From Flectonema sp. DT1601 (Eukaryota): a stretch of DNA of 64,000 bases. The stretch lies in the NCBI GenBank assembly GCA_964019425.1, contig OZ025790.1, forward strand, positions 1,426,001 through 1,490,000, written 5' to 3'. This document shows, piece by piece, positions 1 through 64,000 of the stretch. Below the pieces are notes generated by a model. The model saw only the letters and a list, made by a program, of their open reading frames with translations. It was not told the DNA's origin and did no database searches. The position numbers and the translations under genes are program-made. Numbering within the stretch: the first letter of the stretch is position 1; the number at the start of each line of letters is the position of its first letter.

Positions 1-877
1 ATATTTTAATTTAGCCCTCAAAAGTATAACTACATTTGGTACCTTTTTTAAATTAAGAAGGTTAAACGCGATGAGTAGGACAGAGGTTTGGAAAAAATAT
101 TTATATTAATTGATGTCACGTAGTCTCCTGCTGCTGTACTTGGACAAGGTGGAAAGTTATCTCTTGATGTAGTATGCCCCCCCCACTGTGCTGAAACTAA
201 TAAAATAATCCTCTACGGGATTACGTTCATCTTCCTATCGCAGTATTGTAGACCTCTTTGAGTAGTCTACCAATACTACGGGTGGTCTGATGGACTTGCT
301 AACTAGTTATTTATTAATTTTGTAATGACTTCTCTAAAATGTCAACCGAAAAACGGAATGTGACTTCTGCTTGTTTTGATTGGCATCTTGTCACACTCAT
401 ATAGTCTTTCCTCCGGGTTTCGGTGGCGTCTTTTTTTTTTTTTTTTTTTTGCACTTAACAAGTATTGTAAGAACGAAAAAAGAATGTTGGGCAGCACACG
501 TAAACCTCCTTTAGCTTTATCAGTTTAAAGTCGGTTCACGAGGTGCACAAGCAACAGATCCCTCCTCAATCCATACCACCCCCAAAAAAAAGAAAAAAAA
601 AAAAACGATCGCTGTATTTTATTGTCTTAATCTTGTACCCCCCCATATTTGGTATTTTTTTTCCCCATCGGATGTGATGTGTGTTAATTATTATTTTTGT
701 TCCTTCCCTCAGCATCTTCGACAGCACGTATGGGACTTTAGCAACTGTTCTCTCTTTTCATTGTAACTAAGTTTGGCCGAACCCTATATTCCGGTTTAAG
801 TTACTTTATATTTCATCGCGATATCAAATAGATTATAATGTCTCCCCCCGCAGTTAAATTCCCCCCCTCAATGCTCA

Positions 878-3800
878 ATGCACAGATCTGTTTGGATTGT
901 ATTGCTGAGTCTATTCACGGATCGAGTACTTAGTCAGACGTGTCTAATTGCAACAGGTGCGTCTCTGTCATCTGCTAACGGGAAATATATTTACAACGAC
1001 GCTGAGGGATATTGGCAGCTTCAGAATTCTTATTTCTATCTACTCCGCGACAAGAAGAAGTGGTACGTCTATTATGGTAATAAGAAATATTACAAATACG
1101 ACGATGACGGTGGAGATGATAAGAAGAAGAGTTGTTCTACTACAGATCCAGAACAGATAGCAGAGTGTTGCAATCAGGGGAAAAAAGAAAAGAAGTTGGG
1201 GGGCGAGAATTGTCCGGCTTTCGAAGACTGTCCTCAACCAACTGCAGTTCCAACGGCAATCCCAACGGCGGTGCCGACAGCAATTCCAACAGCGATTCCA
1301 ACGGCAATCCCAACGGCGATTCCAACAGCGATCCCAACAGCGATTCCGACAGCGGTGCCGACAGCGATTCCAACAGCAATCCCAACAGCGATTCCAACGG
1401 CGATCCCAACGGCGGTGCCGACAGCAATTCCAACAGCGATTCCAACTGCAATTCCAACGGCAATCCCAACGGCGATCCCAACAGCGATCCCAACAGCAAT
1501 TCCGACAGCGGTGCCGACAGCGATTCCAACAGCAATCCCAACAGCGATCCCAACTGCAATTCCAACGGCAATCCCAACAGCGATTCCGACAGCGGTGCCG
1601 ACAGCAATCCCAACAGCGGTGCCGACAGCGATTCCAACAGCAATTCCAACAGCGATTCCAACTGCAATTCCAACGGCAATCCCAACGGCGATCCCAACAG
1701 CGATCCCAACAGCAATTCCGACAGCGGTGCCGACAGCGATTCCAACAGCAATCCCAACAGTGATTCCAACAGCGATCCCAACTGCAATTCCAACGGCAAT
1801 CCCAACGGCGATCCCAACAGCGATCCCAACAGCAATTCCGACAGCGGTGCCGACAGCGATTCCAACAGCAATCCCAACAGCGATTCCAACAGCGATCCCA
1901 ACTGCAATTCCAACGGCAATCCCAACAGCGATTCCGACAGCGGTGCCGACAGCAATCCCAACAGCGGTGCCGACAGCGATTCCAACAGCAATTCCAACAG
2001 CGATTCCAACTGCAATTCCAACGGCAATCCCAACGGCGATCCCAACAGCGATCCCAACAGCAATTCCGACAGCGGTGCCGACAGCGATTCCAACAGCAAT
2101 CCCAACAGCGATTCCAACAGCGATCCCAACTGCAATTCCAACGGCAATCCCAACGGCGATCCCAACAGCGATCCCAACAGCAATTCCGACAGCGGTGCCG
2201 ACAGCGATTCCAACAGCAATCCCAACAGCGATTCCAACAGCGATCCCAACTGCAATTCCAACGGCAATCCCAACGGCGATCCCAACAGCGATCCCAACAG
2301 CAATTCCGACAGCGGTGCCGACAGCGATTCCAACAGCAATCCCAACAGCGATTCCAACAGCGATCCCAACTGCAATTCCAACGGCAATCCCAACGGCGAT
2401 CCCAACAGCGATCCCAACAGCAATTCCGACAGCGGTGCCGACAGCGATTCCAACAGCAATCCCAACAGCGATCCCAACTGCAATTCCAACGGCAATCCCA
2501 ACAGCGATTCCGACAGCGGTGCCGACAGCAATCCCAACAGCGGTGCCGACAGCGATTCCAACTGCAATTCCAACGGCAATCCCAACAGCGATTCCGACAG
2601 CGGTGCCGACAGCAATTCCGACAGCGGTGCCGACAGCGATTCCAACTGCAATTCCAACGGCAATTCCAACGGCGGTGCCGACAGCGATTCCAACAGCGAT
2701 CCCAACTGCAATTCCAACGGCGATTCCAACTGCGATTCCAACGGGGGTGCCGACAGCAATTCCGACGGCGATCCCAACAGCGATCCCAACTGCAATCCCA
2801 ACGGCGGTGCCGACAGCAATTCCGACGGCGATCCCAACTGCAATCCCAACGGCAATTCCAACGGCGGTGCCGACAGCGATCCCAACAGCGATTCCAACGG
2901 CGATTCCAACAGCAATCCCAACAGCGATTCCGACAGCGGTGCCGACAGCAATTCCAACTGTAATTCCAACGGCAATTCCAACGGCGGTGCCGACAGCAAT
3001 TCCGACGGCGGTGCCGACAGCGATTCCAACAGCGATTCCAACTGCAATTCCAACGGCAATTCCAACGGCGATCCCAACTGCAATCCCAACGGCAATTCCA
3101 ACGGCGGTGCCGACAGCGATCCCAACAGCGATTCCAACGGCGATTCCAACAGCAATCCCAACAGCGATTCCGACAGCGGTGCCGACAGCAATTCCAACTG
3201 TAATTCCAACGGCAATTCCAACGGCGGTGCCGACAGCAATTCCGACGGCGGTGCCGACAGCGATTCCAACAGCGATTCCAACTGCAATTCCAACGGCAAT
3301 TCCAACGGCGATCCCAACTGCAATCCCAACGGCAATTCCAACGGCGGTGCCGACAGCGATCCCAACAGCGATTCCAACGGCGATTCCAACAGCAATCCCA
3401 ACAGCGATTCCGACAGCGGTGCCGACAGCAATTCCAACTGTAATTCCAACGGCAATTCCAACGGCGGTGCCGACAGCAATTCCGACGGCGGTGCCGACAG
3501 CGATTCCAACAGCGATTCCAACTGCAATTCCAACGGCAATTCCAACGGCGATCCCAACTGCAATCCCAACGGCAATTCCAACGGCGGTGCCGACAGCGAT
3601 TCCAACGGCGATTCCAACAGCAATCCCAACAGCGATTCCGACAGCGGTGCCGACAGCAATTCCAACTGTAATTCCAACGGCAATTCCAACGGCGGTGCCG
3701 ACAGCAATTCCGACGGCGGTGCCGACAGCGATTCCAACAGCGATTCCAACTGCAATTCCAACGGCAATTCCAACGGCGATCCCAACTGCAATCCCAACGG

Positions 3801-5569
3801 CGGTGCCGACAGCAATTCCGACGGCGGTGCCGACAGCGATTCCAACAGCGATTCCAACTGCAATTCCAACGGCAATTCCAACGGCGATCCCAACTGCAAT
3901 CCCAACGGCAATTCCAACGGCGGTGCCGACAGCGATCCCAACAGCGATTCCAACAGCAATCCCAACGGCGATTCCAACGGCAATTCCAACGGCGGTGTCG
4001 ACAGCAATTCCGACGGCGATCCCAACGGCAATTCCAACGGCGGTGCCGACAGCAATTCCGACGGCGATCCCAACTGCGATTCCAACGGCGGTGTCGACAG
4101 CAATTCCGACGGCGATCCCAACTGCAATCCCAACGGCGATTCCGACGGCGATTCCAACGGCAATTCCAACGGCGGTGCCGACAGCAACTCCGACGGCGAT
4201 TCCAACGGCGATCCAGACAGCAATTCCAACAGCGCCGACAGGGATCCCAACGGCGACCCCAACGGCAATCCCAACAGCAATCCCAACGGCGATTCCAACT
4301 GCGATTCCAACGGCGGTGTCGACAGCAATTCCGACGGCGATCCCAACTGCAATCCCAACGGCGATTCCGACGGCAATTCCAACGGCGGTGCCGACAGCAA
4401 CTACGACGGCGATTCCAACGGCGATCCAGACAGCAATTCCAACAGCGGTGCCGACAGGGATCCCAACGGCAATCCCAACGGCGATTCCAACTGCGATTCC
4501 AACGGCGATCCCGGCTTCTGTGCCAACGGCAATTCCTACTGAGATCCCAACGACAATCCCGACAGCGATTCCAACAACTGCTGTGCCAACTGCAATTCTA
4601 ACGACGACTCCAACGGCAATCCCAACCGCTGCTCCAATTACTGCAACCCCAACAGCCATTCCGACTACAGTCCCGTCAGTGATTCAAAGCGCAGTACCGA
4701 AAGCGAACCCGTCACAAGTTCCAACGGCCATTCCGACAGAGAATCCAGCTGTTGTTTCAACTACTGCAATACCGACTGATGACGTGTCTACAACAACAAC
4801 AACAACAACGTTACCGTCAGTAATACCGACAAGAGGAGGAGAACCACTTTGTAGTAGCAGTATTGGATTGAAAATCTCAATGAATGAGAAAGATCGGAGT
4901 GATGAAAACATATTAATCACATCATGTGAGGAGGAGGTGTCTAGAATGAATATACAACCAGCCCTTTCTATAAAGTGTTGTGAGATGAAGTCTGGTGATG
5001 CGATTGTCTTCTTTGACCCTTTGGAAGCCAGTTGTGAAGTACTTCGTGAGAGTCTTTCTGTTGATGATCCGAAACAGTTTTTGGGTGAAGCTGTTGTATC
5101 GACGGAGTTCATTCTGAGTTGTGACAAAGAAACCAGAGCTGGAGCGAGCACATTCGAAAACAATGCAAGCGGAGATTGGATTGTATTAATATTTTGTATC
5201 GTTGGAGGGATCTTGGTCACATTTCTGATTGCAATAGCAACGTGGAAGGGACGACTAAAACGACGAAATCGACGTTCATCAGTCAACACAATGCCTCCTC
5301 CATGTCCACTTGTTCCTCAAGGTGGAAAGTTATGTGGAGCTCCTGACGATGTAGTCATCACAGTGAATGAACCTTTCAGATCAACACAATTGATAACTCC
5401 AGCTGATGATAACTTGTTTTTGTTACCAAGTCATCGTACTGATGGTGTTGACCATCTCTCACCAACATTCTCATCTGACTTGGTATTCTCTGATGTCGAA
5501 GTTGATGAGATTTCAGTTGCAATAACTTCACCGAATGCTGAAGTTATCTCTCCTCAAGCTTGGAGTTAG
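878..5569 (+). CDS. Mucin-like type I membrane protein with PTA(I/V) tetrapeptide repeats
   Basis: 1563-aa ORF: hydrophobic N-terminal signal, Cys-containing N-domain, long Pro/Thr repeat, TM segment WIVLIFCIVGGILVTFLIAIATW followed by basic KGRLKRRNRR; C-rich CAG acceptor at 851-853. Confidence 0.85.
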   Translation: MHRSVWIVLLSLFTDRVLSQTCLIATGASLSSANGKYIYNDAEGYWQLQNSYFYLLRDKKKWYVYYGNKKYYKYDDDGGDDKKKSCSTTDPEQIAECCNQGKKEKKLGGENCPAFEDCPQPTAVPTAIPTAVPTAIPTAIPTAIPTAIPTAIPTAIPTAVPTAIPTAIPTAIPTAIPTAVPTAIPTAIPTAIPTAIPTAIPTAIPTAIPTAVPTAIPTAIPTAIPTAIPTAIPTAIPTAVPTAIPTAVPTAIPTAIPTAIPTAIPTAIPTAIPTAIPTAIPTAVPTAIPTAIPTVIPTAIPTAIPTAIPTAIPTAIPTAIPTAVPTAIPTAIPTAIPTAIPTAIPTAIPTAIPTAVPTAIPTAVPTAIPTAIPTAIPTAIPTAIPTAIPTAIPTAIPTAVPTAIPTAIPTAIPTAIPTAIPTAIPTAIPTAIPTAIPTAVPTAIPTAIPTAIPTAIPTAIPTAIPTAIPTAIPTAIPTAVPTAIPTAIPTAIPTAIPTAIPTAIPTAIPTAIPTAIPTAVPTAIPTAIPTAIPTAIPTAIPTAIPTAVPTAIPTAVPTAIPTAIPTAIPTAIPTAVPTAIPTAVPTAIPTAIPTAIPTAVPTAIPTAIPTAIPTAIPTAIPTGVPTAIPTAIPTAIPTAIPTAVPTAIPTAIPTAIPTAIPTAVPTAIPTAIPTAIPTAIPTAIPTAVPTAIPTVIPTAIPTAVPTAIPTAVPTAIPTAIPTAIPTAIPTAIPTAIPTAIPTAVPTAIPTAIPTAIPTAIPTAIPTAVPTAIPTVIPTAIPTAVPTAIPTAVPTAIPTAIPTAIPTAIPTAIPTAIPTAIPTAVPTAIPTAIPTAIPTAIPTAIPTAVPTAIPTVIPTAIPTAVPTAIPTAVPTAIPTAIPTAIPTAIPTAIPTAIPTAIPTAVPTAIPTAIPTAIPTAIPTAVPTAIPTVIPTAIPTAVPTAIPTAVPTAIPTAIPTAIPTAIPTAIPTAIPTAVPTAIPTAVPTAIPTAIPTAIPTAIPTAIPTAIPTAIPTAVPTAIPTAIPTAIPTAIPTAIPTAVSTAIPTAIPTAIPTAVPTAIPTAIPTAIPTAVSTAIPTAIPTAIPTAIPTAIPTAIPTAVPTATPTAIPTAIQTAIPTAPTGIPTATPTAIPTAIPTAIPTAIPTAVSTAIPTAIPTAIPTAIPTAIPTAVPTATTTAIPTAIQTAIPTAVPTGIPTAIPTAIPTAIPTAIPASVPTAIPTEIPTTIPTAIPTTAVPTAILTTTPTAIPTAAPITATPTAIPTTVPSVIQSAVPKANPSQVPTAIPTENPAVVSTTAIPTDDVSTTTTTTTLPSVIPTRGGEPLCSSSIGLKISMNEKDRSDENILITSCEEEVSRMNIQPALSIKCCEMKSGDAIVFFDPLEASCEVLRESLSVDDPKQFLGEAVVSTEFILSCDKETRAGASTFENNASGDWIVLIFCIVGGILVTFLIAIATWKGRLKRRNRRSSVNTMPPPCPLVPQGGKLCGAPDDVVITVNEPFRSTQLITPADDNLFLLPSHRTDGVDHLSPTFSSDLVFSDVEVDEISVAITSPNAEVISPQAWS
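1238..4740 (+). repeat. 12-bp coding tandem repeat (CCN-ACN-GCN-ATH/GTG) with higher-order blocks
   Basis: Visible 12-bp periodicity; identical 120-bp blocks around 2041-2460 and 240-bp blocks around 2881-3600; degenerates after about 4200. Confidence 0.95.
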
Positions 5570-6183
5570 TTTAGTAGTAACGTTTACCACTGATAGCCTT
5601 TTGTTGTTAATGTCGGTGGTGGTTGTTTTTTTTTTTTTGTTTGTTGTCAAGTCTCTTTTATTTTTTAACTGATTGTTTTGCGGAGTCTTGTGTAGTTCTT
5701 GAAATAGAATTCTTATTACAAAAATATTTTGTATCGATTTCTTTTTTTTTTTTTCTCTTCTTCTGGTTTGGCTGTGTTCACAGGTAGCAATTCCTGTTTC
5801 TGTGTTTCTTTTTTTTTCTTCTTTATTTGCACTGGCAGGTCGGAGAAAGAAGCTGTTGTTGAGATTAAAAACGAGGCCAATCTTTATTTATTGTGTTGTG
5901 AGTTCCGTACTACTGTCTGCGGTCACCAACAATATAATAGGCTGTTTTCTGAATGGTTTCTGACGCGTACTTTTCAAGTTTGCGATACCGCGGTCTGAAC
6001 TGTCTGTTTGTAAGAATTCATATTTCCCGAGTCCCTAGTGCTGGGGACAATTATTGGGAGCTTTTTGTTTCTTTTCGTGACGCACGTGATTATTTCACGT
6101 GTAGAAAACCTTTTTTTTTTATTTACTATTTGCATCTCTCCTCCACGTCATGTTTTTTATTTTTCTTATATTTTTTTTCTCGT

Positions 6184-6325
6184 ACCGACGAAGTTGGAGA
6201 AGAAACTATTCAGATTAAGAGCCGTTTTATTTATGTATGGTCTTAATGTTATCTATTCTTTTCGTGAGCGTTTCATGTATTTCTGTCTGCGATCAACGTA
6301 ATATAAAGGCTATAATCTGAATGAG
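6184..6325 (+). repeat. Dispersed ~130-bp repeat downstream of CDSs (core GGAGAAGAAACTATTCAGATT)
   Basis: Related copies at ~5839-5890 (degenerate), ~6606-6735, ~45858-45965 and ~49174-49240. Confidence 0.7.
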
Positions 6326-9300
6326 GATTTTTTTTTTTTATAATTATTCGTGTTTGTTGCCCAACGGGCGCCCCGATATTATTTATTTTATTTTATTTTT
6401 TTTGTGATAAAAAACTGTTTTTTTTTTTTTTTTTAATTTTTTTTTTTTTTTTTTCCTTCTGATCGACAATTTCGAGAACACAAAATTAGATAACTTTACT
6501 CTCCTCGTCATTTGAACAAAAAGAATAAAAAGATGAGTTTCTCAGATCGCTCATCGGGATCGAAGAACGCCATTTTACTAATATACGCGTTGCTTATTCT
6601 TTTTGCACCGACGAAGTCTGAGAAGAAACTATTCAGATTAAGAGCTGTTTATTTATGGTCAAATTTTATCTATTTGCGCCAGTAATACTGTCTGGCTGAG
6701 ATCCAACAAAATATAAAGCTTATCTGAATGGTTTCTTTTCATTCAAATGCGTGATATTATTATCTTTTCTTTCAGTTCAACCGGACCCTCTGCCGTCATC
6801 TGGATCGACAATGTCGTGAACGCAAATGAAATTACTTTACTCTCCTCGCCATTTGAACAAAAAGAATAAAAAGATGAGCTTCTCAGATCGCTCATCGAGG
6901 TAGGTATCGAAGAACGCCATTTCACTAATATACGCGTTGCTTTTTTTTTTTTTTTTTTTTTTGTTGACTTTATGTAGTACCAACGAGAATAGAGTGAACT
7001 CCTTTTGCATTATTGGAGACTCTCTGAGAGCTGATGGACTTGCTAACTAACTAATCATATTATAACTAAACCTGATAATTATTACTAACTAATTATTTGC
7101 AAACGCGATGAGTAGGACAGGCCTGACACCGCAGTGTCCCCCTTGCTTTCTTCGCTGAAGAGGGCTGGGTAAGGGGAATGGTCCAAAGAAAGATTATTTT
7201 TAATCTTAGCCTGAAACCAACTTGTTTGTTGTCCTACGAAATTTTGCTTTTTTTGTGATAATTATTAATACTAACTAACTAAATTATTTTTTTTGTTTTG
7301 ATGTCCTACACGAATGTTTTAGTGTAAGATTAAAGCTTTTTGAAAACTACGAATTACTCGGTTTTTTTTTTTCTTCTTTCATTGTCACTAACTAACATTG
7401 TATTGACTAGTTCTGATTGGACTAGTTCTGATTATCATCAAATTGAAGAGGTCGGAGACCTGCTGTTGCTGTTGTTGTTCTAAAAAAGGTTCGTTGGATT
7501 CAAAGTGTTGTTGAGTAGCACTTGAATTAAACCGTTCTTTTATCACGATTTGCATCACCACTCGCTTTTTGTTTTTTTTTCGACATCCTTATGCGTCTGT
7601 CGCAATTTTTTTTTCTCTCTTTTTTATTCCTCTCTGGGGAGTCTCCCCATGACAATAAATGTCACTTATTAAAGAAAAGAAAAAGAAAAAGAAGAGTTAT
7701 TCATTTAATTATTTTTTCTTCTTTTTTTTTTTTTTTCTGTTTCCCTACACTGCTAAGGCATGTAGTTACCTTCTTTTTGTGAGTTACTATTTCTTGCTGC
7801 CCAACATAACTTTTTTTTTTATTTCACGTTGTCTTCAAACTTTGCTGCGTTAAGAGGATTCTAATTTGTGATGAAAATGGTTTAAGTTTGCTTAGAGAAT
7901 TCATCACCGCTGCTTGTTGAAAACAATGATGGTTTACCGTTTTTTTTTTTTTTTCGTTGCACAAGTTTTCTTAGTACTCAGTATTTAGCTTTCCTTATTA
8001 ATAAGCCACAATAATGACACGAAGATCCTCTGCTTTGTGTTTACACCTCACTGTTATCACTTTCCTGTTGTAGAAGTGAGACAATGAGGTCGACAGCAAT
8101 ACGAGAGTAGTACGAGAGGATTCCCTGTTCACTCGCCGTTACTGGGAGAATCGCTGTTGCTTTCTTTTCCTGTGCTGAGTGATATGCTTAAGTTCAGCAC
8201 GTAGATCTTCAACAGCTGGTTCTAGTCCCAGGTATGGTTGTCCTATCGGATAGTGCCGTGATGCTACCACTGGATATGTCGAGAGCCCGCTACTGGATAG
8301 TGTCATGGGTGTAATACTTAATAGTTAACTTACGTGTTTTAAAACTAAATCAGCTTTCCTTTTAAATAAGTCACAATGATGTCGTTCTCAGTACGACACA
8401 AAGATGCTCAAATCGAAGTCTGCTTTGTGTTCATTATTTTTTTTTGTTTTGATTTACTTTTCTTATACCCACTTCACTGTAATCACTTTCCTGGTCTGGA
8501 GGCGTCCTCAGTACGACACAAAACATTCAATGAAGAGGTTAAGTCTACTGTTTGTGAGGGCAGTTATTGACCTTTACTTTAAGGTTAGAGTTTTCTTTTC
8601 TTTTAGCTTCGATTTTTGTCTTTCCCTCTTGTCGGGGGTCTGTTGGTTAGAATTATAATATTACTTTCCAACACACTTCGTATCTTGTGGATTGCTTTGA
8701 GGGGATACCCTGGGCAGGATACTTGCATACCTTTTAGGGATGTTAATTTATTGTCTTTACTGTCGGATATTAATTACGAGAAGAGTAGTGGACTACGACG
8801 GTATCTGATCATCTTCGATCCCCAAACTCTTTACGGAGTTCGTCTTTTCTACGATATAAGAATTTCACCTCTAACGTCGTCAAGGTCGTCGCTGGCACGA
8901 GTGTCAGTTTTGGAGCCTTACCTTAAATTATTCTTTCCTAAAGAATGACCGAGAGAATCGATTTTATTATTCCACGCTATCATGCAAGACGAACTCCTAT
9001 TAATCCTGTTGGGGTACGATGGTGAGAGAGCTTTGATTTTTTTTTTCTTTTTTTTTTTTCTTGTTCTCTTTGAGGACACTATTAGAAGGGGCTCTGTCGG
9101 AATAGTAATTTTATTTTCCTGCTGATTGTGTCCCTTTCTACTTTTATAAAGTTAGCTGTGGAGTGTTCTGACACTGTCTGCTTACGTCTGTGAGAGTTAA
9201 CGTGAGCTTCTTTCGTTTCTTACTAAGCTTTCCATCACTTCCTGTCCAACACATCTTCTCTGAAGGATTGGTCTTTCTGTCACTTTGCTCTGGCGTATCG

Positions 9301-10815
9301 CCTTTAGCGGTACCACGGGTATTATTATTATTTTTTCTTTTAAATCTTGTCTAATTTATTCTTTACTATTTCTGTTGGTTAAAGAATGTGTTTTTTTTTC
9401 AAAAAAAAAAAAAAAAAAAAAAATGCTATTACTTTACTATAATTATGTTTTTTTTTCTTCTTTTTCTTCCTCTCTTTGCACATCATCGTGGATTTGGATA
9501 AAATCTCTCCCCCTTTTTTTGATACAAAAGAGGTGTAAACCTATCACAGACCGCCTTATCTCTTTGTTGGGTTTTTTGAGATTGCACAAATCCAATTTTT
9601 TTATGAACAGCTGAAACCAAAAAACAAAGGGGAAATTTTTTTTTTTTTTAAATTTTTTTCACTTCGAAAGAAAAAAAAAAAAAAAAAAAAGGTTATAAAA
9701 GTTCCATATTTTAGTATTTATTCCCCACGTGGGGTGGTTATCTAATCTGTTATTAAAATAAAAATAAAAAACAACTCTCAAGTAATAAACCGATACGGCG
9801 CAGAAGCAATTCTGCGGTTCTCTCTCTCTCTCTCTCTTTCCCTCTCTTTTTTTCTTTCAAAAAAATAAAAGATCGAATCTCATTTTTTTTTTTTTAAAAC
9901 TTGTCCCATAGCCAGGGGATGAATCAAAAAGCCTTTCACAAGTCACGGTAGCGGAGGAGGTCACATAAAAAAATTTCTGTTCCCAAGCTCTCTTCCTCTC
10001 TCTCATTTTGATAGCGGGGAAAAAATAAAAATGTGTCACTCACTATTATTATTCGATAAAAAAAGAAAAAAAAACGAATGAAAAAGTTTTTTTTTCTTAT
10101 TTCCCTTATGAACAAGTAGGGTACTCTGTCTCTGTAGACAACAAACAACAAATAAAATAAAAATGAGATTTCAATTCTTTTTTTTCCATTTGAAAAAACT
10201 GGGTCTTCTGTCTCTGTGAGTTCCTCCCCTGTTGGCGTACACACTAACTGACCAGTGGTGATATAGAAAGCAAAAAGCAAATTAATTGCTAGCTCGTCCT
10301 GGAGCTCAGATGGAAATATTATCGGTTCTTACGTCAGTTGTGTTAAAATGAAAGGAGCCATTCAATTCAAAAAAAAAAAAAAAAAAAAATCTGAAACAAT
10401 GAAAAAAAACAGATCTGATCGCAACATCATATTTGTTTTTTTTTTTTCACTTTTTTTTTCTTCTTTTTTCAAAAAAAAAAAAGGATGTTTTCAAATTGAA
10501 ATTATTTCATTGATAATCTGAACTGTTATATTGTTGAGGTGGACTTCTTCTCCTTCTTTCTTTTTCATATGATGAAGTCAGGCTACTTCACTACTTCACA
10601 CACGAATCAGATACTAGTCGTTAGTATTGGTTATTTATATTATTCACAACAGGAAACAATCAATAAAAGGAGAAAAGGGAGAGGGGAGAGGGAGATGAAC
10701 GCCATTCCATTTAACTACTTCACAAACGAATCAGATAGTAGTAACAGTTATTTATATTATTCACAACAGGAGGTGTTTCTTTGTAAGCAATCGACAAAGG
10801 GGGAGGGGAGGGGAG

Positions 10816-11700
10816 ATGAACACCAAACTTCTATGGGGTATTGTACTATCCATTGCGAGTATTGGATTGTTAGCGATGACAGACCTAACGAGAGATGATC
10901 AGGAACCGTATGTCGCACATAAGAAAGATTGCGAAAACAGTGATGGGTGTAATTTAAACGGAGTCTGCATCGGAGGTGAATGTCACTGCAAGAAAGGGTT
11001 TATGGGTTCTCAATGTGATAAGTGTGCTCCAGCATACCACGATTACCCTGAGTGTAAACTAGATGATACATGTTATGCTGTTTCTTGGGTCAGTTGCCCA
11101 ACAGGTGAAATGAAAAGTCTCCGGCATGAGGGAATGCTACCTGGACGTCCTTCTCGCAGTGTTAACGTCGCTGATTTCATGGTCAAACCTAATCGCGAAC
11201 ACATGCCTTTGGGAGTTTCTATTGTTCAAGGTCTGTGGGGTACTGGTACCGTGTCATTAAAGCTTTGTTGGATGCAAACATGTGGACCAAAACAAGCAAA
11301 TGGAGGAAGAACATGTAAGTGGTCAAACAGCTCAACATCAATTTATATTAAAAACAACGCATGTGGATTAACAGTTGCGAGAAAGCCATCGAGGGCTACA
11401 CGTCCTGGTGGGTTTAGAGGAGAGTGTGACGATCCTTCACTCAGACAGCAACAGATATGTATGCTGCCGTCGAAAAGACATGCGATTTACGTGAGAGACG
11501 TTTCATGGATTATGAAAGAAGTACCTCAAGGAATAACTTTAGAAGCAGCAAATTGGAGAGGGAGATTCATTCATGTTGACGATGGTAAAATTGCTATTCG
11601 ACCTCAGGAATCGAGTTTAAAGGGAGGACCAGGTGGATACCTAATTTTGTATCCCCACAAACAGGAGATCACACCGTTGACAAACTGTTCAGGGATTTAA
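10816..11700 (+). CDS. Secreted or membrane-anchored protein with EGF/laminin-EGF-like domain
   Basis: N-terminal hydrophobic segment; CNLNGVCIGGECHCKKGFMGSQCDKCAPAYHDYPEC has EGF/laminin-EGF Cys spacing; C-terminal ITLEAANWRGRFIHV weakly resembles an AbfB-type repeat. Confidence 0.75.
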   Translation: MNTKLLWGIVLSIASIGLLAMTDLTRDDQEPYVAHKKDCENSDGCNLNGVCIGGECHCKKGFMGSQCDKCAPAYHDYPECKLDDTCYAVSWVSCPTGEMKSLRHEGMLPGRPSRSVNVADFMVKPNREHMPLGVSIVQGLWGTGTVSLKLCWMQTCGPKQANGGRTCKWSNSSTSIYIKNNACGLTVARKPSRATRPGGFRGECDDPSLRQQQICMLPSKRHAIYVRDVSWIMKEVPQGITLEAANWRGRFIHVDDGKIAIRPQESSLKGGPGGYLILYPHKQEITPLTNCSGI

Positions 11701-13617
11701 GTTCTTTTTGTTTCTTTGTTTTTGTTATTTTAATTTAATCAGATATTGTTCTGTAACAAATCATGTATATTTGAATTTAAGTAAAGGGAAGGGAGGAGAG
11801 GAAGAGGACTGGCCTTACCATATTTATTATCAAAGAAAAAACAAAACAAAAAAAAGTTTAAAAGGAAATAAAAAGGAGGAATCCTTGTGTGAAATCTTGC
11901 CCCTCACCCATCCAGCATTAAAGTTTTCAAGCTGTAACGACCTGCAGGGCATGGGATGCTCAACCTGTAGTGCGTGGTCCCCGGGTCAATTTGGCTTGAC
12001 AGCATTTCTTTCTCTGGTAGTTTATTTAAAGCATGCGATTTTGTAGACAGAATCCAGTTATAATGATTTATGTCTAATTTGTTGAGTGTTAACTCTTGAT
12101 TTATTTATCCAAGTCACCCATCTCATTTCCACTTATTATTTTTGTAAAAAAGTAATTACGTAGTCGGAAAACGTGCGCGACGCAACCTCTTCTAGAGAAG
12201 GTGTTGAGTGATATCCTTATTAAACAAGAAAGTTAAAACTGTTGGAGGGGGGAAAAAAAAAAAAAAAAAAAAAAAAATCACTTGTGTGAAAAATCTCTTA
12301 TGATGATGTTCTAACAATGCTGTAGCATAGCGTGGCGTACAAGGGAAAGGTACACACCAATCAAGAAAAGAAAAGAAATTCTCTTCTTCACCCTTACCTT
12401 GTTTTTTTTTTTTTTTTTTTTTTTTTTTTTCCCTCCTTCTTTTTGTGTGCTCTGTCTCCGTTCTGAGATTCCGACACAAAAAAGAGAAAAGAAAGAAGGG
12501 AAAAAAAAAAAAAAAGAAAAAAAAAGGGGAAGCGCGAATTCGAAAACCTTATTATTATTACGTTAATTCTGTTTATTTTATTTATTTATTTTTATTTTTT
12601 CTGATAAGTATACTCAAAAAAACAAAACAAAAAAAACCTCCTTAATCAATTAAAGTGGAGGGATAAGAAAATTTTAAAAAGGTTCTCTTTAGGAAGAAGT
12701 ATGTAGTTGTGGCAATCCACACGCACGCATTCTTAATCGAGTGAGTGACTGTTCACCCACAGGTTGGGTATGAACCGTTTCTGCTTCGCTGATAGGACAA
12801 TGGATTCTGATTGAGAATCACATTTCTTATTTATAAATTAATAAGTTGGTCAGCGAAATAGCTTTAGATTTCTTTTTTTTTGGTCTTCCCACGCCAATTG
12901 AAGCGGAGAGGAAAGTAAAAAAAGGAATTACTTTTTTGCTCTAAACAAGAAATATCTAAGGTCTAGGGTATGAGTTTGTTTTTCGCTGTTGATAGGGGAA
13001 AGACGCTTTGTGTGTGTTTTTTTTTTCTTTTTTTTTTTTCAGACAATAGGAAATTAGGTGTGTAACATGAATGTTTTTCTCTCTTCAAATGCTGTGTGCG
13101 AGTTTTCTATAATGCTCGTAAAGACAATTAAGCGAGGCAATCTCCAAAAAAAAAAAAAAAAATTTTTTTTTTTTTGCTCAGGTGCTTTGTCTATATGAGC
13201 CATCTTGTCCTTAAACTTCCTGTTGACTTTGTCAGTGTTGTGAGGACAAAATAGGAGTTGGATAATTTTTTTTTTTTTTTTTTGTTCTTTCTTCTCCTCT
13301 TCAAGTCGCTGCAACGAGTTCAGTATCTCGGGACTCTCTATTTTGGTGTTTTTCTTTATTGAATTTTTTTTTTTTTTGTACCTACAAACACTTTCTTTGT
13401 TCGTAAAAAAAAAAGAGAATCATGGCGGCAGCGTAATTTAACCTATTCTTTTCCTTCTAATAAGGATTATTATTTTTTTTTTTTGGTGGAAACCGGTGAG
13501 CGGTACACAAGAAAAAAAATGTTGAGTTAAAAAAAAAGTGAAGTCTCCGTCTTGGTTACATGGATTGTCATAGTAATTGGGAAAAAAACGTTTCATTTCA
13601 AAAAAAAAAAAAATATA

Positions 13618-14396
13618 TCAGTCATTCCTTTTTTTTGCGAACAAATTTTGGACATTGAAAAAGATTTTCAAAAAAAAATTGTAAAAATTTCGATCGAAGC
13701 GGCATTTTAATGCGCTGCATCATTGGGTTCATTTCCGTCCGAAATCGGGAGGTTGGCATCACATACTTGTCACCCGAATTGAGAAAAGAGATTTTGTGGT
13801 TTACTAAATCAGCTCAGCCGTGGACAAGTACCAAAACTAAAAATTAATCGAAGGGTCTAATTTTACACTGCTGGTCCAGCGGGATCCAGAGAAAAAATAA
13901 TCGAGCAAAAATATATTAAAGAGTACTAAGCATGTGCCGGTGAGGCAGATTGTTACTACCTGTCTTTTTGGACCTACTTTGATACTTAATGATCATTATC
14001 ACCACCACAGATGCAACATTTTCCTTACATAATTGCTACTAGGGTTGATTTGTTAGTAAAAAGGTGCATATCTCTTGAGTGCGGGAGAAGGGGGAAAAAA
14101 TAGTGAAAAAAAAAAAATTAGGGGTGTTTTTTACTCAGATTTTCTCGATCTTTCCATTCCAGGTCTGGGATTAATATTTATCATTGAGTAGTACCAAGGA
14201 AATTTTGCAAAGAGACGTTTATCTCTTTTTAGCAGCATTTACCATGTTTAAAAGTATATCCCTATGCCTAATTTTACAGATCGCACCCTCCCCGATTCCA
14301 AAAAATAAAAAATCGAGCAAAAGTAACATATCGTGTAACCTTGCTCAGGCGGTGAGAAAATGGTGTTTTTTGTTCGCAAAAAAAAGGAATGACTGA
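13618..14396. mobile_element. Non-autonomous DNA transposon (MITE-like) with 28-bp terminal inverted repeats
   Basis: TCAGTCATTCCTTTTTTTTGCGAACAAA at 13618-13645 and its exact reverse complement at 14369-14396; TATA on both outer flanks (TA or TATA target duplication); no convincing internal ORF. Confidence 0.8.
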
Positions 14397-14942
14397 TATA
14401 TATCCCATGTGCTGAGTCTTCACAATATGAGAGAAAATATAAACATGTGAGTGAGGTTGACACCTTTTTTTTTTTTTTTTTTTTTGTTTCACCGACAATG
14501 TCGGGAAAAGAAACTGTTCATTTCTCTCCTTTGTGGTGTCTATCTGCTGCCCAAGGAAATATCTGTTGTCGACCCAAGCATGATAAATTAGAGAGAGAAT
14601 GAAAGGGGGGAAAAAAAAAAAAAAAAGGTGGTAAATTGTCCAGTCTCCTTCCCACACACACTCCCTATTGTTGTCAGGTAATTTGTTAATCAACTTTATT
14701 AGTATTCGTGTTTGTCTTTTACGATATTTAAACGTTTTATCGAATTATTCTCAAAATACAGATCCGTAGATTGGAACTTGTCGGTCAGGAGACCGACTTT
14801 ATTGCTGTTTGGATGTGAAGAGATCTTCAGTCTTTTCTATTCACATCCCACCCAGATGACCCTATTAATATAATAATTTATAACAGACATCAAAAAAGGG
14901 AGGGGAAGAAAAAAAAAATACATATAAATATAAAATAAATAA

Positions 14943-16223
14943 ATGACACAACTATGGGAAGGTTACGAAGACTGGGTTGTGAAGGGAGGAGATAAAAAGA
15001 TGAAAATGATGGGCACCATGGCTCAGCTTATGATAGGATACAATGGCAGAGTTATGGATAATGTTTGGAGGAACGAAGCGATAACCAGTCTGGTTAGTTT
15101 AATGGAGTATGTGAACAGCTTAATTCGGCACAGACACACCAGTAATGAGCCGATTAACTTGGCGGTCGTTCTCGTCGAAGTCTTGAGGATATCACAGAGA
15201 GCGGCTGAAATGGCTTTGCGGATTAGGTTGATAGGATCTCTTCACTGGCCTTGGGAAACCCCTCGTCGAGTTAAAATTCTGATTCTCTTGATCGAACTCT
15301 CGAAAGCAATATTTTTAACGATCGCTAATAAATACTTGTTGTCGGATTTAAAAAGGGTTTTCACGTCGTATTTTAAGAGAGTCTCAAGGGGAAAAAGAAC
15401 CAAAATGGTTCTACCGGTGATAGCTGAAGGTGGTATTTCCTATTCCCCGACAACGTTTTTCGACTTGTTCAGCAGCACCTCAGACCTTGCTTGTTTATAT
15501 AGACCCGTGATTTATGCATCAGCTATTTTATTTTATCATAATAAGGCTAAGCCGTGGAGGCCTTTAATTATTTCACTCGTAGCGGAAATTTATATTCTTG
15601 TTGTTACTTTGATTAAAGAACATAGAAGGTCTTCTCTATTGAACAGACCTTCTAGAACCTCTCAACTCAACGATAAGCAGCTCTCAGCAGAAATTGCTTC
15701 CTCACGTAAAGTCAGTAGACAAGTCTCGAGATTTACAGATTACTTGGTGTGGATTTTTTTTTTTTTTAAACCTGTAATTGCCGCAAAACATTTACGCCCT
15801 CGCAGGCAAATAGTTTGTCGGATACACAAACTGAGGTAGGAAGATAATATTCGATTTGATCAGAAGATTCTAACAAACGTTTCACTGACATTTCGTGACG
15901 TTAGAAGTTCCTTCTGTGTCACTTATGAAAAAATAATACGCGTGTCTAAGTTCAATTTCTTCCTGGGATTTATCAAAATAAATAAATAAATAACAGCTTC
16001 GCGATCCTCTCTACTCAGACCACGTGAAGCCTCGAATTGCGTTTGTGACTGACACATTAGAACGGTATGTTTATAATAGTAATACTTTTAAAATGTTTAA
16101 ATAAGAAAATATTTTGATCAGCAGCAACAACAACAACAAACAAACAGCCTCCCTCTGTTTGGATTCTTCATCGAATCTTGGCAGTTGCTACGACCTCTTC
16201 ACTTCACAACTAGTGGATCATAA
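14943..16223 (+). CDS. PEX16: Peroxin Pex16-like protein; exons 14943-15746, 15997-16064, 16148-16223
   Basis: Motifs LIELSKA, LYRPVIY and WRPLIISLVAE. Removing two GT-AG introns gives DYLLRDPLYSDHVKPRI...LPLFGFFIESWQLLRPLHFTTSGS*, which resembles the Pex16 C-terminus. Confidence 0.7.
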
Positions 16224-18412
16224 GGACTTGTTATTTAGTAAAAGAAGGACGCTACTCCAATTCACAGCTCCGTTCTATCAAAGCTGTTGATCATTCTGTT
16301 CTTTTTCGAATGATGGAAACTAATTTTGTTTCGATTCTCTTGAGCAGTATTCTCCTAAGAGAGCTACTGAGAGCTAATAGTACTTTGTGGAAGGGTTATT
16401 GCCTACCATAAATAAATTAATTACTTCTTTATTTAATAAAGGACGCTGGACAACACGAACTTTAATTCATAGCTCTGTTTCTCAAAGGGCAGCTGTTAGC
16501 CAAAACTAAAAAAAAGAATAAGGCTTGTTGGAAGCTATTTACTTGTTGACGAGGGGCCTCTTTTTTTCATTCTTTTTTTTTTTCTTTTCTTATTTTTTTT
16601 TTTTTTTTGTCACCAATGGACACGCGTGGTGGGTAGTATTTCATTGTGAGTTTGTGTGATCGGTTTTGCGTACAAAACAAAATTGCAACACTGGCTCTTG
16701 ATACGTATCACCCCAAAGTCTCTCGAAAAACATTTTTTTTTTCAGATTAAGGCATATCGATGCCCCGTTTATCTGTAGGTGATCTAAAAAAAAAAAAAAA
16801 TGAAAAAAAAAAATACCCCTATCTCCGTCAACGACTCGTTCTCACCCGAACGCAGTCTCAAAATTCTAACTTTTTTTTTATTATTGTAATTTATTAATAA
16901 AATCACATTTGTTTTGAGGGTTGTATTTTTACGTTTTTTGGAAAAAAAAAAAAAAAAAGCAAGCAAGTAAGTAATTATTCAGGGGGGTAATTTGATGGGG
17001 GGTACAAGCATTGATTTTACGGAGATTTTGGGCACTCTCGGTTTTTTTTCGGAGAAGAAATTTTTTGGGCAGCCAAATTATGAAAACTGCAACATATACC
17101 CCAAAAATGGGGATTGCGATCCAAAGAAACAGTTATTCGGCACTTTAGAACAAGTCTTTGAAAAATTTCAAAAAGTGTGGACCGTGTGGTACCTGAGGTG
17201 TGTTAGGAAACCTCACAAAAATTATAAGTAATTCTGCGCGTTGAGCAATCTGTAACCAGCGTCTCCCTCTGAGTCGTGTGGGAGATGAAAAGGGAACCAA
17301 ATTTATGTTTTTATCGACCTGATTTGAACCTTAATAATATGCCACTAGAACCGGCTTGTTATCCCCCATGTCCAATGTTTAGGCTACTGACCTTCTCTTG
17401 AGCATCCCATGTGCTCAGCTTTCGGAATTCGGCTCGAAGCTGTGCTTCTTTCTGTACAAGATAGACAGAGAACCAATCTTTGCATGCAGATGGCAGATTA
17501 GCATTGGACCTTGCTGTCTGGAGGTCTTCTCCGTGAGGACGGGGTGGTACGCGTAGCGCCTCCTGTTGTGTTTGCTTTTGCCAATCTGAGGACCTGCGCT
17601 GATGAGGCAGCCTTTAGAAGTCCGTGCCTCTGGAATATGTTGTACGTTATCAGTGGGGCGGTCCTCATTTCGTTAGTTCCGTTTATCCTGCTCGTGAGCC
17701 TCTCGGCCTTGAGCATGGCCGCGTTTAATCTCCCAAGTGGAATGGGTGACTTATTGTTCTTGAATTGGGGACCCCTTCAAGCATCCAATACTACTGTAAA
17801 GTACTCGTTCTTACCCCGAAGGCAGTCTCTAATTCTAACATCATTTTTTAATAGTTACTTTGCTCATCTGAGTTCGTTTTTTACCCAAAGTAGACAATTC
17901 TTGGGATTGAAAAAAAACAAAAAAAAAAAGGTTTCTTAGTTTCACATTGTAATCCCCCTAGTTGGAATGGGAGGGATGTGTTGGTGTTTATGTGTGTTGT
18001 GATGATTTCTTTGTTACTATAATTGAATTTGAGACCTTCAAAATTCCAACAGAGTCGTGGATCAAATCGATCTGTTTCCCTTGATCAGCCCTACAGGTAT
18101 AACTGTGAAACCTGTAGAGGTATAAGGGGGAAAGGAAAAAAAAAAAAAGAGAAGAGAAAAAAAAAAAAAATAAAAAAACAAAAAAAAAACAAAAATAATT
18201 TAAATTCTTTTCCCACATGAAAGGGTTAAGAAAAGTACGCTTCTAAAAATCCGATCGTTTTCTTGTTGTCAAGTCAGTTTATTTGTTTTTTTTGTTGTTT
18301 TTCTCACAACACAGGTTGATAATAATAATACATAATATTATGAAAAAAGAAGATCACAAACCATTATTATGTTAATAGTTACCATTAGTTACTTACGTTA
18401 TCTTCTTAGAAA

Positions 18413-18478
18413 CTTTCAGGTCTCAATGATGTAACCAATATTGGAAATTACTTCTTGTCTGAGTGTTCACAGATCACT
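18413..18478 (+). pseudogene. Isolated remnant of one LRR unit of the Ubl-LRR family
   Basis: Translates LSGLNDVTNIGNYFLSECSQIT, the same unit as in the neighbouring LRR gene, with no flanking ORF. Confidence 0.6.
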
Positions 18479-19817
18479 TGTTTTGTTAGTTGTCATCCTT
18501 GAGAAGTTAATATCCGTAACTGTTCAAAGGAAGTTTACAAACAGAGTAGAGCCGTAATAGTATTTTATAGGAAATCACAACCACAGAATATGTATGCGCT
18601 ATTTAGGAATCGAAAGCTGCTTTTCAGTTTTTCCTTATTACTTTACGATTGTTGCCGCCGTTTTGAACACTTCAGCAATTTTAATAAATATTTTTGTCTT
18701 TCAGTAGATTACTAAAAAAAAGAAGCAAATAAAACAACAATGCAAGTTTTTGTGACGTGTCCGGATTTAGGACTCCCTGCGGTGTCAGTCACAGTTGGTG
18801 CTGATTCTGTTGTGAGCGACGTGTTGACGACAGCGGCTGACGAGTGGGATGTCGATGCGGATGAAGTTGAACTGTCGTTCGCTGGTGATGCCCTTTGCGA
18901 AAATGAGCGGTTAGTAGATTATGGAGTGGGTGCAAACAGCGAGTTGGAAATGCGGGAGAAGCTGGTTCGGATCTTCTGTAAAAACTGGTTTGTTGATGAT
19001 AGAAAAAGAGAGAAGCTGCTTCTTTGGATGAAAGACCACATTACGGAGGATTTATGTCTGGACACTCCCACATTCTCAGAAGATGGTTGCCTCACTATTG
19101 ACAAAGGGTTGCTTCCTTCAGATGCCAAACGGATTTCCTTCCGCCATTCAAACTCCAACAGCAAGGTCATCTCACAAGTTACTTCTATTAAAGATCATTT
19201 CTTGTCTCGTTGTTCACACATCACTTCTCTTGACCTTTCAGGTCTTAGTAGAGTCACCAGTATTGGAAATCATTTTTTGTCTGAGTGTTCAATCACTTCT
19301 CTTGACCTTTCAGGTCTTAGAAGTATCACCAGTATTGGAAATAACTTTGTGTTTTCGTGTCCACAAATCACTTCTGTTGACCTTTCAGGCCTCCGTGGCG
19401 TTTCCAGTATTGGAAATGATTTCTTGTCTAACAGTTCAATTGCCTCTGTTGACCTTTCCGGTCTCAGTAGTGTCACCAGTATTGGAAATTGTTTTTTATC
19501 GTTGTGTTGTGCAATCACTTCTCTTAACCTTTCAAGTTTTAGTAGTGTCACCAGTATTGGAAACTTTTTCTTGTATTGTTCACTAATCACTTCTCTTGAC
19601 CTTTCAGGTCTTGGGAGAGTCACCAGTATTGGAAATCATTTCTTGTCTCGTTGTTCGCAAATCACTTCTGTTAACCTCTCCCGTTTTAGTAGGGTTTCCT
19701 ATATTGGAGATCATTTCTTGTCTGAGTGTTCACAAATCACTTCTCTTGACCTTTCAGGTCTTAGTAGTGTCACCAGTATTGGAAATAGCTTTTTGTATCG
19801 TTGTTCACGAATCACTT

Positions 19818-19885
19818 GGGATCACGACACCTGCCTCCTCGCGGCGGTCCCGGACGACTTCGATAGGGGTCGACAAGACGGTGTC
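19818..19885 (+). ncRNA. HDV-like self-cleaving ribozyme at the element 5' end
   Basis: P1 GGGATC/GGTCCC, P2 GACACC/GGTGTC, P3 GCC/GGC, L3 TCCTCGC, P1.1 CC/GG, P4 CGACTTC/GGGGTCG, J4/2 ACAAG with candidate catalytic C19874. The first G coincides with the TSD boundary. Confidence 0.85.
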
Positions 19886-20092
19886 AAAGACAAGAGATGC
19901 CAACACCATCAACACCAACTACCACATCCAGGGCATCCGTACCCTGGATGTTTTTTATCAAAAAAAGAACGGAACAAGCTAGCCCACGCCTTGAATGGCA
20001 ATGGTGGAACAAGAAAGAACAGCAGAGACCGTCGCCCCCGAGACGATACTCGCGACAGGGACGAAGACCGCCCAAACAAGGAAGAACGTCGG

Positions 20093-22804
20093 ATGGCGAA
20101 GCTCGAGAAAGAGAAACTCGACTCGCTCGACGAGATAGAGGAAGAGAGGCAACGGCTGGAGCAGCAGAAAACAGCCATGGAACAGCACCACCACCAGAAG
20201 GAAACCAACCTTCAAGGACAAGAAAAACAGTTGGAACAGCAACGCCAACACCAGCAACAAGAACTGCAAAGTCAGTACCACCAACAACAGCAGCAACTGC
20301 AAAGCCACCATCAGCTGAAGGAAACGGAAAGTCTCCAGAAGGAGCAAAACCTACAGGCTCAACTCAAAGAGCAACATCAGCACCAACAGAAGGAATTGGA
20401 GAAGCAATACCGCCGACGACAACAGCAACTGGAAAGCCAACAGCAGAAGAAGGACGCCGAGTCTGAACAGCAAACGCATCTGACTCGGTCACAACTACAG
20501 AAGGAAAAGGAATCCTTCCAGACGGAGAAGGAACGGCTCCACCTCCAGCTGGATCAGCAGCTAAAGAACGAGAAGGAGCACCTCCACCAACAACTGAACG
20601 CCGAGATAGGCAAACAGAAGCAGGGGCTCCAACTGAAGGAAGAGAAGCTCAAGGAGCAGATTGGACAGGAAAAAGTCCAACAACAACAAAAACTCCAACA
20701 GAAGGAAGACGAGATTCAACGGCGTGAAGAAGAGGTGAACCGAGGACAGCAGCAACTACACCAACAGCAGCAACAACTAGAGCAACAGCAACAGCAATCG
20801 CAACATCAGCAGCTGGAACTACAACAACAACGGCAACAACAACAACAACAGCATCAACAACTGGAACTGGAACAACAACAACTACAACAGCAACTGCAAC
20901 TGCAACAACATCGACAACCGCAACAACAACCGCAACAGCAACCCGTACACTACATGCAACATCAACCGTATGCAACGTACGACACCTACGCCCAGCAGCA
21001 GCAGTCTTCCCACTACGAAGGACTACAACAGGAACTGAAGCGCGAGAGAGAGGAGAAAAGCGAACTACGCGAGATGCTCCGAACTCTCCAACAACAACTG
21101 GACGGATTGAGAGAAGAACTCAAGGCCCAACATGCTGAGGCGAAGAGGCAGCAAGAAACGGCGGGACGGGAAGCGAGAGAGATGCAAGAACGTTTCTTGC
21201 TAGAACTGGAAGCGGAACGGGTCCAGATCAGAGGGCTCAACTCGCTGAGAGAAGAGGAAGAGGAACATCAGATGGACACCACCCCTGATCAGGAAGCAAA
21301 CACGGAAGCGAAGCAAACGCCACCGGTGAAGCTGCCCCAAGACGGTATGAGGGAGCTGGACGCCTCACGCAAGAAGCTGATGAAAGAAATCAATGAAGGG
21401 CAGGTAGCCGGACGATCGGCCATCCAAGAGCAGATGGTCCGAGAGGCCGGGAGACTGGCGCAGACTCAGAAGAGCTGGGAGAACGCAGCACGCAAGGAGC
21501 GATCCAGAGTGGATAACCTCTCGCTGGCACCGGAGTATTGGCCAGAGGGAATGGCAATCACGAAGGAGCAGTACGACGCCGGTACAAAGGGAGTACACCT
21601 CACCACCAGAGAGGAGGCAAGGAAGAGGATGTCGGGAACACCTCCGGGAGCCTGGGAAACGTTATCCCTGGTAACCCTGGAACCACCATCAGACACGGCG
21701 CAGAAAGTACAGGTAGTACTTAAGGAGACGACGAGCGACGGCGAGAAGAGAATTCTCAAGCAGCTCTGGATGACAACACTGGGAAGAGTGGTTGTACCAT
21801 CCGGAACAGACGTCGTGCGGACGGAAAGCACGAGGGAGATGGTTGTCCGAGTGGACAAAAAATGGTCCGGAGAGAAGAGATGGTCGGAAGTGAAGCGCTC
21901 CCCGATCAGGGCAACGGAAGAGTTGAGGAAGATGCCGGGGTATGTCGATACGTACAACCCGCGGATTGGAGACCAGAGCGTCACGGTGATGCTCAGGGTG
22001 AAGGTAGCCGAAGTGAAGAACTTCCTCCGAGAATCGGGGAAGGACGGCGTCTTCACCAAGGAAAAGGATCCGAGAGAGGAACGAGCAGTGAAGGCGGCGG
22101 TCATTTGGCTACCGAAGGACGAGACACTCGGAATCGCTCGAGACAAGGCTGTAGAAGTCGATGGAGGGCTGGGACTTGTGGTAAACGAACACGGACTCGG
22201 GCTTCGAGTGACCAGCTGGCAGGAAACGGCGGCGAGGGAGAAACTGCACCTGCCGGCTAAGCTACCGGAAACAAAGATCACGGGTATCCCGATCGGCACA
22301 ACCACCGACGAAGCGATCAAGTGGCTGATCACGAAGGAAGGCTGGGAAGTGAGGAAGACGAAGGAAGGCGTACGGAACGGCATGCGATGGATGGTCGTCC
22401 GCGGTCCGGTGAGAACGCAGGAAACCATCACGGTGGATGGCGTCCTGTGCATGGTGGAGGCTGGGAAACAGAAGGTGGAAGTCGACCCGAAACGGAAGGA
22501 GACCAAACGCCCGAATGCGACACCGACAAAACCGGAGAAAAGGCGTGACCCGACGGAGGGAACGGGAGGAAAGTGGTACACTCGATTGGAGTTCATCGAG
22601 TTTCATGGGAAGAAGAAGGGACAACGCCTATGGTTAGAAGCCAGCAACCCAACACCAACTACGACGGCACCTACGAAGGCAGCGACCGCAACGACAACAG
22701 CGAAAAAGGAGCCCAAGTCGACAAAAAAGAAGGAGAACAGCTCAGTGGACGAGAGATTGGACCGACTGGAACGTCTACTGATGGCGTTCATGGAACGGAA
22801 TTGA
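20093..22804 (+). CDS. Retrotransposon A1 ORF1 (poly-Q coiled coil plus conserved C-terminal domain); start uncertain
   Basis: First in-frame ATG inside the element is 20093, but the frame is open from 19818; Q/E-rich coiled coil; ends AAT-TGA. Confidence 0.75.
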   Translation: MAKLEKEKLDSLDEIEEERQRLEQQKTAMEQHHHQKETNLQGQEKQLEQQRQHQQQELQSQYHQQQQQLQSHHQLKETESLQKEQNLQAQLKEQHQHQQKELEKQYRRRQQQLESQQQKKDAESEQQTHLTRSQLQKEKESFQTEKERLHLQLDQQLKNEKEHLHQQLNAEIGKQKQGLQLKEEKLKEQIGQEKVQQQQKLQQKEDEIQRREEEVNRGQQQLHQQQQQLEQQQQQSQHQQLELQQQRQQQQQQHQQLELEQQQLQQQLQLQQHRQPQQQPQQQPVHYMQHQPYATYDTYAQQQQSSHYEGLQQELKREREEKSELREMLRTLQQQLDGLREELKAQHAEAKRQQETAGREAREMQERFLLELEAERVQIRGLNSLREEEEEHQMDTTPDQEANTEAKQTPPVKLPQDGMRELDASRKKLMKEINEGQVAGRSAIQEQMVREAGRLAQTQKSWENAARKERSRVDNLSLAPEYWPEGMAITKEQYDAGTKGVHLTTREEARKRMSGTPPGAWETLSLVTLEPPSDTAQKVQVVLKETTSDGEKRILKQLWMTTLGRVVVPSGTDVVRTESTREMVVRVDKKWSGEKRWSEVKRSPIRATEELRKMPGYVDTYNPRIGDQSVTVMLRVKVAEVKNFLRESGKDGVFTKEKDPREERAVKAAVIWLPKDETLGIARDKAVEVDGGLGLVVNEHGLGLRVTSWQETAAREKLHLPAKLPETKITGIPIGTTTDEAIKWLITKEGWEVRKTKEGVRNGMRWMVVRGPVRTQETITVDGVLCMVEAGKQKVEVDPKRKETKRPNATPTKPEKRRDPTEGTGGKWYTRLEFIEFHGKKKGQRLWLEASNPTPTTTAPTKAATATTTAKKEPKSTKKKENSSVDERLDRLERLLMAFMERN

Positions 22805-22888
22805 CCGGCGGAGGACGGAAGGAACTGGGCGGAGACACGGAGACGTCTCCTGCTACAAGCTGGCGACGTTGAGAGGAACCCCGGACCG
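22805..22888 (+). other. 2A-like StopGo peptide (LLLQAGDVERNPGP) directly after the in-frame ORF1 UGA
   Basis: Matches the D(V/I)ExNPGP consensus; in frame with both ORF1 and the APE domain; no ATG. Confidence 0.9.
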
Positions 22889-25800
22889 AGACCACGAATC
22901 GATGGGCTCACCGTGGGAACAATCAATGTCACCACACTAGAAGGAAAAATAGATGCCATCACAGATCTGAACCTAGATCTGATAGCTCTACAGGAAACTT
23001 CTCTGACGGGCCCACAGCAACGCCAGATGAAAAAACAGCTCGGTGAGAGAGGATGGGAAACGACGTTCGGATTAGAGTGCAAATTACTAACCGATGGGCA
23101 AAAGACGTGGACGGCGGCAGGAGGCGTGGCCATCTTGACGCGCACTGGTACACCGGTGAGAAGGATAAAACACGATCGGCTCGACAACACGGGACGATTC
23201 GTACACGCGGGAGTGTCGTACGGAAATGGCAAGGTACTGCACGTTTTCTCGTTCTACGGAGACGTACGTTCGGCGGTCTACACGGAAGAGTTGATTGCGG
23301 AGATGCTCGTGGAAGCAGCAGCTCTGGGTGATGTTCCCGTATTTATAGCGGGGGACTTCAACGTCGAAACAACGGAATCGCCGGCGCTTCTGTCGGCTTT
23401 CGCACACGGACTCTGGATAGATGCCGCCGTCTCGATGGGAAACATGACACCGACAAGCGAAGCGGGAAAAGGACTTCGTAGAATCGATGCTATTCTGATG
23501 AACCGCGGGGCGGCGACAGCAATCTCGAATGACACAACGATTCATGTGCATAAGAGTGAGCTGATCCCGACACACAAGCCGGTCATCATTAGAAAGCTCA
23601 ACATCTCACGCTACAACGAGAAGGCTCCTAGGCTGATAGTACCGAAACAGTTGGATACCTCCGAGACAACGGACCCGAGTGAGGGGAAGGCCGAAAGGCA
23701 ACTCCACTGGACGCGAGCTGTAGCGACGGAAGATCCTGACAAGATGCTGGAGGCGCTTGGAGAGATCATCGAAAGATACCTTCTGACGGGAAAGCTGGAG
23801 ATAAGTAACCCAGCCAAGTACAAGGGACGCGGGAAGAAGCGTGAGCCTGTGATGTGGACGAACGCGGCGAAACAAGACGGGAGAGGAGCGACGTGCAGGG
23901 AAACGCGAAGAAGACTGCAGAAGATACGTGTTCTGGAGGAAGTGATGAAAATCACAAAGCAACGCGATGGTCCGACGGTGCCGTCCCACGAAGTAATGAA
24001 ACTCTGGAAAAAATTACGAAAACTCGATCCGACGACGGGATCCGAAATACCACAGACGGAGGAGCTTCGGATACTACTACACAAGCGAGACAGGAGCAAG
24101 CGATAGAAAGCAAGAAGCTCCGAACTGAACGCATCCGCATGTGGAAACGGAATGTTGTCGACAATTGGAACGACGACCGCACGAAGGTTTTCCAGTGGAT
24201 CAGGAACGTCGAGCAATCGAAGACTGTTCTGATGGAAAAGGCAGATGGAAGCTGGACGGCCAACTGCTCCGAGATGGATGAGGCCATGCACGCGGCATGG
24301 GACCCCATACTCAAAAAGTACTTATCAGACCCGGAACCAGACTGGATGAAGTTCGAAGAACGGTACAGCAACTACATCGAGGAACACCCGATGCGATGCG
24401 AAGATATCACCGGGGAGGACGTTGCAAAAGCCCTCAGAAGAACTAGCTCGCGCAAAGCAGCTGGGGTAGACGGCTTCAGGATATCGGAGCTCAAGTCGCT
24501 ACCGGAGGACATGATTCAGATGATAGCGGAATTCTACAACATAGTGGAGAGAACACACTGGCCGGAAGCACTTCTCACGGCACTGGTGTCGGCCATACCC
24601 AAAGGGGCAGGGACGAAACCACTGGAGCAGAGACCCATTACGGTGACATCCGCACTTTACAGACTATGGGGCTGTATACGTATGGAAAAGGATGTAATGG
24701 AGTGGCAAGAGAAGTGGGCTCACGACGGGCAGTACGGCTACCGGAAGGGGAGATCTACGCTCGACCTCAGCTGGAAGATAGCACTAGACGTGGAACACGC
24801 AACTCTCTACGGAGAAGAGATTGCTGGAGTGACCACGGACTTCAGGAAGTGTTTCGACCTGATCCCGCACGACATCCTCCTGAAATTGGTGAAGGAATTG
24901 GGCCTCGGTGATGAGATCCTGAGAACTGTGACGGATGTCTACCGGCGACTCAGAAGGAGATTCAAGTTCCCGAGCGGCGTCGGAGAAGAATTTGCCACCA
25001 CCAACGGAATACTGCAAGGATGTCCGCTCAGCGTGGTGCTCTTCAATGCGCTGAGCTCGATACTCAGCAAAGCAATCGAGAGGGAAGCCGATGTGACGCC
25101 CGGATCGTATGCGGACGACCTGACGTTGTTTGGATCACGAACGAAGCTACAAGAAGGCGTAGAAGTCGTTGCGGAGTTCTGCACCCTGACCGGACAAGAA
25201 CTCGCACCTCAGAAGTGCAAGTGGTTCTCGAACAGAGACCAGGGCCAGACCAACATCACAATGGGGGACACAACACTGGACTTCGATGACAGTGTCGATA
25301 TCGTGGGATGCCACCTCAGTATGAAAGGAACCACCAAGCAGATTGGGAGGATCACGGAAGAAGTGCTCGATAGAGCGAGGCGAATCCGGTTACTTCCGCT
25401 CAGATATCAAGCGAAGGAACAGATAGCTGCAGCTAGTGTCATGCCCAAGGCGCTCTTCGGAACGGCACTGTACGATCCCGATGCGACGCGACTCGGACTG
25501 CTGAGAAGAGCAATGGCAACGGGGATTTTCCGCAAACTTGGAGGGAAAAGAACTAAGATGTCGCACACCATGGGCCTAACGCTACTCTGCAAGGGACATT
25601 GTGTGGATCCCGCGACGTACATTAGGTACAACAGACTCCTTGCACTCACCAGAATGCTACCGAAGCTAACTGAGAGGATACGCAGGGTATGGGAACACCT
25701 GCAAGAGCACACTGAAGCGACGAGAGGACCAGTCGGCCTCGCCCTGAGTACTCTGAAGGAACTTGGATGGGAATGGTCAACTTTCTCGGTCTTCGAAGGT

Positions 25801-27540
25801 CCGGGAGGGACGACCGAACACGGAAGGCTGGATGCGGGGCGCTGGCGGCACGATGTCAGAGAGGCGTGCAGACGTTTCACCTGGAACAAAACAATTGCGG
25901 AAACGAGACGGGTAAACCTGAGAGGTATTGAAGCGGGCATCGACCGGAAAGAGACCCTGAAGGTCCTGAAGGAAGGAAAGGGCGACCCCTACCTGCGCGG
26001 AGTAGTGAAGCACTGCCTCCTGGACAACGTGTACACTGGCTCGATGAAGGCGGGAAACAAGAACTGCGCGCACTGCGAGGAGGTTGACGACGTAGAGAGG
26101 ACGGAGACCCTCGAGCACGTGAACTGGGATTGCAGAGCTTATGACACAATCCGACAGGAATACCCGCAAGTGATGCTACAAGTTCGAAGCGATTGGCCCA
26201 ATTGCCTGAGGCTACTCGGCATCAAGCCCGACAATGTGGAACTGCCGGCGGGGCTCACCGGAGACCTACAACGAATGTTCGCACGGATCAGGCTCCGCAG
26301 GGACGACTACCAACAACTGGAGGAAAGACGGCTGACGGTTGTGGAATACGCTGGGAACAAGGAACCGGAAGTGGTTATGCGATACAACAACAAACTGGAA
26401 AAGTACATGCCAGTATACACCCAATGGCCCGAAGCCCTTGGATTGACCTTGTACTTGGCGCTTGCGAGCTACCTGAGGGAACTGAAGTGGCCTCGACAGC
26501 CAGACGGAGTCGGAGTCACCTTCCTGGAATTAGCGATCGACTTCGAAGCGTATGCGGGGGTTGACATACCGACCACAGTCCACGAAGGCCACGTAGCGAA
26601 GTGCACCAAAGACAGAGCCGCCGGGAAGAAAGCTGACGTCATGTGTGGACTGATGCTAAGATTGAACTTGGTTCACAAGCATTTAGAAGGCGAGGAACAA
26701 AGAACCTTTCCCGACTACTGCGTAGGAAGCAACAAAGCCTTACGTCCGCTAGGAGCCCCGGTACTGAAAGGTTTGAAGAAACGACCAGCTTTTCTGATGG
26801 GAGACGAAACAGTAGACACAATTCGGAGGACGGTCCAAGAGGCGAACGACGGAAAAGCTGACAAAATCAGATTCGGCTTCGAGACTGAGTGCAGGCACTC
26901 GAGCGAGAGGGAAGGGAGAGCGGAGAAATGGATAACCGCGGCACGACTTTTCCCATCAAAGGAAAAAGACGTACAGCTGAGGAGGGAGCTCTGCGAGCGA
27001 GGACCGACACGCCCGCCACCCGAGGTCGTCAAGAGACCGGGCATCGCGGAAGGACAAGGAACGATGAACTCGACGTGCTACGGACACTTCAAGAAAAAAT
27101 GCAATAGTTGTCGACGGGCCGGAAACACCATCTACCAGTGCTGCCACAACCATCACACTCTGGGGGATGAAGATGGACAAATACCGATATGGGACTTTTG
27201 CAGCAAGCACAAGCTTACTCCATGTGCAGTCTGCATAGTTATCGGCAGAGGATCTGAGCAATGTTGCAGAAACAGCCACCACCGATGCCGTCACCACGAG
27301 ATGGCTCCCTGCAACGACTGCAAGCGGAATCCGGATCCGGAACAACGGACTGCCACGAAATGCTGCAACAAAAAGCATCACGGGCCAATTATAAGGACGT
27401 TGACGAGGAGGGCGAAGCAGCCGACGAAGCATGATATGCAAACCAGCACATCTCTTCTAAAATTAGGTTTCACCAAACAAATGAAACCGAAAGCAGAGGA
27501 AACCCCGGAAAGGGAACCACAGGACAAGGGGTTAACTTAG
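22805..27540 (+). CDS. Retrotransposon A1 ORF2 (APE, RT, CCHC, Cys/His repeats) with one frameshift near 24080
   Basis: APE: TINVTTL, ALQET, AGDFN, RIDAIL, THKPV. RT: QRPITV, DFRKCFD, GILQGCPLS, YADD. CCHC: CAHC...EHVNWDC. The APE ORF stops at 24106 and RT continues in another frame. Confidence 0.9.
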
Positions 27541-28739
27541 GTTGGCCGAACCAGTGCCTCGTCATCTCACCGTGCTAGCAAGCCTGAATGACAGCACTCA
27601 AAATGGTACATATATCGTTGTTCACGAATCACTTCTCTTGACCTTTCAAGTCTTAGTGATGTAAAGGAAATTGGTAGAAAACCCCTCGTTAGCTGCAGCT
27701 CCCTAAAATCTGTTCAGCTGCCTAAAAATAATGGCGCTATCTTTGAGAGGGTTATGAAATTTGAAAATTTAAATGTAAAGTGTTGAACCGATTCTTGGTT
27801 GTCATTTTTTCTTCTTCTTTTTTTTTTTTTTTTTTTACTTTTTTTTTAAAGTATCACAAAAGAGCTTTAACAACGACAGATTGCTCTGAAGTTGCTCCAG
27901 AAACACCTTCCAGTTGATCATCTTGAATTCCATCCTAAATAGATGAACACTCTATTAAGGGATTTGGTTATTTGAGTGTTCGGACATCATAGTTTTTAGA
28001 GAGGAGCTTCATGTGTGACCGACACAACCTGAAACTTAAAAGGTAACCGGTAGGATGTGTTGTAGCATTTGTGATGAGAATATTCTACACAAAACAACTT
28101 TTAATCTCACATTCCGATATAGTCAAAGAGAATGTGATCATGATGTTTGTTTTGTGATTATTTATATGTTCCCGCATGTGGTGCCTCAGTTTTTCAAGAT
28201 CAATGCAAAAGAACTTATCACTCGCAGCTTAGTCTTGCGAAATATGCTACAAGTTTGCTACGAACGGAGAAATATTTCATTTTGATTATTTTTTGAAAAA
28301 TAATTTTCGAAAATAGTTTTTCTAATATTTATTTTATTCAAAGTGTGTAAAGAAGTACTAAGTCTTTTTTAATTTTCCTTTAATATTTATTTGCTTTTGA
28401 AGTGTGAGAGAATACTATTTTAAGCTGCAACAGACTACAGGGCATGGTAGTACGTGTCCCCCGAACCCCATATTCGACAGCACATATGGAATTTTTATTG
28501 ATACCAATTGCAACGAGGTTGGCCGAACCCTATTCTTGTTTTAGCCAGTTTCAAGTTGCTTTCAATTTAATATTAGTATCAAGTTACTCCCCACTGCTAA
28601 TAATGGGGGAGCCTCAGTCTGATTGTTTAGGGAGGACTCCTTAGCCTCCCAAGGATTTTGTTATGTTTACTGAAAGAGAAATTGATGCGAATAATTGCAA
28701 TGCAGGAAGGGTGGGGAGAAAGTACATAACACTTAAAGT

Positions 28740-29300
28740 ATGGGTGCCTTTGACTGCTCTACATGTGGACAGGGACTACAGCCGCAGGGTAATAGGATAC
28801 CATGTGCGTTAGCGTGTGGTCATACTTTCTGTAAAAAGGATTTGGACGCTCTCAGGGGACAATCGAAAGAAATTCATTGCCCGCAATGTTTTAATGAAAG
28901 CACTCTGGGTAAGACTGGTTACGTTGTTAACTATCAACTAGTGGAGCTACTTGAAGTCAGATCAGTGCGGGCAGGTGGAAGGAATGCAGCTCCTGCTCCT
29001 GCTCCTGCTCCTGCTCCTATTTTCTGTCGTGCTCCTCCTGCTCCAGCTGCAGTTCTACAATATCCTGATCTTTTTCCAGAACTCTTTACATCTATTTATG
29101 GTAGCGATTCTGATGAAGAATCAGAATACGAGGAATATGACGACGAAGAGGAGGAGAGACGGTCGCTAATTCCGAATTATAAAACTAAGATATGTCGGTA
29201 TTGGAAAAAAAGGCACTCTGATCAAGGCTGTCACCATTACAGGAATAAGGGATACTGTAATTTTGCTCATGGACGCGGCGAATTAATTGTGCGAGACTGA
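28740..29300 (+). CDS. RING finger + CCCH zinc finger protein
   Basis: CSTC...CGHTFCKKD...CPQC RING-like (one Cys replaced by Asp); YKTKICRYW...C...CNFAHG CCCH finger; AP linker and acidic tract. Confidence 0.8.
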   Translation: MGAFDCSTCGQGLQPQGNRIPCALACGHTFCKKDLDALRGQSKEIHCPQCFNESTLGKTGYVVNYQLVELLEVRSVRAGGRNAAPAPAPAPAPIFCRAPPAPAAVLQYPDLFPELFTSIYGSDSDEESEYEEYDDEEEERRSLIPNYKTKICRYWKKRHSDQGCHHYRNKGYCNFAHGRGELIVRD

Positions 29301-29797
29301 TCTCATCATTTTTAACCAGGGGGGGGAAAAAAAAACCTTTTCTCGTTTGTTTTTTTTTTAAATAACGGGACTCAGATAAAAAAAAAAAAAAAAAAAAAAA
29401 CTAACTAACCTTTTTTTTTTAATTTTTTTATCCTAATCTGAAAAATTAGTTCTGAACTTTAACGGGGATGTCAACACGATGTCGCTATGCTGTAATTGAT
29501 TGTTCTAGTTGGTATTGTTAGTCTTTCTTTTTTTTTTTGAAAGAAAGAAAGAGAGAGAGAGAGAGAGAAGGAAACATTATTTTTTTTCAAAAAAAAAGAA
29601 AGAATAAAAACTCAGGTACTTGTTATTTTAATCTGTAGTATTGTACTTACTGTTGTTCTTAGGTCACTAATTACAAAACAATGATGGTTTTTTTTTTTTT
29701 TTTAATTCCTTGTCTTGTTCGAAAAATAACTACGAGACGCAACATTAACTTCATTCATACTATCAGTTATTTATTATATTTATTAAAAAAAATAAAA

Positions 29798-30925
29798 ATG
29801 GTTCACTTTCACATTAGAGGAGAAACAAAGCCTGCAGAGAGAAGAACTGCAGTAACACCTGATGACGCAAAGAGACTTATTGAAGCTGGTCACCAAGTGA
29901 CGGTTGAAAGTTTTCCTGACAGATGTTTTCCCGACGCAGCATATGCTGAGGTGGGATGTGCAATGGCTGAAGCTGGATCATGGGAGAAGATCGATCAAAG
30001 TAGAGTAATCTTAGGACTGAAGGAATTACCTGAGGGAGACAGTGGACTACCACATCAGCATATCATGTTTGCTCACTGTTTCAAATACCAAGACGGATGG
30101 AAGGAAGTAATGAAGAGATTCACATCAGCAAAGGGAACCCTCTTCGACTTGGAGTTCCTCAAGGAAGAAAACGGTCGCAGAAAGGTGGCATTTGGTAAGT
30201 CTGCAGGATTTTGTGGAATGGGCACTGGAATCCTATGCTGGGCCCTCCAACAGCAAAGCGGCGACAAAATGACTCGCAACGCCCTACCAGCTGACCTTTG
30301 GTACCGCACCAGAGACGAATACATTAACGCCTGTGCTGACGCTATAAAGAAAACAGGAAAGGGATTTCCAAAGGTTATGATCATCGGAGCTCTTGGTAGG
30401 TGCGGATCGGGAGCCACTGAAATGGCTCTTGCGACGGGAATTCCAAAGGAAAACATCGCCATGTGGGACATGGCAGAGACTTCAAAGGGAGGACCTTTCA
30501 AAGAAATATTAGACTATGATGTTTTTGTTAATTGTATCTACTTGGACCCAAAAACTAAGGCTGCTCCATTCTTGACTACAGAAATGCTGAACAGCGATAG
30601 AAAGTTATCAGTCATGGTCGATGTCTCTTGTGATCCAAACAACCCAGCCAACCCTGTTCCTGTCTACAAGGAATGCACAACATTCTTAGAACCTGTTAAC
30701 CGAATTGTAGCCCCGAGTGAGGGAAAAGCTCCTTTCGATGTTATTGCCATTGATCACTTGCCTTCCCTTGTTCCTTGTGAGAGCAGTACAGAGTTCAGTG
30801 CAGGACTCCTTCCGATGTTAATCGACTTTGAGAAGGATAGTGAAAATGTTTGGTCTCGTGCCAAGAAAACTTTTGAAGAAATCGCCGCACTTCCAGAGAT
30901 GAAGGATCAGACAAGTCAGCTGTAG
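29798..30925 (+). CDS. LYS1: Saccharopine dehydrogenase (NAD+, L-lysine-forming), copy 1
   Basis: Motifs RGETKPAERR, ILGLKEL, FAHCFKYQ, DLEFL, IIGALGRCGSGA, DVSCDPNNP, IDHLPSL; ATG at 29798 by comparison with copy 2. Confidence 0.92.
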   Translation: MVHFHIRGETKPAERRTAVTPDDAKRLIEAGHQVTVESFPDRCFPDAAYAEVGCAMAEAGSWEKIDQSRVILGLKELPEGDSGLPHQHIMFAHCFKYQDGWKEVMKRFTSAKGTLFDLEFLKEENGRRKVAFGKSAGFCGMGTGILCWALQQQSGDKMTRNALPADLWYRTRDEYINACADAIKKTGKGFPKVMIIGALGRCGSGATEMALATGIPKENIAMWDMAETSKGGPFKEILDYDVFVNCIYLDPKTKAAPFLTTEMLNSDRKLSVMVDVSCDPNNPANPVPVYKECTTFLEPVNRIVAPSEGKAPFDVIAIDHLPSLVPCESSTEFSAGLLPMLIDFEKDSENVWSRAKKTFEEIAALPEMKDQTSQL

Positions 30926-32146
30926 GCTTTGGGGTGTTGATGGGAAGAAAGGAAAGAAATTGTCAAATCCCCCAAATGGAAAATGTCGCACCCCCCATAA
31001 GGTGATCATTCTCCCAGTGGGGTAAAAAAAAAAAAAAAAAGAAAGAAAAAAAAAAAAGAGCAATCTTCCTGTCTACAAAAGCATGCATGTTCACATTAAA
31101 AAGGAGTTTTTCGCAACTCTGGGAACACACACAGTAGTAGACTACATCATTTTCAGAGTTCAGTTTGTTTTTACCTTTTTCTTTTTCTTTTTCTTTTTTT
31201 TTTTTTGCCTCCACTCAAAACTCCAATTGCATGTGGTACAAAGAGATCGGAGAGATTTGGAAGAAGAAAAAACAACAGAATTCTGTTTGCGGTTCCTATG
31301 AGATGGAAATTTCGTTCTTTTTTTTTGCTTGTAAGTTATCAGTGCTCGTAGATATATCGGTCCCCTTTAAAATATTAGGATACATCGTTTTTTGGGATGA
31401 ACAGGAATAAAAGAAAACAAAAAATAAAAGAAACAACTTTGACTACTAAAGTGATAAAAGACTACTCACTCTCGTTGTGTATTTCTTCATTTGGCTCGCG
31501 CGCAGAATGTGTAAAATATTCGCGACGGCTTTATTAATTTCGGGAGTTGATTCGCTGTGTGTTTTTTTTTTGCTGAAAGAAAAAAAAAAACGAAGGAAAA
31601 AAAAAAGAAAAACACCCCTCTTACTCCCATTTTTAATTTTTTTTTTGTTGTCGTTGTTGTTGTTGTCTTTTGTTCCATTGCTTCGGTAGTCAAATAAAGT
31701 AAGTTTAAGCAATTAAACATGAAAAAAAATTAAATTAAATTCTTATTTTTTTCACTTCAAGGAATAAATGACCAGACCACTAGACGGTCCTTTCGTAAAT
31801 CAGTTTTCACATCCGTCAGCGACAGACGAATGCTGTGTTTCCGTCATGCGGAAGAATTACAGAACGAACTGTCACTGATGTGGTGAAACGGGTGGGACGA
31901 AATGTCTCAAGACCCAACTAGGCAACGACGAAACCACCCAAGCCAGGTGGTTGCCTGAGGCATCCCAGGAATGGGTGTGTCCTACAAAACATCAACAAGT
32001 GTTATATTACTATTTTCTGTATAGTTTAAGATAAAGCCAATTCTTTTTTTTAATTCCTTGTCTTGTTCGAAAAAAATAACTACGAGACGCAACATTAACT
32101 TCATTCATACTATCAGTTATTTATTATATTTATTAAAAAAATAAAA

Positions 32147-33274
32147 ATGGTTCACTTTCACATTAGAGGAGAAACAAAGCCTGCAGAGAGAAGAACTGCG
32201 GTAACACCTGATGACGCAAAGAGACTTATTGAAGCTGGTCACCAAGTGACGGTTGAAAGTTTTCCTGACAGATGTTTTCCCGACGCAGCATATGCTGAGG
32301 TGGGATGTGCAATGGCTGAAGCTGGATCATGGGAGAAGATCGATCAAAGTAGAGTAATCTTAGGACTGAAGGAATTACCTGAGGGAGACAGTGGACTACC
32401 ACATCAGCATATCATGTTTGCTCACTGTTTCAAATACCAAGACGGATGGAAGGAAGTAATGAAGAGATTCACATCAGCAAAGGGAACCCTCTTCGACATA
32501 GAATTCCTCAAGGAAGAAAACGGTCGCAGAAAGGTGGCATTTGGTAAGTGGGCAGGATTTTGTGGAATGGGCACTGGAATCCTATGCTGGGCCCTCCAAC
32601 AGCAAAGCGGCGACAAAATGACTCGCAACGCCCTACCAGCTGACCTTTGGTACCGCACTAGAGACGAATACATTAACGCCTGTGCTGACGCTATAAAGAA
32701 AACAGGAAAGGGATTTCCAAAGGTTATGATCATCGGAGCTCTTGGTAGGTGCGGATCGGGAGCCACTGAAATGGCTCTTGCGACGGGAATTCCAAAGGAA
32801 AACATCGCCATGTGGGACATGGCAGAGACTTCAAAGGGAGGACCTTTCAAAGAAATATTAGACTATGATGTTTTTGTTAGTTGTATCTACTTGGACCCAA
32901 AAACTAAGGCTGCTCCATTCTTGACTACAGAAATGCTGAACAGCGATAGAAAGTTATCAGTCATGGTCGATGTCTCTTGTGATCCAAACAACCCAGCCAA
33001 CCCTGTTCCTGTCTACAAGGAATGCACAACATTCTTAGAACCTGTTAACCGAATTGTAGCCCCGAGTGAGGGAAAAGCTCCTTTCGATGTTATTGCCCTT
33101 GATCACTTTCCTTCCCTTGTTCCTTGTGAGAGCAGTACAGAGTTCAGTGCAGGACTCCTTCCGATGTTAATCGACTTTGAGAAGGATAGTGAAAATGTTT
33201 GGTCTCGTGCTAAGAAAACTTTTGAAGAAATCGCCGCACTTCCAGAGATGAAGGATCAGACAAGTCAGCTGTAG
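32147..33274 (+). CDS. LYS1: Saccharopine dehydrogenase, tandem copy 2 (5 amino-acid differences)
   Basis: Near-identical to copy 1, including the 5' flank and much of the 3' flank. Confidence 0.9.
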   Translation: MVHFHIRGETKPAERRTAVTPDDAKRLIEAGHQVTVESFPDRCFPDAAYAEVGCAMAEAGSWEKIDQSRVILGLKELPEGDSGLPHQHIMFAHCFKYQDGWKEVMKRFTSAKGTLFDIEFLKEENGRRKVAFGKWAGFCGMGTGILCWALQQQSGDKMTRNALPADLWYRTRDEYINACADAIKKTGKGFPKVMIIGALGRCGSGATEMALATGIPKENIAMWDMAETSKGGPFKEILDYDVFVSCIYLDPKTKAAPFLTTEMLNSDRKLSVMVDVSCDPNNPANPVPVYKECTTFLEPVNRIVAPSEGKAPFDVIALDHFPSLVPCESSTEFSAGLLPMLIDFEKDSENVWSRAKKTFEEIAALPEMKDQTSQL

Positions 33275-34699
33275 GCTTTTTTGGGGTGATGATAAGGTGA
33301 GTAGTGAGCTACGAACTAGTAACAGTAAATAATATGTTTTTATTATGAACATGAAACTTAAAGTAACTACATTCCAGTCCTGCAAACTGGAATGACTCAG
33401 TCTCAACATTTGATTGACTTACTTCTACACCATACTGATGAGAGAGAATAGAGGTAAGAGGTATATGGATTACTCTCGAAACCTAAATAGTTACTTTATT
33501 ATGCTAAGTTGCGCATCACCCTTAGTCACTGTATTTAAACTGATGTTAAATCATCTTTATGTTTTTATGATACAACACAGTTGTAATTTTTACAAAATCG
33601 AACATACATCCCAGTGGGGTAAAAAAAAAAAAAAAGAGCAATCTTCCTGTCTACAAAAGCATGCATGTTCACAATAAAAAGGAGTTTTTCGCAACTCTGG
33701 GAACACACACAGTAGTAGACTACATTATTTTCAGAGTTCAGTTTTTTTCTTCTTTTTTCTTTTTTTTTTTTTTGCCTCCACTCAAAACTCCAATTGCATG
33801 TACCACAGTGCAAAGAGATCGGAGAGATTTGGAAGAAGAAAAAACAACAGAATTCTGTTTGCGGTTCCTATGAGATGGAAATTTCATTCTTTTTTTTTGC
33901 TTGTAAGTTATCAGTGCTCGTAGATATATCGGTCCCCTTTAAAATATTAGGACACATCGTTTTTTGGGATGAACAGGAATAAAAGAAAACAAAAAATAAA
34001 AGAAACAACTTTGACTACTAAAGTGATAAAAGACTACTCACTCTCGTTGTGTATTTCTTCATTTGGCTCGCGCGCAGAATGTAAAAAATATATTCGCGAC
34101 GGCTTTATTAACTTCGGGAGTGGATTCATAATAAGTTTTTTTTTTACTGAAAAAAGAAAAACACTCCTCTTGCTTCCATTTTTAATTTTTTTTTTTGTTG
34201 TTGTTGTCTTTTGTTCCATTGCTTCGGTAGTCAAATAAAGTAAGTTTAAGCAATTAAACATGAAAAAAAAAACATGAGCTATAATTTTCTTGTCTTTTCT
34301 TCGCCTTGGCGACGGGTAATCGTGGGACCTGTAACCAGCTTAAGACTGTTGATGTGGTTTATATTTCTAGCTCATATTCTCACATCACAAGGCTCGCTGG
34401 TTCTGAGGGTTTCCCACTTATCTGCCTCTCTATCCCTCACAAAAATAAAAATATAATAATAACAATAATAGTTTAAATTCATTTTTTTTTTTTTTTTTCC
34501 ACTTCAGGGAATAAATGACCAGACTAGACGGTCCTTTCGTAAATCAGTTTTCACATCCCTTTGTAGAAATGTAATTACATGTCGCATCCGAGTAGTATTC
34601 GATACCCAGACATGACTTTTTTTTTTTTTTTTTTTTTTTTGTTGTAAACAACTAATTAATTAACATTCTTGTGTAGTTTTTTTATTATTTAATAAAACA

Positions 34700-35830
34700 A
34701 TGATTAACAAAGTCGAGGGAAAGCGTGAAGGATTAAAGAGAAAGAAAACACGTCTGCAATGGGAACGGAGACAGGAAAAGGAACAAAACGAAGAGGAAAA
34801 CGAAAGTTGGATTAATTTACAACAGAACTTCACAGATGATGATTTACGACAATTGTTAATAAACAGCGATACTGTGATTCATAATCCCGATGGCGGATGT
34901 ATGACATGTGGTGATGGTATTTACGGTGTTTGGTGGGCACGCTACTACGGAGTGTCGTGTGGCATCCGACACATAAGTTGCCTCCAACCGTCGTCGGAAG
35001 ATTCTGTTGAGATGAGCAAAAAGAAAAGTGAGAAACTTGAGAAAATCTTAAATTCTGAAATGTATGAAAAAAGTTCGGAAAATTATCTTCAAAAAATTAA
35101 TGAAACGAAAACTAAAACGAAGAAGATGACGAGACAACAACTACTCGAAACAGTTGGTAAACACAACATTGGAAACTACGTATTGGCTCCCTCTTTCTGG
35201 CATAAAATATCAATCAGCAGTATGAAATACAAGGCTTTGAAAAGTACCTTCGGGATACTTACCTGCCGACAACTTTGGCATCACATCCCAATCACTGACT
35301 GGGGATACGCAATCAGAAAATATTGCAGCTCTCAAGGACATGCTCTGTGTGATAGTTTAATGTATTACAGGGGAGGTGATGTACCGTACTCTGTTGTTGT
35401 TGATAACGTGAATGAACATCCGAGTGGCCTTCCAATAACATTATTCCCAACAAGATTCAAATCACTGGCGTGGATCGAAAGAATAAAAGATGATAAAAAA
35501 ATGGCTCTCTCAGATATCGGAATCCCTCTTCTAACAGCACTCTCAGCTTCCCTATCGGTCAGGGAGCAACATTATAATGGTTCTTGGGACCAGGTAATTC
35601 ACAACTTAGCAGGGAATACTAGTGTTATGAACTACGCAATTACTGGTTTACTTCTTTGCGGTGATGACAGGAACGCTGCTGCAGTCGATGAGTTGGTTGC
35701 TGGAAACTTACACGTCTATAACAAGTTCGGTGAAGTATTCGAACATAGCAACGATTACTTTGTCTCATTCTTGATAAACGCTGTAGTACCAAACTTAGAT
35801 GAGGATGTTGGGATCGCAGAGGCAGTATAG
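34700..35830 (+). CDS. Hypothetical protein (376 aa)
   Basis: Long uninterrupted ORF with AAAACAATG start context as in other host genes; no family recognised. Confidence 0.7.
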   Translation: MINKVEGKREGLKRKKTRLQWERRQEKEQNEEENESWINLQQNFTDDDLRQLLINSDTVIHNPDGGCMTCGDGIYGVWWARYYGVSCGIRHISCLQPSSEDSVEMSKKKSEKLEKILNSEMYEKSSENYLQKINETKTKTKKMTRQQLLETVGKHNIGNYVLAPSFWHKISISSMKYKALKSTFGILTCRQLWHHIPITDWGYAIRKYCSSQGHALCDSLMYYRGGDVPYSVVVDNVNEHPSGLPITLFPTRFKSLAWIERIKDDKKMALSDIGIPLLTALSASLSVREQHYNGSWDQVIHNLAGNTSVMNYAITGLLLCGDDRNAAAVDELVAGNLHVYNKFGEVFEHSNDYFVSFLINAVVPNLDEDVGIAEAV

Positions 35831-37376
35831 TACTGGTGTGGAGGATGTTCCGCTCGCCCTTTTTGTAATTTTGAGTTGCATGACCGAAGACAATCTTTCT
35901 TTTCGCCTTTTATTTCCAATCCCGTCGCCTCCGGGAGTTTAATTGACTAACCAGTAAGGAAATTTTAATTTACATTCGTGCGTGACGGCTAGAGGAAGTG
36001 GGGTGTAGCAAGGTAATGGCACTTTGCCACGACTGTTGACCGCATTTGCGGGTTATCACGTTTTCCTTTTGCTTCAGGTCTTTTGTTAGTAGTGAGGTGT
36101 GCCGCGTTAAAGATTTTCTTATAACGTGTTTCGCCATCTTGAACTGCCTTTAATATAGTTTTCGTATCATCAAATCCCAATATATATACGGCTATTGACA
36201 AAAGGCCGCCCCCGACGATACCTCAACCAGGTTTGGCCGAACGCTATATTCGTTTTTGCCAGTTTCAAGTTGCTTTGAGTTATCAAGTTACTCCCCCTCT
36301 GCAGGTTTTGGTTTCCCGAAACAAGAGATGTGAGTAGTTACGTCATTTGCGGAGTGTTAGCCTGTATTAACATTGTTAGTCACTTGTGTCATGAGTTTTT
36401 TAATTTCATTATTTAGCTTTTTATTCAATATACCTATCCAAGTCCCGCTGACAGTCAAGATTGTCGGAGAAATTGTTGTTCCTTTTGAGCTTGTGAAGTT
36501 GTATTAAGGTTGTAAGGGAATCCCAAAAATACGGGAATGGGAAACAAGAGGACTTCCCCTTTTTGTTTCACCTCAGAATGAAGGAGGAGTTATTTATGAC
36601 TCATTAGACGAACGATCGCATTATTCGATACGTCGGTCAGTCGAACAGCCGAAGAAGGTTACTGAACAAGTAATAAATCAGGGCCTAACAGATCCTTTTT
36701 ATATGTTTATTTGAGAAAAAGAAGTTAATTATCCTTTTGCGAGATGGTCTCATTTCCCCTCTCTTTTGATACTTCGATAGGTTCGAATAACGTGGTGTAC
36801 TTTGGTATGAAAGGAGTACTTGGATAAGTAAGGTAGGTACCCCTTTTCAGAATGTCAATTTGGGATAAAGAAAATTTATTCAATTTTCGACGCATCAAAT
36901 ACCCACACGTAGACTCATGTGCACCAAAAACCAGCATGTTTAGCTACCATAGCGAACAACGATTTTGACCTTCGTCATGAAATTGCTAAAGTCCGCCTAC
37001 GAAACAGGGATACTCAGAAAACAGTTAACGGAAAACTGGGGCTCACAATACTGCTACATTTATTCACGCCCCATGTGTACTTAATGGGTAGCGCCTCCCT
37101 CAAATATTATTATAAAGTAGCCCGACGGAGTGTTGCTTCACTCGACAATATTTATTGTAAAATAAATGTTCAGGTTTCAAGATCGTACATCATTTAATCT
37201 GCCTCGTGTGTGACTTTCTTCCGGTCCCTTGGCGGTCCTTTCGTAAATCAGTTTTCACATCCCTTTGTAGAAATGTAATTACATATCGCATCCGAGTAGT
37301 ATTCGATACCCAGACATGACTTGAACATGTTTTTCTTTACAGCAGTTACAACCTCTCAGCAACATTACTCAAAACA

Positions 37377-38372
37377 ATGCAAGTTTTTGTGACGTGTCCG
37401 GATTTAGGACTCCCTGCGGTGTCAGTCACAGTTGGTGCTGATTCTGTTGTGAGCGACGTGTTGACGACAGCGGCTGACGAGTGGGATGTCGATGCGGATG
37501 AAGTTGAACTGTCGTTCGCTGGTGATGCCCTTTGTGAAAATGAGCGGCTAGTAGATTATGGAGTGGGTGCAAACAGCGAGTTGGAAATGCGGGAGAAGCT
37601 GGTTCGGATCTTCTGTAAAAACTGGTTTGTTGATGATAGAAAAAGGGAGAAGCTGCTTCTTTGGATGAAAGACCGCATTACGAAGGTTTTATATCTGGAT
37701 ACACCCACATTCTCAGAAGATGGTTGCCTCACTATTGACAAAGGGTTGCTTCCTTCAGATGCCAAACGGATTTCCTTCCGCCATTCGAACTCCAACAACA
37801 CGGTCATCTCACAAGTTACTTCTATTGGAATTCTGTTTTTGTCTGAGTGTTCACAAATCACTTCTCTTGACCTTTCAAGTCTTAGTAGTGTCACTAGCGT
37901 TGGAAATTTCTTTGTGTTTTGCTGTTCAGGAATCACGGCTATTGATCTTTCCGGTCTTAGTAGTGTTTCCAGTATTGGCAGTTATTTTTTGTCTTTCTGT
38001 TCAGGAATCACTTCTCTTGACTTTTCAGGTCTCAGTAGTGTCACCAGGATTGGAGAGTATTTCTTGTCACATTGTTCAGGAATCACTGCTCTTGACCTTT
38101 CAGGTCTCAGTAGTGTCACTACTATTGGAGAGTACTTCTTGTCACATTGTTCACAAATTACTTCTCTTGACTTTTCAGGTCTCAGTAGTGTCACCAGTAT
38201 TGGAGAGTATTTCTTGTCACATTGTCCAGGAATCACTTCTCTTGACCTTTCAGGTCTCAGTAGTGTGAATAAAACTGAAAGGTGGTCGCTAAACGGAAGC
38301 ACCGCTCTTGAATCTCTTCAACTGTCTCAAAGCAATGCCGCTCTCTTGGAAGAGTTTATGAGAAGTGGTTGA
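37377..38372 (+). CDS. Ubiquitin-like + LRR protein (intact paralog)
   Basis: MQVFVTCPDLGLPAVSVTV...ELSFAGDAL...LVDYGVGANSELEM Ubl-like domain followed by ~25-aa LRR units. Confidence 0.9.
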   Translation: MQVFVTCPDLGLPAVSVTVGADSVVSDVLTTAADEWDVDADEVELSFAGDALCENERLVDYGVGANSELEMREKLVRIFCKNWFVDDRKREKLLLWMKDRITKVLYLDTPTFSEDGCLTIDKGLLPSDAKRISFRHSNSNNTVISQVTSIGILFLSECSQITSLDLSSLSSVTSVGNFFVFCCSGITAIDLSGLSSVSSIGSYFLSFCSGITSLDFSGLSSVTRIGEYFLSHCSGITALDLSGLSSVTTIGEYFLSHCSQITSLDFSGLSSVTSIGEYFLSHCPGITSLDLSGLSSVNKTERWSLNGSTALESLQLSQSNAALLEEFMRSG

Positions 38373-39097
38373 ATGTTTTTAGTTTTGTTTATTTTTATTA
38401 TTACTTTGCCCCGCACCCCTTTTCTCTCTTGTCAGTTTTTCAATTTTTCTTCTTCGAGGGTTAATAAAAACATTTGTTGTATTTTGTTGTTATTCGCGTT
38501 ATTAACAAAACAGGAAATTTAAGATGTCTGTTTCTGATGACCGCGGTGCAGGGAAGGCAACCCCCTCATGTATTCTAATAACCTGAATTCTGTATAACAC
38601 TACTATCATTTATTTAAAGTGAGTGCTCCGCTAGTAGTGTGCTACAAACTAATATAAGCTAATTCATTTTTTTTTTTAAAAGAATTATTTGTGAGTTGGC
38701 CAAAATTACAACGAAGCTGTAGCAGCATAGCTCGGTTAGATGGAAGAGTGATACAGCTCGGCATGTGTGCAGCTGAGTCACCTACGATACAGTGATGGAT
38801 TATCATACATCCGACTAAAGGTATTATAAGTATAGGTAAGCACTCCGCATGCATCTTTGAAATTGTCACATCACACGAGGCTGGCTGTGCCAGTTGTCAC
38901 TTATTCCAGCCATACTTAGCCGCCCGATAGGTACACCAGAATGGATTCGAAGCTCTTCTTTAGTACCCCTCTTTTATAATCAACAGTTGATATTAATAAT
39001 GTTTTAGGACAGTGGCAGAGTAGTTGGGCTGATTTGAATTCATATTTCTTTTTTTTATGATAATATTTTCATCAGAACCTCATTGTGGATACAAAAG

Positions 39098-41506
39098 ATG
39101 GCGAAAGTTTCTGAAGTAAAACCTGGTCTGAAGTTGACTGAAACTCCAATTGGATCAGAGAGACAGCTGACCTTCAGCAACAACTTACGAGACAGAATGT
39201 TTAGATGTTCTTATGGATTTAAAGGCGGATCTGTAATCGCTTTGGGTGAGACAACGGAGAAAGACGGAAAACACATTTTACAAATCTACCCTGGAGAGAC
39301 CAAAGACTTTGTAAGAGGAAATTGGAAAAGTTTATCAAAAAGCCACGGGTGTGGAGAACCTGACAAAGCCTGGAAGGAAAAGCAAGCGACGGATGCGAAA
39401 GCTGATACGGAAAAAGACATCAAATTCGTTAAGGATATCCTCCAAGAAAAAGGTTTAAGCAAAGGAGTCACCTCAGGAATGGTGGCTGAGATCTGCGCAG
39501 AGGCGGGGATCATGTTCGTTGACATTACTTTCCCTCCACGAGATGCGACGATAAAACCAGCCGGATCAGCAAAAAATGTTCCGATCTTCCCCTGGAAGAG
39601 ACCCTCAACATACCTTAAAGGTACTGGAATGCAACCAACACTCTTCGTTGATAAAATTGAGCCTAACGACATCGATCAAGGAGCTCTAGCTGATTGTTAT
39701 TTAATGGGAGCCTTGGCATCGGTTGCTGAGTTCGAACATTTAGTTAGAAACATGTTTGAGGCAGGACAAGATCCAGACCTTGGTTGCTACCGAATTGCTC
39801 TTTGCAAAAACGGATGGTGGCTGACCGTCACTGTGGATGATTTCCTTCCTTGTTCTGGACCAAAACCAGCCTATTCTAGAAACCGAGAAGAACCAAATGA
39901 AATTTGGGTTTCACTTGTTGAAAAGGCTTATGCGAAAGTACACGGTTCTTACGCAGCAATCGCAACTGGTTCTTGCGCACGAGCATTGTCAGATTTGACT
40001 GGATGTCCTTCGAAGATTCTCGAAATCAACACCGACATGTGGCCGGAGTTGTTAAAGAATGATCAAACTGACTTCCTACAAGTTCTCGGAACCCCTGGAA
40101 AGAATCTCATGGGCGTCCCCGAAGACAAACAAACTGCAGCAGACAAAGCTCTTTGGGACAAATACCAAACAGTTGGTCTCATCACAGAACACAGTTATAG
40201 TTTAATAACCGTAAAGCTCACCAAAGATGGACACAAACTTTGTATGATAAGAAACCCTTGGGGAAATGACAAAGAATGGAAAGGAAAATGGTCTGATTCT
40301 GACTCGTCATCGTGGACTCCAGCGCTAAAGAAAGAATGCGGATTCTTAGCACAAGATGATGGGTCGTTTTGGATGCAATGGAGTGATGTGTTGAAATGGT
40401 TCAACACGGTAGCTGTTTGCTATACTCATGGTACTTGGGATAACGTTCACGTTGCAGGGAATTTTCAAAAGGGAACAGCTGACTTAGGGGTGTCGTTAAA
40501 GCTGAAGAAAACTCAAAAATGTTGGATCGGAGTTCACCAAAAAGATCCACGAGGATGTCCACCTGACCATCCCGACGCAACTCTTCAAATGGTCGACTTG
40601 TGGATTATCGGACTGAGTGAATCGACACCCAAAGTTCTCGGAAGAAGAAGTACTTCTCAGAGAGAGATGTATATCGAACTTACATTAGAACCGTCAAAGG
40701 GATATTCAGAGTTTATAGTTCTGGCTCAACCAAGAGAGTCATCAGTAACCAAGTCGATGGTCTATTCGATAATACTGGAAGAGCATCGTAATTTTGAAGT
40801 TACGTTCTTATCTAACTCTGATCGCAATAACCTTCCTCGTTATCGTAAAGCTGAAGAGTTCAAAAGGTCTGACTGGAAAACTTCAAAAGCGAATTATCAA
40901 ATTAAAGGACAACACTCGACAAACGGCGCGGTATTACAACTCACTGGAAGCATCGCAACGTTTAAGGATGCGAAGAAGAATGTTACTGAAACAGAATTAC
41001 AAAAAGCAGCTGTCTCGGCAAAGCAAAATGAAAAACGAAAAGTAACGAAGTCACCTGCTAAGGGAGCTGTCGCTCCAGTGAAGAGCGGGTCAATCAAAAT
41101 AAAGTTATCACTTTCCTGTGGTAAGGATTTAGTATCGATGGACTCAAACGGTTTGTCAGACCCGTTCTGTGAGATAAAACTTAGAGCAATTAAAAATGGA
41201 AAGGTCACACCATCTCACCCAAACCCTCAAAAGCAGGTATCGAAAATTATTTGGGAATCCCTGAATCCCATTTGGAATGAAGAATTTACCTTTCTGGTTC
41301 CGGTATCTGACTGCATCCGAGTCAGTATTTTTGATAAGGACATCGTTGGAAAAGATAACATGGGAAAAGTTGATCTGCAGATACCTGAATTAGTTAGTAC
41401 ACTTAATGAGGGAGCTTTATTCAAATCAAAGTACCCGGTGACTCCAACCAAAAGAGGAGATAAGGTATCTGGTTACCTTGAGATAGGGCTTCAGTTGATT
41501 TCTTGA
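39098..41506 (+). CDS. Calpain-like cysteine peptidase with C-terminal C2 domain
   Basis: CysPc motifs DIDQGALADCYL, EHSYS and RNPWG (Cys-His-Asn intact); domain III-like region; C2 motifs DSNGLSDPF, LNPIWNEEF, FDKDIVGKDNMG. Confidence 0.92.
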   Translation: MAKVSEVKPGLKLTETPIGSERQLTFSNNLRDRMFRCSYGFKGGSVIALGETTEKDGKHILQIYPGETKDFVRGNWKSLSKSHGCGEPDKAWKEKQATDAKADTEKDIKFVKDILQEKGLSKGVTSGMVAEICAEAGIMFVDITFPPRDATIKPAGSAKNVPIFPWKRPSTYLKGTGMQPTLFVDKIEPNDIDQGALADCYLMGALASVAEFEHLVRNMFEAGQDPDLGCYRIALCKNGWWLTVTVDDFLPCSGPKPAYSRNREEPNEIWVSLVEKAYAKVHGSYAAIATGSCARALSDLTGCPSKILEINTDMWPELLKNDQTDFLQVLGTPGKNLMGVPEDKQTAADKALWDKYQTVGLITEHSYSLITVKLTKDGHKLCMIRNPWGNDKEWKGKWSDSDSSSWTPALKKECGFLAQDDGSFWMQWSDVLKWFNTVAVCYTHGTWDNVHVAGNFQKGTADLGVSLKLKKTQKCWIGVHQKDPRGCPPDHPDATLQMVDLWIIGLSESTPKVLGRRSTSQREMYIELTLEPSKGYSEFIVLAQPRESSVTKSMVYSIILEEHRNFEVTFLSNSDRNNLPRYRKAEEFKRSDWKTSKANYQIKGQHSTNGAVLQLTGSIATFKDAKKNVTETELQKAAVSAKQNEKRKVTKSPAKGAVAPVKSGSIKIKLSLSCGKDLVSMDSNGLSDPFCEIKLRAIKNGKVTPSHPNPQKQVSKIIWESLNPIWNEEFTFLVPVSDCIRVSIFDKDIVGKDNMGKVDLQIPELVSTLNEGALFKSKYPVTPTKRGDKVSGYLEIGLQLIS

Positions 41507-41934
41507 GGGTTTTTTTTTTCCTCTTTTTTTTTTACCTACAAACCCATTGTTCGGTAGAGAGGTGGCAGCGTTAACCTATTCCTTTTATTAAGATTTTGTA
41601 ACGATTGCGCACTACTACAAAAGTGTGAATAAAAAAGTAAAAAGAGAAGTTTGCCGATTCTTTTTTTTTCCTTTTTTTTTTCCTTCATTTTTTTCATTTT
41701 AGTCCGAAAAAAAAAAAAGGAATCGAAAAAAGAAAAAAAAATATATCAGCAGACAGGTATCCTTTCCGCGCCCTTTGTTGTGTGCTGGATGAAAAAATAA
41801 TTGTACTGTTGAAGCTGATTTTTTTTTTTTTTTTTTAATATTGCAGGAGAATACATCTTGAGACAATTTTAAAAAAACAAAAAAAGTAAGGGATTTTTTC
41901 CCCCCTTTTTTTAAAAAAACATTCTTTGTCTCTA

Positions 41935-41965
<31 letters not shown>

Positions 41966-43109
41966 TTCTTGTACTTCTCTTTTCCGTCGATAATATTGCG
42001 AGATTTTTTAATTTTTTTATTTCTCCCAAAATGTTGAGTTATATAAAAAGAAAGGAACCAAAAAAAAAAGGGGGGGGGGTGGGAACTGAAACTAAATTGA
42101 AATATAAAGCAACTTTTTTTAAATTTTTTTTTCTTTTTTCTTTTCCTGGAAGATAAAATGGAAACTCCTTTCTTCGCCACTTAATATCACACAGTACACT
42201 TGGTATAATCCCTTCTGACTCTGATCGTTGTCTCGACTTACAGTGGCACGGCGAGTCTCTGTGCACAATTTTTTTTTTCTGTTCTCCACCCATTTACTTT
42301 AAACCCTCCCAAAAAGAAAAAAAAAAATTAATAAAAAGAAATAAAAAAAACCCTACTAAATTTCTCAGATAAAGAATCACAGCTGACAAAAGAAAAAAGA
42401 AGTTAAAATAACCGTAAAAAGTGTGATGTTTTTTTTTATCTTCCCGAGTTTTTTAGGTGGGATATATATAACCGCCGTGCACCTGCACCTTCCAATGCAG
42501 CATGCGAGAGTTTCAACAGGAAGGTGTGCCTGACGAGTTAGGGTAAGTTTGGAGCAGCGTTTTTTATTTTTTTAACTACTTACAAGATAACAAGGAATCA
42601 ACCCCCTGTATCTTTAGCTTACTGAGTCTATCTTTAGCTTACTGAGTCTATCTCAGCTGCTGAAAAAATGGAAGAAAAAAAAAAAAGGAAAAGAAAAGAC
42701 GGAAAAAAGAAGTATTGGAAATCATTTTATGTGTCTGCTGTCTGTATTTATTAATATGCTGGAAAGGTGTTTCGCACAGCAGGCAAATAATTAGTTTTGG
42801 TCGATTGCCGTTCGATATCTGTGTCGTAAGTTACTCAGGATTTTCTTTTTTTGTTTTTCATCCACCCTCTCAAGAGGGGGAGTCACAAGAAGCAGTCAAA
42901 ATATGACGATGTGGGTAACTCAAAGAGATTCACAAACGGATCTTTTTTTTCCCCACATTATGTCGCTCTCTCAATCAGTATGCCAACTGTTGGTCTAATT
43001 TAACGTGACAACAATGTTAGGTTGAACTTTAATTTAGTTTTTTAGCCTGTTTTTTTTTCTTTTCCAAATTTTAATTTAAGTATCAAGTTCCACCTCTCAG
43101 TATCACAAG

Positions 43110-43805
43110 ATGGGGTCTGTTGAAGAAATGGTTATCGTCAGCGTCTTCACCTCAGCAGCAGCAGGGTTGCTATTCTTCGCTACAAAGAAAGTAGTGAATG
43201 CGATGCGTCATAATGATGTTGTTGATGTCATTGTTCAGATATTGGTATCGTTATTGTCGGCAGCTGTGGTCGTTATCTCTTTGGCGTTTATTGCTGTGAA
43301 CGGACCGGAGAAGACGAAGAGAACTGTTTGTGGATTTGCTTTGAAATATTTAACTGCTCCAGCTGTCTGTTGTTTGTTGGGTTTGCTGACTCCCGTTTTT
43401 CCAACTTTTGGAGGAGTTTCTGGTGCTGAAAAGCCGCGATCTGCAATTGAGAATAAGACATACCACTCTGAGGGATGCGTTGACTCATCTGCGTTCTCAT
43501 CGTTTCCGAGTTCAGGTGAGTCTGATTACAGGATTTGTAAATTTGTGGAACAGGAAACATGTTCAAAACTTTTCACAGACAACTCCTCACCTGTTGAGTT
43601 TGAGACACTTCTTCTCCATTTCATGCCTTCGGGAGAGTCTTCACAAGTAGCTTCTCGTCCTCAGTTCGAACAGCTGTTCAACCGCTACTTCAGTGAAGCA
43701 ATTCCTGTTTGCCGTACTTCTGTTAAACAGATCCCCAAAGCCAAATTCGAATCTCTGTTATCTCATTTCACGGCGAAAACAGCAGCTGTGAGTCAAACCC
43801 AATGA
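43110..43805 (+). CDS. Hypothetical membrane protein (about 3 TM segments)
   Basis: Three hydrophobic stretches; CCACCTCTCAG acceptor 10 nt before the ATG. Confidence 0.7.
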   Translation: MGSVEEMVIVSVFTSAAAGLLFFATKKVVNAMRHNDVVDVIVQILVSLLSAAVVVISLAFIAVNGPEKTKRTVCGFALKYLTAPAVCCLLGLLTPVFPTFGGVSGAEKPRSAIENKTYHSEGCVDSSAFSSFPSSGESDYRICKFVEQETCSKLFTDNSSPVEFETLLLHFMPSGESSQVASRPQFEQLFNRYFSEAIPVCRTSVKQIPKAKFESLLSHFTAKTAAVSQTQ

Positions 43806-44998
43806 GAAAAAAACATGAAAACTTTTTTTGTTTTTTTTGTTTTTTCCACCGTCGCTTAACTGATCCAATAGCCCGTCTTCGATATTGTAACCCTTTTTTA
43901 TTATTATTACCGCCCATTTTCTTTTGAAAAAAAAATTTTTTTTGAAATAAAGGAAACAAAAAAAAAAAACACAAAAAAACTTTCTTCGAAAACTAATTGT
44001 GAATTGTGGTAAAGGATTGTTTTGTATGTTTAAGAGAGGTCGTTTATTTTTCACCTTCGTTAAGATTGTATTGTTTCCTTCTATGAGCACCTTCTTCCAT
44101 TTCCTTTTTGTTTATTATAATCGACTGATTGACTTCATCATTCTGATGAAGGAACTCAAAGGATAAGCATCAGCATCTATTAGCTGGTTCACTCCTCAGT
44201 CTCGCTGGTACCGTAAAGGAGTTGCGTCAGGTAAAGTACTTCCTCGATCTGTTCTCAAACTTTAAATGGGCGTCGGAGTTGCTCAATAGAAAACCCTCCG
44301 ACTAAGAACCTGATTCCAAGTGGCGGTGAGCAAGACTGGCGACGTCGGATGAACCGAGAGCTACATCTTTCACTTATGTGTTGCCTTTATTTTTATTTAT
44401 TTATTTATTTCTCTCTCTCTTTACCCATCGCTAACCATTCTTTTGTTGTCTGTTTTTCTTTATCGATACGCCATTTTCGCTATTTATTAGTAGCTAAGAA
44501 ATAAACAGAGCGCTCTACCAAACTGTACTACTTCAAACAAACTCTAAGTTGATTGAAGTGAAATTAATGTGGGAAAAGTATCAATTCTACCGTCTCCAAA
44601 TTTATGAAATACTTTTATCTAGCGCCGCAATGTTTTTTTTTTTTTTTATATAACGTCAGACGACTTAGTCGTCTGTTAACCAATTTTATAACAATTTTTT
44701 TTTTGATATTTGTATTCAGCTGCTCATTCCAGTGCAGTTTTTTTTTCCTTCGATGTTATATCCCCGTCGTTCTTTGGCGGCATCCATTTTTTTTTTCTCT
44801 TTCTGTTTTACCATTTCTAGCTGGGAAACCGGGAAAATCGATTTTCGTTAGAACGCTGTTTTCTTTTCTCTTTTTTTTTTTTTCCTCCAGTTTAACAAGT
44901 AAAAAAAACCATGAGAACCTTATTTATTTGATTCGAACCTTTCTTAACTTTAATTATTTAATTCACTCCCCCAACAGCTCTGAATTGTATCTCGTTGG

Positions 44999-45796
44999 AT
45001 GCCATCACGTAGATGGAAATTATTTCAAGTAGCTTGCCTGACGATTCTTTGTTGTCTACAATCTCCTTCAATCGTACTACGAGATTCTGTGTTCCAGGGG
45101 GAGGGATACGAGTGTGGTTTGCTTTGGTGTACGACAGGATTTATAATAAAATCACCTCTGTACTGTGAAGGTAGGAAATGGAGAATTATTGTTGTTGACG
45201 GGGTCTGTGTGATATCATACACGACGGGGTTACTGTCTCTGTTGTTGTTGGTGAGAAACTTATGTAAGGAATCAACTGAGATGAATAAATGTCCTGTTTG
45301 TTGGGGACATGTCTTTGCTTTTATAAATGGATTTTTATTAAATTTCATACCTGCGATAATACTTTCAATAAAAGAAACTGATTGTGAAGATCAAAATTCA
45401 CTGCAACTGACATACGGAGTTGACTTACAGCTTTGCTGTATTGTAGTCTTCCTTATCGTTGGTTGTCAAATGTGTATTGAAAAATGGTTCCTTCCGACAT
45501 CAAGAAACAGAAAAGAAGAAAATAATTTTAAACTAAACAACGTGTACGATGAACCAAACCCAATTGATGTCAGAACAGAAGAGACGACTCCTTCTGGAGG
45601 TACGGCAGAGTCTCCAAAATGTAAAACTTGTGTTCGAAACGATACTTTAACAAATTGTTTGTTTCCTGATGACGGATCTTCACCGAAGGGAGCGGATGTT
45701 AATAACCTTTCAGACATTCATCTCATTTGTGATCAAAATAATAAACTCAGCCACCCATCGTCAGAGTCTTCTGTCGTGGCACCTTCTCTCGATTAA
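44999..45796 (+). CDS. Four-TM protein, possibly amastin/claudin-like
   Basis: Four hydrophobic segments, GLLWC...C first loop, LTYG before TM4, polar tail; the family assignment is tentative. Confidence 0.55.
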   Translation: MPSRRWKLFQVACLTILCCLQSPSIVLRDSVFQGEGYECGLLWCTTGFIIKSPLYCEGRKWRIIVVDGVCVISYTTGLLSLLLLVRNLCKESTEMNKCPVCWGHVFAFINGFLLNFIPAIILSIKETDCEDQNSLQLTYGVDLQLCCIVVFLIVGCQMCIEKWFLPTSRNRKEENNFKLNNVYDEPNPIDVRTEETTPSGGTAESPKCKTCVRNDTLTNCLFPDDGSSPKGADVNNLSDIHLICDQNNKLSHPSSESSVVAPSLD

Positions 45797-46341
45797 TCCT
45801 ACTCATCATCTCATCATAAGTAAATCCTGTTGCTGCCTGTTTTTTTATACCGCACATAGTCGGAGAAGAAACTATTCAGATTGTAGTCTCAGGTGATTTA
45901 TTTTCCCTTCAGTGCGACAGGATTCTGTCTGCGTTTAACGAAAAATATAAGGCTTCTTGTCTGAAAGGTGTTTTTTTTTATTATTTTTTTTTTTTAATGG
46001 AGTGGAGAGTTCCCTACTACATAACATAACTTCCCTTTTTTTTTTTTTTGGAGGGAATCAATTTGTGCCTTCCTTTTTCTTCTTTTATCTCTCAACGAGT
46101 ATCGTAAAGAAACAATTTGACCTCTCTGGTTACCACCAGATGGGGTTCTTGCTACACTTTATATTTATAGGGATTATTGCTGTACATTATTATTATTATT
46201 ATTTTTTTTTTGAAAAAAAAAACAAGTTTGCAAAACTAGGAAGGAAGGTACAAAAAAAAAACTTGACACAAATGGGGGGGGAGTATGATTTTACACAAAA
46301 AGGAAATAAAAAAAGGGAGAAAGTTTTTCAAAAAAAAAAAA

Positions 46342-46770
46342 ATGAATAAAATGATACTCGTACTTGTCATCGGAGTATTCGGTCTGACAGTCTTGTGGAT
46401 GAGAAGGAGTGGTCCTCCTCAACAACAACAGAGAAGCAGAACATTGAACATGTCAGATGTCAGTGAAGAAGGAGTTAGTCACAACCATTCAATAAAAAAG
46501 AGGATGATGATAAAACCCGAAACCGTACCCCACGTAGTATACATGAGCAGGTCTTTATTCCAACCTGGTGATTCTGCTCCAGGACACAGCCATGACGATA
46601 TGCATGAGGTGTTTTATATTGAGAGTGGTGTCGCAACTTTTACGATAAACGGTGTTCCTAACATCTTAAGGAAGGGAAACACTATTCATGTTGCTCCGTT
46701 AGAAGTTCATGAAATAACAAACACTGGTGACACGGAATTAGTTCTTGTCTACTATGGTATAAAGACGTGA
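46342..46770 (+). CDS. Cupin-domain protein with N-terminal membrane anchor
   Basis: HSHDDMHEVFYIESG and GNTIHVAPLEVHEITN cupin motifs. Confidence 0.85.
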   Translation: MNKMILVLVIGVFGLTVLWMRRSGPPQQQQRSRTLNMSDVSEEGVSHNHSIKKRMMIKPETVPHVVYMSRSLFQPGDSAPGHSHDDMHEVFYIESGVATFTINGVPNILRKGNTIHVAPLEVHEITNTGDTELVLVYYGIKT

Positions 46771-47022
46771 GGAAAGAAACCTCAGATTAGATAAAAGCTG
46801 TTTTTTTTTTTTTTTTTTTTTTTTTTTAGTATAATATTTTTTTTTACAGTGTGGTTAGTATTCAACAAAAAAATAATGAACGAATCGTTTCACTCTGTTG
46901 GGTGTTTTGAGGACGACAAGCAACACTCGGCTGATCAGCACTCTTAGTAGATTTAAAGTTTATCTACAGCTTTCTACGTTTTTTCAAACCATCACCTCTC
47001 CCCCAACAGTAACAATAAATCA

Positions 47023-48141
47023 ATGAGATGGTGGGTTCTCGCTGCTTCTATCCGACTCACAGTTGTCATCTCGATATTGTTATTCGACTTTGTGATTAGA
47101 GACTACGATGAGTCATCCAATAGTGTGTTTACTAAGTGGGACGCGGTCTACTTTATAGAAATTGTTGAGAGTGGATACCACTTTGACATGATGACAGTTT
47201 TTCAAAAGGGATTTCCTCAGCTAGTGAGAATCGTTTCAAACACAACTCGACTGCCAACTGAAGTGGTTGCCGTAGTTGGTAGTAACATTTCATTCTTGGC
47301 AGCTGTTTTTGTTTTCAAACTCCTCTCAGAAAGCCTCATTCCCGATTCAAAAATAACAAAATATTCTGTTGTCGCCCTGTGCCTCTCTCCAGCAGGTGTT
47401 TTCTTGTCTGTTCCTTATTCTGAATCTCTCTCTGTGTTGTTGTCGTTTCTGACGATGTTGTTTTGGGTACGAGAACAGTATTGGGGAAGTGTTGTTACTG
47501 CGGTGATCGCTTCTCTTGTCCGTCTAAATAGCATACTTTTGTTGGGATTTCCGCTTTGGTCTGCATTGGCAAAAAGAAACGTTTCTCTGTTGGTAGTTAC
47601 TGCTGCTGGAGTGTTGCCTGCCTTTGGGAATCAGTTTCTGTTGTGGAGAGAGTTTTGCCCATCGTGGGGAGGGTTGTCTGAGGAGTTTGTTGAAAATAAT
47701 AAGATTATTTGCAATCAAGATGTGACGTCTTTCTTTGAATTTTACGGAAGACTTCAAAGTGAGTACTGGAATATTGGATTATTTAGATATTACCAAGTCA
47801 AACAGATTCCCAATTTCCTTCTGGCATCTCCGTTCTTGTTCGTTTCATTCTTTGCCCTCAGTCAAAAAATCTCTGCCAAACAGCTCCGCAGTGCCATCCA
47901 GTTCGATTTCCGGACCCCTCCAATTTTTATTATTTACTGCTATCATGCAGTATTGGTGTTGCTTGCGGTGACTATGACACATATTCAAATATCTCCAAGG
48001 CTTCTTGCTGGGAGTCCTGCTGTGTACTGGTCGCTTGCGGAGCTACTTCAGACCCGAGGTAAGAGAGTTGTGTTGACTTATCTAATAGCGTGGCAGTTCG
48101 TGGGGGCGGTTATGTATTCTAACTTTTATCCTTGGACGTGA
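47023..48141 (+). CDS. PIGV: GPI mannosyltransferase 2 (PIG-V/Gpi18)
   Basis: KWDAVYF, PYSESL, YWNIGLFRYYQVKQIPNFLLASP and terminal NFYPWT; multiple TM segments. Confidence 0.9.
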   Translation: MRWWVLAASIRLTVVISILLFDFVIRDYDESSNSVFTKWDAVYFIEIVESGYHFDMMTVFQKGFPQLVRIVSNTTRLPTEVVAVVGSNISFLAAVFVFKLLSESLIPDSKITKYSVVALCLSPAGVFLSVPYSESLSVLLSFLTMLFWVREQYWGSVVTAVIASLVRLNSILLLGFPLWSALAKRNVSLLVVTAAGVLPAFGNQFLLWREFCPSWGGLSEEFVENNKIICNQDVTSFFEFYGRLQSEYWNIGLFRYYQVKQIPNFLLASPFLFVSFFALSQKISAKQLRSAIQFDFRTPPIFIIYCYHAVLVLLAVTMTHIQISPRLLAGSPAVYWSLAELLQTRGKRVVLTYLIAWQFVGAVMYSNFYPWT

Positions 48142-48230
48142 TCCACTATGGATTTCTTATGGTTCATTTTACATTTATAGAGCCCCATTTTTACTACAGT
48201 TAACTCCCTCGTTTCTCTTCTTCAAAAATT

Positions 48231-49099
48231 ATGAACGTTCGTTTTTTTAGACGACCTTCTTCTGCAATTTTCAATCAAGTCAGACTCAGGAGCACTCGAG
48301 GTGATGGAATAGAAACTCGCCACCAGTTGAGAGAACTGCTTGCAGTTTACCAAGTCCAGAAGGAACAGAAGGAAAGAAACGATTTGAAGAAACAACCAAA
48401 GGTGATTCAAAAGGGTACGAATGAAAAAGTCGACGCAGCCAGAGCAGCTGAAGATATACTGAGGAAGTGTAGAAAAGCAGAAAGGGAAGATAGCGCGAGA
48501 GTAAAAAAAGAACTTGAGCAAAAGACTAAAAAGGAAAAAGTTTATGAAAGGCAAAAGCAAAGGGTTTTACTCAAAGCTTGTGGACCCCACAAACCTTATG
48601 CCGTATTTGTCAGCAAGCATGCTAAAGGAGTTGGGGCCAGTATCACAAAAGCAAGTGTTTTGTGGAAGGTTTGTGCTTACTAAAAAAGACTCTTTACCGC
48701 AGTATTATATTTTCTCTTCTTAGTTTTTTTTGTTTTGTTTTCTTCTTTCTAAAAGAACCTTTGATTGAACATTTTTATTTGTGTCAAAACCCCTTTCGAC
48801 TGAAACAAATGGGTGCTCGTCTGCAATAAAAAAAAAAAAAACAGGCTTTATCAAAGGAGCAGCAGGAGAAGTACTTTGTGAGGGCTAAGATTAATAACGA
48901 AAAGAGGGAAGCGTTGATCAAAGGTTGGAAGAATAAAAAAAAAACCATCAGCGAATACCAGCTATTCAAGAGTAAATTCTTCCCAATTGCCTATGCTGAG
49001 GCGCTTGGTGCTGGTCATGAAAAGAAAATTGCTTTCAAGTTGGCACAAGAAACTGTTACTGAGAAGTACAGAGAATCGGAAAAAAAATTGAATTCTTGA
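48231..49099 (+). CDS. HMG-box-like basic protein with predicted mitochondrial presequence; exons 48231-48668, 48845-49099
   Basis: Removing GT-AG intron 48669-48844 gives PHKPYAVFVSKH...KASVLWKALSKEQQEKYFVRAK, an HMG-box pattern; N-terminus is Arg/Ser-rich and lacks acidic residues. Confidence 0.65.
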
Positions 49100-49707
49100 C
49101 CTTTATTTTTTGTAGAAAAAAAAACAAACACTTTTAGATTTCCCTTTTTTTTTTTTCTTTTTGTACTGATGTAGTCGGAGAATAAACTATTCAGATTGAA
49201 AAGCCCAGTTATTTCTTATGGTCTCGGTGATTTATTTTCCAGTTAGCTCCCCCCTGACTTTCTCTGGTAGTTTATTTGAGAAACCTATAGTTACTTTATT
49301 ATGCTAACCCGTTGCAGTCACTGTATCTAAAACTCATGTTAAATCATCTTTATGTTTTTATGAAACAACACAGTTGTAATACAAAATCGAACATACATCC
49401 CCTGGCGATTTTGTGACGGAATTCAGTTATGATTCAACCTTGAATTATTTATCGAAGTCCCCGACTTTCGTATCGTATTAAATCCCCCGGTCCTTGTTTG
49501 GGATTTTATCGATGCTAATTGTTAGTCTTTTTTTTTTTTAACGTGACAACAGTGTTTAGGTTGAACATTAGCTTTGGTTTTTTTAAACCAGTTTTCAAGT
49601 TCAAGTTGTCATTTGTGTTGTGAGTGTCAAATGTTTATTTGTGTATCTTCAAAGTGTTTTCCACAATTGCCAAGCAACATCACTTTACTTTACAGTCTCA
49701 CTTCTCT

Positions 49708-51061
49708 ATGAAAAGTGTTCGGGTAAGGACACCCGCAGCTGATATTCAAACAACAGTTGAGGCACCCAGCGACGGACATGTTTCAGACATAATCGAGAGC
49801 CTATCAAAGCAACAAGGTTATAATGAACAAACCACCAGATTAGTACTGAGAGGACAAGTTGTAAAGAAGGATTGCAACATTGCACAGTTAAATATTAAGG
49901 AAAATGATGTGTTGGTAGTCGTTGGTTCAAAAAATAACAACAACAACAACGAAGAACAAAAAGGTGAAATAACTAATCAAGATGGAGAAGACATGAGGGC
50001 AGAATCTGTTGAGAATTTCTTTCCGAGACTACTGAATTTAGGGTACTCCAAAGAGCAAATTAATGATGCGCTCGAGAAATTACCTCTTAATCCGTCACTT
50101 TCTCAACTTGTAAGCCAGTTGGATAAGTGTAAAATGGAGTCGTTATTGTCATTGTTGGTTCAGAGAGGTTATAATGAAAATCAAATAAAAACTGTTTTGG
50201 CATCACAACCGTCCGATGTGAAGCTTTCAACGGTAACGCAGATTCTGGATTCCATGCAAGCTACGAACCCTGCTGAGCAATCTGTGGAATGTAAAGTTGA
50301 TGAACTTTTAAAAAAAGGATTTAATTCAGACTTATTAAATGATGTTTTCATGTTACAACATTATCGGGATATGCCTCTCCCTGAACTAGAAGAGGACTTA
50401 AACATTATTGAGGGAATGCTTGAAGAAAATCATTCTCTACCAGAAATCTTAAAAACCCTTCAAGAGTGTCCTGTTCCTGAAGAGGGTTGTAAAGAAAATT
50501 TGATCCGTCTGCTGCTGTCTGAAACTCTGCCTGCTGAACCACCTCCACCTCCTTCTACTTCAAGAGAAGATGTATTGAATGAATTGATAGTGAATCAAGG
50601 TTTTGATAAACTGATCGTCACACAGATTGTCGACTCATCACCAGAGTCAACTCCAATGTCTTCTCTTGTTTCATTGATTGAGGAAGAAGTATCACGTCAA
50701 CAGTTACATCATAAACAACAACACTTAATAAATAATCTCGGGTTTGATGAGACTCTTGTAATGAACTTGACTGACGGAGCTCACGGAACTTCTGTTGATG
50801 ACCTGGTAGCGCTTCTAGAGATGGCGCTGTCTGCGCCCTCCAGGGGAGAACACTCTAATTCAACTCCTTTTCCACAGCAGTCGGATGATGCAGTTGAGGT
50901 CTGTTTTTGCATTGCTCTCACATGTGAGGGAGAAAAAAAAAAAAAAAAAACAGAATCTGTACTCAATGATGGGAGGGATGTTTAGCCGTGATGTAATCAC
51001 ACAGCGGTTGAATGAATGTGGAAGGGACATAAATGAAACAGCAAATCGTCTTATGTCGTAA
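49708..51061 (+). CDS. Ubiquitin-like + multiple UBA/CUE-like domain protein; exons 49708-50898, 50954-51061
   Basis: N-terminal Ubl (RLVLRGQVV...LNIKENDVLVVV); five LxxxG(F/Y) helical repeats; spliced last exon NLYSMMGGMFSRDVITQRLNECGRDINETANRLMS*. Confidence 0.75.
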
Positions 51062-51286
51062 AAGCTTTTTTTTGAAAACCTTTTGAAACCATCTTTCCAT
51101 CGGTGTAATTTATTCATTTTCTGCTTCACTTAAAAAAACAGTTCATACAACAGGAGAAACTTTATGTTAATTTTGGCGCGCACTCTTGCTTCTTGCTTCT
51201 TAAGCTGGCCTCCTCCTGGTCAACATGAAAGTGTCTGGTTCAACCTCAAGATATGCAGTTTCCGCTACAAGGCGTCAGAGGTGTCA

Positions 51287-51305
51287 AGTTCGAATCCCTG
51301 TGAAG
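51287..51305 (+). promoter_or_regulatory. B-box-like upstream element of U3 (-88)
   Basis: AGTTCGAATCCCTGTGAAG, 17/19 identical to the element at -87 of U2. Confidence 0.7.
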
Positions 51306-51374
51306 GCGAGAAGTGACTCTCTTTTGGTGGATAGGCAATCCCCTGAACGAAGCTGTGAGGGAGTTTTAGAGATT

Positions 51375-51555
51375 AAGACTGTACTCTACACAGGATCTGT
51401 TTTTGAGTACATTCGTGTTGGAGTTTACATAACCCAGCACAAGGCCAAAGCTGGATGATGACATAGACCAGCACTGTGCCGCATGAGCATTGCGATGATT
51501 GCATACGATGCGTCAAGTTTCACCTTGACAAGCACAGTCTGGTCACTTACAGCTT
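51375..51555 (+). ncRNA. U3: U3 snoRNA
   Basis: 5' AAGACTGTACTCT...GGATC...TGAGTACA resembles euglenozoan U3 boxes A'/A; box C' GATGATGA; stems AAGCTG/CAGCTT and GACCAG-C-ACTGTGC/GCACAGTCTGGTC; T-run at the 3' end. Confidence 0.8.
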
Positions 51556-51667
51556 TTTTAATAAAGATTGAATCTAAATTAATTCCATTTAGGTAATTTG
51601 CCTTGACTGAGAAATACCTTGTTTTGCTCGATCTCAATGTAATTAAAATAAAGTAAATTACTCGTCC

Positions 51668-51686
51668 AGTTCGATTCCCCGTGAAG
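51668..51686 (+). promoter_or_regulatory. B-box-like upstream element of U2 (-87)
   Basis: AGTTCGATTCCCCGTGAAG with a GTTCGANTCC core. Confidence 0.7.
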
Positions 51687-51754
51687 TATAGTTTTCTTCC
51701 TAGAATAAAGGATCCGACGTCTGCGGGGTAAGTGAAGTTGTCCTTTTCAAGTTC

Positions 51755-51944
51755 ATACCTTCTCGGCCTTTTGGCTAAGATCAAGTGTAGTATCTGTTCT
51801 TATCAGCTTAATATCTGATATGACACCTTGTGTGTCAACGATATTATAGTAATTTCTTGTTGGGGTGTCGGGTAGCTTGGGGCAACTCAGGTCCGGCACA
51901 AGTGTTGCCCTGGAGCTGCACCACATCCAGGAGTGGCACACCCA
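51755..51944 (+). ncRNA. U2: U2 snRNA
   Basis: ATACCTTCTCGGCCTTTTGGCTAAGATCAAGTGTAGTATCTGTTCTTATCAG with canonical GTAGTA branch-pairing sequence; Sm-like AATTTCTTG; 3' hairpins; T-run. Confidence 0.95.
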
Positions 51945-52279
51945 TTTTTAATTAAAGTAGAAGACAAAGTCTCTTTTGAAACAAACCATAAAAAGTAGAG
52001 GAAATATTTTTATCTTGGGAAACGAAACCCGAGTTTAAAAAAGAATTGTCTTTAACTTCAACTATACAGAAATAATGATATAACACTGTGATTTTTTGTT
52101 TGTGCACGAAACCGTGAACCGACTTAAACTGATAAAGCTAAAGAAGTGCTGCCAACATTCTTTTTCGTTCTTACAATCTTGTTAAGCAAAAAAAAATCCC
52201 CAAATCCACGAAAGTATTTCCCTTCACTTGAAAATTATTCTTTAGCCCAAAAAATGAATTGGGTGAACTGGGAGAAAAC

Positions 52280-52353
52280 TACCCCATGTGAGACTCGAAC
52301 TCACAACCTTTGGATTAGAAGTCCAACGCGCTATCCAATTGCGCCAATGGGGC
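52280..52353 (-). tRNA. tRNA-Arg(TCT)
   Basis: Reverse complement GCCCCATTGGCGCAATTGGATAGCGCGTTGGACTTCTAATCCAAAGGTTGTGAGTTCGAGTCTCACATGGGGTA folds as a cloverleaf with anticodon arm TTGGA-CTTCTAA-TCCAA. Confidence 0.95.
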
Positions 52354-52369
52354 TCTGTTTACCAACGAT

Positions 52370-52372
<3 letters not shown>

Positions 52373-52403
<31 letters not shown>

Positions 52404-53503
52404 GTTACACTCGTCTGTGCTACCAAACTCTTTGTTTATGTTCTTTTCACTTCTATGTTTTGTCTTTCTTTTATACTTTCTTTTTGACTTAAGTCTGACA
52501 AATTGGAAAACACGGGAAACATAGGTAGGCTCCGCCTGAGGACGTAAGAAGAGCGGCAACGGAAAAAATAAATGGTCACGCGTCCTTGAGATTGGACACA
52601 CGAAGCTAATTCGGTTACCATTCCTACCATCGATAAGGAAAACAAAGAATCGAGCATATAACTAGAGCGGTGGTCAAAGACCACTTGAACAGCCCGAAGG
52701 CCTGCCCTCAAGAGAAATTAATAAGGAGAATAGGAGAAGAAGGAGAAAGGAGTATTGGAAGGGACACTGAGACAACACCGAAGGTGATGTGCAGTTACCC
52801 AACCAGGAGATGATTGATAATGATGAACATACTAAAAATAATAACAAATTGATATTGGCGACTGCATGTCACCTACTTTACTTCCAAAGTCTAAGGTTAG
52901 ATGTTTGTTCCATCCACCTTATGATCAACGCGAGTGATGGAAGCCACGCCAAAGTGAAGAGAGCTTCAAGGTTAGGAATTTCGTTGGCAATAATAAGTTC
53001 TCGATCGCGATCCCACTTGCCGGTCAGTGTTGAGAAGCCCAGGATTTTGAACCTGGCAGAGTCGAGTTTGGGAGATTGACATCCCTGCAGCAGGTGAACC
53101 TGTGAGGACGGTTCGCCACAAAATGGGCAGTCGATTTTCTTGCGCCAGTTCTGAATTAGCGGGTGACATCCTGTCCGGAAGTTCGCTATCCGTATCTCGT
53201 CGGCTCTTTCCATCCCAGGAGGGTATTTAACGGAACGGCCTCCGATGAGGTGTTTGTAGCAGGTGTAACCACTCACGTTAAGCAGATCCTTTTTGATGCA
53301 GCGCTTAACATGTGATGATCGCGAGAAGTAAGTGCCTTTGACTAGCACAGGTCGGATGTTCTTGTTGTGCGCTGCTTCCTTTGCAAGCGCGTCAACTTCA
53401 TCGTGAAACTCGATTCCAATGTGCGAGGGGATGAATTGCAAATGCACTTTCATTTCACACATGCGCAGGTATTCTAGTATCTTGAGGGACTCAGTATTCC
53501 TCT
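52373..53503 (-). mobile_element. 5'-truncated LINE copy (element B1): end of RNase H, CCHC, 3' UTR, poly(A)
   Basis: Near-identical to 59612-60714; T-run at ~52372-52402; flanked by 9-bp duplication AACGATTCT at 52364-52372 and 53504-53512. Confidence 0.9.
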
Positions 53504-53554
53504 AACGATTCTAAAGCTACAGTTTCTGTACTTTATTGTTTCTGTACTTTATTG
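53504..53554 (+). other. Retroposed spliced-leader exon followed by a second partial SL relic
   Basis: AACGATTCTAAAGCTACAGTTTCTGTACTTTATTG then TTTCTGTACTTTATTG; the 3' half matches the conserved kinetoplastid/diplonemid SL exon; no GT donor follows. Confidence 0.9.
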
Positions 53555-53577
53555 ATTTACAAAAAAAAAAATAAAAA

Positions 53578-54942
53578 ATGTCCGGAACACAAGAATCGAT
53601 GGTCGTGCAGCAACAAGAGCAAGCACAGCAATCAATGATGCAACAGCAGCAAGCACAGCAATTAATGGCACAGCAACAGCAGGCACAACACTTAATGATG
53701 CAACAACAGCAGCCGCAACAGCCAACACAAAGCCAGCCGGTACAACAACAAGCGCAGAACAATTCCAACAATTGCTTTTTACATGGCAACTGGACGCTTG
53801 AGACTTTAAGTCAGTCGCAAACTCACCTTCCCAACAATGTCCCACCAATCTCCCCCTTTTCGTTTATGAGCTCACCAATGATAGCGTTTAAACAGTATCT
53901 CAGAATAACAAATCTGTATTTTAAAACAATAAACATTTTAAGTTTAAAAGAAATGCACTTCACAGTTTCAAAAGACAATGTTGTAAACGTTTTTTCTTGT
54001 TTATTGGAAATCAAAAAAGAATGTGCAGCTGATTTCTTAGAAATATCCGGCCAACACGGCATTTTCTTTTCCGAACACAAAAGCACTCAACACCTCTCCT
54101 CCTACTACACAATTGTGTGGACCCCTGACACACCTTACACCCAGCTTAAAAAGATAGCAATCGATCTCAATAAAGACCCAAAAAACAAAGGAGCCCTCGG
54201 GCTCACAATGTACCAAGGAAGAAGCCTTGGGATACGAATTAAAAAAGAATCAGAAACAAACTTTCGTTCAAATTTTGGAGTAAAATGTCCGACTTATTTC
54301 GAGATAAGCGGCATAAGCAAAGAGAACGCAACGTCATTTGACGTTGAATTTTTTTTTGATTTAATGAAAAAAAAAATTAAGTACTGTTATAAAAAAAAAA
54401 GGGAAGAGTCACATGTTGTGAGCTCGTACGAGAATCTGCAGTCTTGCGGATCAGTAATCGTTAAAAAAATAACTCAACCCTCAAAAGATGAAAGAAGAAT
54501 TGAAAAGAACTCAATAGAAACGAAAACAGACCAAACTGAAAAAAAAGATATTAACGAAAAAGGAAAAGGAAAAGGAAAAGGGAAAGGGAAAAAAGGAAAG
54601 AAAGGAACTAAGGGAGAGAGCGGTAAAGGAAAAAAAACTGTTTTGTCATCACCGTCAACCTCAGTAACCCCGTCAATAGAACAAACGGACATTTTAAACC
54701 AGCTAAAATTATTGTTAGATGCACAAACAAAGCATCTAACAACAAAGATCATTGGCACTTTTCTAGCCGATGATCCGAAAAAGCAAGCAGAAGCTTGGGA
54801 TGCGGAAATAAACCCGCAAGAAAAAGAAGGTTTTCTACAAGGATCGATGGACGATGACATCGATCTTGTGAAACAGAAGCTGGACAAAGAAAACGATGGT
54901 GATGACAACACAAAAAGAAAAAAAGAAGAACCTCCGAATTGA
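53578..54942 (+). CDS. Retrotransposon A2 ORF1 (poly-Q N-terminus, conserved central domain, KG repeats)
   Basis: 454-aa ORF starting 24 nt after the SL relics; motif-level similarity to A1 ORF1; ends AAT-TGA. Confidence 0.85.
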   Translation: MSGTQESMVVQQQEQAQQSMMQQQQAQQLMAQQQQAQHLMMQQQQPQQPTQSQPVQQQAQNNSNNCFLHGNWTLETLSQSQTHLPNNVPPISPFSFMSSPMIAFKQYLRITNLYFKTINILSLKEMHFTVSKDNVVNVFSCLLEIKKECAADFLEISGQHGIFFSEHKSTQHLSSYYTIVWTPDTPYTQLKKIAIDLNKDPKNKGALGLTMYQGRSLGIRIKKESETNFRSNFGVKCPTYFEISGISKENATSFDVEFFFDLMKKKIKYCYKKKREESHVVSSYENLQSCGSVIVKKITQPSKDERRIEKNSIETKTDQTEKKDINEKGKGKGKGKGKKGKKGTKGESGKGKKTVLSSPSTSVTPSIEQTDILNQLKLLLDAQTKHLTTKIIGTFLADDPKKQAEAWDAEINPQEKEGFLQGSMDDDIDLVKQKLDKENDGDDNTKRKKEEPPN

Positions 54943-57900
54943 CTGTTTCCTTATAATTTATATCTTTTTTATTTCTCGAACCTTCTTTTGTGTGGAGACA
55001 TCCACCCGAACCCCGGTCCACAAAAAAAGCAAAAAAACAGTGAGCTGAGAATTGTATCTTTTATTGTTTGTGGTCTCAAGTCGAAATCCGACGAAATAAC
55101 TTTTTTTTTACAAAATATAAAACCTGACCTATTCATGGTTCAGGAAACATTGTTAAAGGATAACGACGAAACCATTAATTTTAATGGGTACAAGTGTCTC
55201 AGAAGAGACCGGAGAATTCCGGTAAAAAAAAACGCACCCGTCAGAGGTGGTGGATTGGCAATTTTTTACAAAAACAGCCTAAGCGTGACAGCATTCGCTG
55301 TTGCACAACACAGCCAAGACTGCACTGAAGTCCAGGGCATTTTTGTGTCAAATTCAAAACAAACTGTAAGGGTATACAACGTGTACAGACCACCGGTAAG
55401 CCAATCAACCTCTGATAGGTCCCCCTCTTTTGATATGAATAGTATTTTTCTTTTTAATAAAAATGATAAAGTAGTTATCGCGGGGGATCTTAACGCAAGG
55501 CATCCACTCTGGGACCCGAGAGACGAGTCAAACACAAATGGCCATGAAGTCTCGACTTTTCTAAACAATAACCAGTTTGAATGCTGCAACGTTAAGGAAA
55601 TCCCCACAAGACCAAAATCAAACACTTCTCCTGATGTTGTTCTCCAAAAAAACTGTGATATTGGCAACTGGACGACGCTCGAATCTCTATCAAGCGATCA
55701 TGTACCAATGTATTTTTCTCTTTCTTTTTTTTCGGATTCGATAAACAGAGCGAACGGTGCAACGGTTTTTTCTTATAATTGGAACAGGGCACTGTGGCCA
55801 AACTACAGCTCCCACCTCGAAAGGGTGGCGAAGCGACTTGAAAAGATTCAAGATAACCAGAAATTATCAATGGAATTCATAAGAGAATTAAAAAATGCGT
55901 TACGGATCTTTGTACCAAGGATTTATTTGAAAGGAAAGTCACCAAAGAAGTGGTGGAACACGACGGTTGCATCTAAGTTTCATGAGTTCAACGAGTCACA
56001 TTGTGACCAACGGGATGATCTTACAGATCTGTCGCAACAGGGAAAGTCAATTTTTACATCTTTAAAAAAAGAACTCAAAAAAACAGTCGTTGATGCCAAG
56101 AATCAACAGTTTAAAAAAAGCCTTAAAAAAGACAAGTCTATTATTGAAGCTTTTGAAGACATAAGAGGCCTTGATGGAAGATCAAGACTTAAAGAAATTC
56201 GAGAAATCACCTGTGGTGATAAACTTGTTACAGATGATGTGGAAAAAGCATCAATTTTCAATAATCAATTTTTACAACGTGTTGGTAACATCAAAGAAAA
56301 AACAAAGACAAAGAAAATAGAAACAGACCCTTCTGATTTTACACCATTTACACAACATGAACTTAGAATCCAATTGAGAGGAATGGCTCTGGAAAAGAAT
56401 TCACCAGATGGCGTTCAAGGTATTCTTCTTAACCATTTGGGACCTAGAATGCTAAACATTTTACTTAAGATTTTTAACAATTCGTGGAAACATTCTGTTG
56501 TCCCGAGTGATTGGAAAGACACACACTGGATCCCTGTTTTAAAAAAAGGAAAACCCCCAAACCTCCCCTCTTCATATAGAATGATCTCTCTCACCCCTTT
56601 TATTGCGAAATTGATGGAAAGAATGGTGAAGGAACGTCTTACGTATTTTATGCAATCACCGAATGAAAAGAAAACTGACGGTATTGGTTTCAACCAAACT
56701 TCTTATCGGAAAACGCGTTCTTGCCGGGAAAACATCCTATATGTTACGGACAGACTTAGATTTCTTAAACACCAAAAAAAGTCAGCGGCCCTTGTTCTTC
56801 TTGATATCGAAAAAGCTTTTGATAGTGTGAACCATGATCTTCTCCTTCAAAGGATGGTAGATCTTGGAATACCAAAACATTTTATAGCCTGGATTCAGGC
56901 CTTTCTTAAAAAACGAAGAGCAGCGGTTGTTGTTAATAATGAAAAAGGTTCTTACCACAATGTTTATTCTGGCGTTCCACAAGGAACAGTTTTGTCGGCT
57001 CTACTTTTTACTCTGTATATTGAAAAAGTCGCAGAAAGACTAGATATTACGGTTGCTAAGTATGCGGATGATATTGCTTTTGTAGTTGATGATGAAGGGA
57101 AAGGTTTTACTTATCATTTGGCAAAAACGAAATATTTCTTTAATGAGATTGAAAAGGATCTAAACGAATTAAAATTAAAAGTAAGTTATGAGCCTGACAA
57201 AACAAAACTTGTGTATTATCCCTACTCCCCAAATTCCCCACTACAAACACCTTTCACTTTTACTTCAAATTTAACAAAAAATATTGTTCCATGTGTTGAT
57301 AGCGCCAAGCTTCTTGGGGTGATCCTTGATAACAAGCTCGATTGGAAACAGCATATCTCGTACATTTGTAGAAGAGTTAATCTTCGCTTAAGGTATCTGA
57401 AGCTTGTCGCATCAAAAGCATGGGGACAGTGTACTGCAACTTTGCGTGAGGTGTATGATTTGTATATTCGACCTGTCATAACAAACTCGTGTGAAGCTTT
57501 TTATCCTGAAGTTAGGTATAAAAAGATTCACATGGACAGGCTTCTCTCTTTACACCTTAGGGGTGCGTGCTATGTCTTAGGTGCCTTACCACCAACAAGG
57601 GAAACAAGAGATAAGATCTTTTTTGAGGCACAACAACAAAGTATCAACACCCATTTGAGACTTGAAACTGGTAGATGGTTCGCCAAAATGGCGCGAATCA
57701 CGTCCCCTTTATTAAATGTCTTTATTCCACCTGAAAGAATATCCTCAACACCCATTGATTCTTTTACTCGTTTAGGAATGAATGTTCTGAAAGAACACAA
57801 CCTTCTATCACTCAGTTTTGAGAAATATCCCATTTACGTTCATCCTCCATGGAGTTTTTCAAATGATTTCAATGTTTTTAAACCAGAAATGCATGTTAGA

Positions 57901-58887
57901 AAAAAAAAAGACAAAAAGAAAAATAAAAAAGCCTGTGAAGCTGTTCTTAATGAAATAAGGAAAGATTATGAACCAGTCTTAGAGGTATATACCGATGGTG
58001 CCGTTGTTGAAGAACGCGGTGCTGCGGGTGTGTACATCATAGACAGCGAAGGAAATGAATTTCTCACAAACAAAAGTGAAGCAGGAATAATCTGCACCTC
58101 TTTTAGGGCTGAAATGATGGCGATCAAAAACGCTTTTGTTTTACTTTTTAAGGAATTTAAACCGCCGGAAAATGCGTCAGTTTTATTTGTGTCAGACTCC
58201 TCCAGTGCCTTGATGGAACTGGAAAAAGGGGGAACAAAACAGAAAACGAGACTAGGAAGCCGCATCTGGCAGTTTATTGAATTTTTCAACAATAAATTCA
58301 AAACAAAGTTTATTTTCCAGCATGTCTTTTCTCACTGTGGTATTGTCGGAAACGAAGAAGCAGACAAACTAGCCCAAAACATTTCATTAAAAAAAGATGA
58401 AGAAACCCTTTTAAAACAAAAAAAAGTTCCCATAGACTACAGCACCCATGTAGCTAAACTAAAACACAGAATAAAAGAAAAATTTGACCCCCGTCCTTTC
58501 CCATCTGAAACTGAAAGAGCGGAAGAAATTCTGATTTCACAACTCAGAATTGGCGACTGTAAACAAACACAAGGGAAATGTCCTAGGTGCAGAGAAAAAG
58601 ACTCTGTAGAGCACCTGTTAGCAAAATGCTCAAAGTACAGAAAAGAGAGGAGGGTGTATCTCCAGAAAGACTCTCTAACACAAGAAGAGTTAAAGGATTG
58701 TCTTTCCACTGTACAAGGACTAGAGAATGTTTTTCTTTTTATGTCATCTGCAAGAAGATATGTATTTCCAGAAAAAGAAAAGAAAAAAGAAAATTTGAGT
58801 CAGGAAACAAAGAAAGAAAATGAAGAAAACGTTATCCTTCAACCCACACTTTTCAATACTGTGATTCAAAACTCACAACTGACTTGA
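54943..58887 (+). CDS. Retrotransposon A2 ORF2: 2A-like peptide, APE, RT, RNase H, CCHC (in frame with ORF1, no ATG before 2A)
   Basis: LLLCGDIHPNPGP; APE MVQET, YRPP, AGDLNARH, SSDHVP; RT LDIEKAFDSV, GVPQGTVLS, YADD; RNase H YTDGA, FRAEM, VSDS, HCGIVGNEEAD; CPRC...EHLLAKC. Confidence 0.92.
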   Translation: MFPYNLYLFYFSNLLLCGDIHPNPGPQKKQKNSELRIVSFIVCGLKSKSDEITFFLQNIKPDLFMVQETLLKDNDETINFNGYKCLRRDRRIPVKKNAPVRGGGLAIFYKNSLSVTAFAVAQHSQDCTEVQGIFVSNSKQTVRVYNVYRPPVSQSTSDRSPSFDMNSIFLFNKNDKVVIAGDLNARHPLWDPRDESNTNGHEVSTFLNNNQFECCNVKEIPTRPKSNTSPDVVLQKNCDIGNWTTLESLSSDHVPMYFSLSFFSDSINRANGATVFSYNWNRALWPNYSSHLERVAKRLEKIQDNQKLSMEFIRELKNALRIFVPRIYLKGKSPKKWWNTTVASKFHEFNESHCDQRDDLTDLSQQGKSIFTSLKKELKKTVVDAKNQQFKKSLKKDKSIIEAFEDIRGLDGRSRLKEIREITCGDKLVTDDVEKASIFNNQFLQRVGNIKEKTKTKKIETDPSDFTPFTQHELRIQLRGMALEKNSPDGVQGILLNHLGPRMLNILLKIFNNSWKHSVVPSDWKDTHWIPVLKKGKPPNLPSSYRMISLTPFIAKLMERMVKERLTYFMQSPNEKKTDGIGFNQTSYRKTRSCRENILYVTDRLRFLKHQKKSAALVLLDIEKAFDSVNHDLLLQRMVDLGIPKHFIAWIQAFLKKRRAAVVVNNEKGSYHNVYSGVPQGTVLSALLFTLYIEKVAERLDITVAKYADDIAFVVDDEGKGFTYHLAKTKYFFNEIEKDLNELKLKVSYEPDKTKLVYYPYSPNSPLQTPFTFTSNLTKNIVPCVDSAKLLGVILDNKLDWKQHISYICRRVNLRLRYLKLVASKAWGQCTATLREVYDLYIRPVITNSCEAFYPEVRYKKIHMDRLLSLHLRGACYVLGALPPTRETRDKIFFEAQQQSINTHLRLETGRWFAKMARITSPLLNVFIPPERISSTPIDSFTRLGMNVLKEHNLLSLSFEKYPIYVHPPWSFSNDFNVFKPEMHVRKKKDKKKNKKACEAVLNEIRKDYEPVLEVYTDGAVVEERGAAGVYIIDSEGNEFLTNKSEAGIICTSFRAEMMAIKNAFVLLFKEFKPPENASVLFVSDSSSALMELEKGGTKQKTRLGSRIWQFIEFFNNKFKTKFIFQHVFSHCGIVGNEEADKLAQNISLKKDEETLLKQKKVPIDYSTHVAKLKHRIKEKFDPRPFPSETERAEEILISQLRIGDCKQTQGKCPRCREKDSVEHLLAKCSKYRKERRVYLQKDSLTQEELKDCLSTVQGLENVFLFMSSARRYVFPEKEKKKENLSQETKKENEENVILQPTLFNTVIQNSQLT

Positions 58888-59367
58888 TTTCTCAAGCTTC
58901 CAAATTAACCAAAGTAGCACCTACACCATGGGGATGGTCTGATTGTTGATTGACTGATAGGCCGATATAGATTGGACACAGATCGAGAGTTTTTGAGAGA
59001 TCTTAGATGAAAGTCCGCACCTTTCAGGCCATCCCCAAAAAGCACATAGCAGCTACAGCTATGTCAATTCAAATTGCGACGAGCTGCAACTTCGACATGA
59101 AGTTTTTCGTTATTGTTCTTACCTTCTCCACATATTTACATATGTGATAAGTATAAGTCATATCTTACGATTGACAATTCCTCCCCATAAATAAATTTCT
59201 TTTTATTATTTTATTTTACACCTGCCTTACTAACTTGGGGAGAAAGAAAGGAAGAACAATGGGCCTCTTATGAGGTGGGCAATTGCCCTGGACCCACATT
59301 AAATGTACGCGTGTTTTGCGTCAGCCCGTTGCTGTAGAAAAAGAAGAGACAGTTTCAGGTAGTAATG

Positions 59368-59408
<41 letters not shown>

Positions 59409-59611
59409 TTTTATTTATTTTATTTATTTAGTCACATCCCCCCTGTCTTTCTACTTTGTTTTTATTCTTTCTGAGCATACTCGCTCTTCTTATTTTTTAA
59501 CTAAGTAAATAAGCAACAACGAGTGCAACTGTTGTGAGTCCGTTGGAGGACTTCCCCGGATAGGAAGCTCACGACACTGTAAGTACAAAGCGAATATTTA
59601 TTTTTTATTTC

Positions 59612-62600
59612 TTTTTTTTTTTTTGGTTACACTCGTCTGTGCTACCAAACTCTCTGTTTTTGTTCTTTTCACTTCTATGTTTTGTCTTTCTTTTTGACTT
59701 AAGTCTGACAAATTGGAAAACACGGGAAACATAGGTAGGCTCCGCCTGAGGACGTAAGAAGAGCGGCAACGGAAAAATAAGTGGTCACGCGTCCTTGAAA
59801 TTGGACACATGAAGCTAATTCGGTTACCATTCCTACCATCGATAAGGAAAAAACAAAGAATCGAGCATATAACTAGAGCGGTGGTCAAAGACCACTTGAA
59901 CAGCCCGAAGGCCTGCCCTCAAGAGAAATTTATAAGGAGAATAGGAGAAGAAGGAGACAGGAGTGTTGGAAGAGACACTGCGACAACACCGAAGGTGGTG
60001 TGCAGTTACCCAACCAGGAGATGATTGATAATGATGAAAATACTAAAAATAATAACAAATTGATATTGGCGACTACATGTCACCTACTTTACTTCCAAAG
60101 TCTAAGGTTAGATGTTTGTTCCATCCACCTTATGATCAACGCGAGTGATGGAAGCCACGCCAAAGTGAAGAGAGCTTCAAGGTTAGGAATTTCGTTGGCA
60201 ATAATAAGTTCTCGATCGCGATCCCACTTGCCGGTCAGTGTTGAGAAGCCCAGGATTTTGAACCTGGCAGAGTCGAGTTTGGGAGATTGACATCCCTGCA
60301 GCAGGTGAACCTGTGAGGACGGTTCGCCACAAAATGGGCAGTCGATTTTCTTGCGCCAGTTCTGAATTAGCGGGTGACATCCTGTCCGGAAGTTCGCTAT
60401 CCGTATCTCGTCGGCTCTTTCCATCCCAGGAGGGTATTTAACGGAACGGCCTCCGATGAGGTGTTTGTAGCAGGTGTTACCACTCACGTTAAGCAGATCC
60501 TTTTTGATGCAGCGCTTAACATGTGATGATCGCGAGAAGTAAGTGCCTTTGACTAGCACAGGTCGGATGTTCTTGTTGTGCGCTGCTTCCTTTGCAAGCG
60601 CGTCAACTTCATCGTGAAACTCGATTCCAATGTGTGAGGGGATGAATTGCAAATGCACTTTCATTTCACACATGCGCAGGTATTCTAGTATCTTGAGGGA
60701 CTCAGTATTCCTCTGTCTGCACCTTCCACCCAGCAGTTCATCCAGAAGGGATTTTGAGTCCGTGAATAGCCTTACAGATCTCATTGAAGGATCTTTGCTA
60801 AACACTGTTCTCAGATGTCTAGCCGCGTTCTTCAGAGCATGTTGTTCAGCCCTGTAGCTGCAGTCAGCTTGATAAAGCCTAGACGCGTAAGCAGATCGAA
60901 GGCCGCTACGTGACTTGGCAATATGAGCCGCACCGGCCGCGCCGGAAGCAGAGTAGGAGCCATCGCAGTTGATTACCATGTCGACAGGAGGTAACGTTCC
61001 AATGTACGACATGAATTTTTCTTTGTCCACCGCAGGGTTCGCGGACTTCGGAAATCCGCAGCCGTTGCTAATCCTAAGGTTTGTCGGAGATACCCAGGGT
61101 TCCATCGAGTCAGGCTGCACAAGGCACTGGCTTTCACGCTGGCTGTCAATGCCAGGAAGGAGGCCAGCCCAGTAGCTTTGGGTTGAGGCGAGTCTGTTGG
61201 TACTAGGTATCCAAGTCATGGCTTTATACCTGTAGTACGCTATCTTGGTTTGCTTTTCAATCTGACGTTTAAAAGGAAGCATGTCCGCTTCCCACAGTAG
61301 AAGTTCTCTCGGTGTGCACCTGCTGCATCCAGTAACCAGCCTGGCAACCTTCCTCAGTTCGAAATCAATACTATCAACGCTGTTGCTTATCAACCAACCA
61401 AAGCTATCGAGCGCATAAGAGATTCTCGCAGTTACGTAAAGGTTCTTGACCATATTTAGCGTTTTGTAGTCAAGATCATACGGTTGAAGGCATTGAAGCA
61501 GAGATATTCCCTTTTTCAGTTCTTCATGAATCTTAGCCACCTGTTTGTGGAAAGTGAGTCTGTCGTCGATGTGAACTCCGAGGTATTTCACTGAGTCCAC
61601 GATTGGCAACAGAAATGCGGTTTTAAATCTGGCTTTCACCACCATCACGTTGTCTTCGAGAACAATATTCCGCAACATCACGTTGTCAAGTTCGTCTTGC
61701 GTTTTGATCGGAGTTCCATCAACCTCGAGAATAGTTTCGCCGCTTTGAAGCATGGGTCTAGAAGAGTTTAAGTTGATACTCTTTTCAATGTCACTATAGT
61801 CCATTTTGATAACGTTTTCCACAACAGATCTGGAAAATAGTAATTCGCGATTGCAGGTGTCGTTGAGAATCGTATCCTTCGTACGGACTTTCATCTTAAG
61901 AGCACAGGTCTTTGAGACCGACAGGGCCATGTCGTTGTCAGAACACCATTGATCCACTTTATCAAGTATTATTTGAGCATTTGAAAGAGCTTCTTCCATG
62001 TTATGTCCAGATACTACACATGCTGTATCATCCGCATACAGAGCAGACGTCGTTGTTTCTTTCTCCAGTTCCAAAATCTTGCAGAGGTCATCAACGTAGA
62101 TAAGATAGAGAAGAGGACCCAGGATCGATCCCTGTGGAACCCCCTTAGCCAGAGTACGGAATTCGCTAAGATAACCATTCGCTTCAACTCTAACCTTCCT
62201 GTTTGTAAGAAAGTCTGTGATCCATCTGATAATAACATTCGGAACACCCATCTTTACCAATTTTAATAAAAGTATCTTATGGTTGATCCTGTCAAACGCA
62301 GCAGTAAAATCAAACGATAAGAACACCGATCTCTTTCTCTTCATGTGCATCCTTACGACGGCATCTACCAAAACGGTGATCTGTTCGCAGGTATTTCTCC
62401 CCCTTCTGAAACCAGCCTGTAGTGGGCTGAGTGACGAATGTTTAGTGAGCCAGTGCATGAGTCGGTCATACACGAGCCTCTCCGCAAGTTTCCCAACAAC
62501 CGATGTGAGCGTAATGGGTCTGAAACTCTTCAGTTCATTCCGAGGTTTTCCAGCCTTGAACATAGGCTTGATTAAACCTTGTTTCCACTGGTACGGTACT

Positions 62601-62730
62601 TTTGAAGTCTTCCAGGAAGTGTTAATAATTCTCAAGAGGTATTCCACTGTTGCCGGAGTGAAGTTTTTGATCATCTCATTGTGAACTCCATCAGGTCCTG
62701 CAGCCTTGCGGGTCTTCAGTAAGTCTTCAG
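59612..62730 (-). mobile_element. 5'-truncated LINE copy (element B2): RT, RNase H, CCHC, 3' UTR, poly(A)
   Basis: ORF 60089-62674 extends upstream to KAAGPDGV; RT DFTAAFD, GVPQGSILGP, YVDD/YADD, KYLGV; RNase H NCDGS, FTDSKS, FIPSHIG; CPFC...VHLLQGC; imperfect T-rich flanking duplication. Confidence 0.9.
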
Positions 62731-62759
62731 TTATTTTTTTATTTTTTTTTTTTTATACT

Positions 62760-64000
62760 CTTTGCGGGTTTGATCGCAGTAGGACCTCCAGCAGGCATTA
62801 TAAGATGCGATCATGGAAGGTAACTAATGCAATGGAATTCAACTACTGTTTTGGAAAAGAAGAGGCAAAAGACAAAGAAGCCGGTCTACCAATTGAAGAC
62901 GTGAAGGTGTACACAGATGGGTCTATTAGACATAGGACGAAGACGTACATGACTAAGTCAGGAGCATCTGTGATAATAGTGAAGGGTAAGGAGGTTAGCA
63001 TGACCGGATTCAGAATACCTGTAGCAGGAAGCTCCTACAGAACTGAACAGATAGCCGTGGAACAAGCGATGAGAAAACTCCTGAAAAACAAAAAGGCATC
63101 CGAAGGAATACTTCCCACAACAAAGACGCATATTCTAACTGACTCAATGTCGCTAATACAGGCACTTGAGCGAGGACCTGAAGAACAGAAATCTGCTACA
63201 AACGCATCAATCTGGAAGTTAGCACTGAAACTGGAACACAGAGGTGTTAATATTAACATGCAGTATGTCCCAGCACATATGGATGTGCTGTATAATGAAA
63301 TAGCAGACAAGGTGGCAAAACACGCTGCAGGTACGATAAAGAAACCTCCAGATGACAGTGTGGTACTCGAGAGTTTAGTTACTAGACTGGATATGGGAAC
63401 CCTTATGACTTTTCACAAGAGAAGAAAACGAGAGGAGTGGATTGGAGCCGGCGAACAGAGGCATCCACCTTTTGTAGAAGAACTGACGAGACCACAAGAA
63501 GTCCTAATGTCCCGCTTCAGAGTTGGACACTGTAGATCTCTTAAACTAAAAGGAATAAACGAACAGTGCATCTTCTGTCATGGAGATACTGCAACACCGC
63601 ATCATGTGCTTTTCAAGTGCAACCACTGGTGTATCCAAAAGATGAGATCATTGTACATACACAGCATGATTAATACCGAAACTAGTGAAGTAGTGAGTAA
63701 AGTAGAGGACTGCTTCTTAAAGGAGAATCAACGCAGCATGTCCAACTTTGTAGTGGTACTGGACCAAATAGCTGAAATGCTCGGAAGACCTGGAAATCCA
63801 TAATTTAAAGATGCGGTTCTTAGACCAAATGAGGAAGTAAACTGAACTCTTTAGAAATTGATAAAGAAAGAAAACAAAGAAGATACGAAGCCTACGGGAA
63901 CCCCCCATCCCATCCCCAATCCCCACAAAAAGAAAGTGTACAGAAGAAAGAAAGAACAACCGCGCCTAACAGCGCAAACAGCAAAGCAGGTCGAAGGAAC
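62760..64000 (+). mobile_element. 5'-truncated LINE of another family (element C): RNase H + CCHC, 3' UTR running off the window
   Basis: VYTDGS, SSYRTEQIA, LTDSMS, YVPAHMDVLYNEIAD, CIFC...HHVLFKC; stop at 63803; boundaries approximate. Confidence 0.8.

Follow-up and report, generated by a model that had tools for sequence, protein, structure and literature searches.

Element A1 in the window (the 64,000-nucleotide stretch of DNA analysed here, at its full length) begins with an HDV-like ribozyme fold on the plus strand (19818..19885), with a predicted cut at 19817/19818, a predicted catalytic C19874 and a host/ORF1 reading frame that passes through the fold without a stop. A1 itself is probably an APE-RT retrotransposon of diplonemid type that occupies, in sense orientation, a single site within BspA-type LRR genes, with the ribozyme at its 5' end. 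As judged from sequence, the clade belongs among HDV-like ribozymes and the window copy is a variant with the predicted fold; cleavage at 19817/19818 by C19874 is highly probable for the family and less so for the window copy. LINEs with a 5' HDV-like ribozyme are known, and A1 widens their range to diplonemids. The surprise lies in the setting, as an APE-type element occupies one site in a protein-coding repeat in two genera, in frame with the host, and carries its ribozyme within an open reading frame. Searching the literature for diplonemids, retrotransposons and ribozymes, we found no paper on the subject. For Diplonema papillatum, about 2500 retroelement gene models have been reported, the ends of which are not described (PMC10161547), and the Diplonema genome paper does not use the word 'ribozyme' in its main text.

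The fold is a nested double pseudoknot of 25 pairs distributed over P1, P1.1, P2, P3 and P4. A first-pass annotation had claimed that the full double pseudoknot can be drawn by hand, and all of the helices that it named were located. P1 (19818-23/19846-51) comprises 6 bp including one U-G, compared with about 7 bp in the HDV-like ribozymes described in the available text of PMC3774820, and starts with G1 paired to a pyrimidine (G19818-C19851). A 7-bp P1 starting from T19817 was rejected, as it would consume a P1.1 G and the base preceding G1 differs in the A1 protein P0111. A 2-nt J1/2 leads to P2 (19826-32/19878-85; 7 bp, C19879 bulged), followed by P3 (19833-35/19843-45) with L3 (19836-42, TCCTCGC). 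L3 has the U, C, C, C and G of HDV-like ribozymes, and the two P1.1 guanines are present as G19852-G19853 (descriptor rules as in the available text of PMC6326823), forming the pairs C19837-G19853 and C19838-G19852. P4 (19855-61/19866-72) has 7 bp with two G-U pairs and a GATA loop. A19873 comes next, and then C19874, the catalytic cytosine at the start of J4/2, whose position is kept in relatives.

The position of the fold relative to the insertion is exact. The 22-mer at 19796-19817 recurs once, at 27613-27634, while the corresponding 23-mer does not recur, so that G19818 is the first base of A1, and the predicted cleavage site coincides with the boundary of the target site duplication, as had been claimed. 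A1 thus spans 19818 to ~27612, flanked by both copies of the 22-mer. The 5' copy of the duplication (19796..19817, 19-22 bp) lies inside one LRR unit (..C-S-R-I-T|), and the 3' copy (27613-27634) is followed by the remainder of the host LRR gene through its stop (27613..27786); three bases at the edge, TAT, could also be part of the A1 tail. All parts of the element lie on the plus strand. The ORF1 frame (19817..22804), continuous with the host frame, encodes ~1000 aa, including a coiled region rich in Gln and, at the C-terminus, a conserved domain that has no Pfam match. Its TGA stop is followed in frame, 14 codons later, by a class A 2A-like peptide (22847-22888; stop and peptide together 22802..22888). 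ORF2 (22805..27540) encodes an APE-type endonuclease, a reverse transcriptase and a Cys/His-rich C-terminus, lacks RNase H and carries a frameshift near 24080 in the window copy; a 3' UTR with a short TA run at its end completes the element (27541..27612). The best named relatives of the A1 reverse transcriptase are found in D. papillatum (~42%) and, at 68-71% within the part searched, in Flectonema neradi. The full-length U2 snRNA of the window indicates a eukaryote, and these relatives, taken with a Euglenozoa-type spliced leader in the window, make a diplonemid the most probable host.

We next consider whether such a fold could arise by chance. A descriptor search of both strands of the 64-kb window returned a single locus, compared with 29 loci in 2686 locally shuffled windows (~0.01 per window), or 109 loci in the same number when one P1 mismatch was allowed; the descriptor was composed with the candidate in view, and its match also begins at the first base past the duplication. 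The model search that the first-pass annotation had called for turned out less favourable. No ribozyme was reported by Rfam at the gathering threshold, and the HDV_ribozyme model (RF00094), which describes viral sequences, gave 18 bits (E 2.1), below its cut-off of 50. The folding energy was ordinary as well (z 0.42, by a method that does not include pseudoknots). The weak score and ordinary energy would be expected if the fold were a fortuitous arrangement in a GC-rich 5' end, an explanation we regard as scarcely credible given the shuffling result and the exact duplication boundary, and which is contradicted by the compensatory changes and the conservation in two reading frames described below.

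A profile search of 1.84 billion proteins yielded 148 matches. As the relatives are known as proteins only, their ribozyme bases were inferred from codons. Searches of nucleotide collections added nothing further: the exact 24-base ribozyme pattern had 0 matches in metagenome contigs, and aligning ORF1 to metagenome and viral contigs gave 117 and 92 pattern matches, respectively, 0 of which were confirmed. Two proteins named by their source as Flectonema neradi transcript products (P0136/P0282) have an ORF1 core 38% identical to that of A1. P0136 shares its Trinity gene with an ORF2 relative and is fused to an LRR protein at the equivalent site. Across the ribozyme, 9 of 23 codons differ from A1, forcing 10 base changes, and nonetheless the 25 pairs can all be preserved along with C19874, which random change sets achieved in 31/3000 and 4/3000 cases. 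The changes fall in J1/2, the free L3 base, J4/2, one P1 pair (G-C to G-U) and P2. In P2, A19827-T19884 becomes T-A, with both changes forced, and T19832-A19878 becomes C-G, with the G forced and the C needed for P3. With helix registers of P0137 and P0237 fitted by eye, the cathepsin-fused family can form 22/22 pairs and the remote P0237 23/24, each with a CNRA J4/2 strand (0-1 of 500 shuffles). The covariation check proposed by the first-pass annotation came out positive, with the helices kept in relatives as judged from their codons.

Three sibling ORF1 families, 58-59% identical, provide a different line of evidence. Their proteins begin with MP[PS]RGGLGR, which matches the A1 core, read in a different frame that includes an AUG, to within 2-3 bases over 27 nt, and they have T-x-x-C where A1 has J4/2 and P2. 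No other 9-mer among 145,970 came within 4 bases of the A1 core. Conservation of the core in two reading frames implies that the constraint acts on RNA. For the siblings' P2, 4-6 pairs could be drawn by eye, with upstream codons available for P0124 alone. P4 feasibility by itself is weak evidence, as 51/400 and 16/400 random peptides also manage it, and a loose core pattern matched 39 of 220,836 positions, unrelated places included; of the latter matches, we used those at ORF1 5' ends only and excluded P0233 from every count. In the sibling copy P0124, the first half of the ribozyme is doubled at the 5' end (GPHKMPPRGGL twice). Most of the ORF1 tree lacks resolution, a single one of its 15 inner branches being starred, so that placing the AUG-less frame as ancestral draws on pairwise identities only.

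At nucleotide level, a low-depth contig from run X1 crosses the A1 5' junction at the LRR site, with three different flank letters; run X2 did not cover the ribozyme. Between X1 and A1, 2 differences are listed in the 68 ribozyme bases, and the 124 bases that follow show 30 (Fisher p 7e-5), with 24 further differences assumed to lie downstream. Because the stretch downstream of the ribozyme is of low complexity, part of this divergence may reflect misalignment. One of the two ribozyme differences breaks the P2 pair C19831-G19880, and the other restores CAAA in J4/2. This strand is where A1 departs from the HDV-like consensus C-N-R-A. In the descriptor from the literature this strand is CRRA, and A78 stacks on A77 (available text of PMC6326823), whereas A1 reads CAAG, with G19877 in the place of HDV A78 in 5/5 A1 copies as judged by translation, so that a search demanding CNRA misses A1. 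The consensus is present in the X1 contig and compatible with the codons of Flectonema, P0137 and P0237, and active HDV-like ribozymes with a longer J4/2 have been described (PMC10879173). The first-pass annotation had mentioned neither G19877 nor two features presented below, the LRR target that is in frame and the motif resembling a cleavage site.

The deviating J4/2 raises the question of whether the A1 family inherited a ribozyme that has since decayed, its 5' end reflecting full-length RNA made by other means, for example from an internal promoter as in Pr77. Together with CAAG, the bulged P2, the 6-bp P1 and the Rfam E-value of 2.1 would fit such decay; foldable yet inactive R2 ribozymes are known (PMC3774820, available text), and Pr77 is promoter and ribozyme at once (PMC4035085, available text). 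We nevertheless judge decay unlikely, since nothing is disrupted in P1, P3 or P1.1, in the U and G of L3 or at C19874, the ribozyme region of X1 is better conserved than its neighbour, and ORF2 is intact (1542 aa) in 4 of the 15 members listed from a 22-member cluster. A ribozyme at the exact A1 5' end, as proposed in the first-pass annotation, is supported by covariation and by 5/5 informative copies, with cleavage itself being predicted.

The gene into which A1 inserted encodes, in its 5' part (18740..19817, plus strand), a ubiquitin-like domain and BspA-type LRRs (Pfam LRR_5, E 8e-22), and a T-rich stretch with an AG, at 18691-18704, is a possible trans-splice acceptor of the gene. An LRR fragment lies upstream at 18400-18480, and an uninterrupted ubiquitin-like and LRR paralog with the same N-terminus, its target-like sites unoccupied, is found at 37320-38372. 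The host frame continues without a stop across the A1 5' end as far as the ORF1 stop. Five A1 proteins reach the 5' end (P0112, the window copy, and P0081, P0111, P0296 and P0295); P0285 starts at an internal Met, and the remaining cluster members are fragments that start further in and are uninformative on this point. In all five the element starts at an identical codon position, while the LRR paralogs ahead of it differ. None of the copies examined has the 5' extension that the first-pass annotation had named as a refuting outcome. Four of the five are in frame; in P0295, at the LRR site too, the LRR is read in another frame. Together with X1 and the F. neradi element, which is in frame with an LRR host at the equivalent site, these different paralogs mark A1, among the copies found, as a site-specific non-LTR element. 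A further family is fused in frame into cathepsin genes. Of ten P0137 cluster members, seven reach the 5' end, every one behind an upstream frame with a Met: three follow two different papain-family (cathepsin) genes (..GCNGGL|), and four, on one contig, follow a short frame without a Pfam match (..WQGEL|). The in-frame count is inflated, because it is chiefly the copies with an in-frame fusion that can be detected. Its location at one host-gene site, mostly in frame, suggests that A1 rides on host transcripts, and we consider its transcription from the host gene very probable.

ORF1 itself lacks an evident start. Its frame is open across the ribozyme without an AUG, and 51 codons in, it encodes NKLAHALNGN (19973..20002, plus strand), a match to the totivirus-like motif NKxMHxxNGN, after which cleavage occurs in the polyproteins of two totivirus-like viruses (PMC7968656, available text); the predicted N-terminus of ORF1p would follow the last Asn. 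In four lineages, the distance from ribozyme to motif is 51, 49, 62 and 44 codons with no stop, and in 7 of 8 proteins checked the first Met lies behind the motif. In A1, the first in-frame ATG is at 20093 and is missing in 3/5 copies, and none of ATG, GTG, CTG, TTG, ACG or ATH occurs in frame before the motif. Five successive X1 changes at 19957-19987 fall on third positions of the ORF1 frame, indicating that the stretch ahead of the motif is under coding constraint. As ORF1 has no AUG before this conserved coding stretch, translation should start upstream of or inside the ribozyme. An alternative start would be ATG 19897, 12 bases past the ribozyme, coupled to a +1 frameshift near 19955-19966. 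It lies in the siblings' frame, is followed by T and A runs, and no X1 change is listed there; however, the run is altered in X1, and in the Flectonema, P0137 and P0237 lineages no stop interrupts the host-type frame, starting with the first base, making this route highly improbable.

The motif reaches beyond A1. The pattern N-x3-H-x3-GN, relaxed after viewing the sequences, occurred 31 times in 296 fetched proteins compared with 0.4 in shuffles, many occurrences being copies and 12 representing distinct families. It is located near ORF1 starts and once, in P0071, before an ORF2-type protein (RNase H-APE-RT), where 2A sits elsewhere. As remote ORF1 relatives (P0155, P0160, P0162, P0212 and P0223, near their starts) and P0071 carry it, the motif is wider than the A1 clade. 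Nor is it specific to host fusion, since of the three sibling families, which have their own AUG inside the ribozyme, two retain it. The literature yielded the motif in PMC7968656 only, where the available text reports it for totivirus-like viruses only; it was absent from the available text of two 2A surveys and from the main text of PMC5018817. A remote ORF1 relative that follows a ubiquitin-like domain, P0233, has a core-compatible stretch in the frame used by the siblings and, where the NGN motif would be, an OTU protease domain, possibly another route for shedding a host leader.

How these features combine into a life cycle can be read in two main ways. The most far-reaching reading, held tentatively and with slightly less than even confidence, is that a clade of diplonemid LINEs consists of in-frame C-terminal passengers of multicopy gene families (BspA LRRs, cathepsins), with the codon phase fixed per lineage. 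These elements would use the host's promoter, spliced leader and AUG, have their ribozyme read as coding sequence and lose the host-encoded portion at NxxxHxxNGN, a motif for cleavage or skipping of the kind found in viruses, while a leaky ribozyme divides the RNA into uncut message and cut template. Host-gene transcription would read into A1, and the ribozyme would cut the host-driven transcript at 19817/19818 to provide the RNA to be reverse-transcribed, which would explain the exact A1 5' ends. From SL-capped transcripts escaping cleavage, ORF1 would be translated from the host AUG, ORF1p would be separated at NxxxHxxNGN from the leader encoded by host and ribozyme, and ORF2p would be freed by read-through of the UGA together with 2A. 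Host-AUG initiation on uncut transcripts with subsequent trimming at the motif is the route that we favour, at about even odds. A slow ribozyme, with its CAAG and bulged P2, would suit the split between message and template. An uncut host-element junction is present in the Flectonema transcript assembly; being confined to one Trinity gene, it could reflect DNA carry-over.

Alternatively, the ribozyme cuts and translation begins on the cleaved RNA without cap or AUG, with in-frame fusions arising incidentally, from the constant phase of the target and from the manner of detection. HDV-like ribozymes of R2 and L1Tc have been proposed to aid cap-independent, IRES-like translation (PMC6765202, PMC12203849; available text), and initiation of this kind would account for the open frame and the leader-trimming motif too. 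P0295, being out of frame, and the AUG-bearing siblings, which keep the motif and indicate that the clade can manage without a host start, point in the same direction. Yet no frame match would be required, whereas the LRR sites of both genera and one cathepsin site are in frame, and there is no near-cognate start in frame before the motif. We regard initiation on cleaved RNA as a serious possibility, albeit a rather doubtful one. If the passenger reading is true, the NGN motif would be a self-processing peptide common to RNA viruses and retrotransposons. The question of how uncapped, ribozyme-cut retrotransposon RNA is translated would also change, as it may not be translated at all if uncut, host-capped transcripts are the message. 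More generally, the A1 clade points to APE endonucleases with new sequence preferences and to a short self-processing motif.

R2 elements encode a restriction-like endonuclease and target 28S rDNA, while A1 has an APE domain and an LRR target, a protein-coding repeat with which it shares one frame, placing it outside the R2 clade. Like R2 (PMC3774820, PMC12203849; available text), A1 is site-specific in a multicopy host gene, probably co-transcribed and equipped with an HDV-like ribozyme at or near the 5' junction. Such ribozymes free R2 and L1Tc RNA from co-transcripts (PMC6765202, PMC4035085, PMC3774820; available text). With L1TcRz/Pr77 of the trypanosomatid L1Tc-ingi elements (PMC4035085, PMC6765202; available text), A1 has in common that a euglenozoan APE-RT element carries a compact HDV-like ribozyme in its first ~70 bases, along with a target duplication, a 2A-like peptide before the endonuclease and polycistronic host transcription. 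L1Tc/ingi elements possess RNase H, no ORF1 and little insertion specificity according to the available text of the same papers; unlike them, A1 has a ~1000-aa ORF1, lacks RNase H, carries a stop before 2A and has a fixed LRR-gene target. With two ORFs and no RNase H, it also differs from the single APE-RT-RNase H ORF with Pr77 that defines the L1Tc/ingi clade. APE-type non-LTR elements with 2A have, like A1, a class A motif just before APE, and are mostly without ORF1 (PMC3708506, available text; for 2A in LINEs see also PMC3894237, available text), whereas in A1 the ORF1 TGA lies 14 codons ahead. Repeated host sequence as target is shared with sequence-specific non-LTR elements (PMC5035012, available text). 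The target list in the available text of that paper holds no fixed in-frame targeting of protein-coding families, nor did we find any in a literature search to which most subscription journals and Repbase were outside scope. As for the motif of the IMNV and Omono River virus polyproteins, the viral NHVMHALNGN is close to the A1 NKLAHALNGN; in the virus, structure shows new N-termini directly after the last Asn (PMC7968656, available text), as compared to a sequence match alone in A1.

A second element in the window, A2 (53504-59405), comprises ORF1, TGA, a 2A-like peptide, APE-RT-RNase H and poly-A. Its 5' end (53504..53554, plus strand) consists of a nearly complete spliced leader (53504-53538), which agrees with 'Euglenozoa 14' (PMC3795323) in 33/35 bases, and a 16-nt relic of one, which begins right after the internal AG of the leader, as expected of two rounds of trans-splicing and retrotransposition. 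The descriptor search detected no ribozyme in A2, and no target duplication of at least 9 bases was found. The first-pass annotation had proposed that A1 and A2 share ORF1 and the recoding junction and mature their 5' ends differently. The junction is indeed common to both (AAT-TGA-C, then a 2A-like peptide), whereas for ORF1 the claim goes too far, with 25% identity over 110 aa (pairwise E 3e-6). Likewise, the contrast in 5' ends is real for the two copies, the leader being seen in one A2 copy, but it separates distant clades rather than members of one family: the reverse transcriptases are 26% identical over 201 aa, and RNase H is present in A2, not A1. By sequence comparison, A1 and A2 are remote relatives and not one family with two maturation routes.

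The A2 5' end adjoins a fragment of element B, which encodes RT and RNase H and lies in two pieces (52370-53503 and 59620-62752, minus strand). Near 62720-62760 it is met by another RNase H frame, which lies opposite on the plus strand (62685-63803). The frame at 63857-64000 matches the N-terminus of P0117, which continues with a poly-A run and a 5'-truncated sibling copy; P0082 and P0126 also start behind poly-A, their truncation lying within the ribozyme core or immediately past it. Insertion into the poly-A tails of other elements may thus be preferred by the siblings that bear an AUG. Elsewhere in the window, we noted a long ORF on a 12-base tandem repeat with several frames open (839-5569, Pfam PT repeat), two tandem genes with alanine dehydrogenase/PNT-type domains (29663-33274), and a full-length U2 snRNA gene (51755-51946, plus strand) facing a tRNA gene (52280-52353, minus strand).

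Follow-up and report, generated by a model that had tools for sequence, protein, structure and literature searches.

The way in which the second open reading frame (ORF2) of bicistronic LINEs is translated has been described as unsettled (PMC3894237, PMC3708506, PMC4176336). The same question is raised, at a single codon, by a retroelement in the 64,000-nucleotide stretch of Flectonema sp. DT1601 DNA analysed here (the window). ORF1 of this element, A1, ends in a UGA codon, and the frame of ORF1 continues beyond it, through a 2A-type peptide and without any AUG, into the endonuclease of ORF2. We ask below whether the stop codon is a lesion or a maintained feature, whether the segment that follows it is translated, and by which route ribosomes would reach ORF2.

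Two retroelements with an AUG-less junction

A1 is flanked by a perfect 22-bp target-site duplication (Table 1), and its ORF1 frame is open from the 5' end of the element, in frame with the host gene. The top structural matches of the predicted ORF1 structure (pLDDT 82.6) are RRMs, with middling Z scores of up to 7.5; the RRM-like match superimposes with an rmsd of 3.0 over 70 residues, and the best Foldseek E value is 1.1e-3. Pfam recognizes the APE endonuclease (PF03372) followed by the reverse transcriptase (RT; PF00078) in both A1 and a second element of the window, A2, and gave no match to RNase H in A1 ORF2. The window copy of A1 ORF2 carries a 1-nt frameshift near position 24080, which is absent from the copy recovered from a sequencing run (X1). 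The nearest named relatives of A1 are from Flectonema neradi (38% identity in ORF1 and 61% in APE). At the 5' end, a descriptor of an HDV-like fold (a nested double pseudoknot starting from G+1), written after the site was seen, matched the start of A1 and no other position on either strand of the window, and had no match in 10 shuffles; the fold is a predicted, candidate ribozyme. Rfam returned no ribozyme match at the A1 start, the scan of 19500-28000 yielding one chance match.

Table 1. Features of elements A1 and A2 (positions in the window)
Feature	Position	Strand	Remarks
5' target-site duplication copy, 22 bp	19796..19817	+	identical to 27613-27634
Element A1, a complete non-LTR retrotransposon of the APE type, interrupting a ubiquitin-like + LRR gene of the host	19818..27612	+	target-site duplication; Pfam LRR_5, Exo_endo_phos, RVT_1
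HDV-like ribozyme fold (predicted), from A1 base 1	19818..19885	+	hand-written descriptor
A1 ORF1: a low-complexity region rich in Q/E, followed by predicted RRM-like domains	19818..22804	+	
ORF1 stop TGA with C at +4, candidate readthrough site	22802..22805	+	unchanged in X1; 5 further called copies end at this residue
A1 AUG-less in-frame 2A-type peptide	22805..22888	+	bond joining Gly (22883-22885) to Pro (22886-22888) predicted to be skipped
A1 ORF2	22886..27540	+	APE ~22952-23521, RT ~24619-25245, Cys/His-rich tail
3' target-site duplication copy	27613..27634	+	host LRR gene resumes, stop at 27784-27786
A2 ORF1, homologous to A1 ORF1, ends CCG AAT TGA	53578..54942	+	
A2 AUG-less in-frame 2A-like peptide, Glu->His, first codon CTG	54943..55020	+	
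A2 ORF2, a single frame with APE, RT and RNase H	55018..58887	+	Pfam

A2, for which a comparison of the flanks found no target-site duplication, has its nearest named relative in D. papillatum. With diplonemids as the nearest named relatives of both elements, the host is itself likely a diplonemid. The ORF1s of A1 and A2 are homologous (23% over 124 aa, E 5e-7), so that their junction layout may have been inherited from a common ancestor. An RT tree with 37 rows, built without named references for clades such as Ingi/L1Tc, places A1 with two Flectonema proteins (100/100) and puts A2, a long branch, on the far side of a 100/100 split.

The A1 junction (22796-22807) reads CGG AAT TGA CCG, with the TGA at 22802-22804, and the frame after the stop runs for 27 codons to the Gly|Pro bond, or 28 including the final Pro (22886-22888). 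The preliminary description of this locus had reported exactly these codons and a Met-free run into the APE domain. The earliest in-frame ATG, at 23027 (codon 75), lies downstream of the N-V-T and Q-E-T motifs of the endonuclease, so that an enzyme started at this AUG would be truncated; the Pfam Exo_endo_phos match (residues 50-239) follows the 2A peptide. At the A2 junction, CCG AAT TGA CTG (TGA at 54940-54942, read directly from the DNA of one copy), 25 codons lead to the Gly|Pro bond and the earliest in-frame ATG is at 55135, which confirms the earlier claim that the two elements share one layout. Six-frame translation of the window contains NPGP only twice, once in A1 and once in A2. The A1 peptide has the canonical GD(V/I)ExNPG|P core and the upstream leucine cluster of class A 2A (StopGo) peptides, and in A2 the core Glu is replaced by His. 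TGA-C ends both ORF1s and none of the 30 other ORFs, including none of the 14 remaining TGA-terminated ones, in a post hoc tally of the 32 window ORFs of at least 150 aa from Met, a set in which ORFs of the elements and some shadow frames stand alongside genes of the host; this is more than chance would give.

Conservation of the stop codon and of the segment behind it

Further copies of the junction were sampled through called proteins and through the X1 run. One X1 contig covers 22400-24300 (1901 nt) in one piece and carries the TGA unchanged; it differs from the window by 11 substitutions, 9 of them silent, and by one extra base at the frameshift site, and by frame arithmetic its ORF2 is continuous. 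X1 is possibly the source sample, and thus represents another copy or allele of A1 rather than another organism. Given the mostly silent change and the intact frame, the A1 family appears to be under selection and to have been active recently. ORF1 of 5 other called A1 copies, located on 5 different contigs, ends at the same residue as in the window, and 3 further cluster members or matches break before the ORF1 end. Three sister families (56-63% identity) contribute 23 proteins, of which 22 have the equivalent ORF1 end and the 23rd is a frameshifted protein, P0002. Furthermore, three Flectonema ORF1 isoforms end in Arg-Asn, as does A1, and the terminal residue in each of the six ORF1 families seen is Asn or Lys, encoded by AAN. 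Codon inference for the junction of one sister family gives AAG before the TGA and C or T at +4. Thus, of the AAT-TGA-C string whose conservation the preliminary description had proposed to check, the in-frame TGA held, but the context is better written AAN-TGA-Y. The relative search covered proteins of up to 2,335 aa, and a full A1 ORF1-ORF2 fusion would measure ~2,570 aa. In the A2 family, one protein (P0217) is compatible with either TGA or CGA at the stop position, and no ORF1-ORF2 fusion was found among the 15 proteins examined of the 18 listed.

The frameshifted protein P0002 comes from a sister family with 59% ORF1 identity and crosses the junction in another frame, its shift lying just before the stop. 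It therefore records bases 2 and 3 of each codon of the ORF2 frame and leaves the first bases unfixed, so that the sister-family junction is read from one frameshifted protein rather than from DNA. When P0002 is shifted back, TGA is allowed straight after the terminal Ser-Lys, as is a pyrimidine at +4, and no ATG is allowed ahead of the 2A motif. The resulting peptide is compatible with that of A1 at 27 of 28 aligned positions, in an alignment with one 2-codon gap placed by hand, and the best of 100,000 shuffles reached 17. The third base differs between P0002 and A1 at 17 of 27 codons. Residues have thus been kept despite silent change, from the stop onward and well 5' of the 2A core, which is a protein-coding signature, and the post-stop segment is very likely translated. 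Taken together, a stop fixed across copies and families, a maintained frame, the missing AUG and the coding signature suggest a junction that is a selected design. The earlier view that the TGA is not a chance nonsense mutation is borne out by X1, the 5 other A1 copies, the sister families and A2.

Candidate routes to ORF2

On balance, we favor low-level readthrough of the UGA followed by 2A skipping as the probable route to ORF2. Most ribosomes would terminate at the UGA and release ORF1p, and the few that read through would append a tail of ~28 residues to it; the 2A peptide would then skip the Gly-Pro bond, giving a separate endonuclease/RT protein that starts at Pro. With one RNA and a single initiation, the ORF1:ORF2 ratio would be high. 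We infer readthrough, skipping and the ratio from the sequence, where readthrough combined with 2A would explain why the frame is strict, why the stop is UGA-Y preceded by an AAN codon and why an AUG is missing. In addition, an ORF1 of 450 to 1,000 residues implies that ORF2 needs freeing, for which 2A would account.

Readthrough is reportedly favored by adenines immediately ahead of the stop codon and by C at +4 (PMC4615788). The preliminary description had called UGA-C the leakiest context, which agrees with what that source reports for mammal, fly and yeast, although the lineage studied here is a different one. The type II readthrough motif (UGA-CUA or UGA-CGG) is absent, positions +4 to +6 being CCG in A1 and CUG in A2. 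No stimulatory 3' RNA structure common to the two elements was found, with one of four folds reaching a z of -2.35 (A1, 0.56 for 99 nt and -2.35 for 146 nt; A2, -0.60 and -0.38). As for the second step, the Glu-to-His change seen in A2 retained 0.85 activity when introduced into P2A, and 2A peptides of retroelements are often weak, 43 of 580 being highly active (10.64898/2026.09.24.754024).

The post-stop coding signature is also compatible with termination and reinitiation at a non-AUG codon at or just after the UGA, in which case the 2A peptide would trim a short leader or dampen ORF2, as proposed for L1Tc. L1 ORF2 translation is reportedly AUG-independent (Alisch, in 2006), and in A2 the codon directly after the UGA is CUG, a near-cognate start located 25 residues before the Gly|Pro bond. 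Stop-start coupling in SART1 and unconventional reinitiation in L1 (PMC5972666) provide precedents. Moreover, 2A follows the element's own start in most known LINEs (PMC3708506) and in 39 of at least 55 loci here. We nevertheless regard reinitiation, the main rival of readthrough, as rather unlikely. A1 has CCG after the stop and lacks a suitable near-cognate start sufficiently close to it, its sole candidate leaving enough peptide being AGG at codon 6, and no near-cognate start common to the families was found. No AUG overlaps or adjoins the ORF1 stop at the A1 or A2 junction, as it would in a SART1-type stop-start arrangement, and the choice of UGA, the pyrimidine at +4 and the strict frame in three families would not be required. 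After long ORFs, reinitiation is described as usually out of frame (PMC10275272). It is improbable that ORF2 has an RNA or entry point of its own, through trans-splicing, a cis-intron that removes the stop or internal ribosome entry. Diplonemids do have spliced-leader trans-splicing and GT-AG introns (PMC10161547), the post-stop stretch of A2 is 72% pyrimidine and followed by AG, and frame-keeping GT..AG pairs span the stop (26 in A1 and 2 in A2). However, the A1 junction region is purine-rich (22-48% pyrimidine), and a trans-spliced transcript would still lack an AUG ahead of the first endonuclease motifs. Against a cis-intron stand the conserved residues right after the stop and the donors, none of the GT..AG pairs starting with GTAA, GTAT, GTGAG or GTACG.

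We give hardly any credence to the TGA being a chance nonsense mutation, an assembly error or a sense codon within a single ORF1-2A-ORF2 frame. Single-ORF relatives exist, and the assembly does contain indel breaks (the frameshift at 24080 and fragmented copies), but X1 and all complete copies of four related families keep the stop, which largely refutes a lesion; a sense codon in most copies, named beforehand as the outcome that would count against readthrough, was not seen. Reassignment of TGA was rejected, since TGA serves as an ordinary stop in host genes, the LRR and calpain ones among them, and does not occur in frame within long ORFs of the host. It is also very unlikely that readthrough occurs and the 2A-like peptide skips poorly or mainly stalls, so that ORF1 and ORF2 would stay fused or ORF2 would be braked further. 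Skipping is frequently lost when Glu is changed (PMC3708506), and 59% of the tested 2A-like peptides linked to ORF2p mainly reduced protein abundance (PMC13405545), whereas A1 and the sister family retain the full canonical motif and the leucine cluster despite saturated silent sites.

Relatives, known recoding systems and implications

The AUG-less UGA-2A layout is not general among 2A loci. At least 55 outside loci were collected, comprising at least 43 confirmed of at least 602 metagenome stretches (mostly animal-type LINEs) and 12 of 111 genome candidates; 39 start with a Met of their own, 9 have a stop but no Met, and 7 run open to the end of the contig. TGA-C was present in 2 of 48 outside 2A loci among the matches listed, both with their own Met. 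The sole locus of the A1 clade among these matches (L194) has an in-frame TGA-T followed by 31 codons without an in-frame AUG; it is decayed, with later frameshifts, and contains a UGAUG overlap in another frame. In the IMG/VR control, an in-frame stop lay within 40 codons in 4 of at least 172 distinct 2A contexts, and an AUG-less TGA-C before 2A in none of them.

Among 150 APE relatives, 17 carry the GD(V/I)xxNPGP form and 33 the shorter GExxNPG form. In P0099, P0065, P0056 and the D. papillatum protein P0162, ORF1-like and APE parts lie in one called ORF; thus, in-frame continuity between ORF1 and APE occurs in the group. Some APE relatives have an OTU domain upstream of APE, and a Diplonema ambulator protein (P0031) has its own Met, 92 residues upstream of its 2A. 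The closest named relative, Flectonema P0005 (61% APE identity), belongs to the same Trinity gene as an ORF1 homolog, and has its own Met, a different 181-aa N-terminus and only a degenerate NPG. An origin of this N-terminus from an alternative frame of ORF1 was considered and rejected; by eye it may be a Josephin-like protease, with no match in Pfam or PDB. Another Flectonema protein, P0221, starts with a Met inside APE, perhaps because its ORF2 lacks an AUG or because a partial call was trimmed; it was left uncounted.

That 2A motifs occur upstream of APE in L1Tc/ingi and other LINEs, as noted in the preliminary description, agrees with published accounts of L1Tc/Ingi and of the animal CR1, L2, Rex1 and Crack elements, in which, like in A1 and A2, the 2A directly precedes APE (PMC3708506, PMC3894237, PMC5814959). 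A1 further resembles the L1Tc/Ingi type in its target-site duplication and would do so in the HDV-like ribozyme predicted at +1, and A2 resembles it in its APE-RT-RNase H order. However, L1Tc/Ingi-type elements are described mostly without ORF1, whereas A1 and A2 keep a long ORF1 that abuts the 2A across one UGA; neither has the single ORF of Ingi/L1Tc, and RNase H is present in A2 with no match in A1. In the L1Tc/Ingi type, 2A has been argued to replace ORF1 as a brake (PMC3708506, PMC3894237, PMC5814959). CR1-26_BF, CR1-53_BF and CR1-1_LG have both ORF1 and 2A, with no in-frame, AUG-less or readthrough layout described in the accessible parts of the sources, and two ORF1-2A-ORF2 cases are known from a pseudoscorpion.

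The gammaretroviral gag-pol and alphavirus nsP3-nsP4 fusions are cut by protease, whereas release in A1 and A2 would be co-translational, by 2A, and no common pseudoknot or stem was found. In both viral systems, as proposed for the A1 and A2 junctions, an abundant or structural product is followed by a leaky in-frame stop and a downstream polymerase, and the alphavirus stop context is UGA-C, as in A1 and A2 (PMC4178896, PMC3159437, PMC13517186). The SART1 stop-start (UAAUG) and mammalian L1 reinitiation also couple ORF2 to ORF1 termination on a bicistronic LINE RNA (PMC5972666); unlike these, A1 and A2 have neither an overlapping AUG nor an AUG-bearing spacer, and a 2A follows the stop. Cardioviruses similarly place two recoding events close together, StopGo and then a -1 frameshift, which reduce enzyme output (PMC5009743). 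In A1 and A2 the order would be reversed, with readthrough instead of a frameshift and a retrotransposon instead of a virus. Readthrough and 2A are each known, and their combination at a LINE junction was not found in open-access print. A stop read through into 2A in a LINE was absent from the accessible parts of the open-access literature, including PMC12278014 and PMC8310308, Repbase reports and subscription journals being outside the scope; the two-step cassette, put forward in the preliminary description as apparently undescribed, was accordingly not met with there.

Sequence comparison indicates that the ORF1-UGA-2A-ORF2 junction is real, selected and AUG-less, read directly in at least two families and by inference in a third. 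We see roughly even chances for a wider picture, in which a group of protist LINEs uses the two-step cassette, with UGA and 2A StopGo about 25 codons apart, the ORF1-stop-2A module has persisted on RT lineages very distant from each other or has moved between them, relatives may place a deubiquitinase-type protease with RGG cleavage sites at this position, and A1 RNA is freed from the host co-transcript by the HDV-like ribozyme, amounting to three unconventional steps in one site-specific element. Because gene callers place the start of such ORF2s within the endonuclease or on a substitute codon, the design is invisible in protein databases. If readthrough and 2A both operate, the predicted products are an ORF1p with ~28 extra residues and an ORF2p whose first residue is Pro, and the junction would offer a compact natural cassette for co-expression at a fixed ratio. 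It would then represent gag-pol-like readthrough in which 2A does the work of the protease, and a distinct solution to ORF2 translation that joins two recoding events.

Insertion site and ORF1 start of A1

A1, the full-length APE-type non-LTR retrotransposon of the window, is inserted in frame with its ubiquitin-like and LRR host gene (window 19796-19885), and the host-ORF1 frame runs uninterrupted across the predicted HDV-like ribozyme at the start of the element. A1 copies on other contigs and the Flectonema relative occupy the equivalent point within an LRR repeat of this host gene family, likewise in frame, which yields called host-ORF1 fusion proteins (P0004, P0155 and P0160). The insertion of A1 looks target-specific. 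Because the first in-frame ATG of ORF1 (window 20093) is replaced by a Leu codon in the copies P0004 and P0155, initiation of ORF1 may be unconventional too or may occur at a later Met.

Other features of the window

The end of the window matches the N-terminus of P0184, a called protein; judging from this match, an element of a sister family, related to A1 through ORF1, likely starts just past position 64000.

Further elements and genes of the window
Feature	Position	Strand	Annotation
Membrane-type protein, 1,563 aa, ~260 copies of a 12-nt repeat	839-5569		Pfam PT repeat
Tandem alanine dehydrogenase/PNT-like genes (2)	29663-33274
tRNA-Arg(TCT) (1)	52280-52353	-
Duplicated 3' piece of A3, upstream of A2 (second LINE)	52878-53501	-
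A3, 5'-truncated LINE with RT	60089-62752	-
RNase H end of a further element	62685-63803	+

Sequences at the start of the endonuclease

In the first APE motif of A2 (window 55063-55065 region), the window copy and likewise its called protein, P0210, carry Ile, whereas the copy P0217 has the usual Asn. A shorter candidate skipping motif, G-E-x-x-(N/H)-P-G, lies immediately N-terminal to APE in 33 of 150 APE relatives (P0010-P0154). In the Flectonema protein P0005, the 2A peptide is replaced by an ORF2 N-terminus (residues 1-185) that, judged by eye, resembles a Josephin-type protease domain and is followed by two RGG-G sites; OTU domains precede APE in other relatives. The Josephin-like domain with its RGG-G sites, and the OTU domains, are possibly a proteolytic counterpart of 2A.

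Follow-up and report, generated by a model that had tools for sequence, protein, structure and literature searches.

How a retrotransposon keeps a complete, translatable 5′ end after random insertion is a core question of retrotransposon biology. Internal promoters and self-cleaving ribozymes are the known ways in which randomly inserting LINEs achieve this, and trypanosome elements serve as the classic example of elements that avoid trans-splicing. The window (the whole 64-kb stretch of DNA analysed here) contains a LINE that opens with a spliced leader (SL), raising the question of whether a host leader can supply the 5′ end of an element and, as a preliminary description of the locus had proposed, renew it through recursive trans-splicing. 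If true, free-living euglenozoan elements would do the opposite of those of trypanosomes and rely on the host leader to set their 5′ end, cap it and build it anew, and genomic SL relics would both mark full-length insertions and count generations.

Structure of the LINE and its 5′ end

The LINE lies on the forward strand and begins with nt 2–12 of the SL exon (52361..52371), of which nt 5–12 fall within the first copy of a target duplication. Here the leader is interrupted by B1 (52372..53503, reverse strand), a 5′-truncated piece of another LINE whose poly-A tail appears as 31 T at 52372–52402 and whose body runs to 53503. Nine identical bases flank B1 as its target duplication (52364–52372 and 53504–53512), and its end was set at 53503 by a second B1 copy of 97% identity (59597–60714); the sister copy at 59597–62752 encodes a reverse transcriptase (RT). 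Beyond B1 the leader resumes with nt 5–39 of the SL exon (53504..53538, forward strand), including an internal CAG at 53520–53522, and is followed by an exact match to SL nt 24–39 (53539..53554, forward strand, 75% pyrimidine), a relic that begins with the SL base directly 3′ of that CAG. A 5′ UTR of 23 nt (53555..53577, forward strand), A-rich and without AG, precedes the ATG at 53578. With B1 set aside, the LINE opens with 38 nt of leader (SL nt 2–39) and the 16 nt of the relic (SL nt 24–39). The preliminary description had listed a 38-nt start, the adjoining SL part 3′ of the CAG, a short UTR and the ORF1 ATG, all of which are present, and had placed the SL-internal AG correctly at 53521–53522; the interval that it gave for the structure (53504..53577) does hold it but leaves the LINE 5′ end at 52361 outside.

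Because a later retroelement, B1, inserted into the SL with a target duplication, the SL of the LINE is genomic DNA. B1 splits SL nt 2–4 from the remainder of the leader and leaves the CAG whole, so that this LINE copy could still be spliced; there is no strong pyrimidine tract directly 5′ of the CAG, a point against the use of this CAG as an acceptor. The 16-mer of the relic occurs twice in the 64 kb at up to two mismatches, compared with 0.09 occurrences expected, and no further SL match of at least 13 nt was found in the window. The SL intron is absent from the LINE 5′ end, where relic and UTR occupy the 3′ side of the exon, and neither SL sequence nor SL intron was found 3′ of the LINE poly-A. 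Leader and relic of this family are known from one copy at the DNA level. B1 was also considered as an SL-targeting element and rejected as such, since its second copy lies outside SL sequence.

A divergent tRNA-Arg(TCT) gene (52280..52353, reverse strand) lies 7 bp from the first base of the LINE and belongs to the flank, not to the element. The segment 51375–52353 of the window holds a cluster of a U3-like snoRNA (below the gathering score), a U2 snRNA and tRNA-Arg, with the LINE at its edge, and the insertion of the LINE was possibly tRNA-directed.

Both ORFs of this LINE copy are intact. ORF1 (53578..54942, forward strand, 454 aa) has Met/Gln-rich N-terminal repeats and matches no Pfam family, and no ORF1 homologues were found outside its own cluster. 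ORF2 (54943..58887, forward strand, 1314 aa) is in frame with ORF1, separated from it by one TGA, and comprises AP endonuclease, RT and RNase H as well as what we take, from sequence patterns, to be a 2A-like motif and a C-terminal Cys/His knuckle. The 3′ UTR (58888..59404, forward strand) ends in a 37-nt poly-A tail (59368–59404). The candidate target duplication of the LINE is weak, comprising 4 bp only (52357–52360 and 59405–59408), and the element has the same orientation as the long host ORFs. Judged by an ORF2 cluster of 18 members, several of them nearly intact, and by ORF1 starting from its own ATG in three sequences on five contig records, the family is young and multi-copy; the number of Met/Gln repeats in ORF1 differs among copies. 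Outside the family, ORF2 has its nearest relative in a protein of Flectonema neradi (34% identity over 89%), which is the sister of the LINE ORF2 in an RT tree (SH-aLRT 98); this was a quick tree of 58 out of 74 rows without ingi or L1Tc, with an unresolved backbone and long branches for two of the loci described below (L008 and L015), and it supports only the pairing of the LINE with the Flectonema protein.

In both this LINE and a second LINE of the window (54940–55030 and 22802–22890, respectively), ORF1 ends in TGA followed by C, and an in-frame 2A-like motif precedes the endonuclease, an arrangement that would make stop read-through combined with ribosome skipping possible in both. The ORF1 stop codon is common to all four sequences of the ORF1 cluster.

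The leader, its host and tandem leaders in other contigs

The 38 nt of the LINE are identical to nt 2–39 of the 39-nt exon of an SL RNA gene (L076), in which a GT intron and a T tract come after the exon; this reference gene is a eukaryotic contig within a bacterial MAG. Exact copies of SL nt 6–39 are present in 27 of the 62 metagenome loci described below, these being transcript-like contigs of host genes, and the published “Euglenozoa 14” SL, as given in the portion of the source consulted, differs from the LINE leader at 2 of 38 positions (PMC3795323). By its identity to the exon of an SL RNA gene, the leader of the LINE is a genuine SL, in agreement with the preliminary description. The LINE 5′ end is not itself an SL RNA gene, as its exon is followed by relic and UTR; L075, L076 and L082 provide the contrast. 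The host calpain shares 61% identity with a D. papillatum protein compared with 36% with that of Bodo saltans, and on this comparison the host is a diplonemid. In D. papillatum, a 39-nt SL is found on essentially all mRNAs, which are cut from polycistronic RNA (excerpts of PMC10161547).

Metagenomes were scanned for two SL ends 0–30 bases apart, using a pattern that was built from the window locus and whose exact matching favours perfect relics; with a gap of 0 as the limit of the scan range, duplications of less than 16 nt could not appear. The scan returned 62 loci, of which 55 belong to one transcript-like contig series and seven do not; the tandem pattern gave 0 loci in viral contigs. The seven loci outside the series lie on seven different contigs, carry kinetoplastid-type SLs and without exception join at nt 24, like the LINE; one of them (L062) has a third unit, which begins at SL nt 18, directly 3′ of the other AG of the SL. 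The earlier proposal of a relic beginning directly 3′ of an SL-internal AG thus holds for the LINE and for 8 of 8 junctions in these seven euglenozoan loci, whereas at the 55 transcript-like loci it holds for 0 of 66 (Fisher p 7e-11). The latter junctions fall at SL nt 6, 7, 8, 19 and 30, often in repeated cycles at contig ends. Owing to their non-AG joins, contig-end cycles and host genes, the 55 loci (among L001–L061) were rejected as evidence of recycling; they are likely SL concatemers, library artefacts or assembly loops, which are mistakable for relics, and were used solely to support the identity of the SL and to provide a contrast.

SL and relic head an RT gene at three of the seven loci (L008, L015 and L038), whereas none of the first ORFs of the 55 transcript-like loci is an RT gene (p 0.0009). 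L008 and L015 are CRE-like and have a restriction-type endonuclease motif, and L038 encodes an RT with zf-RVT. As their RTs share about 24–26% identity at best with the LINE ORF2, they are, on this divergence, lineages separate from the LINE. No RT is present at the other four loci: the contig of L002 stops 125 nt downstream, and the ORFs of L012, L026 and L062 match no Pfam family. At these last three, SL and relic precede low-complexity ORFs, and L012 and L026, which are related, have about 60 nt in common 3′ of the relic; they possibly represent a non-autonomous or unknown mobile family. The CRE-like element of L015 (209–6286) has a 2026-aa frame with a ubiquitin-hydrolase (UCH) domain N-terminal to the RT. 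The element of L038 and the ORF of L077, both SL-headed, each lie directly 3′ of another RT element (43% identity in L038), which suggests nested or tandem insertion.

When genomes labelled as prokaryotic were scanned with 21 nt of the SL, nine contigs matched, comprising three SL RNA genes, two low-GC virus-like contigs and four nuclear-type copies. In L080, a nuclear-type single SL, an RT gene follows 15 nt downstream; in L077 the SL comes after a CRE-like element and heads an ORF that has a 2A-like motif; in L078 an RT ORF precedes the SL by 1.9 kb; and in L079 the SL has simply been duplicated in tandem, with 10 extra bases, before a repetitive ORF. An SL intron or similarity to the flanks of SL genes was absent in 11 of 11 SL-headed loci. 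Kinetoplastid mRNAs carry four modified cap bases (cap-4) at the SL 5′ end. The SL match of the kinetoplastid-type copies starts at nt 5–12 in all nine loci that are not cut by the contig end, never at nt 1–4, as would be expected if reverse transcription of mature RNA stalled at the cap-4 bases. The LINE leader reaches SL nt 2, so that no cap block is visible in the diplonemid host.

Several bacterial MAGs or genomes of the GTDB collection contain contaminating euglenozoan sequence, both SL gene arrays and nuclear contigs (L069–L082). One further candidate SL locus, L094, was rejected as a chance match.

Origin of the leader and its relic

We consider it probable that the LINE RNA was trans-spliced and fully reverse-transcribed twice, and that the second acceptor was the AG within the earlier integrated SL. 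A LINE copy, co-oriented with the host ORFs, would be transcribed by read-through of a host polycistronic unit, and SL trans-splicing would free a capped, monocistronic LINE RNA. Integration would then have kept 38 of the 39 SL bases without the SL intron, as is seen at the DNA level. The integrated SL would take over from the native acceptor, so that no AGs other than those of the SL would precede the ATG; in the next round the parent copy, now without a native acceptor, would have used the CAG of the SL itself, there being no AG between leader and ATG, to yield a full SL joined to nt 24–39. B1 inserted into the SL afterwards, as the DNA again shows.

The AG rule and the SL identity make two rounds likely, but the self-renewing 5′ end of the preliminary description goes further, to endless renewal, than one relic, the record of two rounds only, can show. 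Unchecked recursion should add 16 nt per generation and would build growing stacks, whereas a single relic is found in the LINE and in six of the seven loci. Stacks would stay short if a few single-SL master copies yielded most daughters, or if the pyrimidine-rich relic shifted splicing to a downstream AG. The next AG after the relic (53592) lies 7 bases before the in-frame Met8 of ORF1, and it is speculation that the variable Met/Gln repeats of ORF1 would tolerate N-terminal erosion by such downstream splicing.

The same arrangement could have come about by a single round of trans-splicing, the 16-mer being a local tandem duplication that arose at the 5′ junction through slippage of the RT or through repair. 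The 5′ junctions of LINE insertions are known to be error-prone, the tandem SL of L079 is just such a plain duplication with 10 extra bases, and the scan was blind to duplications of less than 16 nt; nevertheless, we regard slippage as unlikely, because all eight junctions elsewhere lie directly after one of the two AGs of the SL and none at the other allowed positions, and because the microhomology amounts to one base only. Exactly one relic, as in the LINE and six of the seven loci, would also result if mature SL-capped LINE RNA gained a second SL at its own CAG without a genomic intermediate. This re-splicing at the RNA level is quite improbable given that the 21 nt 5′ of the AG offer little space for a branch point and tract, and that 0 of 66 junctions in the transcript-like host loci use the CAG, although assemblies hide rare reads.

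Both the giant-virus contigs, in which a promoter motif precedes the same SL at a constant spacing, and the divergent tRNA gene 7 bp from the LINE would fit a hard-wired leader, that is, SL and relic captured once as a fixed 5′ end and transcribed in cis from an upstream promoter. We give this very little credence: a promoter upstream of a LINE cannot be carried along with the copy, the SL as well as the relic match exactly, and nt 1 is missing here and nt 1–4 or more in nine other loci, unlike in SL genes and most viral copies. A template jump, in which the RT finished the LINE 5′ end and then switched to an SL-bearing host RNA or a free SL exon, has an equally small chance of being correct. 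Non-LTR RTs such as that of R2 do switch templates, but neither joins exactly at SL nt 39 nor a relic starting after an AG are predicted by a jump, and the mere 23 nt between relic and ATG leave nothing upstream-like. SL concatemers do occur in transcript assemblies, as the 55 loci attest with their repeated cycles and joins away from AG, but at the LINE the SL is split by a retroelement of 1.1 kb whose target duplication is clean, and a tRNA gene adjoins in continuous genomic sequence, making an assembly artefact or cDNA chimera exceedingly improbable.

Beyond the two rounds of trans-splicing and reverse transcription that we favour for the LINE, a broader reading is possible, which we put forward tentatively and with some doubt. 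Borrowing of the host SL might be a general third route to a non-LTR 5′ end, the other two being internal promoters and HDV-like ribozymes, and might be used in Euglenozoa by three or more lineages unrelated to one another (AP-endonuclease/RNase H, CRE-like and Hero/NeSL-like). SL-supplied acceptors would replace promoter, ribozyme and native acceptor, relics would count generations, and the SL-gene targeting of CRE/SLACS may derive from this route.

Known systems, ribozymes and viral leaders

The SL-relic mechanism is already known from dinoflagellate retrogenes; the cargo here is a retrotransposon. According to the sections of the reports consulted, the relic of recycled dinoflagellate retrogenes begins where the new SL splices into the integrated SL (PMC12014239, PMC3942190), and 95% have one relic (PMC12014239). 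Like these DinoSL-DinoRL retrogenes, the LINE combines a genomic SL at its 5′ end with the same relic rule, and mostly one relic is seen in both systems; of the marks of retroposition, the LINE has a poly-A tail and the weak 4-bp candidate target duplication. The dinoflagellate retrogenes carry a host gene, whereas the cargo of the LINE is an autonomous retrotransposon with its own RT; the host is also different (Euglenozoa), as are the 39-nt SL and the acceptors after nt 23 and nt 17.

L1Tc carries a 2A-like motif. With ingi/L1Tc the LINE shares AP endonuclease, RT, RNase H and poly-A (partial text of PMC12278014), but it differs in its separate ORF1, its 23-nt UTR and an SL in place of the Pr77/HDV-like ribozyme, and since the Pr77 hallmark is absent the LINE was not assigned to this group. 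The RNA of L1Tc/ingi of trypanosomes is described, in the part of the source consulted, as unspliced and as starting at the 77-nt Pr77 promoter/HDV ribozyme (PMC1874656). As these elements have the nearest architecture, their unspliced RNA counts against the trans-splicing reading. CRE1/CRE2, SLACS, CZAR and NeSL-1 lie within SL RNA genes and have a restriction-like endonuclease (extracts of PMC12278014, PMC3636483 and PMC4640811). They and the LINE are alike non-LTR elements with SL sequence at the 5′ junction; the LINE, unlike them, has an AP endonuclease before the RT, no SL intron and no SL on the 3′ side. Because L008, L015 and L080 involve CRE-like elements, their SL could conceivably be of target-site origin. 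Neither SL-headed LINEs nor SL relics of diplonemids or kinetoplastids turned up in the literature searched, which included few subscription papers.

HDV-headed LINEs (R2, L1Tc) and the SL-headed LINE share the task of freeing the element RNA from a read-through transcript, which R2 and L1Tc accomplish by self-cleavage and the SL-headed LINE would accomplish by host trans-splicing. The preliminary description had anticipated the lack of a ribozyme, and neither a Pr77 nor an HDV-like ribozyme was detected at the LINE 5′ end, where the Rfam search gave no ribozyme at E ≤1; an HDV descriptor found no match there or at the 11 SL-headed loci, and the Rfam search of the seven nt-24 loci returned nothing at E ≤0.1. 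The second LINE of the window (19818–27616), which interrupts a leucine-rich-repeat gene, is flanked by a target duplication of 18 bp (19800 and 27617) and has no SL, matches the descriptor at its exact 5′ end (19818..19885, forward strand). This HDV-like fold is the sole match on both strands of the 64 kb, with 0 matches in 10 shuffles, and is a weak match to the Rfam HDV model (E 2.8). The second LINE appears to be of the ribozyme type, and with the SL-headed LINE as its neighbour, two 5′-end solutions appear to coexist in one genome.

Complete 39-nt euglenozoan SLs were also observed before genes in giant-virus contigs (L063–L067, L083–L093) and in low-GC MAG contigs (L068, L081); the SL of L081 is of the kinetoplastid type, and the SL-headed gene of L064 has a methyltransferase domain. 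The same SL as in the LINE occupies 11 distinct sites in giant-virus contigs, nine on one 238-kb contig and two on GVMAG contigs. At all 11 sites an AAAA(T)TGA motif, which we take to be the mimivirus-type early promoter motif, ends 18–19 nt before SL nt 1. Ten of the 11 sites have at most one mismatch over the 39 nt, and an ORF follows 32–64 nt downstream. These arrangements point to giant viruses that infect diplonemids and carry the leader of the host encoded in their own genes. In the part consulted, the report on the Bodo saltans virus assumes that this virus does not depend on SL trans-splicing (PMC5871332).

Elsewhere in the window, two tandem dehydrogenase-like genes with AlaDh/PNT domains (29663–33274) are 98% identical, and an ORF of 1576 aa with PT repeats extends over 839–5569.

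Follow-up and report, generated by a model that had tools for sequence, protein, structure and literature searches.

A stop codon directly ahead of an in-frame 2A-like peptide at the ORF1/ORF2 junction of LINEs from a probable diplonemid

How ORF2 is translated from the mRNA of a LINE with two open reading frames is described as an open question. 2A peptides are known in LINEs, and in the published view they accompany the loss of ORF1 and replace it as a brake on ORF2p. We analyzed a stretch of 64,000 nucleotides from Flectonema sp. DT1601 (contig OZ025790.1, positions 1,426,001 to 1,490,000), here called the window. Two of its LINEs, A1 and A2, run contrary to this either/or pattern: each has both an ORF1 and a 2A-like peptide, linked by one stop codon. 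Their junction bears on the question.

Layout of A1 and A2

A2 is a full-length LINE, an APE-type non-LTR retrotransposon with an APE endonuclease and a non-LTR reverse transcriptase (RT) in ORF2 (Table 1). Its ORF1 ends at UGA-C, 26 Met-free codons lead to GDIHPNPGP, and APE, RT and RNase H follow in a single frame throughout, ORF2 being open across 1314 codons in frame with ORF1 and the linker. An earlier note on this DNA had read CCG AAT TGA CTG and the 26 codons in frame with ORF1 and APE, and so they stand at 54934-55020 (the four codons at 54934-54945, with CTG, a Leu codon, as linker codon 1). No AUG overlaps or adjoins the ORF1 stop in the manner of a SART1-type stop-start site. The first in-frame AUG after the stop is linker codon 65, within the APE domain.

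Table 1. Features of A1 and A2 in the window
Feature	Positions	Strand	Basis or remark
Element A1, full length, in a ubiquitin-like/LRR gene	19818..27612	+	22-bp target duplication
A1 junction: UGA-C and 28-codon Met-free linker to canonical GDVERNPGP	22802..22888	+	Sequence
Spliced-leader-like sequence, 5′ part, A2 start	52361..52371	+	Interrupted by inserted LINE fragment
A3 (another RNase H LINE), 5′-truncated copy inside A2 leader	52372..53503	-	Sequence identity to 59597-60714
Remainder of spliced leader, A2	53504..53538	+	Comparison with listed euglenozoan leader
Partial (relict) second leader copy, A2	53539..53554	+	Second leader match; 0 in 100 shuffles
A2 ORF1, 454 aa	53578..54942	+	Gln-rich start, domain in common with A1 ORF1, charged tail
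UGA-C, A2 ORF1 stop	54940..54943	+	Sequence
26-codon Met-free linker, A2, ending in 2A-like GDIHPNPGP	54943..55020	+	Predicted skip between Gly and last Pro (55018-55020)
AG behind pyrimidine-rich run, A2 linker	54996..54997	+	76% pyrimidines in the 38 bases upstream
APE endonuclease, A2	55054..55710	+	Pfam PF03372, PF14529
Reverse transcriptase, A2	56542..57309	+	Pfam PF00078, E 1e-34
RNase H, A2	57979..58380	+	Pfam PF00075, E 7e-11
CCHC-like motif, A2, 3′ of RNase H	about 58579-58629	+	By eye
Poly(A) run, A2	59368..59404	+	Sequence; likely A2 3′ end

The A3 fragment that splits the A2 leader matches 59597-60714 at 97% identity over 1131 bp and is flanked by an 8-bp duplication (52364-52371 / 53504-53511); behind it, 33 of 35 bases equal, by eye, the 3′ part of one listed euglenozoan leader. 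The partial second leader copy likely dates from a previous cycle of trans-splicing and retroposition. Together with homologues in Flectonema, the leader at the 5′ end of A2 indicates that the host is likely a diplonemid, a marine protist. A search for a clear target duplication at A2 found none. Trans-splicing of A2 RNA at its 5′ end lends some support to an alternative in which ORF2 has its own mRNA, trans-spliced at the AG in the linker and started at the codon-65 AUG. This AG is the top acceptor-like site in A2 by upstream pyrimidine content, and in this copy the usual Asn of the first APE motif is replaced by Ile. However, the product would begin past the 2A and the first APE strand, although the 2A is retained, and the purine-rich linker of A1 has no such site. 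The pyrimidines of the A2 linker are there because it encodes Phe, Leu and Tyr in an AT-rich element. We regard a separate ORF2 mRNA as very improbable.

In A1 the stop region reads CGG AAT TGA CCG, and the linker (22805-22888) is followed by no AUG before codon 75, inside APE, and contains no near-cognate start before codon 6. Pfam matched APE and RT in A1 and found no RNase H, and the GC contents are 54% for A1 and 37.5% for A2, in agreement with the earlier description of A1 as GC-rich without a recognizable RNase H and of A2 as AT-rich with one. The window copy of A1 has a frameshift between APE and RT. Among the 15 A1 ORF2 gene calls listed, at least four are full length and eight cover the N terminus, all eight beginning inside APE; Flectonema ORF2 gene calls start with Met. 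From codon 2 on, the A1 linker matches a 2A cassette located within ORF2 of Flectonema P0179 (19 of 28 residues identical).

The earlier note held that A1 and A2 share AATTGAC, the frame and the distance to NPGP. The heptamer and the frame are indeed shared, but the distances, 28 and 26 codons, are similar rather than equal. Around the stop nothing else is in common (7 of 30 bases upstream, 8 of 40 downstream), and AATTGAC occurs seven times in the window, both strands counted. The 2A-coding pattern occurs twice in the 64 kb, each time at one of these junctions, and in none of 100 shuffles. The proposal that AAT is a conserved signal did not hold: across the six closest families ORF1 ends in N, K, N, Q, N and E, and the occurrence of K, Q and E rules AAT out as a necessary signal. 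AAT or AAG precedes UGA at five of six junctions, as read from the DNA or deduced.

The two ORF1s are homologous (23% identity, E 3e-7), and A2 ORF1 matches a profile of 44 distant homologues at E 8e-19. In the RT tree, however, the two RTs fall in different clades, split at 100/99 support. Thus, the layout has either been retained from an old ancestor or arisen on two occasions; an AU test of shared origin against convergence gave p 0.238. The A1 ORF1 domain models as RRM-like: its predicted structure (pLDDT 93.8) has an RRM as best structural match (Z 7.5, rmsd 2.4 over 71 residues), a rank shared by ACT domains, and returned no Foldseek match at E 0.001 and no usable match in the protein atlas. 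Likewise, a search of viral contigs with the A2 N terminus and one of prokaryote genomes with the A1 APE found no relatives.

The junction in related families

The earlier note had made its reading depend on conservation of the junction across copies. All four A2-family ORF1 proteins found (on six contigs) terminate at the same residue, so that the stop is a family trait and not a mutation of one copy; the six in-frame proteins of P0002/P0003 also terminate at one residue. P0002 marks a third family, for which a frameshifted gene call points to UGA-pyrimidine, an in-frame Met-free 2A and no AUG. A fourth, sister family (P0014/P0181) has UGA-C with a probable AUG-UGA overlap, and it is without the 2A that the AUG-less families carry. 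Other relatives are free of a stop: in P0064 and P0079 one frame encodes ORF1, APE and RT, and in L130 the frame runs open for 480 codons, to the end of its 2A. A 2A or an OTU/Josephin-type protease lies at the ORF1/ORF2 boundary in P0079, P0179 and L130. Two loci, L185 and L217, still have a Met at the 11th codon past their UGA. L217 has UGA-A, 47 codons upstream of its 2A, in an ORF open at the locus edge, and L185 is decayed; both fall outside the count of in-frame stops given below. The N/H-PGP motif is absent from all 65 ORF1 homologues picked, so no intact ORF1-2A-ORF2 protein was found there, and none of 7986 candidates proved, in a weak search, to be a longer, fused relative of A2 ORF1.

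These families also bear on whether the UGA is simply a nonsense change, fixed in non-autonomous families whose copies make no ORF2p. Gene calls on long contigs include many broken copies, and in-frame TGAs of an L2-like metagenome family stand opposite sense codons in relatives whose frame is open. Such a change sits poorly with the open ORF2 of A2, with the full-length ORF2 calls of A1 and with a stop at the same place in three families, and we find it scarcely credible.

A wider survey covered 104 metagenome loci chosen because a TGAC precedes a 2A. Of the TGACs, 14 lay in frame, compared with 60 and 33 in the other two frames, and none of the 22 in-frame stops within 45 codons of the 2A terminated an ORF of at least 100 codons; the junction was thus not seen as a general feature of animal-type LINEs. 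The in-frame TGAs of L152, L174 and L216 were set aside, since an open relative has a Ser codon at the position of two of them and the search pattern had itself selected for them. In a viral control, a stop lay within 45 codons at 2 of 134 informative 2A sites.

Possible routes to ORF2p

Given a stop right before the 2A and an enzyme gene without a nearby start codon, ORF2p is likely to come from leakage of the stop. We give even chances to a mechanism in which readthrough of UGA-C keeps ORF2p scarce and StopGo separates it from ORF1p. The majority of ribosomes would terminate at the A2 UGA and a minority would read through; the 2A would release the extended ORF1p, and free ORF2p would begin at Pro. 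One mRNA would in this way give much ORF1p and little ORF2p with no second initiation, and A1 and the third family would operate likewise. Frame 0 and UGA-pyrimidine, common to the three AUG-less families (A1, A2 and P0002), favor readthrough, as do the fixed stop position within families, the A1 ORF2 calls that begin inside APE, the relatives open from ORF1 into ORF2 and the lack of a 2A in the AUG-overlap family. Against it speak the Met at the head of Flectonema ORF2 calls, the ORF1 homologues devoid of N/H-PGP, the Met of L185 and L217 and the UGA-A of L217.

UGA is a true stop in this host, since PIG-V terminates at UGA at profile position 443 of 443, which rules out its reassignment to sense. 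UGA-C is described as the leakiest stop context (PMC4615788). The earlier note placed UGA-CUG close to the UGA-CUA readthrough motif; UGA-C is indeed present in both elements, but an exact CUA, CGG or CARYYA motif follows the stop in neither A1 (CCG) nor A2 (CUG). Stimulatory RNA structure, present 3′ of the stop in many type II readthrough cases, was not found here (z -0.20 and 0.00 for the first 118 and 121 bases). In a comparison that the note had proposed, six of 12 hand-picked host ORFs end in UGA and none has C at +4, against UGA-C in A1 and A2, in a sample so small that about one UGA-C is expected among the six. The AUG-overlap family is also UGA-C, and UGA-C in the A1 clade may therefore be inherited and not selected for leakiness.

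That family also suggests that ribosomes of this lineage can reinitiate downstream of a long ORF1. In the main alternative, ribosomes would terminate, remain on the mRNA and restart without an AUG at or just past the stop, on CUG in A2 and on a non-cognate codon in A1; the role of the 2A would be to trim a ragged N terminus or to lower ORF2p further. Reinitiation is described for SART1 and proposed for L1, whose ORF2 translation is AUG-independent. Consistent with a restart are the CUG at A2 linker codon 1, the Met at linker codon 11 in L185 and L217, and the 2A of Ingi and L1Tc, which have no ORF1 to release. However, A1 and the third family offer no AUG, nor does A1 offer a near-cognate codon ahead of the conserved part of its linker. 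Reinitiation needs neither frame 0 nor UGA-C, yet both frame 0 and UGA-pyrimidine are found in all three AUG-less families. We consider it rather unlikely.

Readthrough followed by skipping also involves the peptide itself. A1 fits the strict pattern (G/H)D(V/I)ExNPGP, whereas A2 fails it with H for E, and the earlier note had warned that DIHPNPGP might skip differently. The departure is real, but the worry is smaller than it seemed: in a published scan, P2A tolerated E14H (score 0.85) but no other change at D12, E14 or N16, and H stands at the Glu14 position in 15 of 108 2A cores of the metagenome loci, mostly retroelements (0 of 139 viral cores). E14H is not tolerated in F2A. Of the P2A leucines, A1 has both 6 and 7; in A2, Leu occupies positions 7, 8 and 9, whereas the important position 6 is Asn. 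Readthrough of A2 without efficient skipping would leave an ORF1p-ORF2p fusion and a weak or vestigial 2A. The departures at Glu14 and Leu6 point that way, as do a published screen in which 43 of 580 retroelement-associated 2As were highly active and the existence of fused ORF1-ORF2 relatives without a 2A. With the His tolerated in P2A and recurrent in the metagenome cores, and a canonical 2A in A1, this outcome seems to us improbable.

More broadly, we put slightly short of even confidence in a wider proposal: in diplonemid LINEs of two RT clades, UGA-C readthrough and then StopGo within 30 codons would replace ORF2 initiation. This would be one state of a switchable ORF1/ORF2 joint in a lineage of protist LINEs, the others being a stop-free polyprotein cut by a 2A or an OTU/Josephin protease, and the AUG-UGA overlap.

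Significance and relation to known systems

If readthrough and skipping do occur, the junction would be a new way for LINEs to ration ORF2p, the first LINE shown using readthrough, a natural readthrough-plus-2A cassette, and a first handle on the leakiness of diplonemid stop codons. Since it spans fewer than 90 bases and sister families provide natural controls, one with an AUG overlap and no 2A and others free of a stop, it is testable with small reporters. A literature search found no LINE with readthrough followed by a 2A.

Several known systems share parts of this arrangement. The 2A-bearing non-LTR elements L1Tc, Ingi, CR1, L2, Crack and Rex1 have, like A2, a 2A-like motif right before APE, with a proposed role in keeping ORF2p low (PMC3708506, PMC3894237). 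Their 2A mostly occurs with ORF1 absent, a few exceptions having both, whereas A1 and A2 have a full ORF1 whose stop abuts an in-frame 2A, with no AUG. A2 matches the Ingi clade in its APE-RT-RNase H order, the layout of Ingi and L1Tc, and in the 2A before APE; it departs by its 454-aa ORF1. A boundary 2A or deubiquitinase-like protease, as found here, also occurs in Cordylochernes, with a 2A between the ORF1p and ORF2p domains, and in Josephin/OTU-fused ORF2p (bioRxiv 10.64898/2026.06.17.732966). Those cases are described as single predicted proteins, with no mention of a stop before the 2A, whereas A1 and A2 have one. SART1 stop-start and L1 reinitiation likewise draw low ORF2p from one bicistronic mRNA, and P0014/P0181 appears to belong here with its AUG-UGA overlap; in contrast, A1, A2 and the P0002 family have a 2A, no spacer and no AUG near the stop. 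Readthrough joins gag and pol in some LTR elements. Finally, type II UGA readthrough in RNA viruses and animal genes resembles A1 and A2 in its UGA with C at +4, an enzyme ORF downstream in frame and a structural protein upstream, but A2 continues with CUG and A1 with CCG, no stimulatory structure follows, and a 2A instead of a protease would free the enzyme.

The A1 and A2 junctions

At the junction of A2, the AT-rich LINE, the stop, the frame and the Met-free linker before NPGP are as the earlier note described them. A 1314-codon frame opens with CTG directly after the TGA of ORF1; its first 26 codons form the linker, which ends in GDIHPNPGP, and the whole encodes APE, RT and RNase H (Pfam). 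In A1, the GC-rich LINE, the junction reads CGG AAT TGA CCG and is followed by a 28-codon linker with a canonical GDVERNPGP. Pfam matches in A1 are to APE and RT, with none to RNase H, as had been claimed. A 2A-coding pattern occurs at two sites in the window, these two junctions, and at none in 100 shuffles. Outside the shared 7-mer AATTGAC the junctions are unrelated at the DNA level, with 7/30 and 8/40 bases identical.

The two ORF1s are homologous as judged from sequence comparison (23% identity, E 3e-7). A profile of 44 distant ORF1 homologues matches only A1 and A2 among 317 window ORFs, although the A2 match (E 8e-19) is not fully independent because the homologues came from a profile that included A2. 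The modeled A1 ORF1 domain (pLDDT 93.8) resembles RRM and ACT domains at a middling Z of 7.5. The RTs are 24% identical, and a tree separates them at 100/99 support, subject to a long-branch warning; it includes 18 of the 21 sequences, as three had too little RT. A 50-row ORF1 tree places A2 outside the A1/Flectonema clade, and enforcing it inside is not rejected (p 0.238). The shared layout may reflect common origin or convergence.

Features of the window and their positions
Feature	Position	Strand	Remark
Mucin-like protein	839-5569		long Pro-Thr-Ala-Ile repeats
Ubiquitin-like/LRR gene	18716-19817 and 27613-27790		flanks A1, which is inserted in frame
HDV ribozyme model match	19816-19903		weak (18 bits, E 2.8; threshold 50); starts exactly at A1 5' end
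A1	19818-27612	plus
Frameshift in this A1 copy	about 23944-24085		between APE and RT; other A1-family members intact
Gene pair	29663-33274		98% identical; presumably saccharopine dehydrogenase-like
U2 snRNA and tRNA-Arg(TCT) genes	51755-52353		A2 leader starts 7 bases from tRNA 5' end, head to head
A2 leader region	52361-53554		spliced-leader-like sequence, then second, partial leader
A2 ORF1	53578-54942		ends CCG AAT TGA
First APE motif of A2	55054-55074		carries Ile; Asn is usual
Longer A3 (third LINE) copy	59597-62752	minus	5' part absent
Fourth LINE, RNase H end	62685-63803	plus	5' part absent

Because the HDV match begins at its 5' end, A1 RNA may be freed by self-cleavage. Fusion to LRR genes recurs, at a comparable repeat position, in another A1 copy and in the Flectonema relative, and members of the P0014 family form in-frame fusions with papain-type genes. 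Such elements may insert into particular genes and make use of the host's start codon (proteins P0007, P0004, P0013, P0014, P0162 and P0163), and A2 may be targeted upstream of the tRNA.

The junction across families

Conservation across copies was examined in clusters of gene calls from long ENA contigs, where stop identity is not directly visible. ORF1 terminates at one same residue in 4/4 A2-family proteins (on six contigs), in both A1-family ORF1s, in all six in-frame P0002/P0003 proteins, and in 7/10 P0014-family proteins, the other three ending earlier. All eight A1 ORF2 calls with an N terminus (among 15 listed of 22 cluster members) start inside APE, which fits the absence of an upstream AUG. 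The shared termini point to an ORF1 stop that is real across copies and a family-wide junction; that these are dead families is the least probable reading we considered.

Within the P0002 family, the gene call P0005 contains a frameshift and crosses its own junction, and its shifted frame fits the A1 junction at 27/36 positions (next best 12). The sole possible stop there is UGA, with C or U at +4; the 2A is in frame, Met is impossible, and the last ORF1 residue is Lys. AAT-TGA-C is shared by A1 and A2, with AAT not required; the Flectonema ORF1 P0004 ends in Asn. P0018, of the P0014 family, also crosses its junction; it fits at 25/25 positions up to where ORF1 ends, and the stop is UGA with C at +4. 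Because another of its frames, compared by eye, matches P0181, an ORF2 that starts with Met, this family probably has an AUG overlapping the UGA, ORF2 in the -1 frame and no NPGP.

Other relatives vary further. Two Flectonema ORF2 calls begin with Met, followed by a Josephin-like domain, weakly matched (E 0.012 in P0179), and RGGG; P0179 next holds a cassette with 19/28 residues identical to the A1 linker, which P0180 lacks. P0064 and P0079 each read ORF1-APE-RT as one frame, and in P0079 an OTU domain plus LSGG directly precedes APE. An N/H-PGP motif occurs in none of 65 ORF1 homologues, chosen from 150 listed by profile match location. Among 104 metagenome loci with a 2A, two have a clear ORF1-domain match. 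In L130 the frame stays open over 480 codons and across the 2A. In the decayed L185 and its homologue L217, the upstream frame stops at a UGA that lies 36 and 39 codons, respectively, ahead of the 2A core (AAG-UGA-C and AAU-UGA-A), neither being the TGAC by which the loci were selected, and Met is retained at linker codon 11.

The ORF1/ORF2 boundary of P0079, P0102, P0067, P0179, P0180, L130 and L185 has an OTU- or Josephin-like domain with a Gly-Gly site after it; P0102 ends directly after its site. By analogy, this arrangement suggests deubiquitinase-like self-cleavage in relatives. Five A1-clade ORF2 relatives (P0182, P0183, P0184, P0185 and P0186) carry a GEAx(N/V/H)PGP variant, a putative 2A, directly before APE.

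Proposed readthrough and skipping, and their rivals

The most likely reading, to which we give about an even chance, is that a minority of ribosomes would read through UGA-C, the 26- to 28-residue linker would fill the exit tunnel, and skipping at Gly-Pro would release ORF2p. We favor it because conservation of the A1 linker begins at codon 2 and no start codon is available there, because three AUG-less families keep frame 0, because the family with its own AUG lacks the 2A, and because relatives read ORF1 straight into ORF2. AUG-independent reinitiation, with the 2A as a trimmer, has a precedent in LINEs and is favored by the CUG in A2 and by Met codons in other relatives; we consider it the main rival, though less likely. 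An ORF1p–ORF2p fusion protein as the product is improbable.

Stop context bears on readthrough. According to the portion of PMC4615788 used here, no stop context leaks more than UGA-C in most systems, and the effects of U at -1 are conflicting. UGA-CUG was proposed to be close to a known motif; the exact CUA or CGG follows UGA in neither element, and no RNA structure was found 3' of either stop. UGA-C ends both LINE ORF1s and 0/12 hand-picked host ORFs (6/12 end in UGA); the chance of two independent UGA-C stops is ∼0.008, a rough, post hoc figure taking UGA at 0.5 and +4 C at 0.18, the window background. However, the AUG-overlap family likewise has UGA-C, which counts against this context as a sign of readthrough. 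UGA is a genuine stop in the host, since the UGA that ends a PIG-V gene falls precisely where its Pfam profile ends.

The suspicion that DIHPNPGP may differ in skipping efficiency carries less weight than proposed. In the available part of a P2A scan (bioRxiv 10.64898/2026.09.24.754024), E14H is the sole tolerated change at D12, E14 or N16 (score 0.85), Leu6 and Leu7 are intolerant, and 43/580 retroelement-associated 2As were highly active. A2 has His at 14, Leu at 7 and Asn at 6, whereas A1 matches P2A at both leucines; His at 14 occurs in 15/108 metagenome 2A cores versus 0/139 viral cores. The predicted skipping by the A2 peptide is thus plausible, given the tolerated E14H, yet tempered by Asn6 and the few highly active retroelement 2As.

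The A2 leader is interrupted by a truncated antisense A3 copy with an 8-bp duplication. Compared by eye, 33/35 of its bases equal the euglenozoan leader in the part of PMC3795323 consulted. This match, and the origin of A1's named homologues in Flectonema neradi, make a diplonemid host likely, the listed leader presumably being that of Diplonema. Since the leader stands at its start, this A2 copy likely derives from an mRNA that had been trans-spliced and carried ORF1 as its first frame, and the relict leader suggests that trans-splicing and retroposition took place at least twice. Trans-splicing at an AG within the A2 linker, which ranks top in A2 by pyrimidine content, is nevertheless very improbable as the route to ORF2.

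Generality and known elements

A stop this close to a 2A occurs in 2/134 viral 2As. In metagenome loci selected for TGAC upstream of a 2A, the TGAC is under-represented in frame (14, versus 60 and 33 in the other frames), and 0/22 close in-frame stops end a long ORF. The layout looks to belong to this ORF1 family rather than to 2A-bearing LINEs generally. By eye, L123, L131, L171, L180, L181 and L191 are LTR-type retrotransposons; each has one long frame in which at least one 2A motif lies between parts that are gag-like, protease, RNase H and integrase-like.

The searched literature, chiefly open-access papers and the main texts of preprints, yielded no report of a LINE with readthrough then 2A; the parts of PMC5972666 and PMC8310308 consulted mention no LINE readthrough, and PMC10161547, in the part seen, leaves rigorous identification of Diplonema transposable elements to come. 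In the consulted sections of PMC3708506 and PMC3894237, Ingi, L1Tc, CR1, L2, Crack and Rex1 are elements with a 2A ahead of APE; the 2A is tied to ORF1 loss, with three named exceptions, and ORF2 initiation is treated as an open question. A preprint describes a 2A between ORF1p and ORF2p domains in one arachnid, and also Josephin/OTU fusions; its main text, in the part consulted, leaves Diplonema unmentioned (bioRxiv 10.64898/2026.06.17.732966). The mechanism that we infer, with reinitiation as a live rival, is cheap to test. Set beside these elements, the junction, which is real and family-wide, appears to be a new variant built from known parts.
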